A stretch of DNA of 62,005 nt, the filler included, from Deltaproteobacteria bacterium (GTDB lineage: Bacteria > JAUYMQ01): the NCBI GenBank assembly GCA_030698575.1. It is 10 parts of 10 records of this genome, joined end to end, with 100 filler letters (N's around TTAATTAATTAA, not from the genome) between each part and the next. Parts side by side here need not be neighbours in the genome. Positions count along the whole stretch, not along the records: positions 36,290 to 49,388 come from JAUYMQ010000108.1; 9 more parts are not named here. One strand, given 5' to 3'. The position numbers and the translations under genes were made by a program. The notes beneath the pieces were generated by a model. That model was not told the origin of the DNA. It saw only the letters and a program-made list of their open reading frames with translations, and searched no databases. Shown here piece after piece: positions 1 to 62,005 of the stretch. Positions within the stretch are counted from its first letter, which is position 1. Each line of letters starts with the position of its first letter.

Positions 1-464
1 GCATCGGAAGAACCCGGTGCCCATGTCACCAGCGCGTCGGTGGTCGCATTACGGATGACCAGCGGCTCGTAGTACCAAAGTTTGATCGTGTAGATGGCAT
101 CGGGGTTTGGGTACAACAAGCCTTCCTCATCCGACAGAAACGCGATGTATTCCGGTTCGCCGCTTTCTGTGTTCCCCGAATCGTTCCACTACTCGATGGT
201 GTTGTAGTTGACAATCTTCAGCGCCCGATCATCAATCGCAGCCCGCTTCAATCGAAACGGCTTGAAGTTGTCAAGGCTGGAGCAGTCGATTGTGTCCGTG
301 CCGGAAACCGTCACCACGGTGTCATTGGTCTGCGTGCATCCGGTGCGCCGGACAAACTCGTGACCGGCAAAACGGAACGCACGGTCCAGCAGTTCATTGC
401 CGTAGGTTCCCGTACCCGTCACCATCGAACTTGTCATGGTGGATCGCATCTCGGATACGAGCAT
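1..464 (-). CDS. Phage head-tail adaptor/head-completion-like protein; in-frame TAG at 189-191; 3' truncated by contig end
   Basis: ATG at 464 after GGAGA RBS. The frame stays open beyond the TAG and reads WNDSGNTESGEPEYIAFLSDEEGLLYPNPDAIYTIKLWYYEPL, which has the G-P-Y...LYPxPDxxYTxxLxYY pattern seen in phage adaptor proteins. Lies downstream of the capsid gene. Confidence 0.6.
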
Positions 465-487
465 GTCGGTTCTCCAAAACATGGCCA

Positions 488-539
488 TTACGGGCGGGGA
501 CCGCGAGCACATCCATTCGCTCGCAGCCCCCACCCGCAA
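488..539 (-). terminator. 21-bp intergenic RNA hairpin (terminator/processing-site-like)
   Basis: On the minus strand UUGCGGGUGGGGGCUGCGAGC pairs with GCUCGCGGUCCCCGCCCGUAA. All four non-Watson-Crick positions are G-U pairs. No U-tract follows. Confidence 0.55.
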
Positions 540-552
540 CAAGAGGCCAAAG

Positions 553-1317
553 TTACTCGGCCGCGATCTTGCGACTGCCGACTTCCTTGCGCAAGTAGGC
601 GTGCTTGGCGGCAGCCGTGTCGGCTTGAACGCCCCAGTAGGGGATCAGGTCGATGGCCGTGGTCAGAGCGACGCCGACGCCCTTTTCCTCGCCGTTGACG
701 AAGAAATGAGGCTTGCGGTCGGAGTCAATGTGGACTTCCAGCACGTAGGTTGCATCAGCCGCAACCGTCACGCCGAGGTCGATCGTGTAGTCCGTACCGG
801 CAACCGAGTAGACGCCCTGGAACTTGTCATCGTTGGTACCGTCAGCGTAGCGGATGAACGCCTGATTGGCGTCTGTGGCCACAACGCTGGTGTTGGTCAG
901 CTTCAGACCGGCCCAAATCGTGGTGTCGGCGACGGACGAGCCGGTGGTCGTGCAGCAAGCCCACGCGGCTTCCTGATCCGTGCCCCACGTGGTCGTGGAC
1001 CACGAGGTCTGATTGCTGTCCAGGTGCGGCAGGATGATGACCTGATCGGCGCTCGCGCCGTCGGTTTCGCACTTGATGCCACCGCCGACAGCGAGCGTCA
1101 CGTCATCGCTGGATGCGTTGGTGCCAAGCACCTCGAAGTCCTTGTTGGCCGCGACATACGCAGCCAGCGCGGTCGCATCGTCGGCGTCGGGGTCTATGAT
1201 GATGACGGCATTGAGCGCGGGGGCGCGCTTGAAGTTTTCGACCAGCACGATGCGGTCGAGCGAGTCCTGCAACACCCGCAGGCGTTCGGACATTTGAGCG
1301 GTTCGCGTATGAGACAT
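553..1317 (-). CDS. Phage structural protein, beta-rich (lectin/ConA-like C-terminus possible)
   Basis: 254-aa ORF with AAGGAA RBS and TAA stop; T/A/D/G-rich; located in the capsid operon. Confidence 0.55.
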   Translation of the reverse strand: MSHTRTAQMSERLRVLQDSLDRIVLVENFKRAPALNAVIIIDPDADDATALAAYVAANKDFEVLGTNASSDDVTLAVGGGIKCETDGASADQVIILPHLDSNQTSWSTTTWGTDQEAAWACCTTTGSSVADTTIWAGLKLTNTSVVATDANQAFIRYADGTNDDKFQGVYSVAGTDYTIDLGVTVAADATYVLEVHIDSDRKPHFFVNGEEKGVGVALTTAIDLIPYWGVQADTAAAKHAYLRKEVGSRKIAAE

Positions 1318-1365
1318 AATGCTTTTCCTTTTCAGTTGGGTGCTATCTGTGTTCCGAACAAGCGG

Positions 1366-2955
1366 TTACGCCGCGTTGTCGAGGCTGTTGGTCACGGCGT
1401 AAACAACACGCACGCGAACATTCTGTCCCGCACCGCCGGTGAACTTCTCCGTCGCGGCAGTGTTGCCATCGGCCTGCAACCCGAAGATCGAGATGGTTTC
1501 GCCGCCGTTGACGGCCCAATCCGGGATCGTATCGACCTTCTGGTTCTGGGTCAGATCGGTCGTGTTGCCGTACTTGTCCTCGTCGCCGCCGTTGATACCG
1601 ATGCCGATCGCGGCAAGCAGGTTGTCGCCAGTGGTGTCGCCGGTGATGACGGCCTCAAGGTTCGCCTGCACCGACAGGATGACCGCACCGGCCGGGATGG
1701 CCAACGTGGTGTCCGTGAAGACGGCGTTGGTCAACTCGATCGTCTCGTCGTAGACCTTGATCTCAAGGCCCTCGGTCACCGTCGCGCCGAAGCGCAGCGC
1801 CACGGCCGGGGTGGCCGCCCCCGCTGTGACCTGGACCGCTGCATTTGCGGTTAGCACGCCTGTCAAGGTCACATCGGGCGTCAAAGTGATGACCTGCGTT
1901 CCGGTCGTGGTGTCGAACACAATCAGGTCGCCGGCCGTGTCCTCGATGCTCAAAGCGTCGGCGAGGTTGGTGACGAGCCGGATTTCGTTCGCGCCGGTCA
2001 CACCGTTGAAACTGATGATCTCACCGGCGAGGCTGTTGCCCGTCGGCAAGGTGATACCGTCCGCCGTAACCGTCGCCTCCGGAGTGCCTGCAACGTCGAA
2101 GCTGATCGTCGTCCCACCGGCGATATTGATGTGCCCGGTCGTACCGTCATGCGCGCCGATGGTCATGTAATCGGTAGCCGGGGTCGTGTTGCTGTGGATG
2201 TAGACCGTCGGATGTGTGTCGGCCCCGACGTTCCAGTCCGTCGCCACCGCGCCGTTGTCAGTAACGTGCAACGACTGATTGCTGTCGCCAAGGGCGACAA
2301 CCATCGTGTGGTTGTCGGCGTCGCCGGTGGACCATCGGATCAGGGCGTCGGCTCCGGTGCCGAATTGAATGTCACCCGCATCCTGTACGAGCACGTCGGA
2401 ACCCGACAGGATCGTGAACAGGTTGGCGGTGAATTGGAAGTCGTCTGCGCCGCTGATCTCAATGTCGATCTGATCGTCGGTTGAAGCGCTGATCGTCGTG
2501 TCGCCATCGGCATCGAGAATCAGGGCGTCCGCCGCGCCGTTCAGGTCCACGCTGGATACCACAGTCGGTTGGGCATAACCCCAATCGCCGCTCTGCGCGA
2601 TTGGAATCCAGTCGTGGTTTCCGTCGCATTCAAGCGTGATGCACTCGCCGATTTCGTTGGAACTGATGTCCGTGTCGTCGGCCTGTTTGGCGTTGCCGAT
2701 GTAGATCGCCCCGGCCGCACCGGGATCGATGTTCAACGTCTGTGCGGCCTGCACAACGAACGTGAACTGCACGCCCTTGTCGGCGTTCTGCGGAAGCGTC
2801 AGGGTGACGGTCCCGCTCGCGCCGAGGTTGGTGTGAACCGATCCGGTTTCGCCGACCCCCAACGTCTTGCTGGACGTATGGGCCGTCTGGAAGTCGCGCC
2901 GGTTCGTGGGGTAGCGCTTGAATTGTTGTTTGACAGGGTAGTTGTTCGTAGCCAT
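1366..2955 (-). CDS. Phage capsid fibre/decoration-like multi-domain structural protein
   Basis: Start MATNNYP after GGAAG RBS; 529 aa rich in T/G/D/A. Segments such as GTVTLTLP...GVQFTFVV, LILDADGDTTISASTDDQIDIEI and IPAGAVILSVQ resemble virion proteins. Directly follows the major capsid gene. Confidence 0.6.
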   Translation of the reverse strand: MATNNYPVKQQFKRYPTNRRDFQTAHTSSKTLGVGETGSVHTNLGASGTVTLTLPQNADKGVQFTFVVQAAQTLNIDPGAAGAIYIGNAKQADDTDISSNEIGECITLECDGNHDWIPIAQSGDWGYAQPTVVSSVDLNGAADALILDADGDTTISASTDDQIDIEISGADDFQFTANLFTILSGSDVLVQDAGDIQFGTGADALIRWSTGDADNHTMVVALGDSNQSLHVTDNGAVATDWNVGADTHPTVYIHSNTTPATDYMTIGAHDGTTGHINIAGGTTISFDVAGTPEATVTADGITLPTGNSLAGEIISFNGVTGANEIRLVTNLADALSIEDTAGDLIVFDTTTGTQVITLTPDVTLTGVLTANAAVQVTAGAATPAVALRFGATVTEGLEIKVYDETIELTNAVFTDTTLAIPAGAVILSVQANLEAVITGDTTGDNLLAAIGIGINGGDEDKYGNTTDLTQNQKVDTIPDWAVNGGETISIFGLQADGNTAATEKFTGGAGQNVRVRVVYAVTNSLDNAA

Positions 2956-2970
2956 TTCAATTCTTCCTTT

Positions 2971-3048
2971 CCCCGCTTCGCGGGGGTGCAAGTGCGCTAA
3001 GCCCCCGCCCGACCTTTCACCCGTTCGCGGGTGTCGGGCGGGGGGCTT
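2971..3048 (-). terminator. Two GC-rich hairpins downstream of the capsid gene
   Basis: AAGCCCCCGCCCGAC (2999-3013) and GTCGGGCGGGGGGCTT (3033-3048) enclose ACCCG-TTCG-CGGGT. A second hairpin, CCCCGC-TTC-GCGGGG, lies at 2971-2985. Confidence 0.55.
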
Positions 3049-3061
3049 GCAGGGCTGGCAA

Positions 3062-3461
3062 TTACGTGGTGGTCAGTCCGGTGACGACGCCGTTCAGGTA
3101 TGGAGCGCGGCAGGAGAAGCGGAACATGGCGTTGTAGCTGCCATGCTCGTACTTCGCGCCGCCTTCCTCCAGTTCCTTGTCGCGGAAACCGCTGAACTCG
3201 AAGTTCCCGCCCTCAGCCATCTCCATCAGGAACGTGTCGAGATCGAGACAATACATCGTGCCACTGGGACACTTGGCGTCCCACGTGTAGTACACGCTGT
3301 CGTGTTCGATCAGTTGGAAGCGGATGCCGGTCAGGCTGTGATTCGGCAAACCGCCGTTATGCACCATGATGCCACGCGCGTCCGCCTGCGCCGCCAGTTC
3401 ATTGAACAACTGCGGCGTAGTGATGAACACGTTGCAGCCCATGCCGTTGGGGTTCTTGTTG
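3062..3461 (-). CDS. Phage major capsid protein, C-terminal part (5' truncated)
   Basis: FITTPQLFNEL...WDAKCPSGTMYCLDLDTF...FSCRAPYLNGVVTGL resembles HK97-fold capsid C-termini. It is followed by hairpins and structural genes. Confidence 0.65.
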
Positions 3462-3577
3462 NNNNNNNNNNNNNNNNNNNNNNNNNNNNNNNNNNNNNNN
3501 NNNNNTTAATTAATTAANNNNNNNNNNNNNNNNNNNNNNNNNNNNNNNNNNNNNNNNNNNNCTGTCAAGCCGGCCCG

Positions 3578-3710
3578 CTTGTCATTGCGAGGAGGTCCGC
3601 AGGCCCGACGAAGCAATCTCCCGGCGGCTTCGAGGGGGATTGCTTCGTTGGGCATGTCGAATCTTCTCGGCCCGCGCTGCGCGCGGGACCTCGGGCCCCG
3701 CAATGACAAG
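3578..3710. repeat. REP/RPE-like palindromic element (GTCATTGCGAG...GAAGCAATC...GATTGCTTCG...CGCAATGAC type)
   Basis: 12-bp perfect terminal IR CTTGTCATTGCG/CGCAATGACAAG, plus an inner IR at 3603-3621/3635-3653. Confidence 0.75.
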
Positions 3711-3725
3711 AGGGCGGCGGAGGGA

Positions 3726-4121
3726 TCAGGCATCGACGACGGCGGCGGACGCCTGGATCTCGAGCTTGAGGGTCGGGAGGACGAGGGCGACGACCTGGAC
3801 CACCGTGCGGGCCGGGTAGTTCGCGGGGAAAAACTCCGCGAAAACCTTGTCGACGGCGGCCGTGTCGCGGATGTCGGTGAAGTATTGCGTGAGGTGAAGC
3901 ACGTTCTCGAGAGAAGAGCCCGCGGCTTCGAGCACGCGCTTCAGATTCGTGAAAGCGTTCCGCGCCTGCTCGGAAATATCATCCGGGATGGTCAGATCGG
4001 CGGCAATTCCGACCTGCCCGGCCACCTCCACCCGGCCTCCGGCGACGACCGCCTGGGAAAACTTGAAACGCTCGTAGATGGCCTCCGTGCCCGGGGGATT
4101 GATCCGCTCCAGCTTCGCCAT
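3726..4121 (-). CDS. RidA/YjgF/YER057c family protein
   Basis: FSQAVVAG, VAGQVG, EQARNAFTNL, YPARTVVQV, LEIQA motifs. Confidence 0.9.
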   Translation of the reverse strand: MAKLERINPPGTEAIYERFKFSQAVVAGGRVEVAGQVGIAADLTIPDDISEQARNAFTNLKRVLEAAGSSLENVLHLTQYFTDIRDTAAVDKVFAEFFPANYPARTVVQVVALVLPTLKLEIQASAAVVDA

Positions 4122-4166
4122 TATCTCCTCCTTTCCCGGACTCCCGTCCTGGGGACGTCCGTCTCA

Positions 4167-5186
4167 TCACCATTTCGCGTAGTGCCTCTCCGCGTAGCCC
4201 AGAATCCCGTCGACTGGAATTTCGCCGTCCGATTCGCTCCGGAGCCTTCCGTAGTAGCGCCCGAAGAGCTGGGTGAAGTTCGAAGCGAGAAGGCCGGCGT
4301 TGATGCGTTCCACGTGCTTCCCCTCGGACCTGAACTCAAGCTCTACGCGGTCATCGCGGGAAGCAAGCTTCCAGGATTTTTCCAGATCGAGCCGGTCGTA
4401 CTCGAAAGAGACAGCGTCGATCTTGTTCAGCCGCCCGTCCACCCAGAAGCAGTTTTCGGTGAAGCTCGTCTCGTTCACGCCGCAGGAAACGTTCATCCCC
4501 AGCATCCGCCCTCCCGCGGCTTCGCCCGCCAGGCAGCCCCAATTCCAGAAGGTCTCGCGCCGCATGTAGCCGGCGCTCCAGTCATGATGGCCGGCGGCGC
4601 CAATCCGCGCGAGATCAAAGCGCTTCCCCTCCCATTGAACACTTCCGGAAACGCCGAGCCCGGCGGTTTTTCGTGCATAGACCCAGCCGGTCGCTCCGGC
4701 CTGCGTGCAGATGAAAAGCGGGCTCATGGGCGGCCGCGCCTCACTGAAGCACGCATCGACCGCGACCTTGTTCCCGAGCGAGACAGTCAGGCGGCGTTCG
4801 GGAGGAGCGCCCTCGCTGCTCATCTCGAAGCGGTTCGCGCCGAACCTGAATGAGGCGCTGCCGGTTTCGGGGAACTGATCGATCCGCGTGCCGAGGGCGA
4901 GAGGGCTCTTGAAGCTGAACCCGGCGTAACGCCGGGTCTTCGGTTCGTAGAAATAGAGGAAGGCGCTGCCGAGGTATTTCACGTCGGCGATCGCGCAGCC
5001 GAAGACCAGATCCTCAGAGAGCGCGCCGAGAAACTGAAACTGGTTGAACGCGAAGTGCCGGCGGAGGCGCCCAACCGGTCGATCGAAGGGATCGGTGAGC
5101 CTGAAGTCGCGGTGGTTGATCTCATGCACGGGATCGGAGAAGACCCCGAAGCGGGCGTTGCCGTTCTCGTCGATCAGCCGGCTCAT
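4167..5186 (-). CDS. DUF2804-like conserved protein
   Basis: HDWSAGYMRRETFWNW, NETSFTENCFWVDG, ASNFTQLFGRYYG, AERHYAKW C-terminus. Confidence 0.75.
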   Translation of the reverse strand: MSRLIDENGNARFGVFSDPVHEINHRDFRLTDPFDRPVGRLRRHFAFNQFQFLGALSEDLVFGCAIADVKYLGSAFLYFYEPKTRRYAGFSFKSPLALGTRIDQFPETGSASFRFGANRFEMSSEGAPPERRLTVSLGNKVAVDACFSEARPPMSPLFICTQAGATGWVYARKTAGLGVSGSVQWEGKRFDLARIGAAGHHDWSAGYMRRETFWNWGCLAGEAAGGRMLGMNVSCGVNETSFTENCFWVDGRLNKIDAVSFEYDRLDLEKSWKLASRDDRVELEFRSEGKHVERINAGLLASNFTQLFGRYYGRLRSESDGEIPVDGILGYAERHYAKW

Positions 5187-6079
5187 TTTTGTCCCGCGAG
5201 GGCGCTGGTTCGTCCCGCGAGGGCGCTCGCGCTTCCCACGAGTGTGAGCGTCCCGTCGCTCTTCTCGCTCCAGACGGCGAGGTGAACGCGCCGGCCGAGC
5301 CCCTCGGGCGTCTCGCCGGTGATCGTTGCCCGGGTCGTGACCGTGTCGTCGGCCCTGACGATCCCCGTCAGGTTCACCGACATTCGACCGCCGAGGTACC
5401 AGCCAAGGCCGAAGCGGCGGGTCATCAGCTCCCCCACCAGGCAGGTGGAGAGCATCCCCTGGACCAGGACCTTCGGGAACCCGAGCTGCTGCGCCAGTTC
5501 CTCATTGGTGTGGTAGTTCTCGGACGGGCCCGAGAAGGCGCGGCTCATCTCGAGGGTCACTTTCCGCTCGAACGGTTCGAGACTCTCGCCGGCGATCGTG
5601 GACGGATGGGGCGGCCGCTCCTTTTTCTCCTTTGACTTGCGCTCCACGTCGAGGCCAGCGGGAGCATCGTCGAGAAGAAAGCTCTGATGGGTGCGGCCCC
5701 GGCAGCTGAGCCGGCCCTGGCCGTCGATCACGTGCGACTCGTTTACGATGTAGTCCCGGTCCCGCTTGATATACCGATCGACAACGGTACAGCGCGTCCG
5801 GGCCGTCTCGCCCAGGGCGATGGGCCGGAATATCTCCCACTCCTGCTTTGCATGAAGATTTCCGAAGACGTTCTCCAGATACCAGCCGGGGTGCGCGTAG
5901 ACCTCGTTCACGAGGATGAGAGAAGGCGCAATCGGCCCCTCACCAGGCGGACCCTCGGTGTAGAAGGGGTGCCGGTCGCCCGTGGCCGCGCCATATCTGT
6001 CGGCAAGGTCCGCGGTAATCGCGACTTCCTGCCCACCCAGGTCCTTCCCTACGTAAACCTCGTCTTCGGAAATTTTCAT
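5183..6079 (-). CDS. Double hot-dog MaoC-family dehydratase
   Basis: Two MaoC-like halves (ATGDRHPFY; NYHTNEELAQQLGFPKVLVQGM). ATG at 6079 sits 6 nt after a -10-like box. Confidence 0.8.
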   Translation of the reverse strand: MKISEDEVYVGKDLGGQEVAITADLADRYGAATGDRHPFYTEGPPGEGPIAPSLILVNEVYAHPGWYLENVFGNLHAKQEWEIFRPIALGETARTRCTVVDRYIKRDRDYIVNESHVIDGQGRLSCRGRTHQSFLLDDAPAGLDVERKSKEKKERPPHPSTIAGESLEPFERKVTLEMSRAFSGPSENYHTNEELAQQLGFPKVLVQGMLSTCLVGELMTRRFGLGWYLGGRMSVNLTGIVRADDTVTTRATITGETPEGLGRRVHLAVWSEKSDGTLTLVGSASALAGRTSALAGQK

Positions 6080-6085
6080 GGGCCC

Positions 6086-6115
6086 ATTAGATGGGGCGCT
6101 GCCCCGCGCTGTCAA
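6086..6115 (-). promoter_or_regulatory. Sigma70-like promoter, probably giving a leaderless mRNA
   Basis: TTGACA-N18-TCTAAT-N6-ATG with no SD sequence. Confidence 0.55.
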
Positions 6116-6132
6116 GCCGGCCGGGCCCGCAC

Positions 6133-6175
6133 GTCATTGCGAGGAGCGGCCCTCCTCGCCCCTCCTCGCTATGCC
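6133..6175. repeat. Short degenerate copy of the GTCATTGCGAGGAG palindromic element
   Basis: GTCATTGCGAGGAG...CTCCTCGCTATGCC hairpin. Confidence 0.55.
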
Positions 6176-6287
6176 ATGCGGCGTGAATAGGGCTTGACGG
6201 CGGTGGCTCGTTTTGGATTCATGCCAACCTGCCGCGCGTGCAGTGCTTGTACGATTTCACTCTTGAGATACTCTTTGGAGGCTTCCA

Positions 6288-6752
6288 ATGAAGCGCCTGT
6301 TTTCGCTGACCGTCCACCTCGTCCTCTTCTGCCTGCTCGTGGCCGCCCAGGCCGGCCCGTCGGCCGCCCAGGGGCGCGCGGACACCCAGGTGAAGATGGG
6401 TAAGAAGCTGTTCATGACCTACTGCAGCTCCTGCCACGGCGCCGATGCGCGCGGCGATGGCCCGGTCGCCGAGGCTCTCAAGGTTCGCCCCGCGGATCTG
6501 ACAACCATCGCGGCACGCCGCGACGGCGAATTTCCGGCGGCTGAGATTGCGATGTTCATCGACGGGAGAACGGTGATCGCATCGCACGGATCCCGCGAAA
6601 TGCCGGTGTGGGGCCAGCGATTCAGGGAAGAGCTGGGCAAGGACAGCGTGGCCGAGGAGATCACACGGGGGCGCATCGACGTGCTCATTGCCTACCTTCG
6701 GTCCATCCAGGCAATCGCCGAGAGCGCCGCGCCGCCGCCCGGAAAGCATTGA
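6288..6752 (+). CDS. Monoheme cytochrome c, secreted
   Basis: Signal peptide, CSSCH heme motif, PADLT, HGSREMPVWG. Confidence 0.9.
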   Translation: MKRLFSLTVHLVLFCLLVAAQAGPSAAQGRADTQVKMGKKLFMTYCSSCHGADARGDGPVAEALKVRPADLTTIAARRDGEFPAAEIAMFIDGRTVIASHGSREMPVWGQRFREELGKDSVAEEITRGRIDVLIAYLRSIQAIAESAAPPPGKH

Positions 6753-6758
6753 GATCGC

Positions 6759-7778
6759 TCAGCCTCCCTCGGGAAATACAACGTAGAAGAGGCAGTCGCT
6801 GAGCGCGATCTCGGGGTCGGTGGTCATCATGATCGGAATGATGTCGCGCCGGGTCTCGAGGATTTCCCCGCGGGCAGCGAACAGATCCCGCGAAACATCC
6901 TGGCCTTCGACTCCCACGGCCCAGAGCGGCCAGGCGCCGCCCGAGAGCCAGCCGACAACCGCGCCGCGCGGCATGGGTTTGAAGTTCTCGCCGTCGATGT
7001 CGCTGCGGATCGTGATGTCCGCGCCCGGCACCGGGGCGTCGCCGAACGCCATCCGCGCGCCGGTCCGGATGTTCACCCGGATCGGCCTTCCAACCACCGT
7101 GATCCCCGACACGGCCTCCCGTATCGGCTCCAGATCCCCGGCGCCCAGGTAGCGCTCCAGCCCCGCCTTCGCAAGCGCGTCGGAAGCTGCTTCCCCCGCC
7201 ATGCCGCACTCGATCACGACACTTGGAAATTCGTGCTCGGTCGCCTCAACGAGCGTGCCGAGACGCAGATCGCTGTGAACGTAGGCGCTTGCGAAGAGGC
7301 TCACGAGGTGAAGCTGGGGATCGGCAACGATCGTCCCGACGCCGTAGGGAGGCGTGTGCCCGGTGGTGTTGTGCACGTCGACGAGCGCCTCGGGCGCGGC
7401 GCCCCGCAGCTGATCAAGAACCTGGCCCGCGAGCGCGCGTTCCGCCTGCTCAAAGGGGGGCGCGAAGCAGCGGTTGAGATCGGGATGATCGGGCAGCGCG
7501 CGTCGGGAGAAAACAGGGGGCGAGAGGGCCGCTTCCACGGAACCGATGAAGGCCACCAGATCGACGGCGGGCACGAACCCCTCCCGCAACATCCTGTGCA
7601 GGGCACGAAGCCCCGACGGCTCGTTGCCATGAAGCAGCGTGGAGACGGCCCGGGTCCGCGCGCCATCCCGGCCGGGAACCCGCAGAATCGCGGGTCCGCC
7701 CAGCCAGCGGAGGAAATCCTCGGGCGTGTGGGGAATACGGTCCCGATCATCGATCTCGATTGCGCGAAGGCGGCTCAC
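6759..7778 (-). CDS. Succinylglutamate desuccinylase/aspartoacylase (M14-like) family protein
   Basis: LHGNEPSG, DLNRCF, DVHNT, IECG motifs. GTG start overlaps the upstream TGA. Confidence 0.8.
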   Translation of the reverse strand: MSRLRAIEIDDRDRIPHTPEDFLRWLGGPAILRVPGRDGARTRAVSTLLHGNEPSGLRALHRMLREGFVPAVDLVAFIGSVEAALSPPVFSRRALPDHPDLNRCFAPPFEQAERALAGQVLDQLRGAAPEALVDVHNTTGHTPPYGVGTIVADPQLHLVSLFASAYVHSDLRLGTLVEATEHEFPSVVIECGMAGEAASDALAKAGLERYLGAGDLEPIREAVSGITVVGRPIRVNIRTGARMAFGDAPVPGADITIRSDIDGENFKPMPRGAVVGWLSGGAWPLWAVGVEGQDVSRDLFAARGEILETRRDIIPIMMTTDPEIALSDCLFYVVFPEGG

Positions 7779-9277
7779 GGCTTGCCCTGTCCCTCCAGTG
7801 GCCAGCGGTGCACCGGCTCGTCTTTGTCTGATAGCGCCAGATAACGCTCGAACATCGCCCGCAAGGCCTCCTCGCGCGGCATCGACGCTTCGAGATCTTC
7901 CAGCATGGCTCGCTGCCATACGGCGGCGGTCTGCCCCGACAGGCTGCGCGCCTCAATCATGCCGAGCAAGGGATCCGACTCTGCGGGTGCGATCCCGGCC
8001 GCCAGAAGCCCTTCCCGGGCAAGAGGCAGGAGCCGGTGGACGAGTTCCCGCGCCGTAAGCAGATCGACGCCGCGTCCAGTGGCGCGTGGCCAGGCAAGCT
8101 CGGCGTCGAGCCCGGACTTGGCGGCGCGATAGAAGTTCCGATGCGCCATCGCAAAGGGGTACACGCTGATCCACTCGGGCATGCGAGGCGCAAGCCCATG
8201 CGTGAGCCCGATCAGAAAGACAGCGTTCGCCAGCATGTCGGTGATCGTGGGCCCGGAGGGAAGCACCCGTAACTCGATCCGCAGGTGTCCGCCGTCAACC
8301 GGATCGTAGATCGCGCGGTTCCAGCGCCAGACGGTTCCCTGGTGCAGCCGCAACTCGGCGAGGCCGGGTGTTCCGCCAGACCGGAGACAGGCCGCCGGAT
8401 TCTCGTCGCTCATGATCGGAAGCAACGGCTCGTGCAGGATGACGCTCTCCGCAAAGAGCTCCAGCGCATCGCGGCGCACCCAGCCGTTGCCGAAGGATAC
8501 CCGCGCGATGCCCTGCCGCCGCCCGCCGGCTTCGGGACGTTCGTCGATGGCCTGCTTGAAGAGCGCTACCCGCGTCTCGCGCCACAGGCGGCGGCCCAGG
8601 AAGGTCGGCGAGTTGCCTGCCACGGAGAGCACCGGCGCGGTGGCCACCTGGGCCGCGTTGTAGAGGCCGGCGAACTCGGCAGGGTCGACCCGGAGATGAA
8701 CCTGGAAGCTCGTCCCCGCCCCCTCGAAGGTCACGTCGTCGCAGCTTACCTGCAGAACATCGTCGCCGTGGATGTCCATCTCGAAGGGGGCGCCACCGCG
8801 CAGGCGCTGCAGCCCCGCCGAGAGCGCGCGGTAGCGCGGCACGTCGGACATGGCGCCCCTCTGGAGATCTTCCGGGCGAAGCGTGGGCAGGATTCCGATA
8901 GTGGCGATCCGCCCGCCGTGACGCCCCACCGCGCGGCGGGCTTCCGCCAGCGCCGAACGGATCTCCTGCCCCAGGGCCGTGAAGGGACTTCCGGCCAGCG
9001 GCGAGGGGGTCAGGTTGCATTCGAGGTTGAAACGATTCAGCTCGGTCGTGAAGCGGGGATCGGTCATCTCGGCCAGCACGGCCTGATTGAGGGAAAGCGG
9101 TCGCCCCGTCTCGTCGACCAGGAAGAACTCGAGCTCCGCGCCGAGCGTCGCCGGACCCTTGCCGAAACCGGGACGCCGCAGAAGCTCCCGCAGCGTTGCC
9201 AGGCAGACCGACAAGCGCTCCGAGAAACGCTTGAACTCCTCCTCGTCGAACCGTTCCCGCTCGATGGACGTCCCCAT
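7775..9277 (-). CDS. Glutamate-cysteine ligase family (GCS2) carboxylate-amine ligase
   Basis: GAELEFFLVD, TELNRFNLECN, SFQVHL, LHQGTVWRWNR, LRIELRVLP. Start MGTSIERE. Confidence 0.85.
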   Translation of the reverse strand: MGTSIERERFDEEEFKRFSERLSVCLATLRELLRRPGFGKGPATLGAELEFFLVDETGRPLSLNQAVLAEMTDPRFTTELNRFNLECNLTPSPLAGSPFTALGQEIRSALAEARRAVGRHGGRIATIGILPTLRPEDLQRGAMSDVPRYRALSAGLQRLRGGAPFEMDIHGDDVLQVSCDDVTFEGAGTSFQVHLRVDPAEFAGLYNAAQVATAPVLSVAGNSPTFLGRRLWRETRVALFKQAIDERPEAGGRRQGIARVSFGNGWVRRDALELFAESVILHEPLLPIMSDENPAACLRSGGTPGLAELRLHQGTVWRWNRAIYDPVDGGHLRIELRVLPSGPTITDMLANAVFLIGLTHGLAPRMPEWISVYPFAMAHRNFYRAAKSGLDAELAWPRATGRGVDLLTARELVHRLLPLAREGLLAAGIAPAESDPLLGMIEARSLSGQTAAVWQRAMLEDLEASMPREEALRAMFERYLALSDKDEPVHRWPLEGQGKP

Positions 9278-9508
9278 GGGGGATCGCCTCCTTCTTTCCA
9301 GGGCCCGGGGGACCCGGACCCCGCGCAATTGTAGCCGAACCCGGCCCAAGCCCCAGCCGCATCGCGTGGACGATGCAAGGACGCCGGCCGCGGTTCGCGC
9401 GAGCGAGGCCCATGAATATTTTGCACCGCACGCCTGTGGATACAAAGCGGCGGAAGATGCTATCGTGAACCGCTCTCCGACCGGAAACATCCACATGGGA
9501 GGCAACTG

Positions 9509-10426
9509 ATGAAGCGTGTCCGGCGAATCCTGGTTCCAGTCGACTTTTCGAAAACCAGCGCGGCCGCCGTTCGAACCGCCGTTCGCATCGCCTCCCGCTC
9601 GAAGGCCCGCGTGAGCCTGCTTCACGTCTACCCCTTCCCGCGCGGAAGCTTCTCGGCTTACCGGACCATGCGCGAGATCGAAGCCGACGCGAAGGGGGAA
9701 AAGGGGGCCTGGACCTCAAAGTCGAAACGGACGCTCAGCGCCTGGGTCACGCGCTATCAGAAGCCGGGCGTCACTCTCCGCAAGCTGTTCGCCATCGGGC
9801 GGCCAGCCGAGGAGATCAAGACCGTCGCGGTGCAGATCAAGGCCGATCTTATCGTGATCGGAACCCGGGGGCTGGGCGGCCTCAAGGGCGCGATCATCGG
9901 GAGCACGGCGGCTGAAGCCATCCGCCTCACGGACGCGCCGGTTCTCACGGTGCACGAGGGGCGCGGCGCAACGGGAGAGGCGAGCCGTGTGGTCGTGGGG
10001 GACGATTTCGGGGACGGGGGCGACGCCGCCATCGCCGCTGCCGTCGCCTTCGTGGATCCGAAGAAGGCGCGGGTCCTCCTGCTGCACGTGGTCGATCCGG
10101 CGCCGCTGCTCTACGCCGGCGCAGCCGAGTGGGGGTGGATCGCCGCGACGGACACCCTGGCTGAAGATGAAAAGCTCTCGAAGAACAAGATCGAAACGCG
10201 CGCCGGAAAGCTGCGCCGCAAGGGCTTCAAGGTGGAGTGTCGCGTGGTGACCGGCCCGCCGGCGCAGACCATCACGCGGGTCGCGAAGGGCTGGAAGGCC
10301 CAGCTCCTCATCGTCGCCACCCACGGGCGCCGCGGCGTCTCACGCGTCCTGATTGGAAACACAGCCGACCAGCTGCTCCGCAGCGTACGCACCCCGATCC
10401 TCACCGTGCGGCCCGAGCGGAAGTGA
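9509..10426 (+). CDS. Tandem universal stress protein
   Basis: Two USP domains (ILVPVDFS...GTRGLGG...GSTA; ATHGRRG...GNTA). Confidence 0.9.
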   Translation: MKRVRRILVPVDFSKTSAAAVRTAVRIASRSKARVSLLHVYPFPRGSFSAYRTMREIEADAKGEKGAWTSKSKRTLSAWVTRYQKPGVTLRKLFAIGRPAEEIKTVAVQIKADLIVIGTRGLGGLKGAIIGSTAAEAIRLTDAPVLTVHEGRGATGEASRVVVGDDFGDGGDAAIAAAVAFVDPKKARVLLLHVVDPAPLLYAGAAEWGWIAATDTLAEDEKLSKNKIETRAGKLRRKGFKVECRVVTGPPAQTITRVAKGWKAQLLIVATHGRRGVSRVLIGNTADQLLRSVRTPILTVRPERK

Positions 10427-10609
10427 GCAACAGGCCGGTCCGCTCAGAGATAGCCGAGGGCCCTCCGTTTCTCCGTTTCCATGCCTTCCCGGACCTTCCC
10501 GCCCGGCGCGGACGGCGCCGCTTGACCGGCACCCGAACCTGATCCAGGATCACGGGGCGGACAGTCCGCGCCGCCAATCCGTTCTCCTCCTACACGACCT
10601 GCGATCGAG

Positions 10610-11239
10610 GTGAAGCGTCCCATGCGCTCCCTGCGATTCTGGATCGCCGCGACCGTCTTCGCGCTGGCCGCCGGCGCCGTGATCGGTTTCTGGCCGGAGG
10701 ATGCGAAGCGTCCACTGCCGGCGGCGCCTGTGCCCGGGCTGGAGCCCCTCGCCGAACCTGCCCCCGCGCCTGCCGGGACCGTTGCTCCTCCGCCGGCGCC
10801 CCGTGTTGCTATCCCGCCCCCGGCGCCGCCTCCCGCCGGCGCAACGTCACCCGATGAACCGGCGGCCCCGGATCGGGCTCTGGTTCGCGAGGCGCTCCAG
10901 GAGGCTTTCGCGGAGAAGCTGCCTGATCGCCGACTCTCGGAGGAGGAGTTCGACAAACTGGCCGACGCCGTCCTCCGGATGCGCGCAGCGCGCGAGAGGA
11001 TGGCGGCGCTTTCCCTCACCCGCGAAAACGCCGCGGAGCTGGCGCAGCTTCGCGAAGATCTCAACACCGCCGTCACCGATTTCGAGTACGTCTCGGAACT
11101 GACGCCGAGCGCCTTCTCCGCGCTTGTCGAGCCCGACCTGCAACCGATTCGCAAGTCGCCGGATGCCGGTGTCGATTCCAACAAGGATAAAGACGAGGAT
11201 GTCACCTTTGAATATCTTCACGACACGCCGCCCCAGTAG
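10610..11239 (+). CDS. Hypothetical membrane-anchored protein with Pro-rich linker and helical domain
   Basis: N-terminal TM segment, P/A-rich linker, amphipathic helices. Confidence 0.6.
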   Translation: MKRPMRSLRFWIAATVFALAAGAVIGFWPEDAKRPLPAAPVPGLEPLAEPAPAPAGTVAPPPAPRVAIPPPAPPPAGATSPDEPAAPDRALVREALQEAFAEKLPDRRLSEEEFDKLADAVLRMRAARERMAALSLTRENAAELAQLREDLNTAVTDFEYVSELTPSAFSALVEPDLQPIRKSPDAGVDSNKDKDEDVTFEYLHDTPPQ

Positions 11240-12314
11240 CATTCCCGCCCTTCTCTGTATTCTTCTGCTGGCCTGCTCTCCCGATCCTTCGGGCACGGGA
11301 GAAGTGGCGGAAAACCGCGGAGAACCGATCGCCCGGCTCGGAGATCAGATCATCTACCGCGACGAGGTTGCGCCCGCCGTCGCCTATCAGGTCTACAGGC
11401 GAGAGGTCGACATCTACTCGCTTCTCAAGGGAGAAACGGAAGCGCTGATAAGCAACCGTGTGCTGGCCATGGAGGCGGAGCGCCGCAAGATCGCGCTGGA
11501 GGATCTCCTGCGCGTGGAGATCGACGAGAAGGTCGAGCCCGCCGGCGAGGCCGACGTGGACGCCTATCTCGCCGGGCACCCGCAGGAGGCGGGGAGCGGA
11601 AAGGAGACGAGGGCGCGGATTCGATACTTCCTCTCCGAAACCCGGCGGGAAGAGCGGCGGCTCGCGCTCCAGGAGGATCTGCGCGCCAGGGCGGGTTTCG
11701 AATTCCTGCTGGAACCGCCCCTCGCGATCCGCACTCGCCTCGATGTCGCTGACGCACCTGTGCGCGGGCCGGCGGAAGCACCGATCACGCTGGTGCATTT
11801 CGCGACTTTCAGCTCTCCCCTCTCCGTGCGATCCGCGGGCTACCTCCGGCGCCTCGTCGAGGAGTTCCCCGGCAAGATCCGCTGGGTCCACCGCCATTTC
11901 CTGAACCCCCACGACGAGACAGGGCTGCTAGCGGCCGAGTTCGCGGTGGCGGCGCAGGACCAGGAAGTTTTCTGGGAGGCTCACGACGCGCTCTTCGACC
12001 TCGAGGGAAATCTCGACGAGAGGAAGATGCTGGGCGTCGCTCACAAGATCGGCGTGGATGACGACACGATGCGTCAGGTCGGGATCGACGAGAAGTACCT
12101 GAAGGCGGTCAAGCGGGACATCGACGCCGGCGTCAAAGCGGGCGTCCGGAGCGAGCCCGTGGTCTACGTGAACGGCCGGTACTTCAGCAGCACCTTCCCC
12201 TACGAGCGGCTCCGCCAGATGGTCGCCGAGGAGCTGGGCGAGGCGCCCCCCTCCGTCGAGCCGGACGATCCCCTGGCCGGGCCCCTCCCGGCCCCATCAC
12301 GGGGCGGGGGATAA
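11199..12314 (+). CDS. DsbA/thioredoxin-like lipoprotein with SurA-like N-domain, lacking CxxC
   Basis: LLLAC lipobox; RGPAEAPITLVHFATFSSPLS; IRWVHRHF; FWEAHDALF; GVRSEPVVYVNGR. Start codon uncertain. Confidence 0.75.
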   Translation: MSPLNIFTTRRPSSIPALLCILLLACSPDPSGTGEVAENRGEPIARLGDQIIYRDEVAPAVAYQVYRREVDIYSLLKGETEALISNRVLAMEAERRKIALEDLLRVEIDEKVEPAGEADVDAYLAGHPQEAGSGKETRARIRYFLSETRREERRLALQEDLRARAGFEFLLEPPLAIRTRLDVADAPVRGPAEAPITLVHFATFSSPLSVRSAGYLRRLVEEFPGKIRWVHRHFLNPHDETGLLAAEFAVAAQDQEVFWEAHDALFDLEGNLDERKMLGVAHKIGVDDDTMRQVGIDEKYLKAVKRDIDAGVKAGVRSEPVVYVNGRYFSSTFPYERLRQMVAEELGEAPPSVEPDDPLAGPLPAPSRGGG

Positions 12315-12458
12315 AGGGCGGCGGAGGACGGCGAATCCGCTTGACCTCACTCTCGAATAGGCCCTAACATCGCCGCCGTACCCATCCGGCCCATCCAAAG
12401 AAAATTTCGGTTCAGACCAAAGTTCACCCGGACCTTTGTTCAGAGGGGAGGTTCCGAC

Positions 12459-13367
12459 ATGCGAAAATCGATGCTTGCCATCCTCATCGCACTGGGGATT
12501 GCCGGCCTTGTGGTTCCCGGAGGCGTGTTCGCGAAGGACCCGCGGCTCTCACCGAAGCGGCTCTCCAGCACGGGCGACAGCATTACCGAGGCCATCAACG
12601 CCGAGGAGTTCAACCCGTTCATCTTTATCACCCCGAACCACTGGGCCAGCTGGGCGAACGGATACTATGGCTTCTGGGAGTGGCTCTTCGGCCGCACGAA
12701 CGTGAAGAGCCACAACCAGCGGATCAGCAGCAACTTCGGCTCGTCGGGGCGCAAGAATTTCATGCAGGCGCTCAGCGGGGCCGATAGCTTCGATCTGCCG
12801 GGACAGACGGCGCAGTCGGTTTCGAACGCCGCCACCTACGTGACCCACTTCATGGGCCACAACGACGTCTGCCAGGGCTCCTTCGCCGATATTCCGAGCG
12901 ATGCGCAGTTCGAGGCGAACGTGCGGGCCGGGCTCAACAACATGAAGAACGGACTGCCCAACGGCGCGACGGTCTACGTGCAGGCCATCGTCGATATCTA
13001 CAAGCTGTGGCAGCTCGGTGACCAGCTGACCTCCTTCGGCATCATCGATTGCCGGGTCATCTGGGCGGCGAGCCTCTTCAACATCTTCCCCTGCGCCACG
13101 ATGCTGAGCCCGCTGAACAGCGAAGCGGACCGGCAGTACACGAGGAGCCGCAACGTTGCGTTCAACACCATCCTTCAGAACCTGGTGAACGAATTCAACG
13201 CGAACGACACGCACCACTACTACCAGTACACCACCGTGACGTTCGACACGACGTTCACCGCCGACCAGGTCTCTCCCTTCGACTGCTTCCACCCGTCGGC
13301 CAAGGGACAGAAAGACCTCTCGGCCTACACCTGGGCGGACGGTCCCTTCAAGGCTTACACCAAGTAA
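12459..13367 (+). CDS. Secreted SGNH/GDSL hydrolase
   Basis: Signal peptide; GDSI, GHND and DCFHPS blocks. Upstream TTGACC-N18-TAACAT. Confidence 0.85.
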   Translation: MRKSMLAILIALGIAGLVVPGGVFAKDPRLSPKRLSSTGDSITEAINAEEFNPFIFITPNHWASWANGYYGFWEWLFGRTNVKSHNQRISSNFGSSGRKNFMQALSGADSFDLPGQTAQSVSNAATYVTHFMGHNDVCQGSFADIPSDAQFEANVRAGLNNMKNGLPNGATVYVQAIVDIYKLWQLGDQLTSFGIIDCRVIWAASLFNIFPCATMLSPLNSEADRQYTRSRNVAFNTILQNLVNEFNANDTHHYYQYTTVTFDTTFTADQVSPFDCFHPSAKGQKDLSAYTWADGPFKAYTK

Positions 13368-13390
13368 GCAAACGAAGGCGTGGAAAAGCG

Positions 13391-13420
13391 CGGGCCCCCT
13401 GCCGGAAGGCCGGGGGCCCT
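13391..13420. terminator. Hairpin between convergent genes
   Basis: GGGCCCCC...GGGGGCCC inverted repeat. Confidence 0.55.
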
Positions 13421-13451
13421 TGCCTTTCAACGCGGCGAACCTGCCTCGGAA

Positions 13452-13903
13452 CTACGGACGCGCCTCCAGGATCAGGTTGAAGGGGGTCTCGGCGGCGCGG
13501 CGGAAGCGCGTGAAGCCGGATTCCGTCACCACCTCGCGCAGCCGAGCCTCGCCCGCCTGCGCTCCGAGCGCCCGGCCGACCTCCTGGGAGAGCGAGGCGG
13601 GCGTGCAGATCAGGGTAGACGCGCTGTAGTAGACGCGTCCGATGGGATTGAGGTTGTCCTCCACCCGGTCATGGGCAAAGGGTTCCACGATGAGCCAGGT
13701 GCCGTCGTCCTCGAGCCGCTTCAGCACATGCGCGCCCGCGCCGACCGGATCGCCCATGTCGTGGAGGCAGTCGAAGCATGCGATAAGATCGTAGCGTCCC
13801 GGGAAATCCTTGGCCGAGGCCTGCTCGAAGCTGACCCGATCCGCAAGGCCCGCCGCTTGCGCCCTCTCGCGTGCCGTCTCGACCGAAGCACCATGGTAGT
13901 CGA
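13452..13903 (-). CDS. Class I SAM-dependent methyltransferase (Rv2258c-like), 5' truncated
   Basis: DCLHDMGDPVGA, LIVEPFA, ALGAQAGEARL, ETPFNLILEARP. Confidence 0.85.
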
Positions 13904-14029
13904 NNNNNNNNNNNNNNNNNNNNNNNNNNNNNNNNNNNNNNNNNNNNTTAATTAATTAANNNNNNNNNNNNNNNNNNNNNNNNNNNNNNNNNNNNNNNNN
14001 NNNCAAAGCCCGGCCCCTCCGAGGAATCG

Positions 14030-15046
14030 ATGTCCAAGCGGAAGAAAAGCGCATCGCAGGACGACCGGGCGCGCGTGAGCATCAAGACCGCCCGCCGCGT
14101 GCTCTCGATAGAGTCCGAGGCCGTCTCCGCCATGCGCGATCGTATCGGTGCGTCCTTTGCCAAGGCGGTCGAGATGATCTACGGCTGCAAAGCCAAGGTC
14201 ATCGTCACGGGCATGGGCAAGTCGGGCCTCATCTGCCAGAAAATCGCCTCGACCTTCGCCTCTACTGGAACGCCCGCCTTCTTCCTGCACCCCGCCGAGG
14301 GAGTCCACGGCGATCTCGGCGCCATGACTGCCAATGACGTCGTCATCGCCGTTTCGAAATCCGGTGATACCGAGGAAGTGCTCCGCATGCTGCCGGTCAT
14401 CCGGCGGATGGGCGTGCCGCTCATCGCGATGACGGGGCGGCACGGCTCGATGCTGGGCCGGGCGGCCGAGGTCGTGCTCGACGTGTCGGTGAAGGAAGAA
14501 GCCTGCGTGCTCGATCTCGCCCCCACGGCCAGCACGACGGCGACGCTGGCGATGGGCGACGCCCTGGCGGTGGCGCTCATGGAGCGGCGGGGGTTCAAGG
14601 ACGAGGACTTTGCGCTCTTCCACCCTTCGGGCGCGCTGGGGCGCAAGCTCCTGCTGCGTGTCGAGGATCTCATGCACGCGGGCAAGCAGCTGCCCGCCGT
14701 GGGGCCCGATGTGACCATGAAGGAGGCGGTGCTCGAGATCTCCTCCAAGCGGCTTGGTGTGACCTGCGTTCTCGACGGGCGCGGGAATCTGGCGGGGATC
14801 ATCACCGACGGCGATCTCCGGCGGGGGATCGGCCGCTATCCCAATCTCTTCGAGCGCAAGGTGCGCGACATCATGACGCGCAAGCCCAGGCGCACCACCT
14901 CCGATGCGCTCGCCGCCCACGCCCTGGCCATCATGGAGGAGCACGCCATCACGAGCCTCGTGGTCTTCCCCCCGAACGGCGCCCGGTCGAAGAAGCCCGT
15001 CGGCATCATCCACATCCACGACATCCTCAAGGCCGGCGTCGCCTAA
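14030..15046 (+). CDS. kdsD: D-arabinose-5-phosphate isomerase (KpsF/GutQ; SIS + 2 CBS)
   Basis: TGMGKSG, STGTPAFFLHPAEGVHGDLG, LAPTASTT, FHPSGALG, GIITDGDLRR. Confidence 0.93.
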   Translation: MSKRKKSASQDDRARVSIKTARRVLSIESEAVSAMRDRIGASFAKAVEMIYGCKAKVIVTGMGKSGLICQKIASTFASTGTPAFFLHPAEGVHGDLGAMTANDVVIAVSKSGDTEEVLRMLPVIRRMGVPLIAMTGRHGSMLGRAAEVVLDVSVKEEACVLDLAPTASTTATLAMGDALAVALMERRGFKDEDFALFHPSGALGRKLLLRVEDLMHAGKQLPAVGPDVTMKEAVLEISSKRLGVTCVLDGRGNLAGIITDGDLRRGIGRYPNLFERKVRDIMTRKPRRTTSDALAAHALAIMEEHAITSLVVFPPNGARSKKPVGIIHIHDILKAGVA

Positions 15047-15150
15047 CCGGGGTCAGGCTTGACTTATTGACTTATTGGGTGGGCGGGGGGCCGGGCGAGG
15101 AAAGCCGGCCTCTTTCTCCATTTGCGGCCCGGCTGTGATAAAAGATAAGG

Positions 15151-17145
15151 ATGCGTCCTTTTCCCCACGCCCTCGTGTTGATCCTTCTCCTGCTCGGCCT
15201 GGTAGGCCCTGTCTTCGTGGCTTCCCCCTTGCGCGCCGCCGGCCCCGCGAGGGCCGTCGATATTGCCACCCTGACAACTGACGAAGCGGGACTCCACCGC
15301 GTGCATGGCTCCGCCGGGCGGGGCTCGAATGGCGTGCCCGTGGCGGGGGGCTTCGACTGTGACGGCGACGGCCATCGCGACATGGCCTTCTCGGCCATGA
15401 CGGCCCGGCCGCTCGGGCGAAACCTGGCGGGCGAGGCTTATCTCGTCTTCGGCGACGGCACGGTCCAGGGAACCCTCGACTCGGCAGGCTTCCATCCCGA
15501 CATTCTGAAGATTTACGGCGACGGCTTGAACGAGACGGCCGGAAGCGAACTCTGGATGGACGACGTCACGGGCGACGGCCTGGGCGATCTGCTCGTCGCG
15601 CGCCAGAACTTCAGCCCCGTCGGCCGAATTGGCGCCGGCGCCCTCACCATCCTGGTCGGCGGGCCGGCGCTGCGCGCGCAGGCGGCGACGCTCGCTCCGC
15701 TGGATCTTTGCGCGCCGCCGCCCGGGATCGTCATGACCACCCTGGTCGGCGATGCGGCGTTCCACCGCCTGGGCATCTGGATGCGTATCGGCGACGTGAC
15801 CGGCGACGGCATCGCCGACATCGTGGTCGGCGCCGATCAATCGAACGCGCCGCTCGAAGCCCACCGGGGGGCGGCCTGGGTGGTGCGCGGTGGTCCTCAT
15901 CTCGCCCTGAACCAGACCATCGACCTGGCCGTCTTCGGCGCACCCGCCTTCGACGCCACGCCGCTCGCCGGTCACGTGGCGAGGATCACGCCCCCGCTCG
16001 GATCATTCCATCACCACTTCGGCGCGACCTGCCAGATAGCCGATCTCGACGGCAACGGGCGCGGCGAGGTGCTCGTGGCATTGACCCTCAACCGCGCGGG
16101 TGCCGGCATTCCCGCCTTCGGGGCGCCCTTCGGGCAGGCGCACGCAACCGGCGGATCGCTCGACGGAACGCTTTACATCGCCTGGGATGACAACTTCGAG
16201 GGCGATCCGTGGCCGGCGGGCTTCACCTTCGATATCTCGGCCTCGCCCGGCAGCCGCTCGATCATCGACGGTGGTTTCCGGAACCGGAACTTCGGCGAGG
16301 AGATCCTGGGAGGGCTCGACTACGACGCCGACGGCGCGCCCGATCTCTTCGTCGGCGACATCGTGGGCGACGGCACCGTTGCGCAGAACCGCGGCAGCTC
16401 CGGAACGGGGCACGTCCTCTATGACGCTGCGATGCTCAAGGGGCTGGTCTTCGACCTCGACGCGCCGCCGCCCGGGCTCGCCCTCACGACGATTCTCGGC
16501 GGGAGATCGGGGGATATCGCAGCCGATACGGCCACCCAGGGAGATTTCGACGGCGATGGCATCGGTGACCTGGCCTTCAGCTCTCCCCACGCTTCGCCCC
16601 TGGGGCGGGCGAACGCGGGTACGATACACGTCTTCCACGGTCAGCCGGGGCAGTGGCCCGCGCTGATCGATCTGGCCCCGGGCGCGCTCCCGCCGGCGAG
16701 CGAGGTCCGCATCGCCGAGTTCTACGGCGCGCATGGGAACATGCCCGGAGACACGGGCGACGTGCTCTGCTACAGCGCTGCCGCCGGCGACATCGACGGC
16801 GACGGGCGAACGGACATCATCACGAACGAAATGCTCGGCAACGGCATCGCGCCCGGCACGACCGACACAGGCAACCTGATCGTTCTCGGCGGCTCGCTGC
16901 TGACGCACAACGACGTGGCGATCGACATCCGCCCGCCGGACCCGCGGAACCGCTTTACGCTCACCGGCAGCCGCCCGATCACGGTCGCGGTGCTGGGATC
17001 CGAAACGGTGGACGTGGACGATATCGATCGCGCGACGGTGGTCTTCGGTCCCGCCCGGGCGCCCGCAAGCGATCAGATTGCGCAGGGGCAGGCGCGCAGC
17101 CCGCATTCCTACGATGTGAACCGCGACGGCATTCCCGATCTCCGG
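15151..17145 (+). CDS. Secreted FG-GAP/integrin-alpha repeat protein, 3' truncated
   Basis: Signal peptide; repeated DxxGDGxxDxxVG motifs; C-terminal AIDIRP...VAVLGS...DVNRDGIPDL domain. Confidence 0.85.
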
Positions 17146-17245
17146 NNNNNNNNNNNNNNNNNNNNNNNNNNNNNNNNNNNNNNNNNNNNTTAATTAATTA
17201 ANNNNNNNNNNNNNNNNNNNNNNNNNNNNNNNNNNNNNNNNNNNN

Positions 17246-18791
17246 CTGGATGATTGAGCTTCCCTGGAACAAGCGGACGCGGGATAACATCGATCTCTCG
17301 AAGGCAAAGAACGTACTCGACGAAGATCACGCCGGACTTCCGAAGGTGAAGGAGCGGATCCTCGAGTTCCTGGGCGTCAAGGAGCTGAAGAAGTCGATGA
17401 AAGGGCCGATTCTCTGTTTCGTGGGCCCGCCCGGTGTCGGCAAGACGTCGCTCGGCAAGTCCATCGCGCGGGCCATGGGGCGGCAGTTCGCCCGGGTCTC
17501 GCTGGGCGGGCTGCGCGACGAGGCGGAGATCCGGGGTCATCGCCGCACCTACGTGGGCGCGTTGCCGGGACGAATTCTGCAGGGCATGAAGACCGCGGGG
17601 ACGATCAACCCCGTCTTCATGCTGGACGAGATCGACAAGGTCGGAACGGATTTCCGGGGCGATCCCACCGCCGCGCTCCTCGAGGTGCTCGATCCCGAGC
17701 AGAACCACGCGTTCAGCGATCACTACCTCAACGTTCCTTTCGACCTGTCGCAGGTGTTCTGGATCACCACCGCGAACATGCTCGACACGATCCCCTCGGC
17801 CCTTCGGGATCGCATGGAGATCATCCGCATCGCCGGATACACGCACACCGAGAAGGTCCAGATTGCCCGGGGATTTCTTCTGCCGCGTCAGGAGGACGAG
17901 AACGGGCTCACCGCGGATTTCATCCAGATCACGGAGGGCGCTCTCTCGCGGGGCATTACCCACTACACCCGGGAGGCCGGCGTGCGGAATCTCGAGCGGG
18001 AGATCGGCTCGATCTGCCGCAAGGTGGCGCGCCGGGTGGCCGAGGGACGGATGCGTCTTACGCGCGTCAACGCGGGAAACATTCACAAGTATCTTGGCGT
18101 TCCCAGGTACCTTCCCGAGGCGGAGCAGGAGCGCGACGAGGTCGGCATCGCGACCGGCCTGGCCTGGACGGAGACCGGCGGCGAGGTGCTCTTCGTCGAG
18201 GTGTCCGTAAGCCGGGGGCGGGGAGAGCTGATCCTCACCGGCCAGCTCGGCAACGTCATGAAGGAGTCCGCCCAGGCGGCTCTCAGCTTCACGCGATCCC
18301 ATACGCGCGAGTTCGGCATCGACGAGGACGTGTTCAAGAAAATGCAGTTTCACGTACACGTGCCGGCTGGCGCCATCCCGAAGGACGGCCCCTCTGCGGG
18401 CATTACGATTGCCACGGCGCTGATTAGCGCCCTCACGGGAGTACCCGTGCGGAAGGATACGGCCATGACGGGCGAGATCACGCTTCGAGGCCGCGTGCTT
18501 CCGATCGGCGGACTGAAGGAAAAGTCTCTGGCGGCGCTGCGGATGGGGATCAAGACGATGCTCGTGCCCGAGCGTAACCGGAAGGATCTCGAGGAGGTCC
18601 CCCGGGAGGTGCAGTCGAAACTCCGTTTCGTCTTCGCGAAGTCGATGGAGGAGATCCTCCAGCACGCGCTGGTGGATGCCTCACGGCTGAAGTTCTCCCG
18701 CCGTCCCGCGGCGCGGCGCGGCGCCCCCAAGCACGGCGCCACGCTCCCCGCCTACTCGCACTCGCCACGCCAGGCCCGCGACAAGGACTGA
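17246..18791 (+). CDS. lon: Lon protease, 5' truncated
   Basis: [43 protein letters not shown]. Confidence 0.97.
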
Positions 18792-18836
18792 AGCGGCGCC
18801 TTGCCAATCCGGGCTGATTCCGGTCATGCTTCCCGC

Positions 18837-19922
18837 ATGAAGCTCTCCGATCTGGGCGAGTTCGGGCTCATCGCGCGCATTGCCGGGCACGCGGGCGCTG
18901 CGGGCGCGCGCGTTCTCCGTGGCATCGGCGACGACTGCGCCGTGCTGGACAGCGGCGTCCCCGGCGGCGTACTTCTGCTGACCACCGATCTCCTCACCGA
19001 AGGCGTGCACTTCGAACGCCGCACGAGCCCCGCCCGTCTCCTCGGCCGCAAGGCGCTCGCCGTGAACCTCTCGGACATCGCCGCCATGGGCGGCACGCCG
19101 GCCTTCTTCACCGTCACCCTTTGCGCTCCGCCGGATACCCCCGTGGACTGGGTCGACGGCTTCTACGCCGGACTTCTCGACCGCGCCCGGAGTTCCGGCG
19201 CGGCCCTGGTCGGCGGCGACACGTCCGCGTCGCGGGGGCCCATCACGGTCTCGCTGGCGCTGCTCGGGGAGTGTCCCTCCGGCGAGGTCCTCTACCGGAG
19301 CGGGGCGCGGCCCGGCGACGGCATCTATCTGACAGGCTGGCCCGGCGAGTCGGCCGCGGGGCTTGCGCTCCTGCAGATGGAGGGGGGTGAACCCCCGGAC
19401 GACGACCTCGCGCACCTCCGGACCCGCCACCTCGATCCCGAGCCTCGCATCCTGGCAGGTCGCCGACTGGCGGAAGGGAAGCTCGCCACGGCGCTCATCG
19501 ACGTTTCCGACGGCCTGGCCGCCGATCTGGGCCGCCTGGCCGAGGCCTCGGGGGTCGGGGCCCGCCTGGAGGGGGACCGGGTCCCCCTCTCCCCCGCCCT
19601 CAGGAAGGGGGCGGCGGCGGCGGGCCGGGATCCGCTCGAGCTGGCCCTGACGGGCGGGGAGGACTACGAACTGCTCTTCACAGCCTCCGGAGACGCCGGG
19701 GAGGAGGCGTTGTCGGACGTTCTCGGTCTGCCTGTCCGCCTCATCGGGCGGGTGACGGCCCCCGGTACCCCCCTCGCCATCATCGATCCCGCGGGCAACC
19801 CTCTCGATCTCTCCCGCCCGGGCCACGACCACTTCCTCGCGGCCCCCCCGGGCCCTGAACTGCCCCTCGCGGCGAGGGGCTTCTCAAGCCAACCCCGCAA
19901 GTTGCCGATGTTTTTCCCATGA
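18837..19922 (+). CDS. thiL: Thiamine-monophosphate kinase
   Basis: GEFGLI, GIGDDCA, VNLSDIAAMGG, VGGDT, IDVSDGL, GGEDYELLF. TTGCCA-N18-CATGCT-N6-ATG suggests a leaderless start. Confidence 0.95.
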   Translation: MKLSDLGEFGLIARIAGHAGAAGARVLRGIGDDCAVLDSGVPGGVLLLTTDLLTEGVHFERRTSPARLLGRKALAVNLSDIAAMGGTPAFFTVTLCAPPDTPVDWVDGFYAGLLDRARSSGAALVGGDTSASRGPITVSLALLGECPSGEVLYRSGARPGDGIYLTGWPGESAAGLALLQMEGGEPPDDDLAHLRTRHLDPEPRILAGRRLAEGKLATALIDVSDGLAADLGRLAEASGVGARLEGDRVPLSPALRKGAAAAGRDPLELALTGGEDYELLFTASGDAGEEALSDVLGLPVRLIGRVTAPGTPLAIIDPAGNPLDLSRPGHDHFLAAPPGPELPLAARGFSSQPRKLPMFFP

Positions 19923-20806
19923 CAACCGGGGATAACCCCCGCCGGGAAGCTGCTCCCCTCGAGACCGATCGGGCCTTCGAGGCGCTCCGCAATATTGTCT
20001 GGGCGCGGTTCGGGCTCGATCTGTCGCACTACAAGCGTCCCTGCGTGCAGCGAAGGCTCGAGGTCCGCCTGCGGGCGCGCGCCTGCGGGAACCTCGCGGA
20101 GTATCTCGAGCGCCTGTCGGAAGACGGCGATGAGATCCGCGCGTTTCTCTCGACGCTCACGATAAACGTGACCGAGTTCTTCAGGAACCCGGGCTGCTTC
20201 GAGCGCATCCGGGCGCTGTGCCTGCCGCAGCTGTTCGTCGAGGGAGGTTTTCGGCCGGGAAGCGAACGGCAGCTCTCCCGGAGGGCGGGCCCCATCCGGA
20301 TCTGGAGTGTCGGGTGCGCGAGCGGGGAGGAGTCCTACTCGATCGCTATCCTGGCGCGGGAGTATCTCGATGATCGCCCTGAGGCGAGGCCCCGCAACGT
20401 TGAGGTCTTCGGAAGCGACATCGACGCCGAGATGATCGCCCGGGCAAGAATGGGTTTCTACGAAGACGAACGGCTTGGCCGGCTAGCGGCTGAGCGCCGG
20501 GAGCGGTGGTTCGATCGGAGCGGAGACGGATGGCGGGTCAAGCGCAGGACGCGCGTCATCGTTCGCCACGAAGTTGCGGACGTTCTGCGGCTCGTTCCGG
20601 AGCACCGGCAGGACATGATCATGTGCCGCAACATGCTCATCTACCTGACACGGGAGCAGCAGGACCGGCTCCTCAAGCGTTTCAGCGAAGTTTTGAAGCC
20701 CGGGGGATTCCTGGTCCTCGGCCGAACGGAACTGCTGTCGCAAAGCGCGCGCAGCCATTTCGATACAGTTTGCCCCAGGGAGCGGATCTACCAGGTGCGT
20801 ACCTGA
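19919..20806 (+). CDS. cheR: Chemotaxis methyltransferase
   Basis: TINVTEFFRN, IWSVGCASGEESYS, CRNMLIY, LKPGGFLVLG. Confidence 0.93.
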   Translation: MTTGDNPRREAAPLETDRAFEALRNIVWARFGLDLSHYKRPCVQRRLEVRLRARACGNLAEYLERLSEDGDEIRAFLSTLTINVTEFFRNPGCFERIRALCLPQLFVEGGFRPGSERQLSRRAGPIRIWSVGCASGEESYSIAILAREYLDDRPEARPRNVEVFGSDIDAEMIARARMGFYEDERLGRLAAERRERWFDRSGDGWRVKRRTRVIVRHEVADVLRLVPEHRQDMIMCRNMLIYLTREQQDRLLKRFSEVLKPGGFLVLGRTELLSQSARSHFDTVCPRERIYQVRT

Positions 20807-20818
20807 AGGGGGAATAGG

Positions 20819-22081
20819 ATGAGAGTTCTCATCTCTCACAAGTTCATCGTGGGTTTCGTGATGGTGATCATCGCCGTCATCGCGGTCCCGCATCTGTTTG
20901 CCAGGATCGACGTGACCGGGACGCTCGGCGAGTTCGGCACAATCGCTGCTGCGATACTCGTGGGTCTCCTCGTGGGCTCATTTTTTTCCAACGGAATCAC
21001 GCGCCAGTTCGACGAGATCCGGAAATCGACCGAACGGATCGGGAGCGGCGATCTGAGCGAGCCGGTCAAGCTCGGCCACCAGCTTTTCGTGGATGAAACG
21101 ACGGATATAGCCGAGGGGATCAACTACATGCTCCGAAGCCTCCAGGAACTGGCCGGGCACATCACCGGCACGGCCCTGGAGGTGTCCACGATGGCGCAGA
21201 GCCTCTCCTCATCCGCGCAATCGATGAAGGCCTCGACCCAGGAGATCACGGGCGGGATGGAATCCATGAGCAAGGGCTCCGCCGTCCAGATGGAGATGGT
21301 CGAGAAGGTCAATGCGCTCATACGCAGGATGGCCGAGAGCGCGAAGGCCGCCGCCGAAAGCGCTCAGGGAGCGGCGCAGTCATCCGACAAGGCGCGCCAC
21401 ACGGCCGAGTCCGGTGTCGAGCTTTCCAGGAACGCCATCACCAAACTCCGTGGGGTTTTCGAGCAGGTGGAGGACGCTGGCAAGCAGGTTTACTCCCTCG
21501 AGCAGCGAACGCGGCACATCCACAAGATCACGGAGGTCATCACCAAGATTGCTCAGCGAACCAACCTTCTGGCGCTGAACGCCACCATCGAGGCGGCGCG
21601 CGCTGGCGAGTACGGCCGTGGTTTTGCCGTTGTGGCCGAGGAGGTCCGGAAGCTTGCCGATAACACCGGCAAGAGCGCCGAGCAGATCGCAGGCCTGCTG
21701 GACGAGATCGAGGGCGAGAGCCAGGCCGCTGTCGAGAAGATGCGCGAGGGGTGCGCGGGACTGGACGAGGGAAACGAGGACATGAACACCATCAACCGTT
21801 TCCTGGAGGAAATTCAGGCGAGCGTCACCGACGTGGCCCACCGGGCCGGGGACATCAAGTCGTTGACGGCCGAGCAGGCGGGCGATTCGAGCAAGCTCGT
21901 CGTCAACGCCGACGAGATCGCCAAGGTCGCGGAGGAAAATGCATCGGCAACGCAGCAGGTGACCGCGGCTACGCAGGAGCAGATGGCTTCGATGGAAGAG
22001 ATGGCGCTTTCGGCTCAGGACCTTCTGCTCATGGCGGAGAAGCTCGAGACGGTCGTGTCAAAATTCAGAGTGGGGAGGTAG
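20819..22081 (+). CDS. Methyl-accepting chemotaxis protein with no periplasmic sensor domain (DifA-like)
   Basis: Two closely spaced TM segments, HAMP domain, [34 protein letters not shown]. Confidence 0.93.
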
Positions 22082-22088
22082 GCGACGC

Positions 22089-22565
22089 ATGGAGCAGGCC
22101 GCGGCGGAAAATCAGCAGGCCCCGGAAAGCCCCTCGCGCGACGAGGCCGCCGCGCAGTACGTGCTCTTCATGGCTGGCGGCACGATCTTCGCCCTGGGCC
22201 TGGCCGACGTGCTCGAGGTGATCGACCCGGAGCGGTGGGTGCGCGTGCCCCATGCGGCACCCTGGGCCGAGGGGCTTCTCTACCATCATGGCGAGCCGCT
22301 TGTTGTCGCCAACGCGGGGGCGCTGCTCGGGGAGGGCCGGAGCCCCCGGGGGGCGTCGGCGGCGGTGCTCCGGCTCCGAGTGCCCGAAATGAAGATCGGG
22401 ATCCTTGTGGACCGCGTCCTCGGCACCTGGCGGAGCCCCGTACCGGCGGTGGCCAGCATGGAAGTCGCATTCGTAAAAGGCGTGTGGGAGCGAAAGGGCG
22501 GCGTTGTGAATTTAATCGATTTTGAAACGCTGGCGGATCGCGCATCGAGAGTGTTCGGCAAGTAG
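22089..22565 (+). CDS. cheW: CheW coupling protein
   Basis: FALGLADVLEVI, RVPHAAPWAEGL, GILVDRV; operon context. Confidence 0.85.
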   Translation: MEQAAAENQQAPESPSRDEAAAQYVLFMAGGTIFALGLADVLEVIDPERWVRVPHAAPWAEGLLYHHGEPLVVANAGALLGEGRSPRGASAAVLRLRVPEMKIGILVDRVLGTWRSPVPAVASMEVAFVKGVWERKGGVVNLIDFETLADRASRVFGK

Positions 22566-22583
22566 CCGGACAGAGGAGGAATC

Positions 22584-22952
22584 ATGGCACTCAGGGTGCT
22601 GGTGGCCGACGATGCCTTGTTCATGCGAGAGATGATCAAGGACATCCTGCGGCAGGGAGGCTTCGATGTGGTGGGCGAAGCCTCGAACGGAAACGAAGCG
22701 CTGGAGAAGTACCGTCAGCTAATGCCGGACATCACCACGATGGATATCGTCATGCCGCTGAAGAGCGGCATCGAGGCGCTCCGGGAGATCCGGAAGGAGC
22801 ACGGAGACGCCAAGGTCGTGATGATCAGCGCGCTCGGGCAGGATTCACTCGTGATCGAGGCTCTGGAAGCGGGCGCCAAGGATTTCATCGTCAAGCCTTT
22901 CCAGGCTGAAAAAGTCCTCGAGGTCGTGAAGAAGGTTTCCCAGGGCGCCTGA
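22584..22952 (+). CDS. cheY: CheY response regulator
   Basis: VADDALFMR, MDIVMP, ISALGQ, FIVKPF. Confidence 0.93.
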   Translation: MALRVLVADDALFMREMIKDILRQGGFDVVGEASNGNEALEKYRQLMPDITTMDIVMPLKSGIEALREIRKEHGDAKVVMISALGQDSLVIEALEAGAKDFIVKPFQAEKVLEVVKKVSQGA

Positions 22953-23006
22953 CCCGTAGATTGTGGCACGTCACGCTGACACCCTCGCATACTCCGAGGC
23001 CCGACC

Positions 23007-25013
23007 GTGGACATGCAGAAGTACAGGAAGATGTTCGTCGAGGAAGCCCGCGAGCATCTCGCGCTGGCCGGGCAGCAGCTCGTTGCGCTCGAGAAGGCGC
23101 CAGGCGACGCCGAGCGGATCAATGAGCTCTTCCGCAACGCCCACAGCATCAAGGGAATGGCCGCCTCGCTCGGTTACGAAGAAATTGCCGCTCTCGCCCA
23201 CGCGCTCGAAGACCTGCTTGATCTCGTGCGCTCCGGCAAGCGCGATCTGGATCCTTCCCGCATCGATCTACTGCTCCGCACAATCGATGTTCTCGATCAG
23301 ATGGTGAGCCAGGTCGAGGCCGAGTCGCCACTCGCAGACGTCACCCCTTTTCTTTCAGAGATTCAGGCGCTCCTGACAGACGCGCCCGCCCCATCGGCCG
23401 GGGCCAAACACGCCCCGCAGGCGATCGCACGGACTCCCTTGCAGAATGATCTGCGGGTGAGCTTCCGCGTGGCCGCGGACTCGGTCTCTCCAGGCGCCCG
23501 CGGCTTCCTGGCAGTCCGGACGCTCGAGCTGCTGGGAACGGTCCGGAACCTCCGTCCTGATATCGATGTCATCAAATCGGGCCGGTACGGCCGGATCGTA
23601 GACGCTGATCTCAATTCTGATTACGCGGCCGGTGAAGTGGCCGGGAAACTGGCCGCGATCTCGGAGATTGCCGACGTCCGGGTGGTCGAAGCCGGGGAAG
23701 CCGCAGGCCAGTCGCCGGTCGCATCGGTGAGGCCATCGCTCCGGCCCGAATCGCCGGCCACCGCGGTGGCGGCCCCGGCCGCGGGACAGCCTGCAAGCGT
23801 TCGCGTGCGCGTGGAGTCGCTCGACCGGTTCGTTGACGCCGTCGGCGAGCTCATCCTCAACAAGTCAGAGCTGCGGGAGATCGCGCGTAATCTCGATTCA
23901 GAAGCCTTGCATCAGGGTCTGTCCCGTTTGGAGGCTTCCCTCGAGGAACTGAAGCGCCAGGCCATGAGCATCCGCCTGACACCGCTCGAGCGGGTACTCG
24001 GCACGCTCCCGCGGATCGTGCGCGACGTTTCTCGCATGCGCGGCAAGGAAGTCCGCCTGGAGATACGCGGTAACGAACTGGAGCTTGACCGCGCCGTGGT
24101 GGATTCCCTTGGCAAGCCGTTGATTCATCTGGTCCGGAACGCGCTCGATCACGGAATCGAGTCGCCCGCCGATCGGGAGTCGTCGGGAAAGCAGCGGCAG
24201 GGCCGGCTGCTGGTCGAGGCCTACCGGGAGAAAGACATCGCCGTGATTCACGTGGAGGACGACGGCCGCGGTGTCGATGTCGGCCGGGTTCGCGCCGCGG
24301 CGCACCGGAAGGGCTTCCTGGACGAAGCCGCGACAGAGGTGCTCGACGAGGAGTCCGTCCTTGCGCTCATGTTCCTTCCGGGCATGAGCACTGCGACCGA
24401 AGTTTCTGAGATTTCGGGGCGGGGCGTCGGACTGGACGCCGTGAAGTCGATCGTGCAGGGGCTGGGCGGGACCGTCAGCGCCCGAACCAAGGCCGGCCAG
24501 GGCACACAGTTCACGCTCCGGATCCCCTTCAGCGCCGCCATTCTGCGTGCCCTCATCGTCCGGGTGGGGGAGGAAGTTTTCGCGATTCCCATCCCGAAGC
24601 TGCACCGGGCGCTCGAGGTCGAGCCGGAGGATTTGCTCGACGGGGCGCGATCGGGCGGCGCCCCGCAGTTCTGTCGTTTCGAGGGCGGCCTCGTTCCGGC
24701 GCGATCCCTGGCGGGCCTGCTCGGGCTCGACGCCTCCGAGGGGATGGAGGCGGGTCCGGGCTCTGCGTGGCAGGTGGTGGTGGTCGACACGCGCGCCGGG
24801 CGGACGGCGTTGCTTGTAGATGCATTCGTTGGCGAGGAGGAGGTCTTCGTCAAACAGCTCGGTCGCCCCCTCTCGGCGCTCGAATGCCTGTCGGGTATCA
24901 CAGTGCTGGGAAACGGACTGCCGGTATTCGTGCTCGATCCCTACGGACTCGAGGCGGTCGTGCCGGCGGAGGCGCTGAATATCCCGCAGCATCAGGCAGG
25001 AGATGTTTCATGA
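23007..25013 (+). CDS. cheA: CheA histidine kinase
   Basis: HPt FRNAHSIKG, HLVRNALDHGIE, DDGRG, SGRGVGLD, C-terminal CheW domain. Confidence 0.95.
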   Translation: MDMQKYRKMFVEEAREHLALAGQQLVALEKAPGDAERINELFRNAHSIKGMAASLGYEEIAALAHALEDLLDLVRSGKRDLDPSRIDLLLRTIDVLDQMVSQVEAESPLADVTPFLSEIQALLTDAPAPSAGAKHAPQAIARTPLQNDLRVSFRVAADSVSPGARGFLAVRTLELLGTVRNLRPDIDVIKSGRYGRIVDADLNSDYAAGEVAGKLAAISEIADVRVVEAGEAAGQSPVASVRPSLRPESPATAVAAPAAGQPASVRVRVESLDRFVDAVGELILNKSELREIARNLDSEALHQGLSRLEASLEELKRQAMSIRLTPLERVLGTLPRIVRDVSRMRGKEVRLEIRGNELELDRAVVDSLGKPLIHLVRNALDHGIESPADRESSGKQRQGRLLVEAYREKDIAVIHVEDDGRGVDVGRVRAAAHRKGFLDEAATEVLDEESVLALMFLPGMSTATEVSEISGRGVGLDAVKSIVQGLGGTVSARTKAGQGTQFTLRIPFSAAILRALIVRVGEEVFAIPIPKLHRALEVEPEDLLDGARSGGAPQFCRFEGGLVPARSLAGLLGLDASEGMEAGPGSAWQVVVVDTRAGRTALLVDAFVGEEEVFVKQLGRPLSALECLSGITVLGNGLPVFVLDPYGLEAVVPAEALNIPQHQAGDVS

Positions 25014-25627
25014 GGTTTGCGGCGCTCTCGAGCAGGCATACGGATCTTCTGGGCGAGATATCGAATATCGGCGTCGGCCACGCGGCCACGGCCCTTGCTC
25101 AAATGATCGGCCGCGACGTCGGCATGCGGGTGCCCAGCGTGACCATCACCCCCTTCAGCCGCGTTCCCGATGCCGTAGGGGGGTCGGAGCGACCGGTGGC
25201 GGCGGTCTACTGCCAGCTCATGGGCAACATCACGGGGCACATCCTTCTGGTCTTTCCACGGGATAGCGCCGACAGGCTGATGAAAGCGCTGCTGGGAGAT
25301 CGGGCGCCCTCCGGGGACGAGTGGACCGAGCAGGGCGCGTCGTCGATACGCGAGGTCGGTAACATCCTCGCCTCTGCTTACCTGAACGCTCTCGGATCCA
25401 TGCTCGACATGACGCTGATTCCGTCGGTTCCCTCCATCGTTTACGACATGGCCGGAGCGATCGTCGATGCGCTTCTCATCGAGCAGGGGCTGACCGATGA
25501 TCTGGCGCTTCTGATCGAGACCGAGTTTTTCGGGAAGGACCAGAAGATCAGCGGGCACTTCTTCCTGCTTCCCGACCCCGAGTCGGTGAGCACGGTTATT
25601 TCCCGGCTGGGGGTGGCTCCGGGATGA
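25010..25627 (+). CDS. cheC: CheC phosphatase
   Basis: EISNIGVGHAATAL and EVGNILASAYLNAL repeats. ATG overlaps the cheA stop. Confidence 0.92.
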   Translation: MRFAALSSRHTDLLGEISNIGVGHAATALAQMIGRDVGMRVPSVTITPFSRVPDAVGGSERPVAAVYCQLMGNITGHILLVFPRDSADRLMKALLGDRAPSGDEWTEQGASSIREVGNILASAYLNALGSMLDMTLIPSVPSIVYDMAGAIVDALLIEQGLTDDLALLIETEFFGKDQKISGHFFLLPDPESVSTVISRLGVAPG

Positions 25628-26106
25628 AGAAGATCAAGGTAGGGCTCGCGGAAATCCGTCTCGCCCGCGCCCCGGACAGTCTCATTTCCTACGGTTTTGG
25701 TTCCTGCCTCGGCATTGCCATTGTCGACCCCTACGCCAAGGTGGGCGGGCTCGCCCACGCTCTCCTGGCCTCCCAGCCTGGAGGAAATCCGTCCGGAAAT
25801 CCGCTAAAATACGTCGACGGCGCGATAGAGGCGATGCTCGCCGCGCTTGCCGAAGCTGGATGCGCGCGCGGCGCGTTGCTGGCGAAGACGGCGGGTGGCG
25901 CTCACATGTTCGAGGCAGTGCCGCGTTCCGGGGGCTCGAACATCGGGGAGCGCAACGCGCGGGCGGCCCGAGAGAAGCTCGAACAGCTCGGCATACCGCT
26001 CGTGGCCGAAGACGTCGGAGGCAACTACGGGCGGACGATCGAGCTGGAGCCGGATGACGGCACGCTCGTGGTACGTTCCCTCCGCATGGGTATCAAGCGC
26101 ATCTGA
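25624..26106 (+). CDS. cheD: CheD receptor deamidase
   Basis: GSCLG, GGLAH, AKTAGGAHMF, IGERN, EDVGGNYGRT. Confidence 0.92.
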   Translation: MKKIKVGLAEIRLARAPDSLISYGFGSCLGIAIVDPYAKVGGLAHALLASQPGGNPSGNPLKYVDGAIEAMLAALAEAGCARGALLAKTAGGAHMFEAVPRSGGSNIGERNARAAREKLEQLGIPLVAEDVGGNYGRTIELEPDDGTLVVRSLRMGIKRI

Positions 26107-26187
26107 AGTGCTCGAGCCTCCTTCCCGCACCTCCCATCGCGAATTCGAACACATCCAGTCTCGCGCGCGACGCGCCACAGCCAGCCC

Positions 26188-26940
26188 ATGAACCAGGAAC
26201 GATTGCAGAAGCTTCTCGAGGAGGTCCGCAGCGGCCGCGTGGGGATTGACCGCGCGCTGGAGACGCTCCGGACCCTTCCCTACGAAGATCTCGGCTTCGC
26301 GAAGATCGATCACCACCGCCAGCTCCGGAAGGGTTTCGCCGAGGTCGTCCTGGGAGAGGGGAAGAGCGCGCCCCAGATCGTCACCATTCTGAAAAGCCTT
26401 CGCGCCAGGGGAGGGAACGCCCTCGTGACTCGGGTCGACGCGTTGAAGGCCGCCCGTGTGCGCAGATCCATCGCCGCTGCGCGCTATGATCCGGTTTCGA
26501 GAACGCTTGTTATCCGCCAGGAGAAGATCCCGCGGCGGGGGCGGGGGCTCATCCTCGTCATGACCGCCGGAACGGCGGACATTCCGGTTGCCGAGGAGGC
26601 GGCGCTTACCGCCGAGCTCCTTGGAAACGAGGTAGAGCGCCTATTCGACGTGGGCGTCGCGGGTGTGCACCGGCTACTGGATCACCTGGACGACGTCCGG
26701 CGGGCCGAGGTGCTCATCGTCTGCGCGGGGATGGAGGGTGCGCTGCCTTCGGTGGTCGCCGGCCTGGTCGATTGCCCGGTCGTGGGCGTGCCCACGAGCA
26801 CGGGTTACGGGGCCAGCTTCGGCGGGCTGGCGGCGCTGCTCGGCATGCTCAACTCCTGCGCGTCGGGCCTGACCGTGGTCAACATCGACAACGGCTTCGG
26901 CGCGGGCTTCGCCGCGGCGACGATGAACCGGAAGGCCTGA
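26188..26940 (+). CDS. larB: Nickel-pincer cofactor biosynthesis protein LarB
   Basis: AGTADIPVAEEA, DVGVAGVHRL, AGMEGALPSV, VVNIDNGFGA. Confidence 0.93.
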   Translation: MNQERLQKLLEEVRSGRVGIDRALETLRTLPYEDLGFAKIDHHRQLRKGFAEVVLGEGKSAPQIVTILKSLRARGGNALVTRVDALKAARVRRSIAAARYDPVSRTLVIRQEKIPRRGRGLILVMTAGTADIPVAEEAALTAELLGNEVERLFDVGVAGVHRLLDHLDDVRRAEVLIVCAGMEGALPSVVAGLVDCPVVGVPTSTGYGASFGGLAALLGMLNSCASGLTVVNIDNGFGAGFAAATMNRKA

Positions 26941-26941
26941 G

Positions 26942-28126
26942 ATGCGCATCGCATACTTCGACTGCTTCAGCGGAATCTCCGGCAACATGGTGCTGGGCGC
27001 GCTCATCGACCTGGGCCTCCCCCGCGAGGCAATTCTCTCGAACGTCGAGAAGCTCGGGCTCGAAGGCTACCGCGTCGAGGTATCGAAGGTGAGCCGCGGG
27101 CCCATCGGCGCCACCCACGTCGAGGTATTTGCGGGGGAGGGCGAGGGGCACGCGCATCGGACCTTTCGCGACGTCCGCGCCCTCATCGAGGGCGCGCCTC
27201 TCGAAGCGGCGGTCAGGGAGGCCAGCCTCAAGGTTTTCCGCAGGCTCGCCGAGGCGGAGGCGAAGGTCCACAGGACGGATCCCGACTCCGTCACCTTCCA
27301 CGAAGTGGGCGCGGTCGACGCGATCATCGACGTGGTGGGGAGCTGCGCGGGGCTTGTCGCGCTCGGCGTCGAGCGCATCCATTGCTCACCGCTTCCGCTC
27401 GGCGGGGGGAGTGTCCCGAGCAGGCATGGTGAATTGCCACTGCCCGCGCCCGCGACCGTTGAACTGCTGACGGGTATGGCCGTGCACGGCGCGAGCGATC
27501 CGGTGGAAACGGTCACGCCGACGGGGGCGGCGCTCATGGCGACGCTCGCCGCCGGCACGGGCGTCTTTCCGCCGATGCGCGTTGACAGGGTGGGCTACGG
27601 CGCCGGCGACGATCGGGCGACGCGCCTTCCAAACGTTCTACGGGTGGTCCTTGGCGAGACGGAAGAGCCCCTCGAGGGGGACGCGGTTTCGGTCATCGAG
27701 ACGAACATCGACGATCTGAACCCGGAGATCTACGATTTCCTTTCGGAACGGCTGGTGGCCGCCGGCGCACTCGACGTTTCGCTTTCTCCTCTCCAGATGA
27801 AGAAAGGGCGTCCGGGCACGCTTCTTCGCGTAATTGGTGCCGAGGCCGACCGCGCGAGGCTCGCGGAGGTCATCTTCCGCGAGTCGAGCGCCATCGGCGT
27901 GCGCGTAACGCGCGCCGAGCGGATAATTCTTCCACGGCGGACCATCGAGGTGGATACGCCTCATGGGCGCGTGCGCGTGAAGCTCGCAGGCGGAGAAGCG
28001 GGCATCCGTTCGATGCATCCCGAGTACGACGACTGCCGCCGATGCGCGGAAGCAACAGGCGTTCCGCTCAAGGAGGTCATCGAGGCCGCCCATGCCGCGG
28101 CCAGGGAGCGCCTCTCCTCTCTCTGA
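26942..28126 (+). CDS. larC: Nickel insertion protein LarC (single ORF)
   Basis: YFDCFSGISGNM, FHEVGAVDAIID, PAPATVEL, TPTGAAL, ETNIDD, MKKGRPG, PEYDDC. Confidence 0.93.
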   Translation: MRIAYFDCFSGISGNMVLGALIDLGLPREAILSNVEKLGLEGYRVEVSKVSRGPIGATHVEVFAGEGEGHAHRTFRDVRALIEGAPLEAAVREASLKVFRRLAEAEAKVHRTDPDSVTFHEVGAVDAIIDVVGSCAGLVALGVERIHCSPLPLGGGSVPSRHGELPLPAPATVELLTGMAVHGASDPVETVTPTGAALMATLAAGTGVFPPMRVDRVGYGAGDDRATRLPNVLRVVLGETEEPLEGDAVSVIETNIDDLNPEIYDFLSERLVAAGALDVSLSPLQMKKGRPGTLLRVIGAEADRARLAEVIFRESSAIGVRVTRAERIILPRRTIEVDTPHGRVRVKLAGGEAGIRSMHPEYDDCRRCAEATGVPLKEVIEAAHAAARERLSSL

Positions 28127-28339
28127 AGGTTCCCCCCTTTCCCCGAACCTTCTCCCGGTTCCCAACCCGTCAGATTTCAATGGCTTTTCCTCCCCCTAGC
28201 CACCCGCCACGAAATTCCCAAGATCGGGCGCCCACATGCCGATAAGGAGGTCGTGACCGCCCGGGCCGGCCCCTCGCGCGCAGACCTCTGCGCGGACGAG
28301 GGTCCTGGCGGTTTCGCCCAGCCCGGCGGAGTGAGGCCC

Positions 28340-28909
28340 ATGACATTGACAGACAGTAACTTCGTCTACTGCCAGGGGTGCGGCGAAGTAGTCGAGACAC
28401 ACCGTTTGGTGGTCGAAGGCGCGCTCCAGAAACGCTGCATCTTCTGCGGTCTGGTTCTTGGCACCAGCGTGGCCGGACCGGCAACCGCCGAAAGAGCCAT
28501 CGTCGCGGACGACGCACAGACGCTCTCCGAGCTTATTGCCGATCTTCTCGTCAAGGGGGATCTCGCCCGTGAGGTGCGCACCTGCCCGAACGGCCGTGAA
28601 TTCCTCACCGAGTTCACCACGGCGCTCGTGGCCCGGCGGCCGCCGGGGTTCGTAACCCTGGACGTCGAGATGCCTCTGATCAACGGTTTTCAGAGCGCGC
28701 TGGCAATGCGCGCCATCGAGCGCGGGTTTGGCCATGCGCGCATCCCGATCATCTTCTTCTCCGTGCGAAAGTGCGACGAGAACTTCAGGAAAGTCCTCAA
28801 AGCCTGCCAGCCCGCCGTCTACCTGAACAAGGCAGGAACCGCAGATCCACAGGTGATCGTAGATCGTCTTTCCGCTATTATTCGGCAGGTCCTCGTCAAG
28901 AACGAATGA
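28340..28909 (+). CDS. Zn-ribbon plus receiver-domain response regulator
   Basis: N-terminal CQGC...CIFC, then IVADD...LDVEMP receiver motifs. Confidence 0.75.
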   Translation: MTLTDSNFVYCQGCGEVVETHRLVVEGALQKRCIFCGLVLGTSVAGPATAERAIVADDAQTLSELIADLLVKGDLAREVRTCPNGREFLTEFTTALVARRPPGFVTLDVEMPLINGFQSALAMRAIERGFGHARIPIIFFSVRKCDENFRKVLKACQPAVYLNKAGTADPQVIVDRLSAIIRQVLVKNE

Positions 28910-28939
28910 GGTACACCGAATAGGGACGGAAGGGCGCAC

Positions 28940-29686
28940 ATGTCTTCCACGGATCGGGTCAGGCCCTTCCTGATAGTCCGCGGGCGTGTCGGGTGCCTGT
29001 TGTTGCACGGGCTCACGGGCACGCCCTACGAGCTGCGCGATCTTGGCGATGCGCTTGCGGCCGCCGGCGTGACCGTTTCCTGCCCGCTGTTGCCGGGGCA
29101 TGGCACGGACCCTTTGGATCTCGATGCCACCCGCTGGCCGGACTGGGAGGCTGCCGCCGAAGCCGCCCTGAAGGATCTGGCCGGCCGGACCGACCGGCAG
29201 TTCCTCTGCGGAATCTCCATGGGGGCCTCGCTCGCTATCCGGCTGGCCTCGCGACATGAGGTGGCCGGCCTCATCGCGCTTTCGCCCGCGATCAAGCTGC
29301 GTTCGCGGCTGGCGCCCCTCCTTCCCCTCATCTCCCGCGTGAAGCGTTTCAAAAAGAAGACCTCCGACATCAAGGATCCGGTGGCTCTCGCGCGGCACCC
29401 GAGCTACAAGATGCAGTCGCTCGCGGCGGCGAATTCGCTCCGGGAACTGCTCGAGCTGCTCCCGGGTGACTTTTCGGCCCTCCGGATGCCGCTCCTCGTG
29501 ATGGTTGCCGCCGAAGATCACGTGATCGAATTGTCGGGCGCCCGGCGGCTATATGCGGAGGCGCCGGCCACAGACAAGCGGTTCGTCGTTCTGGAGGACT
29601 CCTACCACGTCATCACCGTCGACCGTGAAGCGGAGCGGGTGCGGCGGGAGGTGGTCGAGTTCGTGCGGGAGATCGCAGGGATATGA
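28940..29686 (+). CDS. Alpha/beta hydrolase (carboxylesterase)
   Basis: LLHGLTG, PGHG, GISMG nucleophile elbow, EDHVI, SYHVIT. Confidence 0.9.
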   Translation: MSSTDRVRPFLIVRGRVGCLLLHGLTGTPYELRDLGDALAAAGVTVSCPLLPGHGTDPLDLDATRWPDWEAAAEAALKDLAGRTDRQFLCGISMGASLAIRLASRHEVAGLIALSPAIKLRSRLAPLLPLISRVKRFKKKTSDIKDPVALARHPSYKMQSLAAANSLRELLELLPGDFSALRMPLLVMVAAEDHVIELSGARRLYAEAPATDKRFVVLEDSYHVITVDREAERVRREVVEFVREIAGI

Positions 29687-30330
29687 AACGCCTGTCGGTG
29701 GTTTTGCTGACATTGCTCTTTGCGGGCGCGGTCTCCCTGGGGGAACGCTACGCCGATGCCGAGCTCGGGTTCACGATGCGGGGGCCCGCGGGATGGCAGA
29801 TCCGCCCCCAGCCGGCGGAGCAGGTGAGTGTCGTCTTCCTGGGTCCCACCCACGACGGTTTCACCTCGAATCTGAATGTGGTGGTCATCGGCGAGATCAT
29901 CGAGACCACCGTTCAGGGGCTCGGGCGTGTGGCTCGGGATCTCGATCAGCGCATGGAGAAGATGGAAGGCATTCGAGACTACCTGATCGTGAGGAGCGGG
30001 ATCACACCGGTGGGTGGCGTTCGCGCGATCTACATCGAGTCGGCCTTCGAGAGGGAAGTAAGCGGAGAAGTTCAGCGCTTCAAGCAGCTCCAGACGCTAA
30101 TCCCGGGCCCAGGGGGGCACAGCATCATCACCTACACCGCGCGATCCGAGATCTTTGAAAGCGCCGTGGCCGATGCGCAGGCGGCGATGAACAGCTTCAC
30201 CGCGCCTCTAGAGTCGCCGGGCGGCGGCCCGCCGGGATGGCGGGGGGTGTTTCTGGCGCTCGGCGCCGCCGCGCTGGGCGGCCTGACGCTGGCCTGGTGG
30301 TCGCGGCGGCGCCGGGAGGGGGAGACGTGA
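29683..30330 (+). CDS. Secreted PsbP/DcrB-like protein with C-terminal membrane anchor
   Basis: Signal peptide, PAGW...SNLNV...ITYTA pattern, C-terminal TM segment followed by RRRR. Confidence 0.55.
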   Translation: MKRLSVVLLTLLFAGAVSLGERYADAELGFTMRGPAGWQIRPQPAEQVSVVFLGPTHDGFTSNLNVVVIGEIIETTVQGLGRVARDLDQRMEKMEGIRDYLIVRSGITPVGGVRAIYIESAFEREVSGEVQRFKQLQTLIPGPGGHSIITYTARSEIFESAVADAQAAMNSFTAPLESPGGGPPGWRGVFLALGAAALGGLTLAWWSRRRREGET

Positions 30331-30387
30331 GAAGAGGGGGAGACGAATGACCCATGAGGGTGATCTGAAGAGGGGGGAAGCAGCGCG

Positions 30388-30795
30388 ATGATCGACCGGA
30401 TACCGAAGGGCGCCGGGCTTGCCCTGGCGACTCTGTTTCTGGCGGGTCTGTTCCTGGCGGTCCTGCCTGGCTGCCGCGGCGAAGGCAAGGCGGGCGAAAC
30501 GGGCGGGGCGAGACCCTCCGGCGTCGCTGCGGACTACTTCTCCTGCGGGAAGGACGGCGACTGCGTCGTCGAAGCGCAGCGGGACTGCTGCCCCTGCAAT
30601 GCGGGGGGAAAGCAGGTGGCCCTGGCCCGGAAGGCTGCCGCGGCCTACGGCCAGGCGAGGACGGCCCGCTGCGCCGGCGATCTGCTCTGTCCCCAGGTCT
30701 ATCTATGCGACGAGTCGGCCGAGGCTGTGTGCCGCGCGGGCCGTTGCGAGATCAGGGGAGCGCCCGCGCCGGGGCTGCCGGCGGTGCTCCGGTAG
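30388..30795 (+). CDS. Cys-rich lipoprotein
   Basis: LPGC lipobox; CxxDxDC, CCPC and CRAGRC motifs. Confidence 0.65.
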   Translation: MIDRIPKGAGLALATLFLAGLFLAVLPGCRGEGKAGETGGARPSGVAADYFSCGKDGDCVVEAQRDCCPCNAGGKQVALARKAAAAYGQARTARCAGDLLCPQVYLCDESAEAVCRAGRCEIRGAPAPGLPAVLR

Positions 30796-30819
30796 GCGGG
30801 ACAGGCAGGGCAGGCCGGG

Positions 30820-30855
30820 AAAAAAAGAGCCCGGCGGGGCTGCCGCCGGGCTCTT
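30820..30855 (-). terminator. Rho-independent terminator of groEL
   Basis: AAGAGCCCGGCGG/CCGCCGGGCTCTT stem, followed by a U7 run on the minus strand. Confidence 0.8.
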
Positions 30856-30884
30856 CGCGTTATGGCGCTAACAGGGAAGGGCGA

Positions 30885-30960
30885 TCAGTAGTCCATGCCC
30901 GAAGGCATCGGAGAGCCGCCTTCCTTGTCGTCCTTTACCTTCTCGGCGATCGTGGCCTCG
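30885..30960 (-). CDS. groEL: Chaperonin GroEL, last 24 codons only
   Basis: Hand translation gives EATIAEKVKDDKEGGSPMPSGMDY*. Confidence 0.75.
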
Positions 30961-31060
30961 NNNNNNNNNNNNNNNNNNNNNNNNNNNNNNNNNNNNNNNN
31001 NNNNTTAATTAATTAANNNNNNNNNNNNNNNNNNNNNNNNNNNNNNNNNNNNNNNNNNNN

Positions 31061-31672
31061 CCGGACGGCCTGTCGGTCGACTACGTCCTCGGCCTCATGG
31101 AGGCCGGCATGAAGGAAGGTCTGATCGTGGACCTCATCCGGTCGCGCGACCTGCACTTCGATCTGCGACCCGGCGACCTCGATCGCCTGCTGGCGGCCGA
31201 CGCCGGCGAGGCCCTCATCGGCGTCGTGGTTCGCAATGGACGCCGCGTCGATTCCCCATCCTGGTCGCGACCCCGCCGGCTCGAGGAGGGCGCGACGAGC
31301 AATGGGACGAAATCATCCGGCGCGACGACGGGGGAGGAGGCCGGCCAGGCGCCGCCGCCGGTGGAACGCTGGTACGGCGGCGTTTATACCTACGTGGGGG
31401 CGCCCTACGGGTACGGCTACTGGGCATACCCGTATGCGGACCCCTACCCTTACTACTCCTACTACTACGCCTATCCGTATTCCTATCGCTATGGCTATCC
31501 GTACTATGGCGGTTATGGGTATCGCGGTGCCACCGCGCCGCCGCGTGGCTACAACGCTCCGCGATCGGGTGGCTGGCACTCCTCACCACCGCGGGGGAGC
31601 GGGAGCGCCCCGCGCGGTGGGTCATCCGGCGGCGGTGCGCCGTCCAGTCGTCCGCCGCGCGGTTCCCACTGA
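31061..31672 (+). CDS. Hypothetical protein with Tyr/Gly/Pro-rich low-complexity tail, 5' truncated
   Basis: Short helical domain followed by YPYYSYYYAYPY... and a G/S/R/P-rich tail. Confidence 0.65.
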   Translation, partial: PDGLSVDYVLGLMEAGMKEGLIVDLIRSRDLHFDLRPGDLDRLLAADAGEALIGVVVRNGRRVDSPSWSRPRRLEEGATSNGTKSSGATTGEEAGQAPPPVERWYGGVYTYVGAPYGYGYWAYPYADPYPYYSYYYAYPYSYRYGYPYYGGYGYRGATAPPRGYNAPRSGGWHSSPPRGSGSAPRGGSSGGGAPSSRPPRGSH

Positions 31673-31733
31673 GGATCCGATCGGCCGACCAGCGCCTCCC
31701 GGAGCCCTCGGGGGCCGCCGGTCCGGGGAATGC

Positions 31734-31762
31734 TTGACCTCATTGGAGCAAGTGCCTAGAAT
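31734..31762 (+). promoter_or_regulatory. Sigma70-like promoter of tRNA-Pro/Arg
   Basis: TTGACC-N17-TAGAAT. Confidence 0.65.
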
Positions 31763-31820
31763 GACCGCTCTTGCAGGGGGTTCCGACGCTCGGGAGTACG
31801 CGGGTCGTCCGGCGTCACAG

Positions 31821-31897
31821 CGGGGCGTAGCGCAGCCTGGTAGCGCATCTGCTTTGGGAGCAGAGGGTCGGTGGTTCGAATCCACTCGCCCCGACCA
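31821..31897 (+). tRNA. tRNA-Pro(TGG)
   Basis: Cloverleaf, TTTGGGA anticodon loop, GTTCGAATC, CCA end. Confidence 0.95.
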
Positions 31898-31967
31898 ACG
31901 CCCCTGCCGGGGGTCGCGAGCGTTGTGCGACCCGTCGGGCGGTGCCCGGAAACGTCGAGGAGATTAC

Positions 31968-32045
31968 GCGCCTGTAGCTCAGCTGGATTAGAGCACCAGC
32001 CTCCGAAGCTGGGGGTCGTAGGTTCGAATCCTATCAGGCGCGCCA
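31968..32045 (+). tRNA. tRNA-Arg(CCG)
   Basis: CCAGC-CTCCGAA-GCTGG anticodon arm, CCA end. Confidence 0.95.
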
Positions 32046-32132
32046 TTTATCAAGTGGCGGGTGGCCCCGTCGGCGGGACGGGACACGCGGCCCCGGGGCA
32101 GCCGGCGGAGTCGCCGTAGCGCCGGGGTCTTC

Positions 32133-32615
32133 GTGCGTCAGGAGGAGATTTTGGAGCTGGAACCCCGCGGTGCACGGCCGGCGCTCGGGCTGCAGGTGAC
32201 GCTGATCGTGCTGGTAGCCCTCCTGCCGGTCGTTTGGCTCGTCGGCCGGCGCACCGCGCCGGCGGCGACCTCGACGCCGCTGCTCCTGGGGGGTGCCGCG
32301 ACGCATCTTCAGCTCACGGCCAGCCACCTCGGACTGGGGGCCGACCAGCCACCGGAGGTCACACTCCCGGCCGGTCCCGGATCGACCGTGCTGATCGAAT
32401 TCCCTCTCCCCGAGGGGAGAACGCCCCCGTACCAGCTGAGTCTCACAGGTCCTGATGGGGGGCTCATCTGGCAGGTGGTTCGGCCGGATCTTCCGGTGAT
32501 CGAGGGGTCGTTGCAGCTCGCCGTCCCGGCCTCCCTGCTACGCGGCGGCCGCAACAGCCTGGTCATCCGGGACGCCCGGGGAATGACCACCAGTCTGCCG
32601 TTCCTGGCGCGTTGA
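32133..32615 (+). CDS. Hypothetical membrane-anchored protein inside the tRNA cluster
   Basis: N-terminal TM segment and beta-rich C-domain. Start uncertain. Confidence 0.55.
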   Translation: MRQEEILELEPRGARPALGLQVTLIVLVALLPVVWLVGRRTAPAATSTPLLLGGAATHLQLTASHLGLGADQPPEVTLPAGPGSTVLIEFPLPEGRTPPYQLSLTGPDGGLIWQVVRPDLPVIEGSLQLAVPASLLRGGRNSLVIRDARGMTTSLPFLAR

Positions 32616-32724
32616 GCGGGCCTGGCGCGCTTGCAGGGGCGTCCCGGCGCTGTGGTAAGATACCGCCCCTCGTCAGGTGTCTGAAATTGACGGCAGCCGG
32701 GGCGCGTTCCGGCCGGGTGAGGAA

Positions 32725-32800
<76 letters not shown>

Positions 32801-32860
32801 TCCGCCCCGGCGTCAAGAAGGCTGCGATGTCGGAGCGGGACCGCAGCCAGCGAGATGTAT

Positions 32861-32937
32861 GGTGAGTGTAGCTCAGTCGGTAGAGCACCGGGTTGTGGCC
32901 CCGGTGGTCGTGGGTTCGAGCCCCATCACTCACCCCA
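32861..32937 (+). tRNA. tRNA-His(GTG)
   Basis: G-1, CCGGG-TTGTGGC-CCCGG arm, CCCA end. Confidence 0.95.
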
Positions 32938-32958
32938 GATTCTTTCGGATCACGATGT

Positions 32959-33034
<76 letters not shown>

Positions 33035-33191
33035 CTCGTTTCCCTTCATCGTTCGCTCCCCACGGCAGAGACTGCGTCACGAGTTTCGCATCACCCGGTC
33101 CCGGCGGGGCGGTCGGGGCTTTGAACCGGCCGCGGTTCCGATGCTAGGATGGCCGTCCGGGGCGGCGCCGTGAACCGCGAGGGAGATCCTG

Positions 33192-33419
33192 ATGGTGCAG
33201 AAAAATGTGCGTATCTTCGGCAAAGACACCTGACCCTACACCACCTCGGCCCGTGAGGCCTACCAGGACAAGGGATACGCCGTTCAGTACCACGACGTGC
33301 TGAGCGATTCACAGCAGCTTCAGGAGATGTTGCGATTCTCCCGGGGCGGTCGCTCGGTCCCGGTCATCGTGGAGGGGGACAAGGTCACGATCGGCTACGG
33401 CGGCAGCTGAGCCATCTGA
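33192..33419 (+). CDS. Glutaredoxin-like selenoprotein with two Sec codons (U-x-x-stop type)
   Basis: MVQKNVRIFGKDT-U-PYTTSAREAY...GRSVPVIVEGDKVTIGYGGS-U-AI*. TGA at 33231 and 33408, each followed by a hairpin. GGGAG RBS; upstream TTGAAC-N18-TAGGAT. Confidence 0.85.
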
Positions 33420-33422
33420 CCA

Positions 33423-33441
33423 CTCCGGCCGGTGGCCGGAG
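33423..33441 (+). promoter_or_regulatory. SECIS-like hairpin for the second UGA
   Basis: CTCCGGCC-GGT-GGCCGGAG beginning 12 nt after the TGA at 33408-33410. Confidence 0.7.
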
Positions 33442-33683
33442 ACGCGACAGCAAGCCCCCCGTCACGTGCAGGGGTCGAGACTCGATATGCCCGCCCTTCA
33501 TGAGCGCCTCCGCTTCCAGAACCAGCTCTGCCGGCTCCTGGAATCGATCGATGATCCGGTCAAGATCTACAAGAGCGCGCTGANNNNNNNNNNNNNNNNN
33601 NNNNNNNNNNNNNNNNNNNNNNNNNNNTTAATTAATTAANNNNNNNNNNNNNNNNNNNNNNNNNNNNNNNNNNNNNNNNNNNN

Positions 33684-35868
<2,185 letters not shown>

Positions 35869-36289
35869 CAGGGCACACGATGGTGGGGCTTGATCGGACC
35901 GTAAGATACTTTTTTGGAACCCGACCCTTCCGTGTTACACAGAACAGTCTATCCGCGGAGGCCTACAGTGCGTAGGCCACAGGAGAGCAGTATTATTGGG
36001 GGATTGAGAGCGATGGGAGCCCGACCCTCTGCGTGATAGACTGACCCGGTCTGCAGGAACAATGGATAGCAGAACTTTCTAATTCTAGTTCATAGCTTGG
36101 TACTTAAGCATCAAAACCGACATATTCCAATCCGAATTGCATTCTGCCCCGCAGGCGGTCCCGTTTAGGATGGGCTCGGCGGGCATTGGNNNNNNNNNNN
36201 NNNNNNNNNNNNNNNNNNNNNNNNNNNNNNNNNTTAATTAATTAANNNNNNNNNNNNNNNNNNNNNNNNNNNNNNNNNNNNNNNNNNNN

Positions 36290-36581
36290 CGGCCTCCCGG
36301 ACGCAGATGTCCGCGTCCCGCGCCGGCCCGGGTTCGCTCGGCGCGGGACGTCTATCCCCCGCGCCGGTCTCGATCCGGCTGCCGCCCTTGAACACGCGCC
36401 CGATCAGCCTCACCTCGGCGGTGTCGATCACATCGAGCACGTCGGCGAGTTCACGGCGCGCGAGTTCGTCGTGCGCCCGGAGGAGACCAGCGATCAGGCG
36501 CAGGCGCGCGAGGCGGGCCGCCCGCGCCTGGTCCTTCACGGCGCCGGCGATGTCGAGCCTGCTGGCATCACGCATCAGCAT
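36290..36581 (-). CDS. Hypothetical protein, 3' truncated
   Basis: GAGGAGG RBS inside the upstream gene; open to the contig end. Confidence 0.55.
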
Positions 36582-37152
36582 CAGCGTCCTCCTCCTCCTC
36601 GCCGAGCAGGGACCACTCAGCGAGCGTCAGCGGTGACGGCACGTCCTCGTCGCCGTCCAGGCGGGCGCCGTCCTGGACGGCGCCGGCCAGGTCGGCGCCG
36701 GCCAGGACGGCCCTGCGCAGGTCGGCCCCAGTCAGGTCGGAGGCGCGCATGTCGGCCCGGCGCAGGATGGCCACGGTCAGGTCGGACCAGCGCAGGTCGG
36801 AGGCGCGCAGGTCGGCCCCGGTCAGGTTGGACCTGCGCAGGCGGGCACTGCACAGGATTGCCTCGCGCAGGACGACCTCGCGCAGGACGGCCTCGCGCAG
36901 GTCGGCGCCGCGCAGGCAGGCGCCGGTCAGGTCGGCGCCGGTCAGGTCGACGCCGCGCAGGTCGGCGCCGGACAGGATGGCGCCGAGCAGGCAGGCGCCG
37001 CGCAGGTCGGCGCCGCGCAGGACGGCCCCGCGCAGGACGGCCCCGCGCAGGACGAGGCTCGGGTCCCACGGCCTTACGGCCCGCCTGGCGGCCCGGTCCT
37101 CGCGTTGGAGGCGCGCGTGGGCCTCCGCGCGGAAGTGGATCGAGGGGGTCAC
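36568..37152 (-). CDS. Pentapeptide-repeat protein
   Basis: About 28 A(D/V/I)LxG/R/E pentapeptides. GTG start overlaps the upstream TGA. Confidence 0.9.
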   Translation of the reverse strand: MTPSIHFRAEAHARLQREDRAARRAVRPWDPSLVLRGAVLRGAVLRGADLRGACLLGAILSGADLRGVDLTGADLTGACLRGADLREAVLREVVLREAILCSARLRRSNLTGADLRASDLRWSDLTVAILRRADMRASDLTGADLRRAVLAGADLAGAVQDGARLDGDEDVPSPLTLAEWSLLGEEEEDADADA

Positions 37153-37352
37153 GGCGTCACCTCCTCGGGGAGGCCCTTGGCGTAGGCCATGTCGGCGTCG
37201 CGCAGGCGGGCGTCGCGCAGGTCGGCCCCGAGCAAGTCGAGGCCGGACAGATCGATGCTCAAGTCCCACGGCCTCACAGGCCGCTGGGCGGCCCGGTCCT
37301 CGCGCTGGAGAGCCACGTGGGCCTCCGCGCGCTCGCGATTCGAGGCGCTCAC
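37149..37352 (-). CDS. Short pentapeptide-repeat protein sharing its N-terminal module with the downstream gene
   Basis: RAEAHVALQREDRAAQRPVRPWD followed by DLSGLDLLGADLRDARLRDADM. Confidence 0.75.
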   Translation of the reverse strand: MSASNRERAEAHVALQREDRAAQRPVRPWDLSIDLSGLDLLGADLRDARLRDADMAYAKGLPEEVTP

Positions 37353-37488
37353 GGTGTCACCGCAGGCCCGGAGGCCTGGCAGGCTGGGCACCCGGGCTCG
37401 GGCCCCCAGCCATCGCCCGTGTACCAATTATGGCATCCGCAGCCAACGAGTTCCCCCGCGGCGGCGGAGGCGGCTGTGGCCGCGTCAT
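37349..37488 (-). pseudogene. Small cassette gene; probable frameshifted Cys-rich peptide
   Basis: ATG at 37488 after GAGGAG gives a 43-aa ORF ending at 37357. An adjacent frame encodes GCGCHNWYTGDGWGPEPGCPACQ and ends in a GTGA overlap with the next gene. Confidence 0.4.
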
Positions 37489-37504
37489 CGTCTCTCTCCT
37501 CGGC

Positions 37505-37586
37505 TTGCGGCGGGCCCCACGCCCGCCTCGGTTTCAGATACCCCCTCCCGGTCGCGAGCCGGGGCCGCCGTGAGCGGGCGGGGGCG
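37505..37586 (-). repeat. Structured intergenic repeat, copy R1 (82 bp)
   Basis: Near-identical to 38008-38088; its first 34 bp are identical to 38412-38445. Confidence 0.92.
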
Positions 37587-37592
37587 CTGGTG

Positions 37593-37992
37593 CTACTCCT
37601 CGTCGTCCTCGACTGCCTCGGCGGCGAGGGCCTCGGACGCGAGGCGCTCGGCCAGGTCCGACACCGGTCCCCACACCGGGTCGTCTCCGTAATCACGTTC
37701 GGCGAGCGACGCGCGCGCGCACAGCCCGGCCGCGCGATCCCAGTCGCCGCGCTCGGCGGCCTCGACTGCCTCCGCGCCGTAATTCGCGGCAGCGGCCGCA
37801 GAATACGCTACCGAGGCGCAGAGCGAGCAGCCTGGGCGGCCGCCGTCACAGTACTCCGGCTGGACGCCGTCACAGTACTCCGGCTGGACGCCGTCCAAAC
37901 GGTACTCGTGCGTCCAGTCGCCCCCCCCCCCAGGAGACCGCTGCCGCTTCGACGGCGCGGCGAAGGACGGCGGCGGCGGTGTCGGTGCTCAT
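37593..37992 (-). pseudogene. Acidic helical protein interrupted by a G11 tract (one extra base)
   Basis: 400 nt from ATG to TAG. Removing one G from 37921-37931 gives a 132-aa ORF. Confidence 0.7.
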
Positions 37993-38007
37993 CTTGCTCT
38001 CCGTTGG

Positions 38008-38088
38008 TTGCGGCGGGCCCCACGCCCGCCTAGCGTCAGATACCCCCTCCCGGTCGCGAGCCGGGGCCGCCGCGAGCGGGCGGGGGCG
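38008..38088 (-). repeat. Structured intergenic repeat, copy R2 (81 bp)
   Basis: Matches R1 except in a short linker and one loop base. Confidence 0.92.
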
Positions 38089-38094
38089 GCGTGG

Positions 38095-38400
38095 TCAGTC
38101 GAGGCGCTCACCGAAGGGCTCAACGCCCTCGGCCTCACAGTCCTCGCAGGCCGGGCACTGGCCCGACGGCCAGCCACCGGCCGGCGGCTCGCCGTCCGGG
38201 TGACAGCGGGTGCACAACGGCTCGCCCTCTGCCTCCAGACCCGCCTCCTCCTCCTGCCGCGGCCGGCCGCAGCAGGAGCACTTGGCCTCGGCCCTGGCCG
38301 CAACGTTGGAATCCCACTCGAGCCCCGCCCAATCCTGGGCGTGGGCCTCGACGTAGGCGGTGAGGGCGGTGAGGGCGGCTGTGTCTGTGGTGCTCATCAT
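38095..38400 (-). CDS. Small acidic Zn-finger protein
   Basis: GGAGAG RBS; CSCC, CTRC and CPACEDC motifs. Confidence 0.75.
   Translation of the reverse strand: MMSTTDTAALTALTAYVEAHAQDWAGLEWDSNVAARAEAKCSCCGRPRQEEEAGLEAEGEPLCTRCHPDGEPPAGGWPSGQCPACEDCEAEGVEPFGERLD
38190..38290. repeat. 101-bp inverted repeat, copy A
   Basis: Reverse complement of 40546-40646 with 1 mismatch (38230 vs 40606). Confidence 0.95.
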
Positions 38401-38411
38401 CTCTCCGGTGG

Positions 38412-38445
38412 TTGCGGCGGGCCCCACGCCCGCCTCGGTTTCAGA
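38412..38445 (-). repeat. Structured intergenic repeat, partial copy R3 (34 bp)
   Basis: Identical to 37505-37538. Confidence 0.9.
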
Positions 38446-38463
38446 AGCCTCGGGTCCTCGGCA

Positions 38464-38548
38464 ACACTGGACACACTGGAAACCTCCTCTCGACCCCTGT
38501 ATACTGGCACACTGAACCGGAGGAGTCAATAGTGGACCGAAAAAAAAA
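38464..38548 (-). promoter_or_regulatory. Promoter of the cassette array with UP-like T9 tract and four CAGTRT boxes
   Basis: T9...TTGACT-N17-CAGTAT. AYACTG(G/A) occurs at 38464, 38473, 38501 and 38509 on the + strand. Confidence 0.6.
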
Positions 38549-38810
38549 CCCGTGGCCCCGTCACTTGGGTGGCGGAGCGCTGGCAGGTGGGGCTCTCGAA
38601 GCGACATCTCGCGCCGAAGGCGCGGGTTATCCAGCTCCTCCTCGACCTGGCGGCTGACGAGCTCGGCCTGCCCGGGGAGCCGCTCGACCCTGGCAGGGGG
38701 CGGTGAGGGGTCAGTAGGGCAGGTCGGCGTCGGGCGGCCCGCGGTATCGAGGTCTAGGCGGCACAGGCCCTTGACATCTCGTACGTGTAGCGCAGTAATG
38801 GTCTGGGTGG

Positions 38811-39230
38811 TCATGCCACTCCTCCGGGCTCTGGGATGTCTACCCCAAATTCGGTCAGCGCCCACTGCCGAGCCCAGTCGATCAACGCCGTGAATTCAGC
38901 CGTCGTCAGCCGTGACGACGACGTACATCGCGGCACTCGCTGTCCGAGCGCCTCGCCACTCCATCCACGCCAGCACGCCAGTAGCGCGTAGTGGATGCGG
39001 TCGAGGCCATCGGCTCCGCTTTCGCCCACGTGCTGGGCCACGCGCGGCACGACCACGCCCCACCAATAGCGGTTCTGATCCGTCGAGCGGCGCGCGCGAG
39101 TTCGACGGATCACCAGCTCGACGCGGATCCCTTCGAGGCGCTCCAGGTAGGCCGCTAGTCTCTGGCGGTCGAGCCCGTCGAGACGACCATCGCGGACCAT
39201 GGCGTGCCACACGGGCACAGGAGAGCTCAT
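38811..39230 (-). CDS. NinB-like phage recombination-associated protein
   Basis: RSTDQNRYWWG...SSSRLTTAEFTALID...GVDIPEP. Confidence 0.65.
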   Translation of the reverse strand: MSSPVPVWHAMVRDGRLDGLDRQRLAAYLERLEGIRVELVIRRTRARRSTDQNRYWWGVVVPRVAQHVGESGADGLDRIHYALLACWRGWSGEALGQRVPRCTSSSRLTTAEFTALIDWARQWALTEFGVDIPEPGGVA

Positions 39231-39388
39231 CGGTGCTCGTGCTCGTGCTCGTCGAGCATGGCGCAGATGCGCGCCGCCTCCGCGCGAAGTGCACGCGGCC
39301 CGTAGTCTCGCTGGTGGCGAGCCCGACTCCGCGCCGTCGTGCCGCCGCGCAGTGGTACGCGGCGCACTGGCGGGCCAGATCTCCTCAC
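39227..39388 (-). CDS. 53-aa hypothetical protein
   Basis: Exactly fills the gap, with GTGA and ATGA overlaps on both sides. Confidence 0.5.
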   Translation of the reverse strand: MRRSGPPVRRVPLRGGTTARSRARHQRDYGPRALRAEAARICAMLDEHEHEHR

Positions 39389-40416
39389 GGTGCGATCTCA
39401 CCGCACGTCGAGCACGACCGCCCAGAGCGGTGCATCGACGCGCGCGGGCACCCGGGAGGCGAGGACGTCTCGGGCTCAGGATCCACCTCGGCCTCGGGCT
39501 CGGGCTCGGGCGGGCGCGGCGCGCCGACCAGGTGGATCAGGCGGGCCAGGTCTGCGCGGGTCGGATCGCGCGACGAGTCCCAGCCTGACTGCTCCGCTGC
39601 TCGCGCGGCCACCTCTTCTCCAGCCGTGCGAGTAGCCCAGGCCGTGGCAGCCGCACACAGATCGATCGGGACTACCGCGTCGTGGTCGCCCCGCGACTCG
39701 ACCAGCCAGTCCTCGAGCTCGTACGGGAGCTCGTACGGCTCTAACGCGCCACGCACCTCAGCCGCGCTCCGAGAAGCCCGCCGCGCCACAGGGCGCGGGT
39801 CTGGGCCAGACGGCACAGTGCGGTCTCCGACCTGCTCGTCGGCGCTATCCTCCCGAGGCAGATCATCTGGGTCGGCGTCTTCGGCCTCGCCGAACAGGCC
39901 GGCTGGAAGGTGCTGCACGTCGTCCAGGCGTGGTACGAGAGCGTATCCGTAGACGGCCGCCTTTTTTTCGGAAATCCGGATCCACCGCGCCCGATCCGCA
40001 CCACGCGGGGGCCGCTCGGCGAAGTCCAATGACCAAACATCCCTTATCGTCGAGATGGACGCTCCAATCCCGAGGTTACTCGCGACTCTCTTGAGGCTGT
40101 CGGAGTACCCGCCCTTGAGGGGCTCGGAGCTAGATGGCACACCTACATCCTCATGCGTGGTCTCGCGGTCACCGTCACGCACGGTCAGGCGGCAGACGAA
40201 TCCACCGCCAACCGACTCGTACGCTGCCGACCACCCGAGCGGCCCGAATGCAGCGTTCAGGCGGCGAATCACTGCGTGTCTGTTGATGCAAGGAATCAGC
40301 AGCACGCTCGGTTTGCTCCTGGCGCCCTTTCCGGCCACGATATGACCGGCTCGCCACGCCACCTCGTCGTCACGGATCGGCTCCGCAAGGGCCGTTAGGT
40401 TCGTTATGCCCATCAT
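39385..40416 (-). CDS. Rad52/Rad22-family (Sak/DdrA-like) ssDNA annealing protein
   Basis: LAEP...EVAWR...AVIRRLNAAFGPLGW...EDVG...EPLKGGYSDSLKRVASNLGIG. Confidence 0.85.
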   Translation of the reverse strand: MMGITNLTALAEPIRDDEVAWRAGHIVAGKGARSKPSVLLIPCINRHAVIRRLNAAFGPLGWSAAYESVGGGFVCRLTVRDGDRETTHEDVGVPSSSEPLKGGYSDSLKRVASNLGIGASISTIRDVWSLDFAERPPRGADRARWIRISEKKAAVYGYALVPRLDDVQHLPAGLFGEAEDADPDDLPREDSADEQVGDRTVPSGPDPRPVARRASRSAAEVRGALEPYELPYELEDWLVESRGDHDAVVPIDLCAAATAWATRTAGEEVAARAAEQSGWDSSRDPTRADLARLIHLVGAPRPPEPEPEAEVDPEPETSSPPGCPRASMHRSGRSCSTCGEIAP

Positions 40417-40715
40417 TCCCGGCCTTCCCACGCCAGGGCGAGTTCGCAGCTCGGCCCGATGCCTGCCATAGACGAGACGCAATCCATGCAATCGTCTAGC
40501 AGATGGACGAGAGCCCCTGGCCGCCCTCGTCCTCGCGGCCAGTGGCGAGGCCAAGTGCTCCTGCTGCGGCCGGCCGCGGCAGGAGGAGGAGGCGGGTCTG
40601 GAGGCCGAGGGCGAGCCGTTGTGCACCCGCTGTCACCCGGACGGCGCGACCCACAACACTCGACATCGATCGGAGCCGAGAACTTCTCGCACGCCTCGCA
40701 CCATAACTTTTCCAC
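40413..40715 (-). CDS. Cys-containing hypothetical protein carrying the inverted 101-bp segment
   Basis: GAGGGG RBS, GTG start, stop overlaps the annealase ATG. Confidence 0.6.
   Translation of the reverse strand: MEKLWCEACEKFSAPIDVECCGSRRPGDSGCTTARPRPPDPPPPPAAAGRSRSTWPRHWPRGRGRPGALVHLLDDCMDCVSSMAGIGPSCELALAWEGRE
40546..40646. repeat. 101-bp inverted repeat, copy B
   Basis: See copy A. Confidence 0.95.
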
Positions 40716-40778
40716 GTTTGCCCCTCTTGCTCGTGTTGGTATGATCCAATCTTAACAGCACAGGCATGGGAGATCAAC

Positions 40779-41132
40779 GTGACGGTATCAAAGAATCATG
40801 AAGACGGACCTAGGATCATCTTCATCGCGCTCGACGACGCTGGGTGGTCCGCGCTCCATAGGCACGCCGACCTAGGCGGCCCCCGGGAGCGCACGAAGGC
40901 CGCGTCGATTCGCTGCCTGATCCGGCGCGCCGGCGCCGCGCGGCTCGGGTTGAGGCCCCTCGGCGTGCAGCGCGCCAGGAGATCCGCATCCCACGCGTAC
41001 CATCTCCTGCTAGAGCCATCCGATGTCAAGGTGCTCGACCGCATACGAGGAGCACTCGCCGAGGGGGCCGGGAGGTCCAGGGTCTCGCGCACGGCGGCTA
41101 TCCGTCACCTCCTGCTGACGTGCAGTCCGTGA
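40779..41132 (+). CDS. Putative tandem ribbon-helix-helix regulator
   Basis: Two beta-helix-helix units (IIFIALDD...TKAASIRCLI; YHLLLEPSD...SRTAAIRHLL). First gene at the divergence point. Confidence 0.5.
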   Translation: MTVSKNHEDGPRIIFIALDDAGWSALHRHADLGGPRERTKAASIRCLIRRAGAARLGLRPLGVQRARRSASHAYHLLLEPSDVKVLDRIRGALAEGAGRSRVSRTAAIRHLLLTCSP

Positions 41133-41368
41133 CGGACGAGATTACGCCCGTCGAGGCGCTACGCCGAGAGATCGAGCGTGAGCGCGCAGAACTGGCGAGA
41201 GTTCTGCGCCAGCGGAGGGGAGCCGACAACGTCGCACGGATCAATCGCTCGAAGGATCGGATCGAGCGGCTTAAGCGGCTTAAGCGGCAACTCGTGGATG
41301 AAAATGCCAGCGATGGCGAGCGAGCGAGCTTTGCTGCCCGCTCCTCGACCTCCTGCCTGGAGAACTAG
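41129..41368 (+). CDS. Small coiled-coil protein (possibly frameshifted near 41300)
   Basis: GTGA overlap with the upstream gene; R/E-rich heptads. Confidence 0.55.
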   Translation: MTDEITPVEALRREIERERAELARVLRQRRGADNVARINRSKDRIERLKRLKRQLVDENASDGERASFAARSSTSCLEN

Positions 41369-41651
41369 CGTCTCGCATCGACGGCATCGACGGCGAGTTA
41401 GACCAGGGACGGAGGGTAGGCGTGTGCCCGCTCGGGGTCGAGTTGGCCGCGGAGGACACGGGCTAGGCGGGAGCGCCAGGCGTGCGTGGGGGGCTCCGTG
41501 GATGGCCCATCGGACCCATGCTAGACTAACCGACCCGCCGTACAGGGGAGCGCCCCGAGCAGTGTAACTCGGGGCGCTCTGGCTGGCGGACGGCCGGAGG
41601 ATGCCGAACCATGAGACAGTCTATCACACCCTCTGACGCCTACGCGACATC

Positions 41652-42902
41652 GTGACCGGCATAGTTCGGGTCGAGCGCCAGAACGACCTACGGGACAGCC
41701 TGCTAGCCCAGATCGATGCGTCGCAGCACTACACGACACTAGAATCCTGGCAGCTCGCGGACGTCCTCAGTAATCGAGTCGGCAAAACTGCCCTGGTAGT
41801 CTACCACGCCATCCAGGCCCACGGAAGAGCAGGCGTGGCGACCTGGCCGAGTAACACTAGGCTGGCTCGGGCGATCGGCGTGGACCCCAGGACGATCCAA
41901 ACGCACGTCGCCACGCTCGAGTCTGCGGCATGGATCGGTCGCGAGGTCGATCGGTCGTCGAGTGGAACGAAGCGCGTGCTGATTTGCTACCGGAGCCGTG
42001 GAGAAGGAAGCGTTAATGGGACGGATGTTGGCCATCCTGAGAGGGGTGATGCCAGTCTTCAAGGGGGCGATGTTGAGCATCCGGAGGGGGATGATGCTGA
42101 TCATCATGGGGGGGGCGATGCGGCCCATCACCCTGAAGTACCATCAGTAGAACCACCAGAAAAGCCCCCTCTAAAGTCTCCCCCGTCGGGCTTGATCTCC
42201 GACGTCTGCACCCCCCCCCACCCCCCCCAAGGGGGGGGCTTGTTAGAATCTTCTTCAGCGGCCACGGCTACGGCCACGACGGATCAACGTCCGCGCAAAC
42301 GCGACACGTTCTCCCCGGCTATCGATCCCTGGCTGGAGGAGCAGACGACCAAGCTGCTCGCAGCCTACCCGCCGCTCGGCTACGGCCGCGCGATCTCAAC
42401 AGCCCCTCCGCTCAAGGTGCGTCGAGCCCTTGGCGAGGTTGCTGTCGGCCTGAACGCTGACGCCCTCCAATGCCTGGCCGACCAACTCCTCGAAGGCGCG
42501 GCGGCCCAGCGATCGCTGTGGACGCAGCGAAACCGGGCGCACGCGGACGGCCGATCAGTTCCCCTCCTACCCGCTCTCCCAGCTTGGATCCGCAGCCGCT
42601 CATGGGATGCCGTGCCGGCCGAGCCAAGCCGCGCGAACGCCAAGCCGCCTGCGAGCTCCGTCACGCCACGAGCGGAGCAGAAGGCGGCAGGGTGGCACGT
42701 GGCTGAACGCGATCGGCTACGGGCCTGTCTCGCGGCCCTGCCGGAAGACGAGCGCAAAGCCCTGGAGGCTGAGGCGGAGAAGACTAACCCCCGCCTGTTC
42801 GCCTCGTGTAGGCTGGACGTGAGTCATCAGCGCGAGGAGCTCGTGCTCGATGCTCTCGACCGGAAGCAGAGGTCACAGCGGGCGCGAAGAGACAGGACAT
42901 GA
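41652..42902 (+). CDS. Phage-type replication initiator (N-terminal wHTH)
   Basis: TWPSNTRLARAIGVDPRTIQTHVATLESAAWI; central iterons; PPHPPQGG linker; LPAWIRSRSW. Confidence 0.75.
   Translation: MTGIVRVERQNDLRDSLLAQIDASQHYTTLESWQLADVLSNRVGKTALVVYHAIQAHGRAGVATWPSNTRLARAIGVDPRTIQTHVATLESAAWIGREVDRSSSGTKRVLICYRSRGEGSVNGTDVGHPERGDASLQGGDVEHPEGDDADHHGGGDAAHHPEVPSVEPPEKPPLKSPPSGLISDVCTPPHPPQGGGLLESSSAATATATTDQRPRKRDTFSPAIDPWLEEQTTKLLAAYPPLGYGRAISTAPPLKVRRALGEVAVGLNADALQCLADQLLEGAAAQRSLWTQRNRAHADGRSVPLLPALPAWIRSRSWDAVPAEPSRANAKPPASSVTPRAEQKAAGWHVAERDRLRACLAALPEDERKALEAEAEKTNPRLFASCRLDVSHQREELVLDALDRKQRSQRARRDRT
42024..42129. repeat. Five iteron-like GATG-N5-CATC palindromes (putative origin)
   Basis: Copies at 42024, 42048 (CTTC variant), 42069, 42093 and 42117, separated by G-runs. 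Confidence 0.75.
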
Positions 42903-42927
42903 GCCAGGCGAGCCAGGTCGAGGAGCC

Positions 42928-44493
42928 ATGCTGAGAGAACGCCCCTACTGGTACGCTCTCTACGCCGATGTCCCCGATGCGCTCGAACTACCTTCACAGT
43001 TCGACCCCGAAGTAAGGGAATCTCACGCCGACTGGCTCGCCGGCGGTGCGCGTGGTCGTCTGCTGGATGTCCCCAAGTATCAACCCACTCAGTGCTTTTG
43101 GAGCCGCCTGGGGGCTTGTGAGATCCTGCCCTCGGGGGCGCTCCCTGACCCGCGCATCATGTGGCGCCTAGGATCCTGGCAGCCCGAAGGCGCCGAGTTC
43201 TTGAACACCCGTGTTGCAGCGCTCCTTGGGGATGAGCAGGCCGCGGGTAAGGCGGTGATGTCTTCGCTGGCGATCCCGTACGGCGCGTCGGTGATATACG
43301 TTTGCCGTGCTACGGGCGTTCACGACCAGGCGAGAAAGATTCAGGCGTGGCGACCAGACATGCTCGTGAGCAAGTGGAGGCGCCAAGACTTCGTTCGCTG
43401 GCCCCAGCCAGCCGAGGTGGCCGTGATCTCGATGGACAGCCTGCCAAGGCCCAGAGGGTTGAGCGCGAGCGATCCAGTCGAGCGGAGACGAGCGGCTGTC
43501 GAGCGCATGCTCCCGAGGGGCCGGTGGGGAGGCGTCCTGATCCTAGACGAAGTGGACAAGCTGTCCACTCCCAGGACGCATCGAAGGCTCGCCGCCGAGG
43601 CCATCGCCAGGCGCGCTAGCCGTCGATGGGGCCTAACGGGCACGCCCATGAGCAACGTTCCCGAGAATCTCAAGGAGGTGCTCAAGCTCCTCGGCCTCTT
43701 TCGCTGCGCGTTCCACTCCGAGGCAGAGTTCGACGAACTCCTGGGTGTACAGCGCGGGCGAGAAGAGGGCGAGCACGGAGGCAGGTCGAGGGGTGGTAAC
43801 GTGTCTCCGGTTGTTCGGGAGCGCATGCAGCGCGTTTACCTGCGCCGGACGTGGAGGGACCTCGGCGGACTCGATGAGCCGCGCTTCATCCGCACAGCCG
43901 TTGATATCGACCACGCCTACATCGACGAGCTCATCGCTGCCGCCGGCGGACTAGCTGCGGTCTTAGAGCGCGTCAAGCATCCAGGATTCGGTGACATCTC
44001 AGAGATGGCCCGTCTTCGGCAGGGGCTCGCTCTCGCCAAACTGCCCGTTGCCGTAGACCGCGTGAGGGCTCATCTTGAAGAGGGGGCGCCCGTCATCGTC
44101 TACTGCTACCACGTCGAGCCTCTCCACCAGCTCCAAAGAGCGCTGGGCAGAGATGCATGTGGCCTGATCGTGGGGTCGGTGAGCGTCGCGAGGCGAGATA
44201 AGGTCATCGCTGGCTTCTGCGCGGGCCGAACTCCTGTCGTTGCCATTTCTGGGGCAGGCGAGGATACCATTGACCTCATTCGCAGAGATGACATCCCTTA
44301 TCAGGCCCTTGTCAGGATCGACATCTCATGGGCCCCGAGAAGCAACGGCCAGGTAGTGGGGAGGGCTCGAAGGCCCGGAATGCGCTGGCCGTTGATAGTC
44401 GAGGACCTGATCGCGGACCATGCCCTCGAGCATCACGTCCACGCCATCGTTGAGCAGAAGGAGTCCGTCATGCGAGCGGCTGGGATCCTGTGA
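42928..44493 (+). CDS. Divergent SNF2-like SF2 helicase
   Basis: LLGDEQAAGKA, LILDEVD, GLTGTPMSN, YLRRT, QVVGRARRPG. Confidence 0.8.
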   Translation: MLRERPYWYALYADVPDALELPSQFDPEVRESHADWLAGGARGRLLDVPKYQPTQCFWSRLGACEILPSGALPDPRIMWRLGSWQPEGAEFLNTRVAALLGDEQAAGKAVMSSLAIPYGASVIYVCRATGVHDQARKIQAWRPDMLVSKWRRQDFVRWPQPAEVAVISMDSLPRPRGLSASDPVERRRAAVERMLPRGRWGGVLILDEVDKLSTPRTHRRLAAEAIARRASRRWGLTGTPMSNVPENLKEVLKLLGLFRCAFHSEAEFDELLGVQRGREEGEHGGRSRGGNVSPVVRERMQRVYLRRTWRDLGGLDEPRFIRTAVDIDHAYIDELIAAAGGLAAVLERVKHPGFGDISEMARLRQGLALAKLPVAVDRVRAHLEEGAPVIVYCYHVEPLHQLQRALGRDACGLIVGSVSVARRDKVIAGFCAGRTPVVAISGAGEDTIDLIRRDDIPYQALVRIDISWAPRSNGQVVGRARRPGMRWPLIVEDLIADHALEHHVHAIVEQKESVMRAAGIL

Positions 44494-44891
44494 TGGACGC
44501 AGACAGACCCAGGCGCCTCTCTCCGACCATGAAGCGCGCCCTGCTAAACGAGCGAGATGGGCGGATCCCTCTCCTCGAGGCGGGGCTCAAGGCGAAGGGA
44601 TCTAAGGAGCGCCGGGGGGCCGAGCGCACCAAGATGGCCTTGATCGAGCGGGGCTTCTTGATGGCCGCCGCTTTCGCTCGTTGCGAACTGACCAGCGAGG
44701 GCATGGTTCTCATCGAGGAGATGCGCAGGGAGGAGCGCCGAAAGGCGATACGGAACCAGATCAAGGCGGATAAGTTGGCATCGGAGCCTAGATCGCGCTG
44801 GGGTCCACGGAAGAATAAGCAACTCGTTTCAAGATGGGGCGAGTGTAGAGCGAAGAAGGTAAGATGCCGCTCGTCAGGGCACCGAGGATGA
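44493..44891 (+). CDS. Basic hypothetical protein (possible wHTH)
   Basis: ALIERGF...ELTSEG; coupled to the helicase stop. Confidence 0.5.
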   Translation: MDADRPRRLSPTMKRALLNERDGRIPLLEAGLKAKGSKERRGAERTKMALIERGFLMAAAFARCELTSEGMVLIEEMRREERRKAIRNQIKADKLASEPRSRWGPRKNKQLVSRWGECRAKKVRCRSSGHRG

Positions 44892-44895
44892 AGCA

Positions 44896-45258
44896 ATGGC
44901 ACACGGCATGATTTCAACGCTCGTTAAAGTCCTAGATGACGTTACGGGCATCGAGAACACTACGTTCATTTCAATTCCGTCGGCTCATCTTCGAGCGTGT
45001 TCGCTTGGCTTCTACGGGCGCCTCGTTGTCGAGTTCTCATCGGTGACGACGGCTGGAGTGATCATTCAGGTCACCAAGGGCGCGTCGTCCCGGATCCTGT
45101 CGCGCACAGAGCCAACCGCAGCGATTTTCGGGAGGGTCAACATCCCCATTGACCCGGCGGCGACGAGCTACGAACTCATCTCTACGGCCGACGGCAATAT
45201 CGCGTCGGTGATTGTTACCGAGATCGCCGGAGACTCTGGGCAGTTTGGGCTAAGCTAG
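44896..45258 (+). CDS. Beta-rich hypothetical protein (possible virion protein)
   Basis: GAGGA RBS; alternating hydrophobic beta pattern; T/S/I/V-rich. Confidence 0.55.
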   Translation: MAHGMISTLVKVLDDVTGIENTTFISIPSAHLRACSLGFYGRLVVEFSSVTTAGVIIQVTKGASSRILSRTEPTAAIFGRVNIPIDPAATSYELISTADGNIASVIVTEIAGDSGQFGLS

Positions 45259-45274
45259 GATCCGGCCGACACGG

Positions 45275-45643
45275 CTAGCCCGACCCGCCAAAATGCTGTT
45301 CGCAGTAGTTCTCTCCCTCCAGCGTCTCTTGGCCGCATGTTCCGCCCGCTGCCGCGCACGTCTCGGACTCTCCTCCAGGGCCGAGAGAGTCTTCGATCCC
45401 CATCGCTAGCTTGATGGCCTGGCCCTCGTGATCCGTCAGGGCCTCTGACGCCACCGCGTAGAACATGGTCTTCGCGCGCTCCATCTCGACCAGTACGCAC
45501 GCCAGAATGGGTGCTCCTGCTCCCTTCTCGGCTGGCTGCTCAACGTAGTACGGGCACGCAGGTCCCTCGCAGGGGCCCTTGAGTCGCTTGATTGGAGCGC
45601 ACAGGAATCGCGGGCTTCGCCCTTGCATCTTCAGGGGTGACAT
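45275..45643 (-). CDS. Cys-rich hypothetical protein
   Basis: GGAGG RBS; CEGPACPY and C...C...YCEQH motifs. Confidence 0.6.
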   Translation of the reverse strand: MSPLKMQGRSPRFLCAPIKRLKGPCEGPACPYYVEQPAEKGAGAPILACVLVEMERAKTMFYAVASEALTDHEGQAIKLAMGIEDSLGPGGESETCAAAGGTCGQETLEGENYCEQHFGGSG

Positions 45644-47001
45644 CAGTTCTCGCCTCCAGCCTTCGAGAAGGCATTCTTGACTCCGAGGAGCCACGTAACT
45701 AGCTCTCCGTTCGATCGCATGGCATCGATGATCTCGCCCATCGGAAGGCCTGGCACGCGCTTGAACCACGCAAGGTACTCGTTGATTCCGTCTGCTCCCA
45801 GCAGCTTGATGCGACCCTGGTCGGTCAGGTACTGAGACGCGGAGGCTACAAATTCGGCGGGGTCATCCGCTGTCTAGCCTCCCATGATCGCGTTGAGGTT
45901 CTCGATCAGGGCCTCCCCGAACTCTCTGGATGCGTAGGGCGCCGGGCCGTTGATGCGCGCTGGCGTCGCGGATTGGGGGCTCTGTGGCGGGGGGTCCTGC
46001 GGCTTGGCATCTGCCGCAGTCTTCTTGTCTCCGCTCAGGATGCGATCCAGGACTTCAGGGATGAGCTCCTTTGCCCACGCGAGCGGGTTGTCATCGTCAT
46101 CGTCATCCCACGCGTACGGGTCCACGGCCTGGTTCGCGGGGCCAACCAGGCGCTCTTGGACCATCTGGGCCATTGCCTGCTCCATCGCCAACTCGGCCGG
46201 GGTCTTGGCGCGTTCTCTCGACGCTGAGCGCCGGTCCTCTCGGGCTTGGTCGAGGAGCATGGCCATAGCCGGGTCGAGAGGCTTGTTCCCGTGCGCCATC
46301 TGGGCCTCGAGCCGGGCGAGTTGGGCGTGGCTCTCACGCTGCATCTCGAGAGCCCGGTAACGGTCCTCGGCTCGCTGGGATTCCGCCTTGAGCGTTGCGT
46401 TGCGCTCGCGTAGGTCCGAGCACTCTGCGCGAAGGCCCTCGATGCGTCGGTCAGAATCTTCGCGCAGCGCCTCGATGCGCCGCTCGAGTTCGGACACGCG
46501 GCCGTGCGCCTGGCCGAGCTGCTGCGTGAGCACCTGCGTCGTGTCGAGAGTCGGAGCCATCGTGAACCCTCCGCCCGGAAGTTGCATCGGCGCGCGGATC
46601 CCGCCCAAAGGCGACGCCATTATCTGGGCCCACGGAGCGGCGTATCTTGGGTCTATCGGATCCCCGGGGCTCTGCGGAGGCTCGGTTGCGTCCTTTGGGT
46701 CTCGGAGTTCGATGACGTCGCCCTCGGCGTTCTTTGGCGCGCGATTTTCTGCGGGAGCGATTTTAAACCTTCGCGTCTCTCCGATCTTCTCGCCACCCTC
46801 GAAGCACTCGGCATCGTAGACTCCTGCCCCGAAGTCGGTTGTGATATCGGCTTGGATCCTCGCCGCCCCGCCGGCCTCGACGTCGTAGGTCCGGTAGTAG
46901 CCAGCCTGTGGCCTTCCTTGCTTGTCATAAGCGGGCTCGACCCGGGAGACTTCGACGGTCTGCCTGATCTGAGAGATAGGTTGAGCGGGGGGCAAGGTCA
47001 T
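45643..47001 (-). CDS. Coiled-coil protein with in-frame TAG at 45874-45876
   Basis: 375 aa to the TAG, then 76 more sense codons ending in a TGATG overlap with the next gene. Confidence 0.65.
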
Positions 47002-47456
47002 CCTCCTGATGCAGCCACGAGGGCCGCAGCGCGAGATAGAGCATCGAGGGCAACGCCTAGAGGGTTCCCTCTCGTGTCAAGGTCTTGGGTAAACATGGCC
47101 TGTCGAATCGCCTCCAGGGCAACGCCTAGAGCTGGTGCGTGATCCCGGTGGACCAGCAAGCCGCCCTCGCTCGGCAGGCGAAGCGAGAACATCTGGTAGG
47201 GGTCGATTCGGGACGTGACGCCGCATCCAGGCTGCTCGCAGTGGCCGAATGTCAGCTTGCGCGTGCGGACCTGAACGAAGTGGACCCCACACTCCCGAGA
47301 GAAGCTGCCGGGGCAGACGAAGAGGTAGTCCTCTACCGTGTCTCCCTTGCAGCGCTCGGCGCGACGCTCGGCCGTAGCCTGCGCCATCGCCTGAGCCCTC
47401 CGCAAGACGTGCGGAGGGATCGGTCGAATCATCTGCGGCGCCGTTTGCGGATCCAT
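46998..47456 (-). CDS. Zn-ribbon hypothetical protein
   Basis: CP...CG...CEQPGCG; ATGA overlap with the next gene. Confidence 0.6.
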   Translation of the reverse strand: MDPQTAPQMIRPIPPHVLRRAQAMAQATAERRAERCKGDTVEDYLFVCPGSFSRECGVHFVQVRTRKLTFGHCEQPGCGVTSRIDPYQMFSLRLPSEGGLLVHRDHAPALGVALEAIRQAMFTQDLDTRGNPLGVALDALSRAAALVAASGG

Positions 47457-47552
47457 GGTGGCATGTTACGATTCACGGAACGACCACGCAAGCTAACCGC
47501 GATCAGACGAGACGCGGGAGGGTTTGCAGCTTTCACGGAGGTTGTGACCCAG

Positions 47553-47924
47553 ATGGGCGAACAGGATGGGGATGGGGAAGCTCCGGTCGCGGGCATCTCG
47601 TTTCACGGGAAACAGGACCCCAAGAAGGAGCAGGGCGCCGCGAACAGGGCGGAAATCGCCAAGATGGTCCTCGCAGACCCTGAGTGCGCGGCGATTTGGG
47701 TCTACTACAGCTCCCCTCGCAGGCTCCAAGCCCAAATCGACCGCGATGGCTACCTCAACATCTCGGGGGCATGGGCAGATGTCGTCGGGCACTTCAACCG
47801 TCCGAAGTGCCCGGCGACATCCCCGGCGGGGGGATCCTGCCAGCGCCACGAGGGCCACAGAGGCGAACACCACACCGTCATGCTGGGAGGGGGGCGTCTC
47901 TCCAGCGACATCATCATTTGGTAG
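47553..47924 (+). CDS. Hypothetical protein with C-terminal C..C..GHxGxH motif
   Basis: GGAGG RBS; CPATSPAGGSCQRHEGHRGEH. Confidence 0.6.
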   Translation: MGEQDGDGEAPVAGISFHGKQDPKKEQGAANRAEIAKMVLADPECAAIWVYYSSPRRLQAQIDRDGYLNISGAWADVVGHFNRPKCPATSPAGGSCQRHEGHRGEHHTVMLGGGRLSSDIIIW

Positions 47925-48006
47925 AGCCTGCGAGATCCAGGCGCGCGAGAGATTGGGCCCGATCTCGTTTCAGTGGCCCCGTGACCCAGCGTAGGCCTCG
48001 CCCGGA

Positions 48007-48705
48007 TCAGCGACGCATGATCTTTGCGACGGTGCCGTGGTGCCAGCGGCCGCCTCGCTTGGTCGGGATGCCGGCGGCGTTGAGCCGCCGGGCAACCTCG
48101 GAGAACGTCTCCCCCTGCTCGTCTACGAACTCGCGGACGAGCGCCACGGTGAGCAGCTCGTCCTCGACCTCGACCAGGCTCCGGCGCCCCTGGGCGTCGC
48201 GCTCGGGCGCGTAGGCGTAGCCGAGGGGCGGGGGACCCGTGCTGTAGCCCTGGGCTCGCAAGTGAGCCAGGGCGTCTCGGATGCGGTCACGCAGAAGCGA
48301 TCGCTCCATCTCCGCCGCGCTGGCGAGGATCCCGAGCACCATGCGCCCGGCCGTCGTCCCGACGTCCACGCCGAGGTCGAGCAGGTGGAGGCCCAGGCCG
48401 CGCTGCTGCCACGCTTCGGTGACCGTCAGCGCCTCGGACGCCCGACGAAACAGCCGATCGAGGCGCGGCGCCACGACCACGTCGACGAGACGCTCCTCGA
48501 CCAGGCGGACGAGCTCCGCACCCTCTGGGCGCTTGGCCAGTGGGACCGAGGCAGAGACGCCTCGGTCCACGGCTGTCCGCACGACCTCGAGCCCTCGGCC
48601 CTGGCAGAAGGCGGCGAGGGCGGCCTCCTGGGCGGCGAGCGAGACGCCGCCGTCTGCTTGCTCACGGGTCGAGACGCGTGCGTAGATGACGGCCCTCTTG
48701 GTCAC
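48007..48705 (-). CDS. Serine recombinase (resolvase domain plus short recombinase domain)
   Basis: IYARVST, DRGVSA, RLDRLFR, AEMERS, PPLGY, ARRLNAAGIPTKRGGRW. Confidence 0.92.
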   Translation of the reverse strand: MTKRAVIYARVSTREQADGGVSLAAQEAALAAFCQGRGLEVVRTAVDRGVSASVPLAKRPEGAELVRLVEERLVDVVVAPRLDRLFRRASEALTVTEAWQQRGLGLHLLDLGVDVGTTAGRMVLGILASAAEMERSLLRDRIRDALAHLRAQGYSTGPPPLGYAYAPERDAQGRRSLVEVEDELLTVALVREFVDEQGETFSEVARRLNAAGIPTKRGGRWHHGTVAKIMRR

Positions 48706-49220
48706 GACAACTCCTCGAACGCGAACGTTCCCTGATTCCGCTCGTGGCGGAAAAGGACATTGCCGCTGGCGAGACGCTCTCGAATGATCTCCGTGTAGGC
48801 GGGCTCGACCTCGATGAGCGTTGCCTCGATCCCGAGTTCCTGCGCGGCTACCCCGGTGGATCCAGAGCCGGCGAATGGGTCGAGGACCCGCGACCCCGGA
48901 GCGAGGGGAGCGAGGAGAGCATGCATGAGTTCGATGGGTTTGCCAGCCAGGTGCAACTTCTGCTTCGGCCCGCAGGAGGACAGCCCCTTCGCTCCCCACA
49001 CGACGTAGGACCGCTGATCCCGATTGTCGCCAGAGAAGCTCGGGTCGACGGTCAAGCTTCCGGAATGGCGGTGCTTAACCTCGGGAGATCGGGAGCGATC
49101 AGCCCGGGAAAGGCCTCCCGAGGAGTAGGGAGGGTCGGTCACGACAGCGTCGAACATCCCCTCTGGGAGCTCCCGGAGCGCAGCGTAGCTTTCACCCTCG
49201 ATGATCGTGATTGCCGACAC
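48702..49220 (-). pseudogene. Beta-class amino DNA methyltransferase with apparent internal deletion
   Basis: DPPY and DPFAGSGSTG are present, but the protein is only 172 aa; junction DQRSY|VVWG. Confidence 0.7.
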
Positions 49221-49488
49221 AAAACCTCCGATACGTCTTGATCTCCGATACGTGGTAGTGTATCGTGTCGGGACCAGTCGGTCAACAGCATGGAAAATCA
49301 GGGCCGCAGCCGAGGGAGGCGAGATGGATCTGGACGAGCGATACTCCGCCGAGTGCATCCCGGCCACGCCGGCGAGCTGCGCGAGCAGNNNNNNNNNNNN
49401 NNNNNNNNNNNNNNNNNNNNNNNNNNNNNNNNTTAATTAATTAANNNNNNNNNNNNNNNNNNNNNNNNNNNNNNNNNNNNNNNNNNNN

Positions 49489-50319
49489 TTGTAAGCCTTG
49501 TCCGTGGTGATCCAGGGGCAACCACGGACGCATGGCCTCGTTCTTCAACACGACGCTCGCGCGGGAGATCAGATCCCAGGTATTCATCGGGAGCATGCGG
49601 AGACGCGCATCGCCCTCGCCCTGACCTACGGCGACGTGGGTCGCCTGTCCGATTGTTGTAGCAATGCCGCCGAGCTTTGGATCGGCGGTCAATAAGCGGG
49701 CGTCAAGCTCGTCGAGCGTAGTCTGGACCTCTCCTTCGACGTCAGGGGGAATCCGAATCGACTTGAGCAATCCCGACCAGAGCGAGGACCGTGGGCCGAA
49801 CTCATCACCGGCATCGCGCAGGGCCGCAAGATAGAACAACGGGACGTAGGAGAAGAACCCTGAGAGATTGGTTGCCCGTTGGGCTTTCTGGGTAAGCGGA
49901 GTTCCTGCGGCATCCAGGAATTCCCACGCCGGTTCGAACGCCTCTGATTCTGTTTGCCACCGGCACGTCACCCGCAGAGTGATGCGGTTGCGTCCAACGC
50001 CGTCCAAGACGACGAGATCGTCCAAGGCCGCGACCATGTCCTCGGGCCAGGGCGTGCTTGCCGTGTCCTCCAGGTGGAGGAGCACTTGCACCGGCGGGGC
50101 CGTCTTTGGGTCTATTGCCTCACCCGGGCAATGGACATCGTGTTCGGTGAACCCGGTTCCACGTCGGCCCCAGCGGCGGGAGAGAGCCACGCGAACAGCC
50201 TCCAGAATCGCGGTCTTGCCAGTATTATTCGCTCCAATGAAGACCGTGGTCTCATCGAGCTCGACTGCAAGCCCACGAATGCACCGGAAGTTCTCAATGT
50301 GAAGGCGGCTGATCTGCAT
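49489..50319 (-). CDS. OLD-type ABC ATPase/ATP-dependent nuclease, 3' truncated
   Basis: LHIENFRCI, Walker A GANNTGKT, YLAALRD, HGQGLQ signature. Confidence 0.85.
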
Positions 50320-50399
50320 GGGGTCTTCCTGGGGTCTTCCTAAGCGCGAATCTCCGGCTTCGCTCCGCCGATCTGCGTCGGAATCGTGATCCGACGACT

Positions 50400-50867
50400 T
50401 CAAAGTTGCGTCCTCTCCGTTCCCTGCGCCGCAGTCGCGTCCCTAACGATCAGACGACTGGTTCCAAGGACGCGCAGTACCGCGCCAAGCGCACGCGATT
50501 GATGAGTTCGGATCGCGCATTCCCAGACTGTGCACACGTGCCAACCTGCACCGCGGAGCCTGCGCTCATTCCTGCGGTCCCGTGCGATGTTCCCTTGGAT
50601 CTTCGGAATCCAGTAGCCGCTGTTTTGCTTGGGGGTGCGACCCTTGAGGCACCGGTGTCCATGCCAGAAGCAGCCCTTCACCTGAATGATGAGTCGATGC
50701 CGTGTGAGCACGATGTCCGGCCGGCCCGGGAGCCCAGGGTGGTGGAGGCGGTAGCGATACCCCATGCGGTGCAGCGTGCGGCGGACGATGAGTTCTGGCT
50801 TCGTGTCCTTGGATCGGATCCGCGACATGACCGCGGAGCGTTTCTCGGGAGAGAAGACATCGGTCAT
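50400..50867 (-). CDS. vsr: Very-short-patch repair endonuclease
   Basis: DVFSPEKRSAVMSRIRSKDTKPE, LPGRPDI, GCFWHGH, VWEC. Confidence 0.93.
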   Translation of the reverse strand: MTDVFSPEKRSAVMSRIRSKDTKPELIVRRTLHRMGYRYRLHHPGLPGRPDIVLTRHRLIIQVKGCFWHGHRCLKGRTPKQNSGYWIPKIQGNIARDRRNERRLRGAGWHVCTVWECAIRTHQSRALGAVLRVLGTSRLIVRDATAAQGTERTQL

Positions 50868-51946
50868 CGCTGCTCCGTGCTCGGCGTCGCTGTCGTCAGA
50901 CCGGACAGCCAGTGTGCCAGGCTTGTCAGCCGGTACCCGGTGATGTGTTCGGCGAGCTTCGAGGCGGAGCGGCGCGGATCGGTGCCGTACGCGGCCAGGA
51001 CTCCGGCGGGATTGACGTGGACCACGGACGAGAAGAGCGCGGCGTTCTGGCGGCGGCGCTCGCAGGCCGCGACCAGGCGGGCGGCGTCGAACTCGTTCGT
51101 CACGAGCACGAAGGCGAAGTCGCGACCGGCATCGTCGAGTCGGGCGTACGCCTCGAAGTCGACGCCGAACTGCTCCTCGCGGTCGGCTCGCACGCTCCAC
51201 TTCGCGCTCACGAGGACCCGCCGGTCCTGTGGCCCGACGACCGCCACGTCGACGCGCCGGGGCTTCTCGTTCCCCGGCGGCGGGCGGAACCCGGGCAGCG
51301 CGTGCAAGAGTGGGCGGGCGTGCACGGAGAGGTCGGCGATTCCGGGGAGTCGCTCGATGACGCTCGCGAGGGCATCCTCGAAGCCTTCTCCAACGAGATT
51401 TTTCCTCTTGTTCTCCTGCGTGAAGTGCGCGCGGATGCGCCGCGCGAGCCGCCGCATGACTTCGGGCGGGGGCTCGGTCGTCAAGTATGGCTCCAGTTCC
51501 TCACGGACGACGTGGCCGAGCGCGGGGTTGTCCCCGGGTTCGGGAAAGCCCCGGCCCTCATACGGGCGCCGCTGCTCAGCGGCGAGCTGGCTTCGGCGCT
51601 GCTCGATCCCGGTGAGCGCCCTGGCCATCCGTTCCGTGCCGCGCTCGAAGAGCCAATCGATCGACGCCCCAAGCTGGCCGGGCTCGCACCCGAGCTCCCC
51701 GGACACCCAGTCATGGAACGCGAGGGAACGCCGGTACCACGGGCGGCCCGGCTGGGCCTTGTCGCTTTCGTAGCAGTGCGCAAGCCCGGTCGTTCGGTCA
51801 ATCCAGAGCAGGAGGCGGTAGACGTGCTGCCACGCGTTTTCGGGTGTGACCGCTCCGGCAGCAGCAAAGTACTCCTCGAGCATCTGGCGGCGGCTCTCCG
51901 AGCCGAACGCCCGGGCGAACTCGGCTGCGCCAGTTTTCCCGTTCAC
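50864..51946 (-). CDS. Putative type II restriction endonuclease (PD-(D/E)xK)
   Basis: GEGFE...VDVAV...SAKWSVRADR...VTNEF; located between the C5-MTase and vsr. Confidence 0.7.
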   Translation of the reverse strand: MNGKTGAAEFARAFGSESRRQMLEEYFAAAGAVTPENAWQHVYRLLLWIDRTTGLAHCYESDKAQPGRPWYRRSLAFHDWVSGELGCEPGQLGASIDWLFERGTERMARALTGIEQRRSQLAAEQRRPYEGRGFPEPGDNPALGHVVREELEPYLTTEPPPEVMRRLARRIRAHFTQENKRKNLVGEGFEDALASVIERLPGIADLSVHARPLLHALPGFRPPPGNEKPRRVDVAVVGPQDRRVLVSAKWSVRADREEQFGVDFEAYARLDDAGRDFAFVLVTNEFDAARLVAACERRRQNAALFSSVVHVNPAGVLAAYGTDPRRSASKLAEHITGYRLTSLAHWLSGLTTATPSTEQR

Positions 51947-53241
51947 GCGGATGCCCGGGCGCCAGAGCGGCGCGAGATCGCTCCAACGAGCGCCACGGCG
52001 ATGGCGCGAGCCAGCAGTGGTGGCACCGCGTTGCCGACTTGGCGGTAGCGGGAATGGGCTGCCCCGCCGTCAATGCGTCCGGGAAGCGGCCCGCGCCGGG
52101 GATCGGTCGTGAAGACGAAACGGTCCGGAAAGGACTGCAGCCGGGCGAACTCCCGGACGCTTAGCGCGCGGCGTTCGCTGTAGTGGTAGACGGAGTCGGC
52201 CTTCGTGTTCAGGGTCCAGGACCAGATGTCCGGGTGGAGGCGGCGATACGCGTAGTAGTGGCGCCGGCCGAGCTGGCCCGACCCGTTGTGCGGGCCCCAG
52301 AGTTCGCCGGTCAGGTAGCGGACGCGCAAGCGCTCCGGCAGGTCGCGATGATTTCCACCTGGAGGCAGTTCTTCGAGCCGCAGCGTCGTGTCGGCGTTGA
52401 TCCGCGGCACGCTGACATTGGTCAGTTCAGCGCCCAACCCTGCCCGCATGCGGCACTGGTACTCCGACGTCGGGCCGGGAAGGTCTTCAATGCGGATCTC
52501 CTCTTCGCGGCGGCCGGGCCGGAGGAAGGCGAGATCACCGATGGCCTGCTCCGCCGTCACGAAGGATGCGTCACTCGGATCCCCTAGGAGGTCCCGTTGC
52601 GCGAAGCGGTCGTTGGTCCCGGTCACGTCGTAGCGAACGCGGCCACGCCCATTGCGCCGCTGGAGTGCGAACGACGACGTCGCGGCCGAACCGGCTAGCG
52701 GAGGCGGGTCGAGCCGAAGGGAGGAGTGGACGCCGAGGAAGATGATGCGGCGCCGGGTTTGTGGCACGCCGAAATCCGCGGCATCGACGACTTGCGAGGT
52801 AACGCGGTACGCGCCCCTGACGCCCAGGTCCTCGACTACCTGCTCGCGGATGCACATCTGATCCAGCCCAGGGACGTTTTCCATGACAAAGGCGAGCGGC
52901 TGGAGCTTCGCGACTGCCCGTACGAACTCCCGATAGAGCGAGTTCTTGGGGTCATCGAGGAGCCGGGCGTGATTCCGAACCTGGGAGAACGCCTGGCATG
53001 GCGGGCCCCCGACGAGAATGTCGGCGCTCGACCCGGCCTCGTGCACGGCGCGGCGGATGCGCAGTTCGCCAACGTCGCCAGGAACGACGACCGCTTCGGG
53101 GAAATTGAGCGCATATGTGGCACACGCGTCGGGATCGATATCGGACCCGGTGGTGATCCGGCAGCCGGCCTGGCGAAACCCCTCGGAGAGACCTCCGGCC
53201 CCGCAGAAGAGGTCTGCAACCCGTAATGACTTTCGTCTCAT
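51943..53241 (-). CDS. DNA (cytosine-5)-methyltransferase
   Basis: DLFCGAGG, GGPPCQAFS, MENVPG, GVPQTRRR, REFARLQSFPD, QVGNAVPP. Confidence 0.95.
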   Translation of the reverse strand: MRRKSLRVADLFCGAGGLSEGFRQAGCRITTGSDIDPDACATYALNFPEAVVVPGDVGELRIRRAVHEAGSSADILVGGPPCQAFSQVRNHARLLDDPKNSLYREFVRAVAKLQPLAFVMENVPGLDQMCIREQVVEDLGVRGAYRVTSQVVDAADFGVPQTRRRIIFLGVHSSLRLDPPPLAGSAATSSFALQRRNGRGRVRYDVTGTNDRFAQRDLLGDPSDASFVTAEQAIGDLAFLRPGRREEEIRIEDLPGPTSEYQCRMRAGLGAELTNVSVPRINADTTLRLEELPPGGNHRDLPERLRVRYLTGELWGPHNGSGQLGRRHYYAYRRLHPDIWSWTLNTKADSVYHYSERRALSVREFARLQSFPDRFVFTTDPRRGPLPGRIDGGAAHSRYRQVGNAVPPLLARAIAVALVGAISRRSGARASA

Positions 53242-53527
53242 GGCATTCCGTTGCCGTCCCCGTGCGACCGAAGCGAAGCAGCCAGTCTCGCGAGTGGACT
53301 CTCTCCGCCCGGAGGCCCCGCGTCAAGCGCCTTCCCGACGGCGGCGGATCGAGGGAACGAAAGAGGGCGCCCGTTTCGTTTCTGCGCCCAACAGTTGTAG
53401 TCTCTTGCTCTCGCGGGTGGGAGGCTGNNNNNNNNNNNNNNNNNNNNNNNNNNNNNNNNNNNNNNNNNNNNTTAATTAATTAANNNNNNNNNNNNNNNNN
53501 NNNNNNNNNNNNNNNNNNNNNNNNNNN

Positions 53528-54200
53528 GAACTGCGGAGCGGAAGGGCCCACGGACGATCCCGCCGTGCGCGAGCTCAGGGAGCGGCAGAAACGGAACTTC
53601 CTGGCCACGCTCATACTTTCGCAGGGCGTCCCCATGCTCAGCCACGGTGACGAGCTCGGCCGGACGCAGAATGGAAACAACAACGCCTACTGCCAGGACA
53701 ACGAGCTGAGCTGGGTCGACTGGGAGCTGGACGACGAACGTCGGGCGCTCCTCGAATTCACGCGCACGGTCATTGCGTTCTACCAGGGGCAGCCGGTGCT
53801 GCAGCGCCGCGGGTTCCTGCTGGGGCGTTCCATCCGGGGCTCCGATGTGAAAGACATCGCATGGCTCGAGCCCTCGGGCAAGGAGATGACCGACGCGGCA
53901 TGGAACGCGCCCTTGGTGCGCTCGCTCGGGGTGCGGCTCGCGGGCGACACGATCCCGGAGGTTAACGAGCGCGGCGAGCGGATCGTGGGCGATACGCTCC
54001 TGATCCTGATGAACGCCCACGAGGATCCGATCCCTTTCATCCTCACGACGGAGGCCGAAGGGCTTCTCTGGGAGCGGGTCATCGATACGCGATCGGCGTC
54101 GAGCACCGCTGAGACCTTTTCCGGCGGGGGCACCTATGAGCTGGAGGGGCGATCGATGGTAGTGCTTCGCCTGAGGGAGAAAAAAGAGGGGAAGGAATGA
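53528..54200 (+). CDS. glgX: Glycogen debranching enzyme, 5' truncated
   Basis: SQGVPML, GDELGRTQNGNNNAYCQDNELSW. Confidence 0.93.
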
Positions 54201-56227
54201 GCAGCGGCAGCCCGACGAGCGGCGGCGAAGCCGGGCGCGGAGCGCCGCGCAAGGCGGCGGTCGCCCGCCCCGCCCGCGTGGTGATCGAGGGCGTCGCGCC
54301 GGAGATCGACCGCGGCGCGTTTCCGATCAAGCGCACGATCGGCGGGAGCGTCGTCGTCGAGGCCGATATCTACGCCGACGGTGACGACGAGCTGGCCTGC
54401 GCGCTCTATCACAGGCGGGAAGCGGACAGCAAGTGGTCGGAGGTCCCCATGGAACTCCTCGGCAACGACCGGTGGCGGGCCTCTTTCGCGGTGACGGAGC
54501 TGGGCCGCTACCGGTACACGCTCCGGGCCTGGGTGGATCACTTTCGCACCTGGCGGCGCGACCTCGGCAAGAAGGCCGATGCAGGCCAGGACGTGTCGGC
54601 TGATCTTCTGGCGGGCGCGATGCTGGTGGAACAGGCCGTGAAGCGAGCCGCCGGCGCGCACGGCGACGCCCTCCGTGAGGCCGCCGACTTTCTCCGCAAG
54701 GGAAAGAAGCAGACGGCGCGAGTCGAGATCGCCCTCGGGAGCGAGCTGGGCTCGCTCATGGCCCGCTACGGTGTGCGCAGCGACGGCGCAGCCTACCCGC
54801 GGGAACTGGCGGTGGTGGTGGATCCCGAGCGGGCGCGCTACGGCGCATGGTACGAGATGTTCCCCCGTTCCTGCGCCCCCACGCCGGGCGCGCACGGCAC
54901 CTTCCGCGACTGCGAGGCGCGGCTTGGCTACGTGGCCGAGATGGGCTTCAATGTCCTCTACCTTCCGCCTATCCACCCCGTCGGGACGGCTCATCGCAAG
55001 GGGAAGAACAACGCGACTACATGCACGCCGGAGGATCCCGGAAGCCCCTGGGCCATTGGCGCGGAGGAGGGGGGGCACACGGCGATCCTCCCGGCTCTCG
55101 GCACAGCGGCGGATTTCCGGTGGCTCGTCGCGAAGGCGAAGGCGCTGGGGCTCGACGTCGCGCTCGATCTGGCCTTCCAGTGCTCGCCCGATCACCCCTA
55201 CGTCAAGGAGCATCCGGGGTGGTTCCGCTGGCGGGCGGACGGCACGATCCAGTACGCGGAGAATCCCCCGAAGAAGTACGAGGACATCTATCCGCTGAAC
55301 TTCGACACGCCCGAGTGGGAGGCGCTGTGGCAGGAGATGAGGCGCGTCGTGCGGCACTGGATCGGCGAGGGCGTGCGGATCTTCCGCGTGGACAATCCCC
55401 ACACCAAGCCCTTCCGGTTCTGGGAGTGGCTCATCGGAAGCGTCAAGCGCGAGCACCCCGACGTCATCTTCCTGTCGGAAGCCTTCACGCGCCCCAAGGT
55501 GATGTACCACCTGGCCAAGCTCGGCTTCACGCAGTCCTACAACTACTTCCCCTGGCGCAACACGAAGTGGGAGTTGACGGATTATTTCACCGAGCTGACG
55601 ACGACCGAAGTGAAGGAGTATTTCCGGCCGAACCTCTGGCCGAACACGCCGGACATTCTCACCGAGTACCTGCAATGGGGCGGCAGACCGGCCTTCATGG
55701 CGCGCTTCGTTCTGGCGGCCACGCTGGGCGCGAGCTACGGCATCTACGGGCCCGCCTTCGAGCTATGCGACAACCGCCCGGCGGGGCCCGGCAAGGAGGA
55801 GTATCTCGACGCGGAGAAGTACGAGATCAAGAAGTGGGACATCGGCCGCGCCGACAGCCTGAAGGACCTCATCGCGCGGGTGAACAGGGTCCGGAAGGAG
55901 AACCCCGCCCTGCACTCGAATGAAGGGCTGCGCTTTCATCCCGTGGACAACGATCAGCTCCTCTGTTACAGCAAACGTTCCGCGGAGCCCGAGAATCTCA
56001 TCCTGGTCGTGGTGAACCTCGACTCCCGCCACACGCAATCGGGATGGGTCGACCTCCCGCTCGAACAGCTGGGCCTGGATCCGGCCCATCCGTTCAAGGT
56101 GCACGACCTCCTGACGGGCGCCAGGTTCCGGTGGCACGGCCCCCGTAACTTCGTCGAGCTGGACCCGCACGTTGTCCCCGCGCACGTCTTCCGCGTTGCA
56201 GTCGTGTCCGGCACGAGCAGCATCTAG
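54197..56227 (+). CDS. glgE: Maltose-1-phosphate:alpha-1,4-glucan maltosyltransferase
   Basis: WYEMFPRS, YLPPIHP, AENPPKKYEDIYP, FRVDNPHTKP, EAFTRP. Confidence 0.95.
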   Translation: MSSGSPTSGGEAGRGAPRKAAVARPARVVIEGVAPEIDRGAFPIKRTIGGSVVVEADIYADGDDELACALYHRREADSKWSEVPMELLGNDRWRASFAVTELGRYRYTLRAWVDHFRTWRRDLGKKADAGQDVSADLLAGAMLVEQAVKRAAGAHGDALREAADFLRKGKKQTARVEIALGSELGSLMARYGVRSDGAAYPRELAVVVDPERARYGAWYEMFPRSCAPTPGAHGTFRDCEARLGYVAEMGFNVLYLPPIHPVGTAHRKGKNNATTCTPEDPGSPWAIGAEEGGHTAILPALGTAADFRWLVAKAKALGLDVALDLAFQCSPDHPYVKEHPGWFRWRADGTIQYAENPPKKYEDIYPLNFDTPEWEALWQEMRRVVRHWIGEGVRIFRVDNPHTKPFRFWEWLIGSVKREHPDVIFLSEAFTRPKVMYHLAKLGFTQSYNYFPWRNTKWELTDYFTELTTTEVKEYFRPNLWPNTPDILTEYLQWGGRPAFMARFVLAATLGASYGIYGPAFELCDNRPAGPGKEEYLDAEKYEIKKWDIGRADSLKDLIARVNRVRKENPALHSNEGLRFHPVDNDQLLCYSKRSAEPENLILVVVNLDSRHTQSGWVDLPLEQLGLDPAHPFKVHDLLTGARFRWHGPRNFVELDPHVVPAHVFRVAVVSGTSSI

Positions 56228-56259
56228 ACACTTTTGCCTGAGAAAGCGGCCCACTCAAC

Positions 56260-56947
<688 letters not shown>

Positions 56948-57047
56948 NNNNNNNNNNNNNNNNNNNNNNNNNNNNNNNNNNNNNNNNNNNNTTAATTAAT
57001 TAANNNNNNNNNNNNNNNNNNNNNNNNNNNNNNNNNNNNNNNNNNNN

Positions 57048-57599
57048 CAGGCCTTCATCATCACCCTCTACGCCGAGATGTACGGGTTTCCGCTCACCAT
57101 TTACGTCCTGAGCGGATTCCTGGGCTGGGACGTCCCCTGGCTCCACGAGAGCGGCCACCTCTGGGCCACGCTGTTCGGCTGGGGCGATCTCGGGGCCATG
57201 ATCGAGATGATGGTCGGGTACGCCTTCGTCTTCTTGGGGATCTCCCTGCTGATCCACGGGTGGCGCGAGGTCTACCGGGCGAGCCGGGCGGGACGCCTGG
57301 CCACCGCCGGCCTCTATGGCGTGGTTCGGCACCCTCAATACGCGGGGATCTTCGTGGCGCTCTTCGGTCAGCTCATCCACTGGCCGACCATCCTGACCGT
57401 GGCGCTCTTCCCCGTCATCGTCTGGGCCTACGTGCGGCTCGCGCGCAAGGAGGAGGGGCGGATGATCGGGCAGTTCGGCGAGGAGTACCTGGACTACCGG
57501 CAGCGCGTCCCCATGTTCCTTCCACACCGGGGGGAGTGGAGGCGGTTGTTGGACGGGAGGCGTGCATCCAGCGGTGAGCCGCTCAGACCCCGAGACTAG
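57048..57599 (+). CDS. ICMT/PEMT-family membrane methyltransferase, 5' truncated
   Basis: EMYGFPLTIY, GLYGVVRHPQY, EE...FGEEY. Confidence 0.88.
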   Translation, partial: QAFIITLYAEMYGFPLTIYVLSGFLGWDVPWLHESGHLWATLFGWGDLGAMIEMMVGYAFVFLGISLLIHGWREVYRASRAGRLATAGLYGVVRHPQYAGIFVALFGQLIHWPTILTVALFPVIVWAYVRLARKEEGRMIGQFGEEYLDYRQRVPMFLPHRGEWRRLLDGRRASSGEPLRPRD

Positions 57600-57619
57600 T
57601 GCGGCATGAGGCGCCGTCA

Positions 57620-59413
57620 TCACGCAGGGCGCTCGGGGGCCTGAGTCACGGAGTGAAAGATCTCGCGGAAGATGCGGCCGGCGATCGGCGCAGCGATCTT
57701 CCCCCCCGTCCCGCCGCGCTCGACGAGGACGACGACCACTATCCGAGGGTCATCCGCCGGCGCATAGCCGGCGAACCAGGCGTGATCCTGCCCCTTGGCG
57801 GAATCGCTGTCCCGGATGATCTGTGCGGTCCCGGTCTTTCCCGCGACGGGAAGGCCGGGACTCCGCGCGGCGGACGCCGTCCCACCGCCGTTCACCGCGG
57901 CCCAGAGACCTCGACGGAGGACGGCGAGAACGGCGGGAGCGAGCGCCACGTGTCCAGTGACCTCTGGAGCGACCGAAAAAACCGTGTCGCCGGCGCTCTC
58001 GACCCGCTGGACGAGGCGAGGCCGCCAGAGGATCCCCCCGTTCGCGATCGCCGCCATGAACCGCGCGACCTGGAGCGGTGTCACGAGTACGCGCCCCTGG
58101 CCGATCGCCACGTTCGCGGTATCTCCCGGCGACCACACGCGGGTAAGCGACGCGCGCGTGGCGGTGGGAAGCAAGCCGACCTTCTCATCGCCGAGCATGA
58201 TGCCCGTCGCCTGACCGAACCCGAAGGCACGGGCGTAGCGGGCGATCCGGTCGATGCCCACCTTCAGTCCCAGGCGGTAGAAGAACGTGTTGCACGATCT
58301 CGCGATCGCTCGCTCGATGTCGATCGGACCCTGGTCTTCGCGTGTCCAGTTTCGGAGCGTCCGGTTCCCGATCTGCATGCTGGCTGGACACGGGAGCCTG
58401 TCGGAAGGCGTGATCAGGCCCTCCTGGAGCGCGGCGGCAGCGACCACGAGCTTGAACACCGAGCCTGGCGGATAGGCCCGAAACGCCCGGTTCAGCAGGG
58501 GATGTTGAGGATCGCGCACCAGCCGCAGCCACTCGTCACGCTCGATCGCGCCGGTGAACAGAGCAGGGTCGAAGGCCGGTGCGGACGCCAATGCCAGGAG
58601 GTCGCCGTTCCGTGGATCCATGACCACCACCGCGCCAACGGCGTCGCCCAATGCGCGCTCCGCCGCCTCCTGGATTCGCCGGTCGAACGTCGTGGTGACG
58701 TCCGCACCCGGCTTCGGCGCGCGCCGCTCGAGGACGCGAAGCGGGCGCCCGGCCACGTCCACCTCCACCTGCTCACCGCCGTCGCGCCCGCGCAGGAACT
58801 CGTCGAGCATTCGCTCGATCCCGCTCTGCCCCGCGAGGTCGCCCGGCCGATAGCGCCCTTCGCGAAGCTGCTCCTGGTTCGCCTCTCGCACGTAGCCGAG
58901 AAGGTGCGCGGCTAAGCGGCCCGACGGATAGGCGCGTCGGGGCTCGAGCGCGACGGTCACGCCCGGCAGCCCCGCGCGCCGCTCTTCGAGCGGGATGACC
59001 TCCTCGAAGGTCAACCCGCGCCGGACGCGCACGGGCCAGGGCGAGTCGGGAGGCGCCGCAGCGAGCGCGCGGTCGAGCTCCGTGTACGGGATCTTCAGGA
59101 GAATCGAGAGCGTGGCGAGCACGGTTTGGCGATCCTCGAGCTCGCGGGGGACGACAGAGACGGTGAAGGCGGGGCGCGCGTCCACGAGCGGGACGCCGTT
59201 CCGATCGGAGACGATGCCTCGCTGGGCGGCCAGAGGTCGCACACGAATCCGGTTCCGGTTGGCCAGCTCGCCGAGTCGCGATCCCTCGAGCACCTGGAGA
59301 TACCAGAGCTGGCCTATGACGACGAGGAAGGCGGCCAGCGTGACGATCGAAAGCGCCCGGAGACGGCGGAGCGTCGCCCTCTGTTCGCTGGAGGCAGGCA
59401 CGGATGAGAGCAC
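57620..59413 (-). CDS. mrdA: Penicillin-binding protein 2
   Basis: N-terminal TM segment, LWYLQV, SVFK, SCN, KTGTAQ, DHAWF. Confidence 0.9.
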   Translation of the reverse strand: MLSSVPASSEQRATLRRLRALSIVTLAAFLVVIGQLWYLQVLEGSRLGELANRNRIRVRPLAAQRGIVSDRNGVPLVDARPAFTVSVVPRELEDRQTVLATLSILLKIPYTELDRALAAAPPDSPWPVRVRRGLTFEEVIPLEERRAGLPGVTVALEPRRAYPSGRLAAHLLGYVREANQEQLREGRYRPGDLAGQSGIERMLDEFLRGRDGGEQVEVDVAGRPLRVLERRAPKPGADVTTTFDRRIQEAAERALGDAVGAVVVMDPRNGDLLALASAPAFDPALFTGAIERDEWLRLVRDPQHPLLNRAFRAYPPGSVFKLVVAAAALQEGLITPSDRLPCPASMQIGNRTLRNWTREDQGPIDIERAIARSCNTFFYRLGLKVGIDRIARYARAFGFGQATGIMLGDEKVGLLPTATRASLTRVWSPGDTANVAIGQGRVLVTPLQVARFMAAIANGGILWRPRLVQRVESAGDTVFSVAPEVTGHVALAPAVLAVLRRGLWAAVNGGGTASAARSPGLPVAGKTGTAQIIRDSDSAKGQDHAWFAGYAPADDPRIVVVVLVERGGTGGKIAAPIAGRIFREIFHSVTQAPERPA

Positions 59414-59416
59414 CGG

Positions 59417-61117
59417 CTATCCGTCCCGGGGATCGCCCGTCCTCGCCTCGAACTTCTCTCTGTTGATCTCTCCGCGCGCGTACCGTTGGCGGGGAACCTC
59501 GATCGCCGCGTTCGAGCGAGACTGCTTGCCCTGGCCGAGCAGCCGGCACATGCCGAGCACGATGTTGCGGGACAACGCCACGGGGACGCCCGTTGGTTGG
59601 GGTGAGCGCACCGTTCTCCTCCTGGTGATGAAGGGTGGACGCCAGACCGCAGCGACCGAGAGTCCGACGGTGGCCCAGGCAAAGAGATCGCCGTAGCGGG
59701 TGTACGGGCTGGTTCCCGCGCGGGGCGCAACCGTTCCTGAAAGCACCCCGCGGGTAAAGAGGCCAGAGGCCTGAACGATCCGGCCATCGGGAGCGACAAC
59801 CGCCGAGATCCCGGTGTTTGCGGCCCGGACGAGGTAGGCGCGGTTCTCCACCGCCCGAAACGCCGCCATGGCGAGATGCTGGACCGGGGCGGCGCTCCGG
59901 CCGAACCATGCGTCGTTGGTGATGTTGACGAGGACGTCAGCGCCGCCGCGGAAGAACTCCCGCACCTCGGCGGGGAAGATCGCCTCGTAGCAGATGACGA
60001 CGGCGACGCGGCCCGCGGGGGTCGCGAAGGTCGTGGTCTCGGCGCCGGGCGCGAAGGTGCCGATCGCCCCTCCAGCCAGCACGTCGACGAAGAAGAGAAG
60101 CCGCCTGAGCGGGATGTACTCGCCGAAGGGCACGAGGTGCCGCTTGTCGTAGCGCCCGCGCACTTCACCGTCGGGACCGATGAGGAAGGCGCTGTTGCGT
60201 GGCTCGCCGAGCGAGCGGTCCGGCGCGCCCACGAGCAGGTGGGCGCCGGTCACGCGCGCGAGATCCTGGACCGCGCGCCACCGGGGGTCGGCGCGGAGGA
60301 AGAAGGGTACCGCCGTCTCCGGCCAGACGATGAGCCTGGCGCCCCTGCGCGCCGCTTCCAGCGTGAGCCGCCGGTAGACCTCCAGCGTCGTCTCCTGATA
60401 CGCCGGGTCCCACTTCACCCACTGATCGATATTCCCCTGGACCAGCGCGACCGGAATCGCAGGCGTCTCCTCGCGGGCGGGCGACAGAAGCCAGCCGGAG
60501 CCGACCGCAAGACCGACGACCGCCGCCGCGACGCTGAGCCCGCCCAGCCGGTCCGTCCAACCCTTCTCCAGATGAACCAGCTGCGCGAGCGCGGCATTCA
60601 CCGCGGCGACGGCGAAGGACACGCCGTAGACGCCGGTCACGGCCGCCACCTGGACGAGCGGCAGGTTCCGGTACTGGGAGTAGCCGAGGAGATTCCACGG
60701 GAAGCCGGTGAAGAGATACGTCCTCAGGAACTCGAGAGCCACCCAGAGGCTCGCCGCGACGGTCACGTAGGCAGCGCTCGAGCGCGGCCCGGTCCGGGCG
60801 AGGCGCCAGCAGAAGGCTGCCGTGTAGAGAGCCAGGTACGCAGCGAGAGCGAGGAGTACGACCCCGGCCAGTGGCCACGGCACGTCGCCATAGCGCATCA
60901 TCGTCTGCGCCACCCACGGGATGGTCGCCAGCCAGAAGATCAACCCGGAGAGGAGGCCCAGGATGCCGGCGCTCCGCCGGTCCACTCCGTCGACGGCGAC
61001 GAGGAGCGGCACCAGAGCCGCGAAGGCGAGCCAGCTCTCGTCTCCGCTGCCGGGAAAGGCCAGGGCCAGCAGGGCCCCCGAGAGGGCGGCCAGGAGCCAG
61101 CGGGGCACCACCGTCAT
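59417..61117 (-). CDS. lnt: Apolipoprotein N-acyltransferase with SHOCT-like C-terminal tail
   Basis: GFPWNLLGY, VQGNI, WPET, YDKRHLVPFGEY, ICYE, TNDAWF, RAANTGIS. Confidence 0.93.
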   Translation of the reverse strand: MTVVPRWLLAALSGALLALAFPGSGDESWLAFAALVPLLVAVDGVDRRSAGILGLLSGLIFWLATIPWVAQTMMRYGDVPWPLAGVVLLALAAYLALYTAAFCWRLARTGPRSSAAYVTVAASLWVALEFLRTYLFTGFPWNLLGYSQYRNLPLVQVAAVTGVYGVSFAVAAVNAALAQLVHLEKGWTDRLGGLSVAAAVVGLAVGSGWLLSPAREETPAIPVALVQGNIDQWVKWDPAYQETTLEVYRRLTLEAARRGARLIVWPETAVPFFLRADPRWRAVQDLARVTGAHLLVGAPDRSLGEPRNSAFLIGPDGEVRGRYDKRHLVPFGEYIPLRRLLFFVDVLAGGAIGTFAPGAETTTFATPAGRVAVVICYEAIFPAEVREFFRGGADVLVNITNDAWFGRSAAPVQHLAMAAFRAVENRAYLVRAANTGISAVVAPDGRIVQASGLFTRGVLSGTVAPRAGTSPYTRYGDLFAWATVGLSVAAVWRPPFITRRRTVRSPQPTGVPVALSRNIVLGMCRLLGQGKQSRSNAAIEVPRQRYARGEINREKFEARTGDPRDG

Positions 61118-61947
61118 TCATGCTCCCGGCCCGTGAGCGCCTCAGCATCCCGGTGATGGCGTTCCGGAGTGCCGCGCGGCGGCATCGCTCGGCCTCGCCC
61201 CCATGGAAGGAACGCCCGGGTCCGAGCGGCGTAGTCCAAGAACCCCTCGCCAAAGAACGTCGCCAGCTCCTCGTCCTCGCGGCGCGCCAGGCGGAGATAC
61301 ATGACGATGAGCACGGGCGCCATCAGGAGGGTGAGGACAGTCGGCCACATGATGTTGAAGCCGAAGACGATCAGCATCAGGCCGAGGTACTGAGGATGCC
61401 GGAGGTAGCGGTATATACCGTCCGTCACCAACCGATCCCGTCCCCGATAGACGGTGGCCCAGCCGACGGCGAGCAGGCACAGACCGGCCGCGATGAGGAC
61501 GGTGCTCACCGTCATGACCACGTAGACGCCGACCTCGAGCGGGAGCAGCCCGAGACGATCCAGCGCAAAGGCCCAGAGATGGCTCTCATTCATCCCGAAA
61601 GTCCACGCCGGAAGGCCGAGCAAGGGGGCCAGCAGGTAGATGGTCAACGGGACTCCGAACATCTCGCTGAAGAGCGAGATCAAGAATGCCGCCGAGAGCC
61701 CGGCGTTTCGCCACTCGCCCCGGCGCCGGGGCCGGGCGAACCCCACCAGGAAGGCGAGGAAGACCGCCGAGAGGACGAGAGCCTGGCGCCAGTGCCCGTA
61801 CCAGTACTCGAACGGGACGTTATGGGCGCCGGGTGCGCTGCGCAGGATATCGGCCACTCCCTTGACGAGCAACGCGAGCACAAGCACCACGACGACCCAG
61901 CGGCCTATGCGCCAGGCGGACTTCAGCTGTTTCACGGACGTCTTCAT
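61114..61947 (-). CDS. ICMT/PEMT-family membrane methyltransferase
   Basis: SEMFGVPLTIY, DGIYRYLRHPQY; AAGGAG RBS. Confidence 0.88.
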   Translation of the reverse strand: MKTSVKQLKSAWRIGRWVVVVLVLALLVKGVADILRSAPGAHNVPFEYWYGHWRQALVLSAVFLAFLVGFARPRRRGEWRNAGLSAAFLISLFSEMFGVPLTIYLLAPLLGLPAWTFGMNESHLWAFALDRLGLLPLEVGVYVVMTVSTVLIAAGLCLLAVGWATVYRGRDRLVTDGIYRYLRHPQYLGLMLIVFGFNIMWPTVLTLLMAPVLIVMYLRLARREDEELATFFGEGFLDYAARTRAFLPWGRGRAMPPRGTPERHHRDAEALTGREHE

Positions 61948-62005
61948 CTCACATGTGCTCCTTCCCGTCCTGCTTGACAATCGCGGGGAACAACCTCGGT
62001 TCCGA

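Follow-up and report, generated by a model that had tools for sequence, protein, structure and literature searches.

What is the repeat that separates the small early genes of this phage contig, and does it amount to an undescribed system? In the window, i.e., the whole 62-kb stretch of DNA that was analysed, N/TTAATTAATTAA linkers hold together ten pieces that are unrelated to one another, and the gene array in question is confined to the piece at 36290–49388. This 13.1-kb contig, from an uncultured groundwater source, belongs to a temperate phage, the style of which is lambdoid. Every copy of the repeat is carried by the minus strand, within an early operon of the contig that runs leftward. 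The first-pass annotation had described them as a portable expression and processing element serving the gain, loss and shuffling of small early genes. The finding is real but orphan, a single metagenomic contig supplying its three copies. To rank it as an undescribed system would be an overstatement, since repeat-punctuated early arrays have been published (PMC2839356, PMC4122927, PMC3203893).

The short palindrome of the repeat is a 19-nt perfect hairpin, GGCGGGC-GTGGG-GCCCGCC on the minus strand, found in exactly three invariant copies in the window (37509–37527, 38012–38030 and 38416–38434), with variable flanks. The chance expectation is 0.20, and three copies were reached in 0 of 100 shuffles. 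The first (upstream) part, of 46 nt, is present twice, at 37540–37585 and 38042–38087, for an expectation of 0.00. Two full repeats and one half repeat can be delineated in this way, all on the minus strand. R1 (37493–37588) fills the spacer between genes G2 and G1, and R2 (37996–38090) the one between G3 and G2; each includes a long hairpin, coinciding with the 46-nt part, then the short one, then a GGAGAG ribosome-binding site (37494–37499 and 37997–38002, respectively). R3 (38400–38445), in the leader of G3, corresponds to the second module alone, namely a linker, the short hairpin and GGAGAG at 38401–38406. The placement is regular: R1 and R2 start 6–7 nt 3′ of stop codons (TAG and TGA), the short hairpin ends 9 nt before GGAGAG in all three copies, and the start codon follows after 0–5 nt, again in all three. 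Such constant spacing relative to stop codons and ribosome-binding sites, on a single strand of an early operon, fits the expression or processing module that had been proposed, and it counts in favour of a role at the RNA level.

The differences between copies are more widely spread than first thought. R1 and R2 align over 96 columns with 94% column identity, and the nine core columns that differ are distributed between the first hairpin (one), the linker (four) and the tail running from the short hairpin to the ribosome-binding site (four); variation had been placed in a loop and a linker only. The copies also form a mosaic: R1 and R2 agree upstream of TCTGA, the linker of R1 agrees with that of R3 at four sites, and the tail of R2 agrees with that of R3 at three, a pattern which requires exchange between copies. 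The homology does not stop at the ribosome-binding site but reaches ~8 codons into G3 and G2, the products of which indeed begin alike (MSTTDTAA and MSTDTAAA), as had been noticed at first reading.

Folding was analysed with ViennaRNA, pair probabilities being computed in a 200-nt context. The three-way junction initially drawn for the full repeat is disfavoured (−24.9 kcal/mol) with respect to a single long imperfect hairpin of 17 predicted pairs (−27.6 kcal/mol for R1 and −33.0 for R2), and its ensemble probability is as low as 0.004 in R1 and 8e-7 in R2. In context, the helix that closes the long hairpin shows pair probabilities of 0.66–0.99. Those of the short hairpin reach 0.80 in R2 and 0.98 in R3, and just 0.14 in R1. 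Compared with the contig itself, both elements are exceptionally stable: the long hairpin ranks within the best 1.4% (R1) and 0.2% (R2) of 6527 native windows, and the short one is tied for the most stable among 13080 windows of 19 nt on the same contig strand. Several observations count against a role as RNA. The ~100-nt units are not unusually stable when compared with dinucleotide shuffles (z = 0.20, −0.69 and −1.03), which folded equally well in 113, 45 and 29 of 200 cases, respectively; the lone position within the long hairpin at which R1 and R2 differ costs R1 one of the predicted pairs; and a perfect palindrome would be an equally suitable DNA site for a dimeric protein. With two or three near-identical copies only, there is no covariation.

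The genes between the repeats are small and of mixed integrity. G3 (38095–38400, minus strand) encodes a 101-amino-acid Cys-rich protein (CxCC...CxxC...CxxCxxC); no relatives were found, G3 itself being the only match among nine candidates, and leads towards a zinc ribbon or a TraR/DksA-like protein (Atlas) fell below the bar. In the assembled sequence, a stretch of 11 consecutive G (37921–37931) shifts the frame of G2 (37593–37992, minus strand), previously called an acidic gene, and leaves its ATG out of frame; the stretch is longer by one G in a Logan contig. G2 also carries a 24-nt tandem duplication at 37838–37885. G1 (37349–37488, minus strand) is ambiguous in frame. The ATG at 37488 opens a 43-amino-acid Pro-rich product ending at 37357, whereas the −1 frame encodes GCGCH...CPAC and ends by overlapping the following gene through GTGA, but lacks a start codon; no candidates were found for this −1 frame, and the sequence of G1 is identical in contigs from two runs. 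Because two of these three cassette genes look broken or ambiguous as assembled, the array may be decaying rather than tuned. Downstream of the array lie two translationally coupled paralogous genes for pentapeptide-repeat proteins (minus strand; P1, 37149–37352, and P2, 36568–37152; PF00805, E 7.9e-5 and 8.9e-37), which share a 184-nt repeat at 76% identity. Local duplications are abundant in this region, the 24-nt tandem and the P1/P2 paralogues being joined by a 112-nt segment from the middle of G3 (38190–38301) that recurs in inverted orientation (97%) on the plus strand at 40535–40646, in the interval separating the annealase gene from the rightward operon.

A promoter had been proposed ahead of R3, and no minus-strand site passed a consensus promoter scan of 36291–41700, either there or in R1, R2 or R3; the two promoter-like sites retained are both on the plus strand, one of them at 38477–38505. 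By eye, the A+T-richer spacer at 38498–38548 displays on the minus strand nine T (38540–38548) and TTGACT (38524–38529), followed after 17 nt by TGc-CAGTAT (38501–38506). This spacer may possibly serve as a weak promoter for the cassette array. Reading the R1/R2 unit by eye revealed no properly spaced −35/−10 pair. Since the repeat holds no minus-strand promoter-like site, it is not a promoter cassette.

Taken together, these features are best accommodated, with a probability of roughly 40%, by a composite intercistronic RNA hairpin and leader module that has spread locally by recombination. It would act in the polycistronic RNA. Its first part would be the ~46-nt long imperfect hairpin directly 3′ of the G3 and G2 stops, which could decide what becomes of the preceding cistron, either by forming a 3′ barrier or by offering a site for double-strand-specific processing. 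The second part, made of the linker, the perfect 7-bp hairpin and the constant 9 nt that precede GGAGAG and the start codon of the following gene, might behave as a cap-like 5′ stabiliser and insulator giving each small gene an identical translation-initiation context. Duplication and homologous exchange inside the array would account for both the origin and the likeness of the copies, and ~50–95 nt of homology would be supplied at each gene boundary as a side effect, on which the annealase might then act.

Such a module appears to be a local case of something that phages are already known to do, akin to the PeSLs of T4-type phages and to the start-associated sequences with extended inverted repeats (SAS/ESAS) of cluster K mycobacteriophages. 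PeSLs are promoter-early stem-loop cassettes, and recombination between PeSLs is shown by inverse PCR, with mini-circles (PMC2839356, PMC4122927). PeSLs are near-identical composite motifs that occupy one intergenic space after another in an early region rich in ORFans; every motif contains a G/C stem-loop and, on its 3′ side, a Shine-Dalgarno sequence plus a start codon. The present repeat has the same features, its hairpins being predicted. In contrast, PeSLs carry a sigma-70-like early promoter 3′ of the stem-loop, which is absent from R1 and R2, and reside in T4-like phages, whereas the host phage here is temperate and lambdoid-style; the order is also distinct here, with a long hairpin, a short hairpin and then the ribosome-binding site.

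According to PMC3203893, the SAS is a 13-mer, GGGATAGGAGCCC, lying 3–7 bp before start codons, which is thought to concern translation initiation, and the inverted-repeat arms of the ESAS are 17 bp long and imperfect. In the same account, this ribosome-binding motif precedes the starts of non-structural genes, with an inverted repeat upstream in about half of the SAS cases, in a single orientation and in association with unrelated gene families. The counterpart here is the 7-bp inverted repeat with its 5-nt spacer, 9 nt before GGAGAG in all three copies, in an early operon. The two sequences are unrelated, the pre-start sequence here being CGGAGAG plus a variable tail. Other differences emerge from that paper: at least 11–19 sites per genome instead of three, conservation across subclusters, and the lack of a long hairpin after the stop.

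A parallel in layout comes from an unrelated phage (L139; IMG/VR, complete, 63.6 kb), which has its own clustered hairpin-plus-RBS repeat. Its four copies are all on one strand within 1.5 kb, with none in controls. The likeness lies in the repetition, in four to five copies, of a ~60–70-nt unit that stretches from stops to start codons of small genes, and in the location of the array at the early end of the genome, adjoining a gene of the G2 family. The repeat sequence is unrelated to that of R1–R3; it is a single module with possible loop-to-3′ pairing, and its 3′ arm abuts the ribosome-binding site directly. Compensatory changes were absent there too, 0 of 16 pairs being changed on both sides, which counts against the reading as an RNA module. 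One may speculate from these two instances that G+C-rich temperate phages carry a promoter-less counterpart of PeSLs, in the form of lineage-specific modules, each made of a stop-proximal hairpin and of another ahead of the ribosome-binding site, bracketing single small early genes (including those of the ‘DWTHE’ family), which would standardise expression from one polycistronic RNA and let the adjacent Erf/NinB genes add, delete and swap cassettes; such a generalisation is rather unlikely.

Precedents for intercistronic hairpins also exist outside these arrays. In the early region of T7, irregular RNase III processing hairpins of ~17–20 bp lie between cistrons of one transcript, and the predicted 17-pair long hairpin resembles them. 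In E. coli operons, intercistronic REP/BIME stabilisers set the stability of the mRNA segment by segment; a BIME couples two palindromic units, a composition reminiscent of the two-hairpin composite seen here. REPs, however, form host-wide families of hundreds of copies, in contrast to the three copies present here and the lack of further copies in the other pieces of the window and of exact 23-mer matches in one genome each of 185,579 species.

The search for relatives was negative at several levels. An exact 23-mer from the short hairpin gave no match in GTDB genomes (185,579 species, one genome each), IMG/VR viral contigs or JGI metagenome contigs, and one from the long hairpin none in IMG/VR viral contigs and GTDB genomes. 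A degenerate hairpin pattern retrieved 10 viral and at least 120 genome stretches, with unrelated flanks among the matches listed; none of the 91 loci listed from the genome scan held more than one non-palindromic match. A multi-copy family of Verrucomicrobiota MAG contigs was rejected as a relative, forced letters alone being in common. A covariance model recovered R1, R2 and R3 from the window (109.4, 104.6 and 49.2 bits) and no further copy in the other nine pieces; the next match, at 24 bits (4806–4953), is weak and unrelated. On 35 of 131 further loci, chosen for the hairpin word or viral origin, nothing exceeded 25.7 bits. The model, which had been suggested as a check, revealed no other gene sets and no compensatory changes. 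Since the repeat is found nowhere else, with one gene content, neither covariation nor portability finds evidence in these searches, and the claim of portability is not supported.

Related phages were not encountered either in the three collections searched (genomes, viral contigs and metagenome contigs). For G2-family loci in GTDB genomes, the count was 0 of 39 stretches. Of the stretches screened for annealase relatives, none of the 600 from genomes and none of the 590 from metagenomes held one; among 473 from viral contigs there was a single case, at 32% identity and without the repeats. A tblastn search against phages returned 138 records, each below 60% identity; for the 57 records of a ‘distant’ blastn search against phages, coverage among the 15 listed was restricted to the pentapeptide repeats, and blastn against plasmids gave zero matches.

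Several known elements could be set aside on the same data. In agreement with the initial annotation, the repeat matches neither CRISPR nor attC. A CRISPR array or solitary repeat unit was rejected, an Rfam scan of 37300–38900 at E ≤ 1 giving two weak matches elsewhere and no CRISPR-DR family. An integron attC was rejected because the unit lacks GTTRRRY on either strand and has no adjacent IntI tyrosine integrase; a Pfam scan of the 20 contig ORFs identified a single recombinase, of the serine type (PF00239, 48007–48999). The Rfam scan at gathering thresholds, another suggested check, gave five tRNAs only, with no family over the repeats. A nut/put-type antitermination site was discarded in view of the three tandem intergenic copies and of this lack of an Rfam match, and an assembly artefact in view of the fact that parts of the repeat came up again when two runs were assembled independently. 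No RNA run containing the stretch was listed.

Among the rival explanations, the one that survives best, although unlikely, is that the repeat is first of all a recombination scaffold of the PeSL kind, its portable boundary homology being used by Erf/NinB or host RecA to excise, insert and swap single small genes, with any role as RNA being secondary. The machinery is at hand: a recombination module (38811–40416, minus strand) lies ~1 kb upstream of the array and comprises, as predicted at first reading, an Erf/Rad52-like annealase (39385–40416; PF04098, E 2e-6), together with a NinB/Orf mediator (38811–39200), with PHROG matches to phrog_1097 (E 4.8e-21) and phrog_72 (E 4.9e-13). The mosaic copies, the ectopic inverted copy of G3, which shows that the region recombines, the analogous L139 array and the mini-circles in the PeSL precedent (PMC2839356) all point the same way. 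In addition, a variant contig from run X2 is identical over 38267–38442 and then diverges just upstream of R3, at its 5′ edge. On the other hand, the copies are only three and the repeat has never been seen flanking other genes. No R3–R2 or R2–R1 joints or circles were found in the contigs of three runs, parts of the stretch lacking cover in X2 and X3; this weighs little, since contigs drop rare forms.

That the repeat is a neutral leftover or a selfish element, of no function for the phage, is improbable. Such a view would see in it either scars of recent tandem duplications that included the leader and N-terminus, in line with the homology running into the first codons, the two genes that look broken or ambiguous and the many local duplications, or a REP/MITE-like host element. 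However, the gene bodies are unlike (paralogy of G1, G2 and G3 is not demonstrated, with BLASTP E values of 0.08–3.8 and an hhalign E of ~0.06) and the spacers are 94–98% alike, a combination that recent copying of entire units, in its simple form, does not explain. A mobile host element is in turn at odds with the absence of copies from the other nine pieces and, for exact words, from the 185,579 species genomes, and no terminal inverted repeats or target duplications were seen around the repeat.

Slightly less probable still is transcriptional punctuation, in which the long G+C-rich hairpin would be a terminator or attenuator devoid of U-tract, insulating genes in a moron-like manner and read through under antitermination only. 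Its position directly after stop codons, its great stability relative to the contig and the G+C content of the cassette region (0.75, against ~0.65 in the remaining contig), as expected of acquired genes, are consistent with this. Neither hairpin is followed by a T run, though, and a terminator scan of 36291–41700 yielded 0 sites; since no minus-strand promoter-like site follows the hairpins, the gene downstream of a terminated transcript would be silent. The least probable reading is a DNA operator, the 7+5+7 palindrome binding a dimeric phage regulator that would tune or block RNA polymerase at gene boundaries: the palindrome is perfect and invariant amid variable flanks, small candidate regulators, namely the 40779–41132 product and G3, are encoded on the contig, and the stoperators of cluster A mycobacteriophages, which such a site would resemble in its action, are mentioned in PMC3203893, but no further copy of the 19-nt hairpin with up to three mismatches lies in the divergent control region (40417–40778) or elsewhere in the window, and the fixed 9-nt distance to the ribosome-binding site suggests that RNA is read rather than DNA.

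Should the RNA hairpin and leader module act in the way proposed here, it would be a compact natural part, offering unrelated small genes both a uniform expression context and a uniform recombination handle. It would then help to account for the turnover, in temperate phages, of early accessory genes, many of which serve anti-defence. Two by-products of the analysis may be more useful than the repeat itself. The first is a second phage with an independent repeat-punctuated array, which makes comparison possible. The second is the protein family of G2, a widespread and unannotated family of small phage proteins. Pfam and PHROGs assigned no family to 10 relatives, with one sub-threshold Pfam row. 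When the predicted fold of G2 was compared with the PDB by Foldseek, none of the 329 rows reached E ≤ 0.001, and the best sequence-profile match in the PDB (0.0032) was to designed helical repeats. This ‘DWTHE’ or His-Cys3 family is recognisable by the pattern W.GADWTHE ... YC.G ... C..C ... E.GD.P.WGP, and the AF2 model of G2 is confident, with a pLDDT of 91.1.

Three copies of a repeat punctuate the minus-strand run of small genes: R1 (37493-37588), R2 (37996-38090) and R3 (38400-38445). The repeat is real and well outside chance expectation, as its 19-nt perfect hairpin, GGCGGGC-GTGGG-GCCCGCC, occurs three times with no mismatch (0.20 expected; 0 of 100 shuffles reach three), and its 46-nt first part twice against an expectation of 0.00. 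R1 and R2 are 94% identical over 96 aligned columns, and of their nine core differences one falls in the first part; the linker and the stretch from hairpin to ribosome site have four each. R3 consists of the second module only. R1 and R2 begin 6-7 nt past stop codons, and 9 nt separate the end of the short hairpin from GGAGAG in all three copies. The likeness between copies runs on past the repeat, into the first ~8 codons of the cassette genes G3 (38095-38400) and G2 (37593-37992). An independent assembly of two sequencing runs contains parts of the repeats with no differences; its contigs break at the repeats, as expected for short words. The repeat is a genuine module of hairpin and leader, intercistronic and locally amplified.

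The first-pass annotation had drawn the first part as a three-way junction, a fold disfavoured by the energy model. One long imperfect hairpin is obtained instead (-27.6 kcal/mol in R1, -33.0 in R2), against -24.9 kcal/mol for the junction, with ensemble probabilities of 0.004 and 8e-7. The lone R1/R2 difference in this part lies at a loop position in the junction and breaks a pair in the long hairpin; a single site decides nothing between the two. The apparent stability of the units varies with the background chosen. Compared with dinucleotide shuffles of their own ~100 nt they are not unusual (z = 0.20, -0.69 and -1.03), whereas among windows of the same strand and contig the long hairpin ranks within the best 1.4% and 0.2% of 6527, and the short hairpin ties as the most stable of 13080. 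Terminators and an operator are two of the main rival explanations for such hairpins. An Rfam scan gave no family match to the repeats, CRISPR repeat families included, and the tested features of integron attC sites and of CRISPR repeats were both absent, in agreement with the initial annotation.

In the most likely reading, to which a probability of roughly 0.4 can be given, the module would act at the RNA level and exchange between copies would keep them alike. RNase III sites of T7 and REP stabilisers offer functional parallels to such an element. The copies are mosaic: R1 agrees with R2 upstream of TCTGA and with R3 at four sites of the linker, but with R3 at none in the tail, where R3 instead agrees with R2 at three sites. 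One contig of sequencing run X2 matches the window exactly over 38267-38442 and departs from it immediately upstream of R3. Moreover, 112 nt from the middle of G3 (38190-38301) recur inverted at 40535-40646, with 97% identity, between the annealase gene and the rightward operon. Taken together, these observations favour recombination at the spacers. No repeat-to-repeat joint, of the sort looked for under the cassette shuffling proposed earlier, was found in the contigs searched, where rare forms would not show. The mosaicism and the X2 divergence also bear on another main rival, in which recombination comes first. If the leftward transcript starts upstream of 40535-40646, its RNA would carry 112 nt antisense to the G3 mRNA; through the inverted repeat, the 2.2-kb recombination module might also be able to invert.

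No genome in a set with one for each of 185,579 species, and no IMG/VR contig, contained an exact 23-mer from either hairpin; JGI metagenome contigs likewise lacked the short-hairpin 23-mer. A loop-free hairpin pattern retrieved only unrelated hairpins among the matches listed. In the window the covariance model recovered the three copies alone, and it found no match in the 35 loci searched out of 131 collected. With blastn, only the pentapeptide repeats matched phages, among the matches listed, and nothing matched plasmids; annealase relatives among candidate stretches amounted to 0 of 600, one distant of 473 and 0 of 590. Since no further copies were found, the repeat offers neither countable covariation nor another gene context, so that the strong claim of a portable system, which was to be judged on these points, fails for now. 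A neutral or selfish origin is the remaining main rival. A REP-like dispersed repeat, of the form ...GAGC GGCGGGC GGGTC GCCCGCC GCAACGGGCCGGTGGCCCGTTCCACCC, recurs across many contigs belonging to a few MAGs, most of which carry the label Verrucomicrobiota or Pedosphaera, and some of which come from groundwater (loci L016, L024, L031, L043, L047, L053, L058, L064, L076, L085, L092, L098, L109 and L119-L121). It has the searched letters alone in common with the phage hairpin.

The element joins an already known kind of phage repeat, on an orphan contig. According to PMC2839356 and PMC4122927, the PeSLs of T4-type phages are units of stem-loop, promoter, SD and start lying between early ORFans, and recombine into mini-circles. 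In contrast, the R1-R3 element is without a promoter, and its phage is of a different kind. The SAS/ESAS of cluster K mycobacteriophages, as presented in PMC3203893, are RBS-bearing motifs just before start codons, often with an inverted repeat upstream, in one orientation and at non-structural genes, their function being described there as unknown. Their layout is that of the second module here, but their sequence differs, and the post-stop hairpin has no SAS/ESAS match.

Four viral loci came from a search with the G2 family; one of them, L139, lies in a complete 63.6-kb IMG/VR record with terminal repeats. In its array (3100-6610), the G2-family gene stands among successive small genes whose spacers hold 4-5 copies of a ~60-70-nt repeat, unrelated in sequence to R1-R3. 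This repeat has a conserved RBS and a 10-bp hairpin, whose loop, GGCGGC, may pair towards the 3' side with the GCCGCC that immediately precedes the RBS, forming either a pseudoknot or an alternative fold. Its core word occurs four times, on one strand and within 1.5 kb (controls 0), and its changes comprise three one-sided, wobble-compatible ones and no compensatory one. Two other loci with a G2-family gene have no such repeat. The repeat-punctuated architecture thus recurs and is not obligatory. A clear promoter (TTGACG, 17 nt, TATATT) can be read upstream of the L139 array.

G2 is a true member of a widespread unnamed small-protein family (137 cluster representatives at E<=0.001, ten at E<=1e-10), with the motifs W.GADWTHE, YC.G, C..C and E.GD.P.WGP (window 37593-37925; proteins P0003-P0138) and His6, Cys26, Cys33 and Cys36 invariant in 25 aligned sequences. 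No Pfam or PHROG family covers it. Its AlphaFold (AF2) model (pLDDT 91.1), a small knuckle plus three helices, has no significant match in the PDB. The family is present in viral contigs, and in 0 of 39 candidate stretches of species genomes with the patterns used. Since ~20 residues precede DWTHE in the relatives, G2 must start at ATG 37992 and be read through a G run (37921-37931, minus strand). The 11 G of the window put the conserved body out of frame with this ATG; an independent contig of run X1 has 12, and a full family-like protein needs 10 or 13. Either a homopolymer sequencing error or slippage switching G2 would account for this. A 24-nt tandem duplication in G2 (37838-37885, one imperfection) repeats the eight residues GVQPEYCD, taking in the conserved YC.G cysteine. 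G3 is an orphan that matched itself alone among nine candidates; weak Atlas leads point to small zinc-ribbon proteins. The coding frame of G1 (37349-37488, identical in contigs of two runs) is ambiguous: its only ATG opens a +1-shifted Pro-rich frame, and the Cys-bearing -1 frame (GCGCH...CPAC) has no ATG, GTG or TTG and overlaps the pentapeptide gene through a terminal GTGA. Pairwise and profile comparisons did not support paralogy of G1, G2 and G3.

Nine N44-TTAATTAATTAA-N44 linkers (3462-57047) chain the ten pieces of the window, so RecG and the tRNA cluster left of 36190 are not neighbours of the phage contig. The array sits on the 13.1-kb piece 36290-49388, apparently a portion of a temperate phage. 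Its minus strand encodes an Erf/Rad52-type annealase (PF04098, E 2e-6; phrog_1097, E 4.8e-21) and a NinB/Orf mediator (phrog_72, E 4.9e-13), upstream of G3, G2, G1 and two pentapeptide-repeat genes. The plus strand has genes for an O-like replication initiator and an SNF2-type helicase, and a serine integrase lies close to the right end. Two runs from one study of groundwater metagenomes contain the phage DNA, with 0.94 and 0.30 of the sampled words present. Similar pentapeptide genes occur in early regions of P22-like and Ralstonia phages (blastn). P1 (37149-37352) and P2 (36568-37152) share a 184-nt stretch of 76% identity. It covers ~60 residues at the N terminus of P2 and the greater part of P1 (67 residues), which looks like a truncated copy of the longer P2. 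A C8-TT-G8 palindrome within the O-like replication gene (42219-42240), possibly an origin or pause element, ties with the repeat hairpin as the contig's most stable 19-nt hairpin. Two alternative candidate genes occupy 38549-38814. A minus-strand frame is open from ATG 38814 through a T run, the spacer and R3 into G3 (256-aa ORF 38095-38865). Antisense to it lies a plus-strand 45-aa ORF (38569-38706), with similar GC3 over this stretch and a promoter-like site upstream (38477-38505, plus strand).
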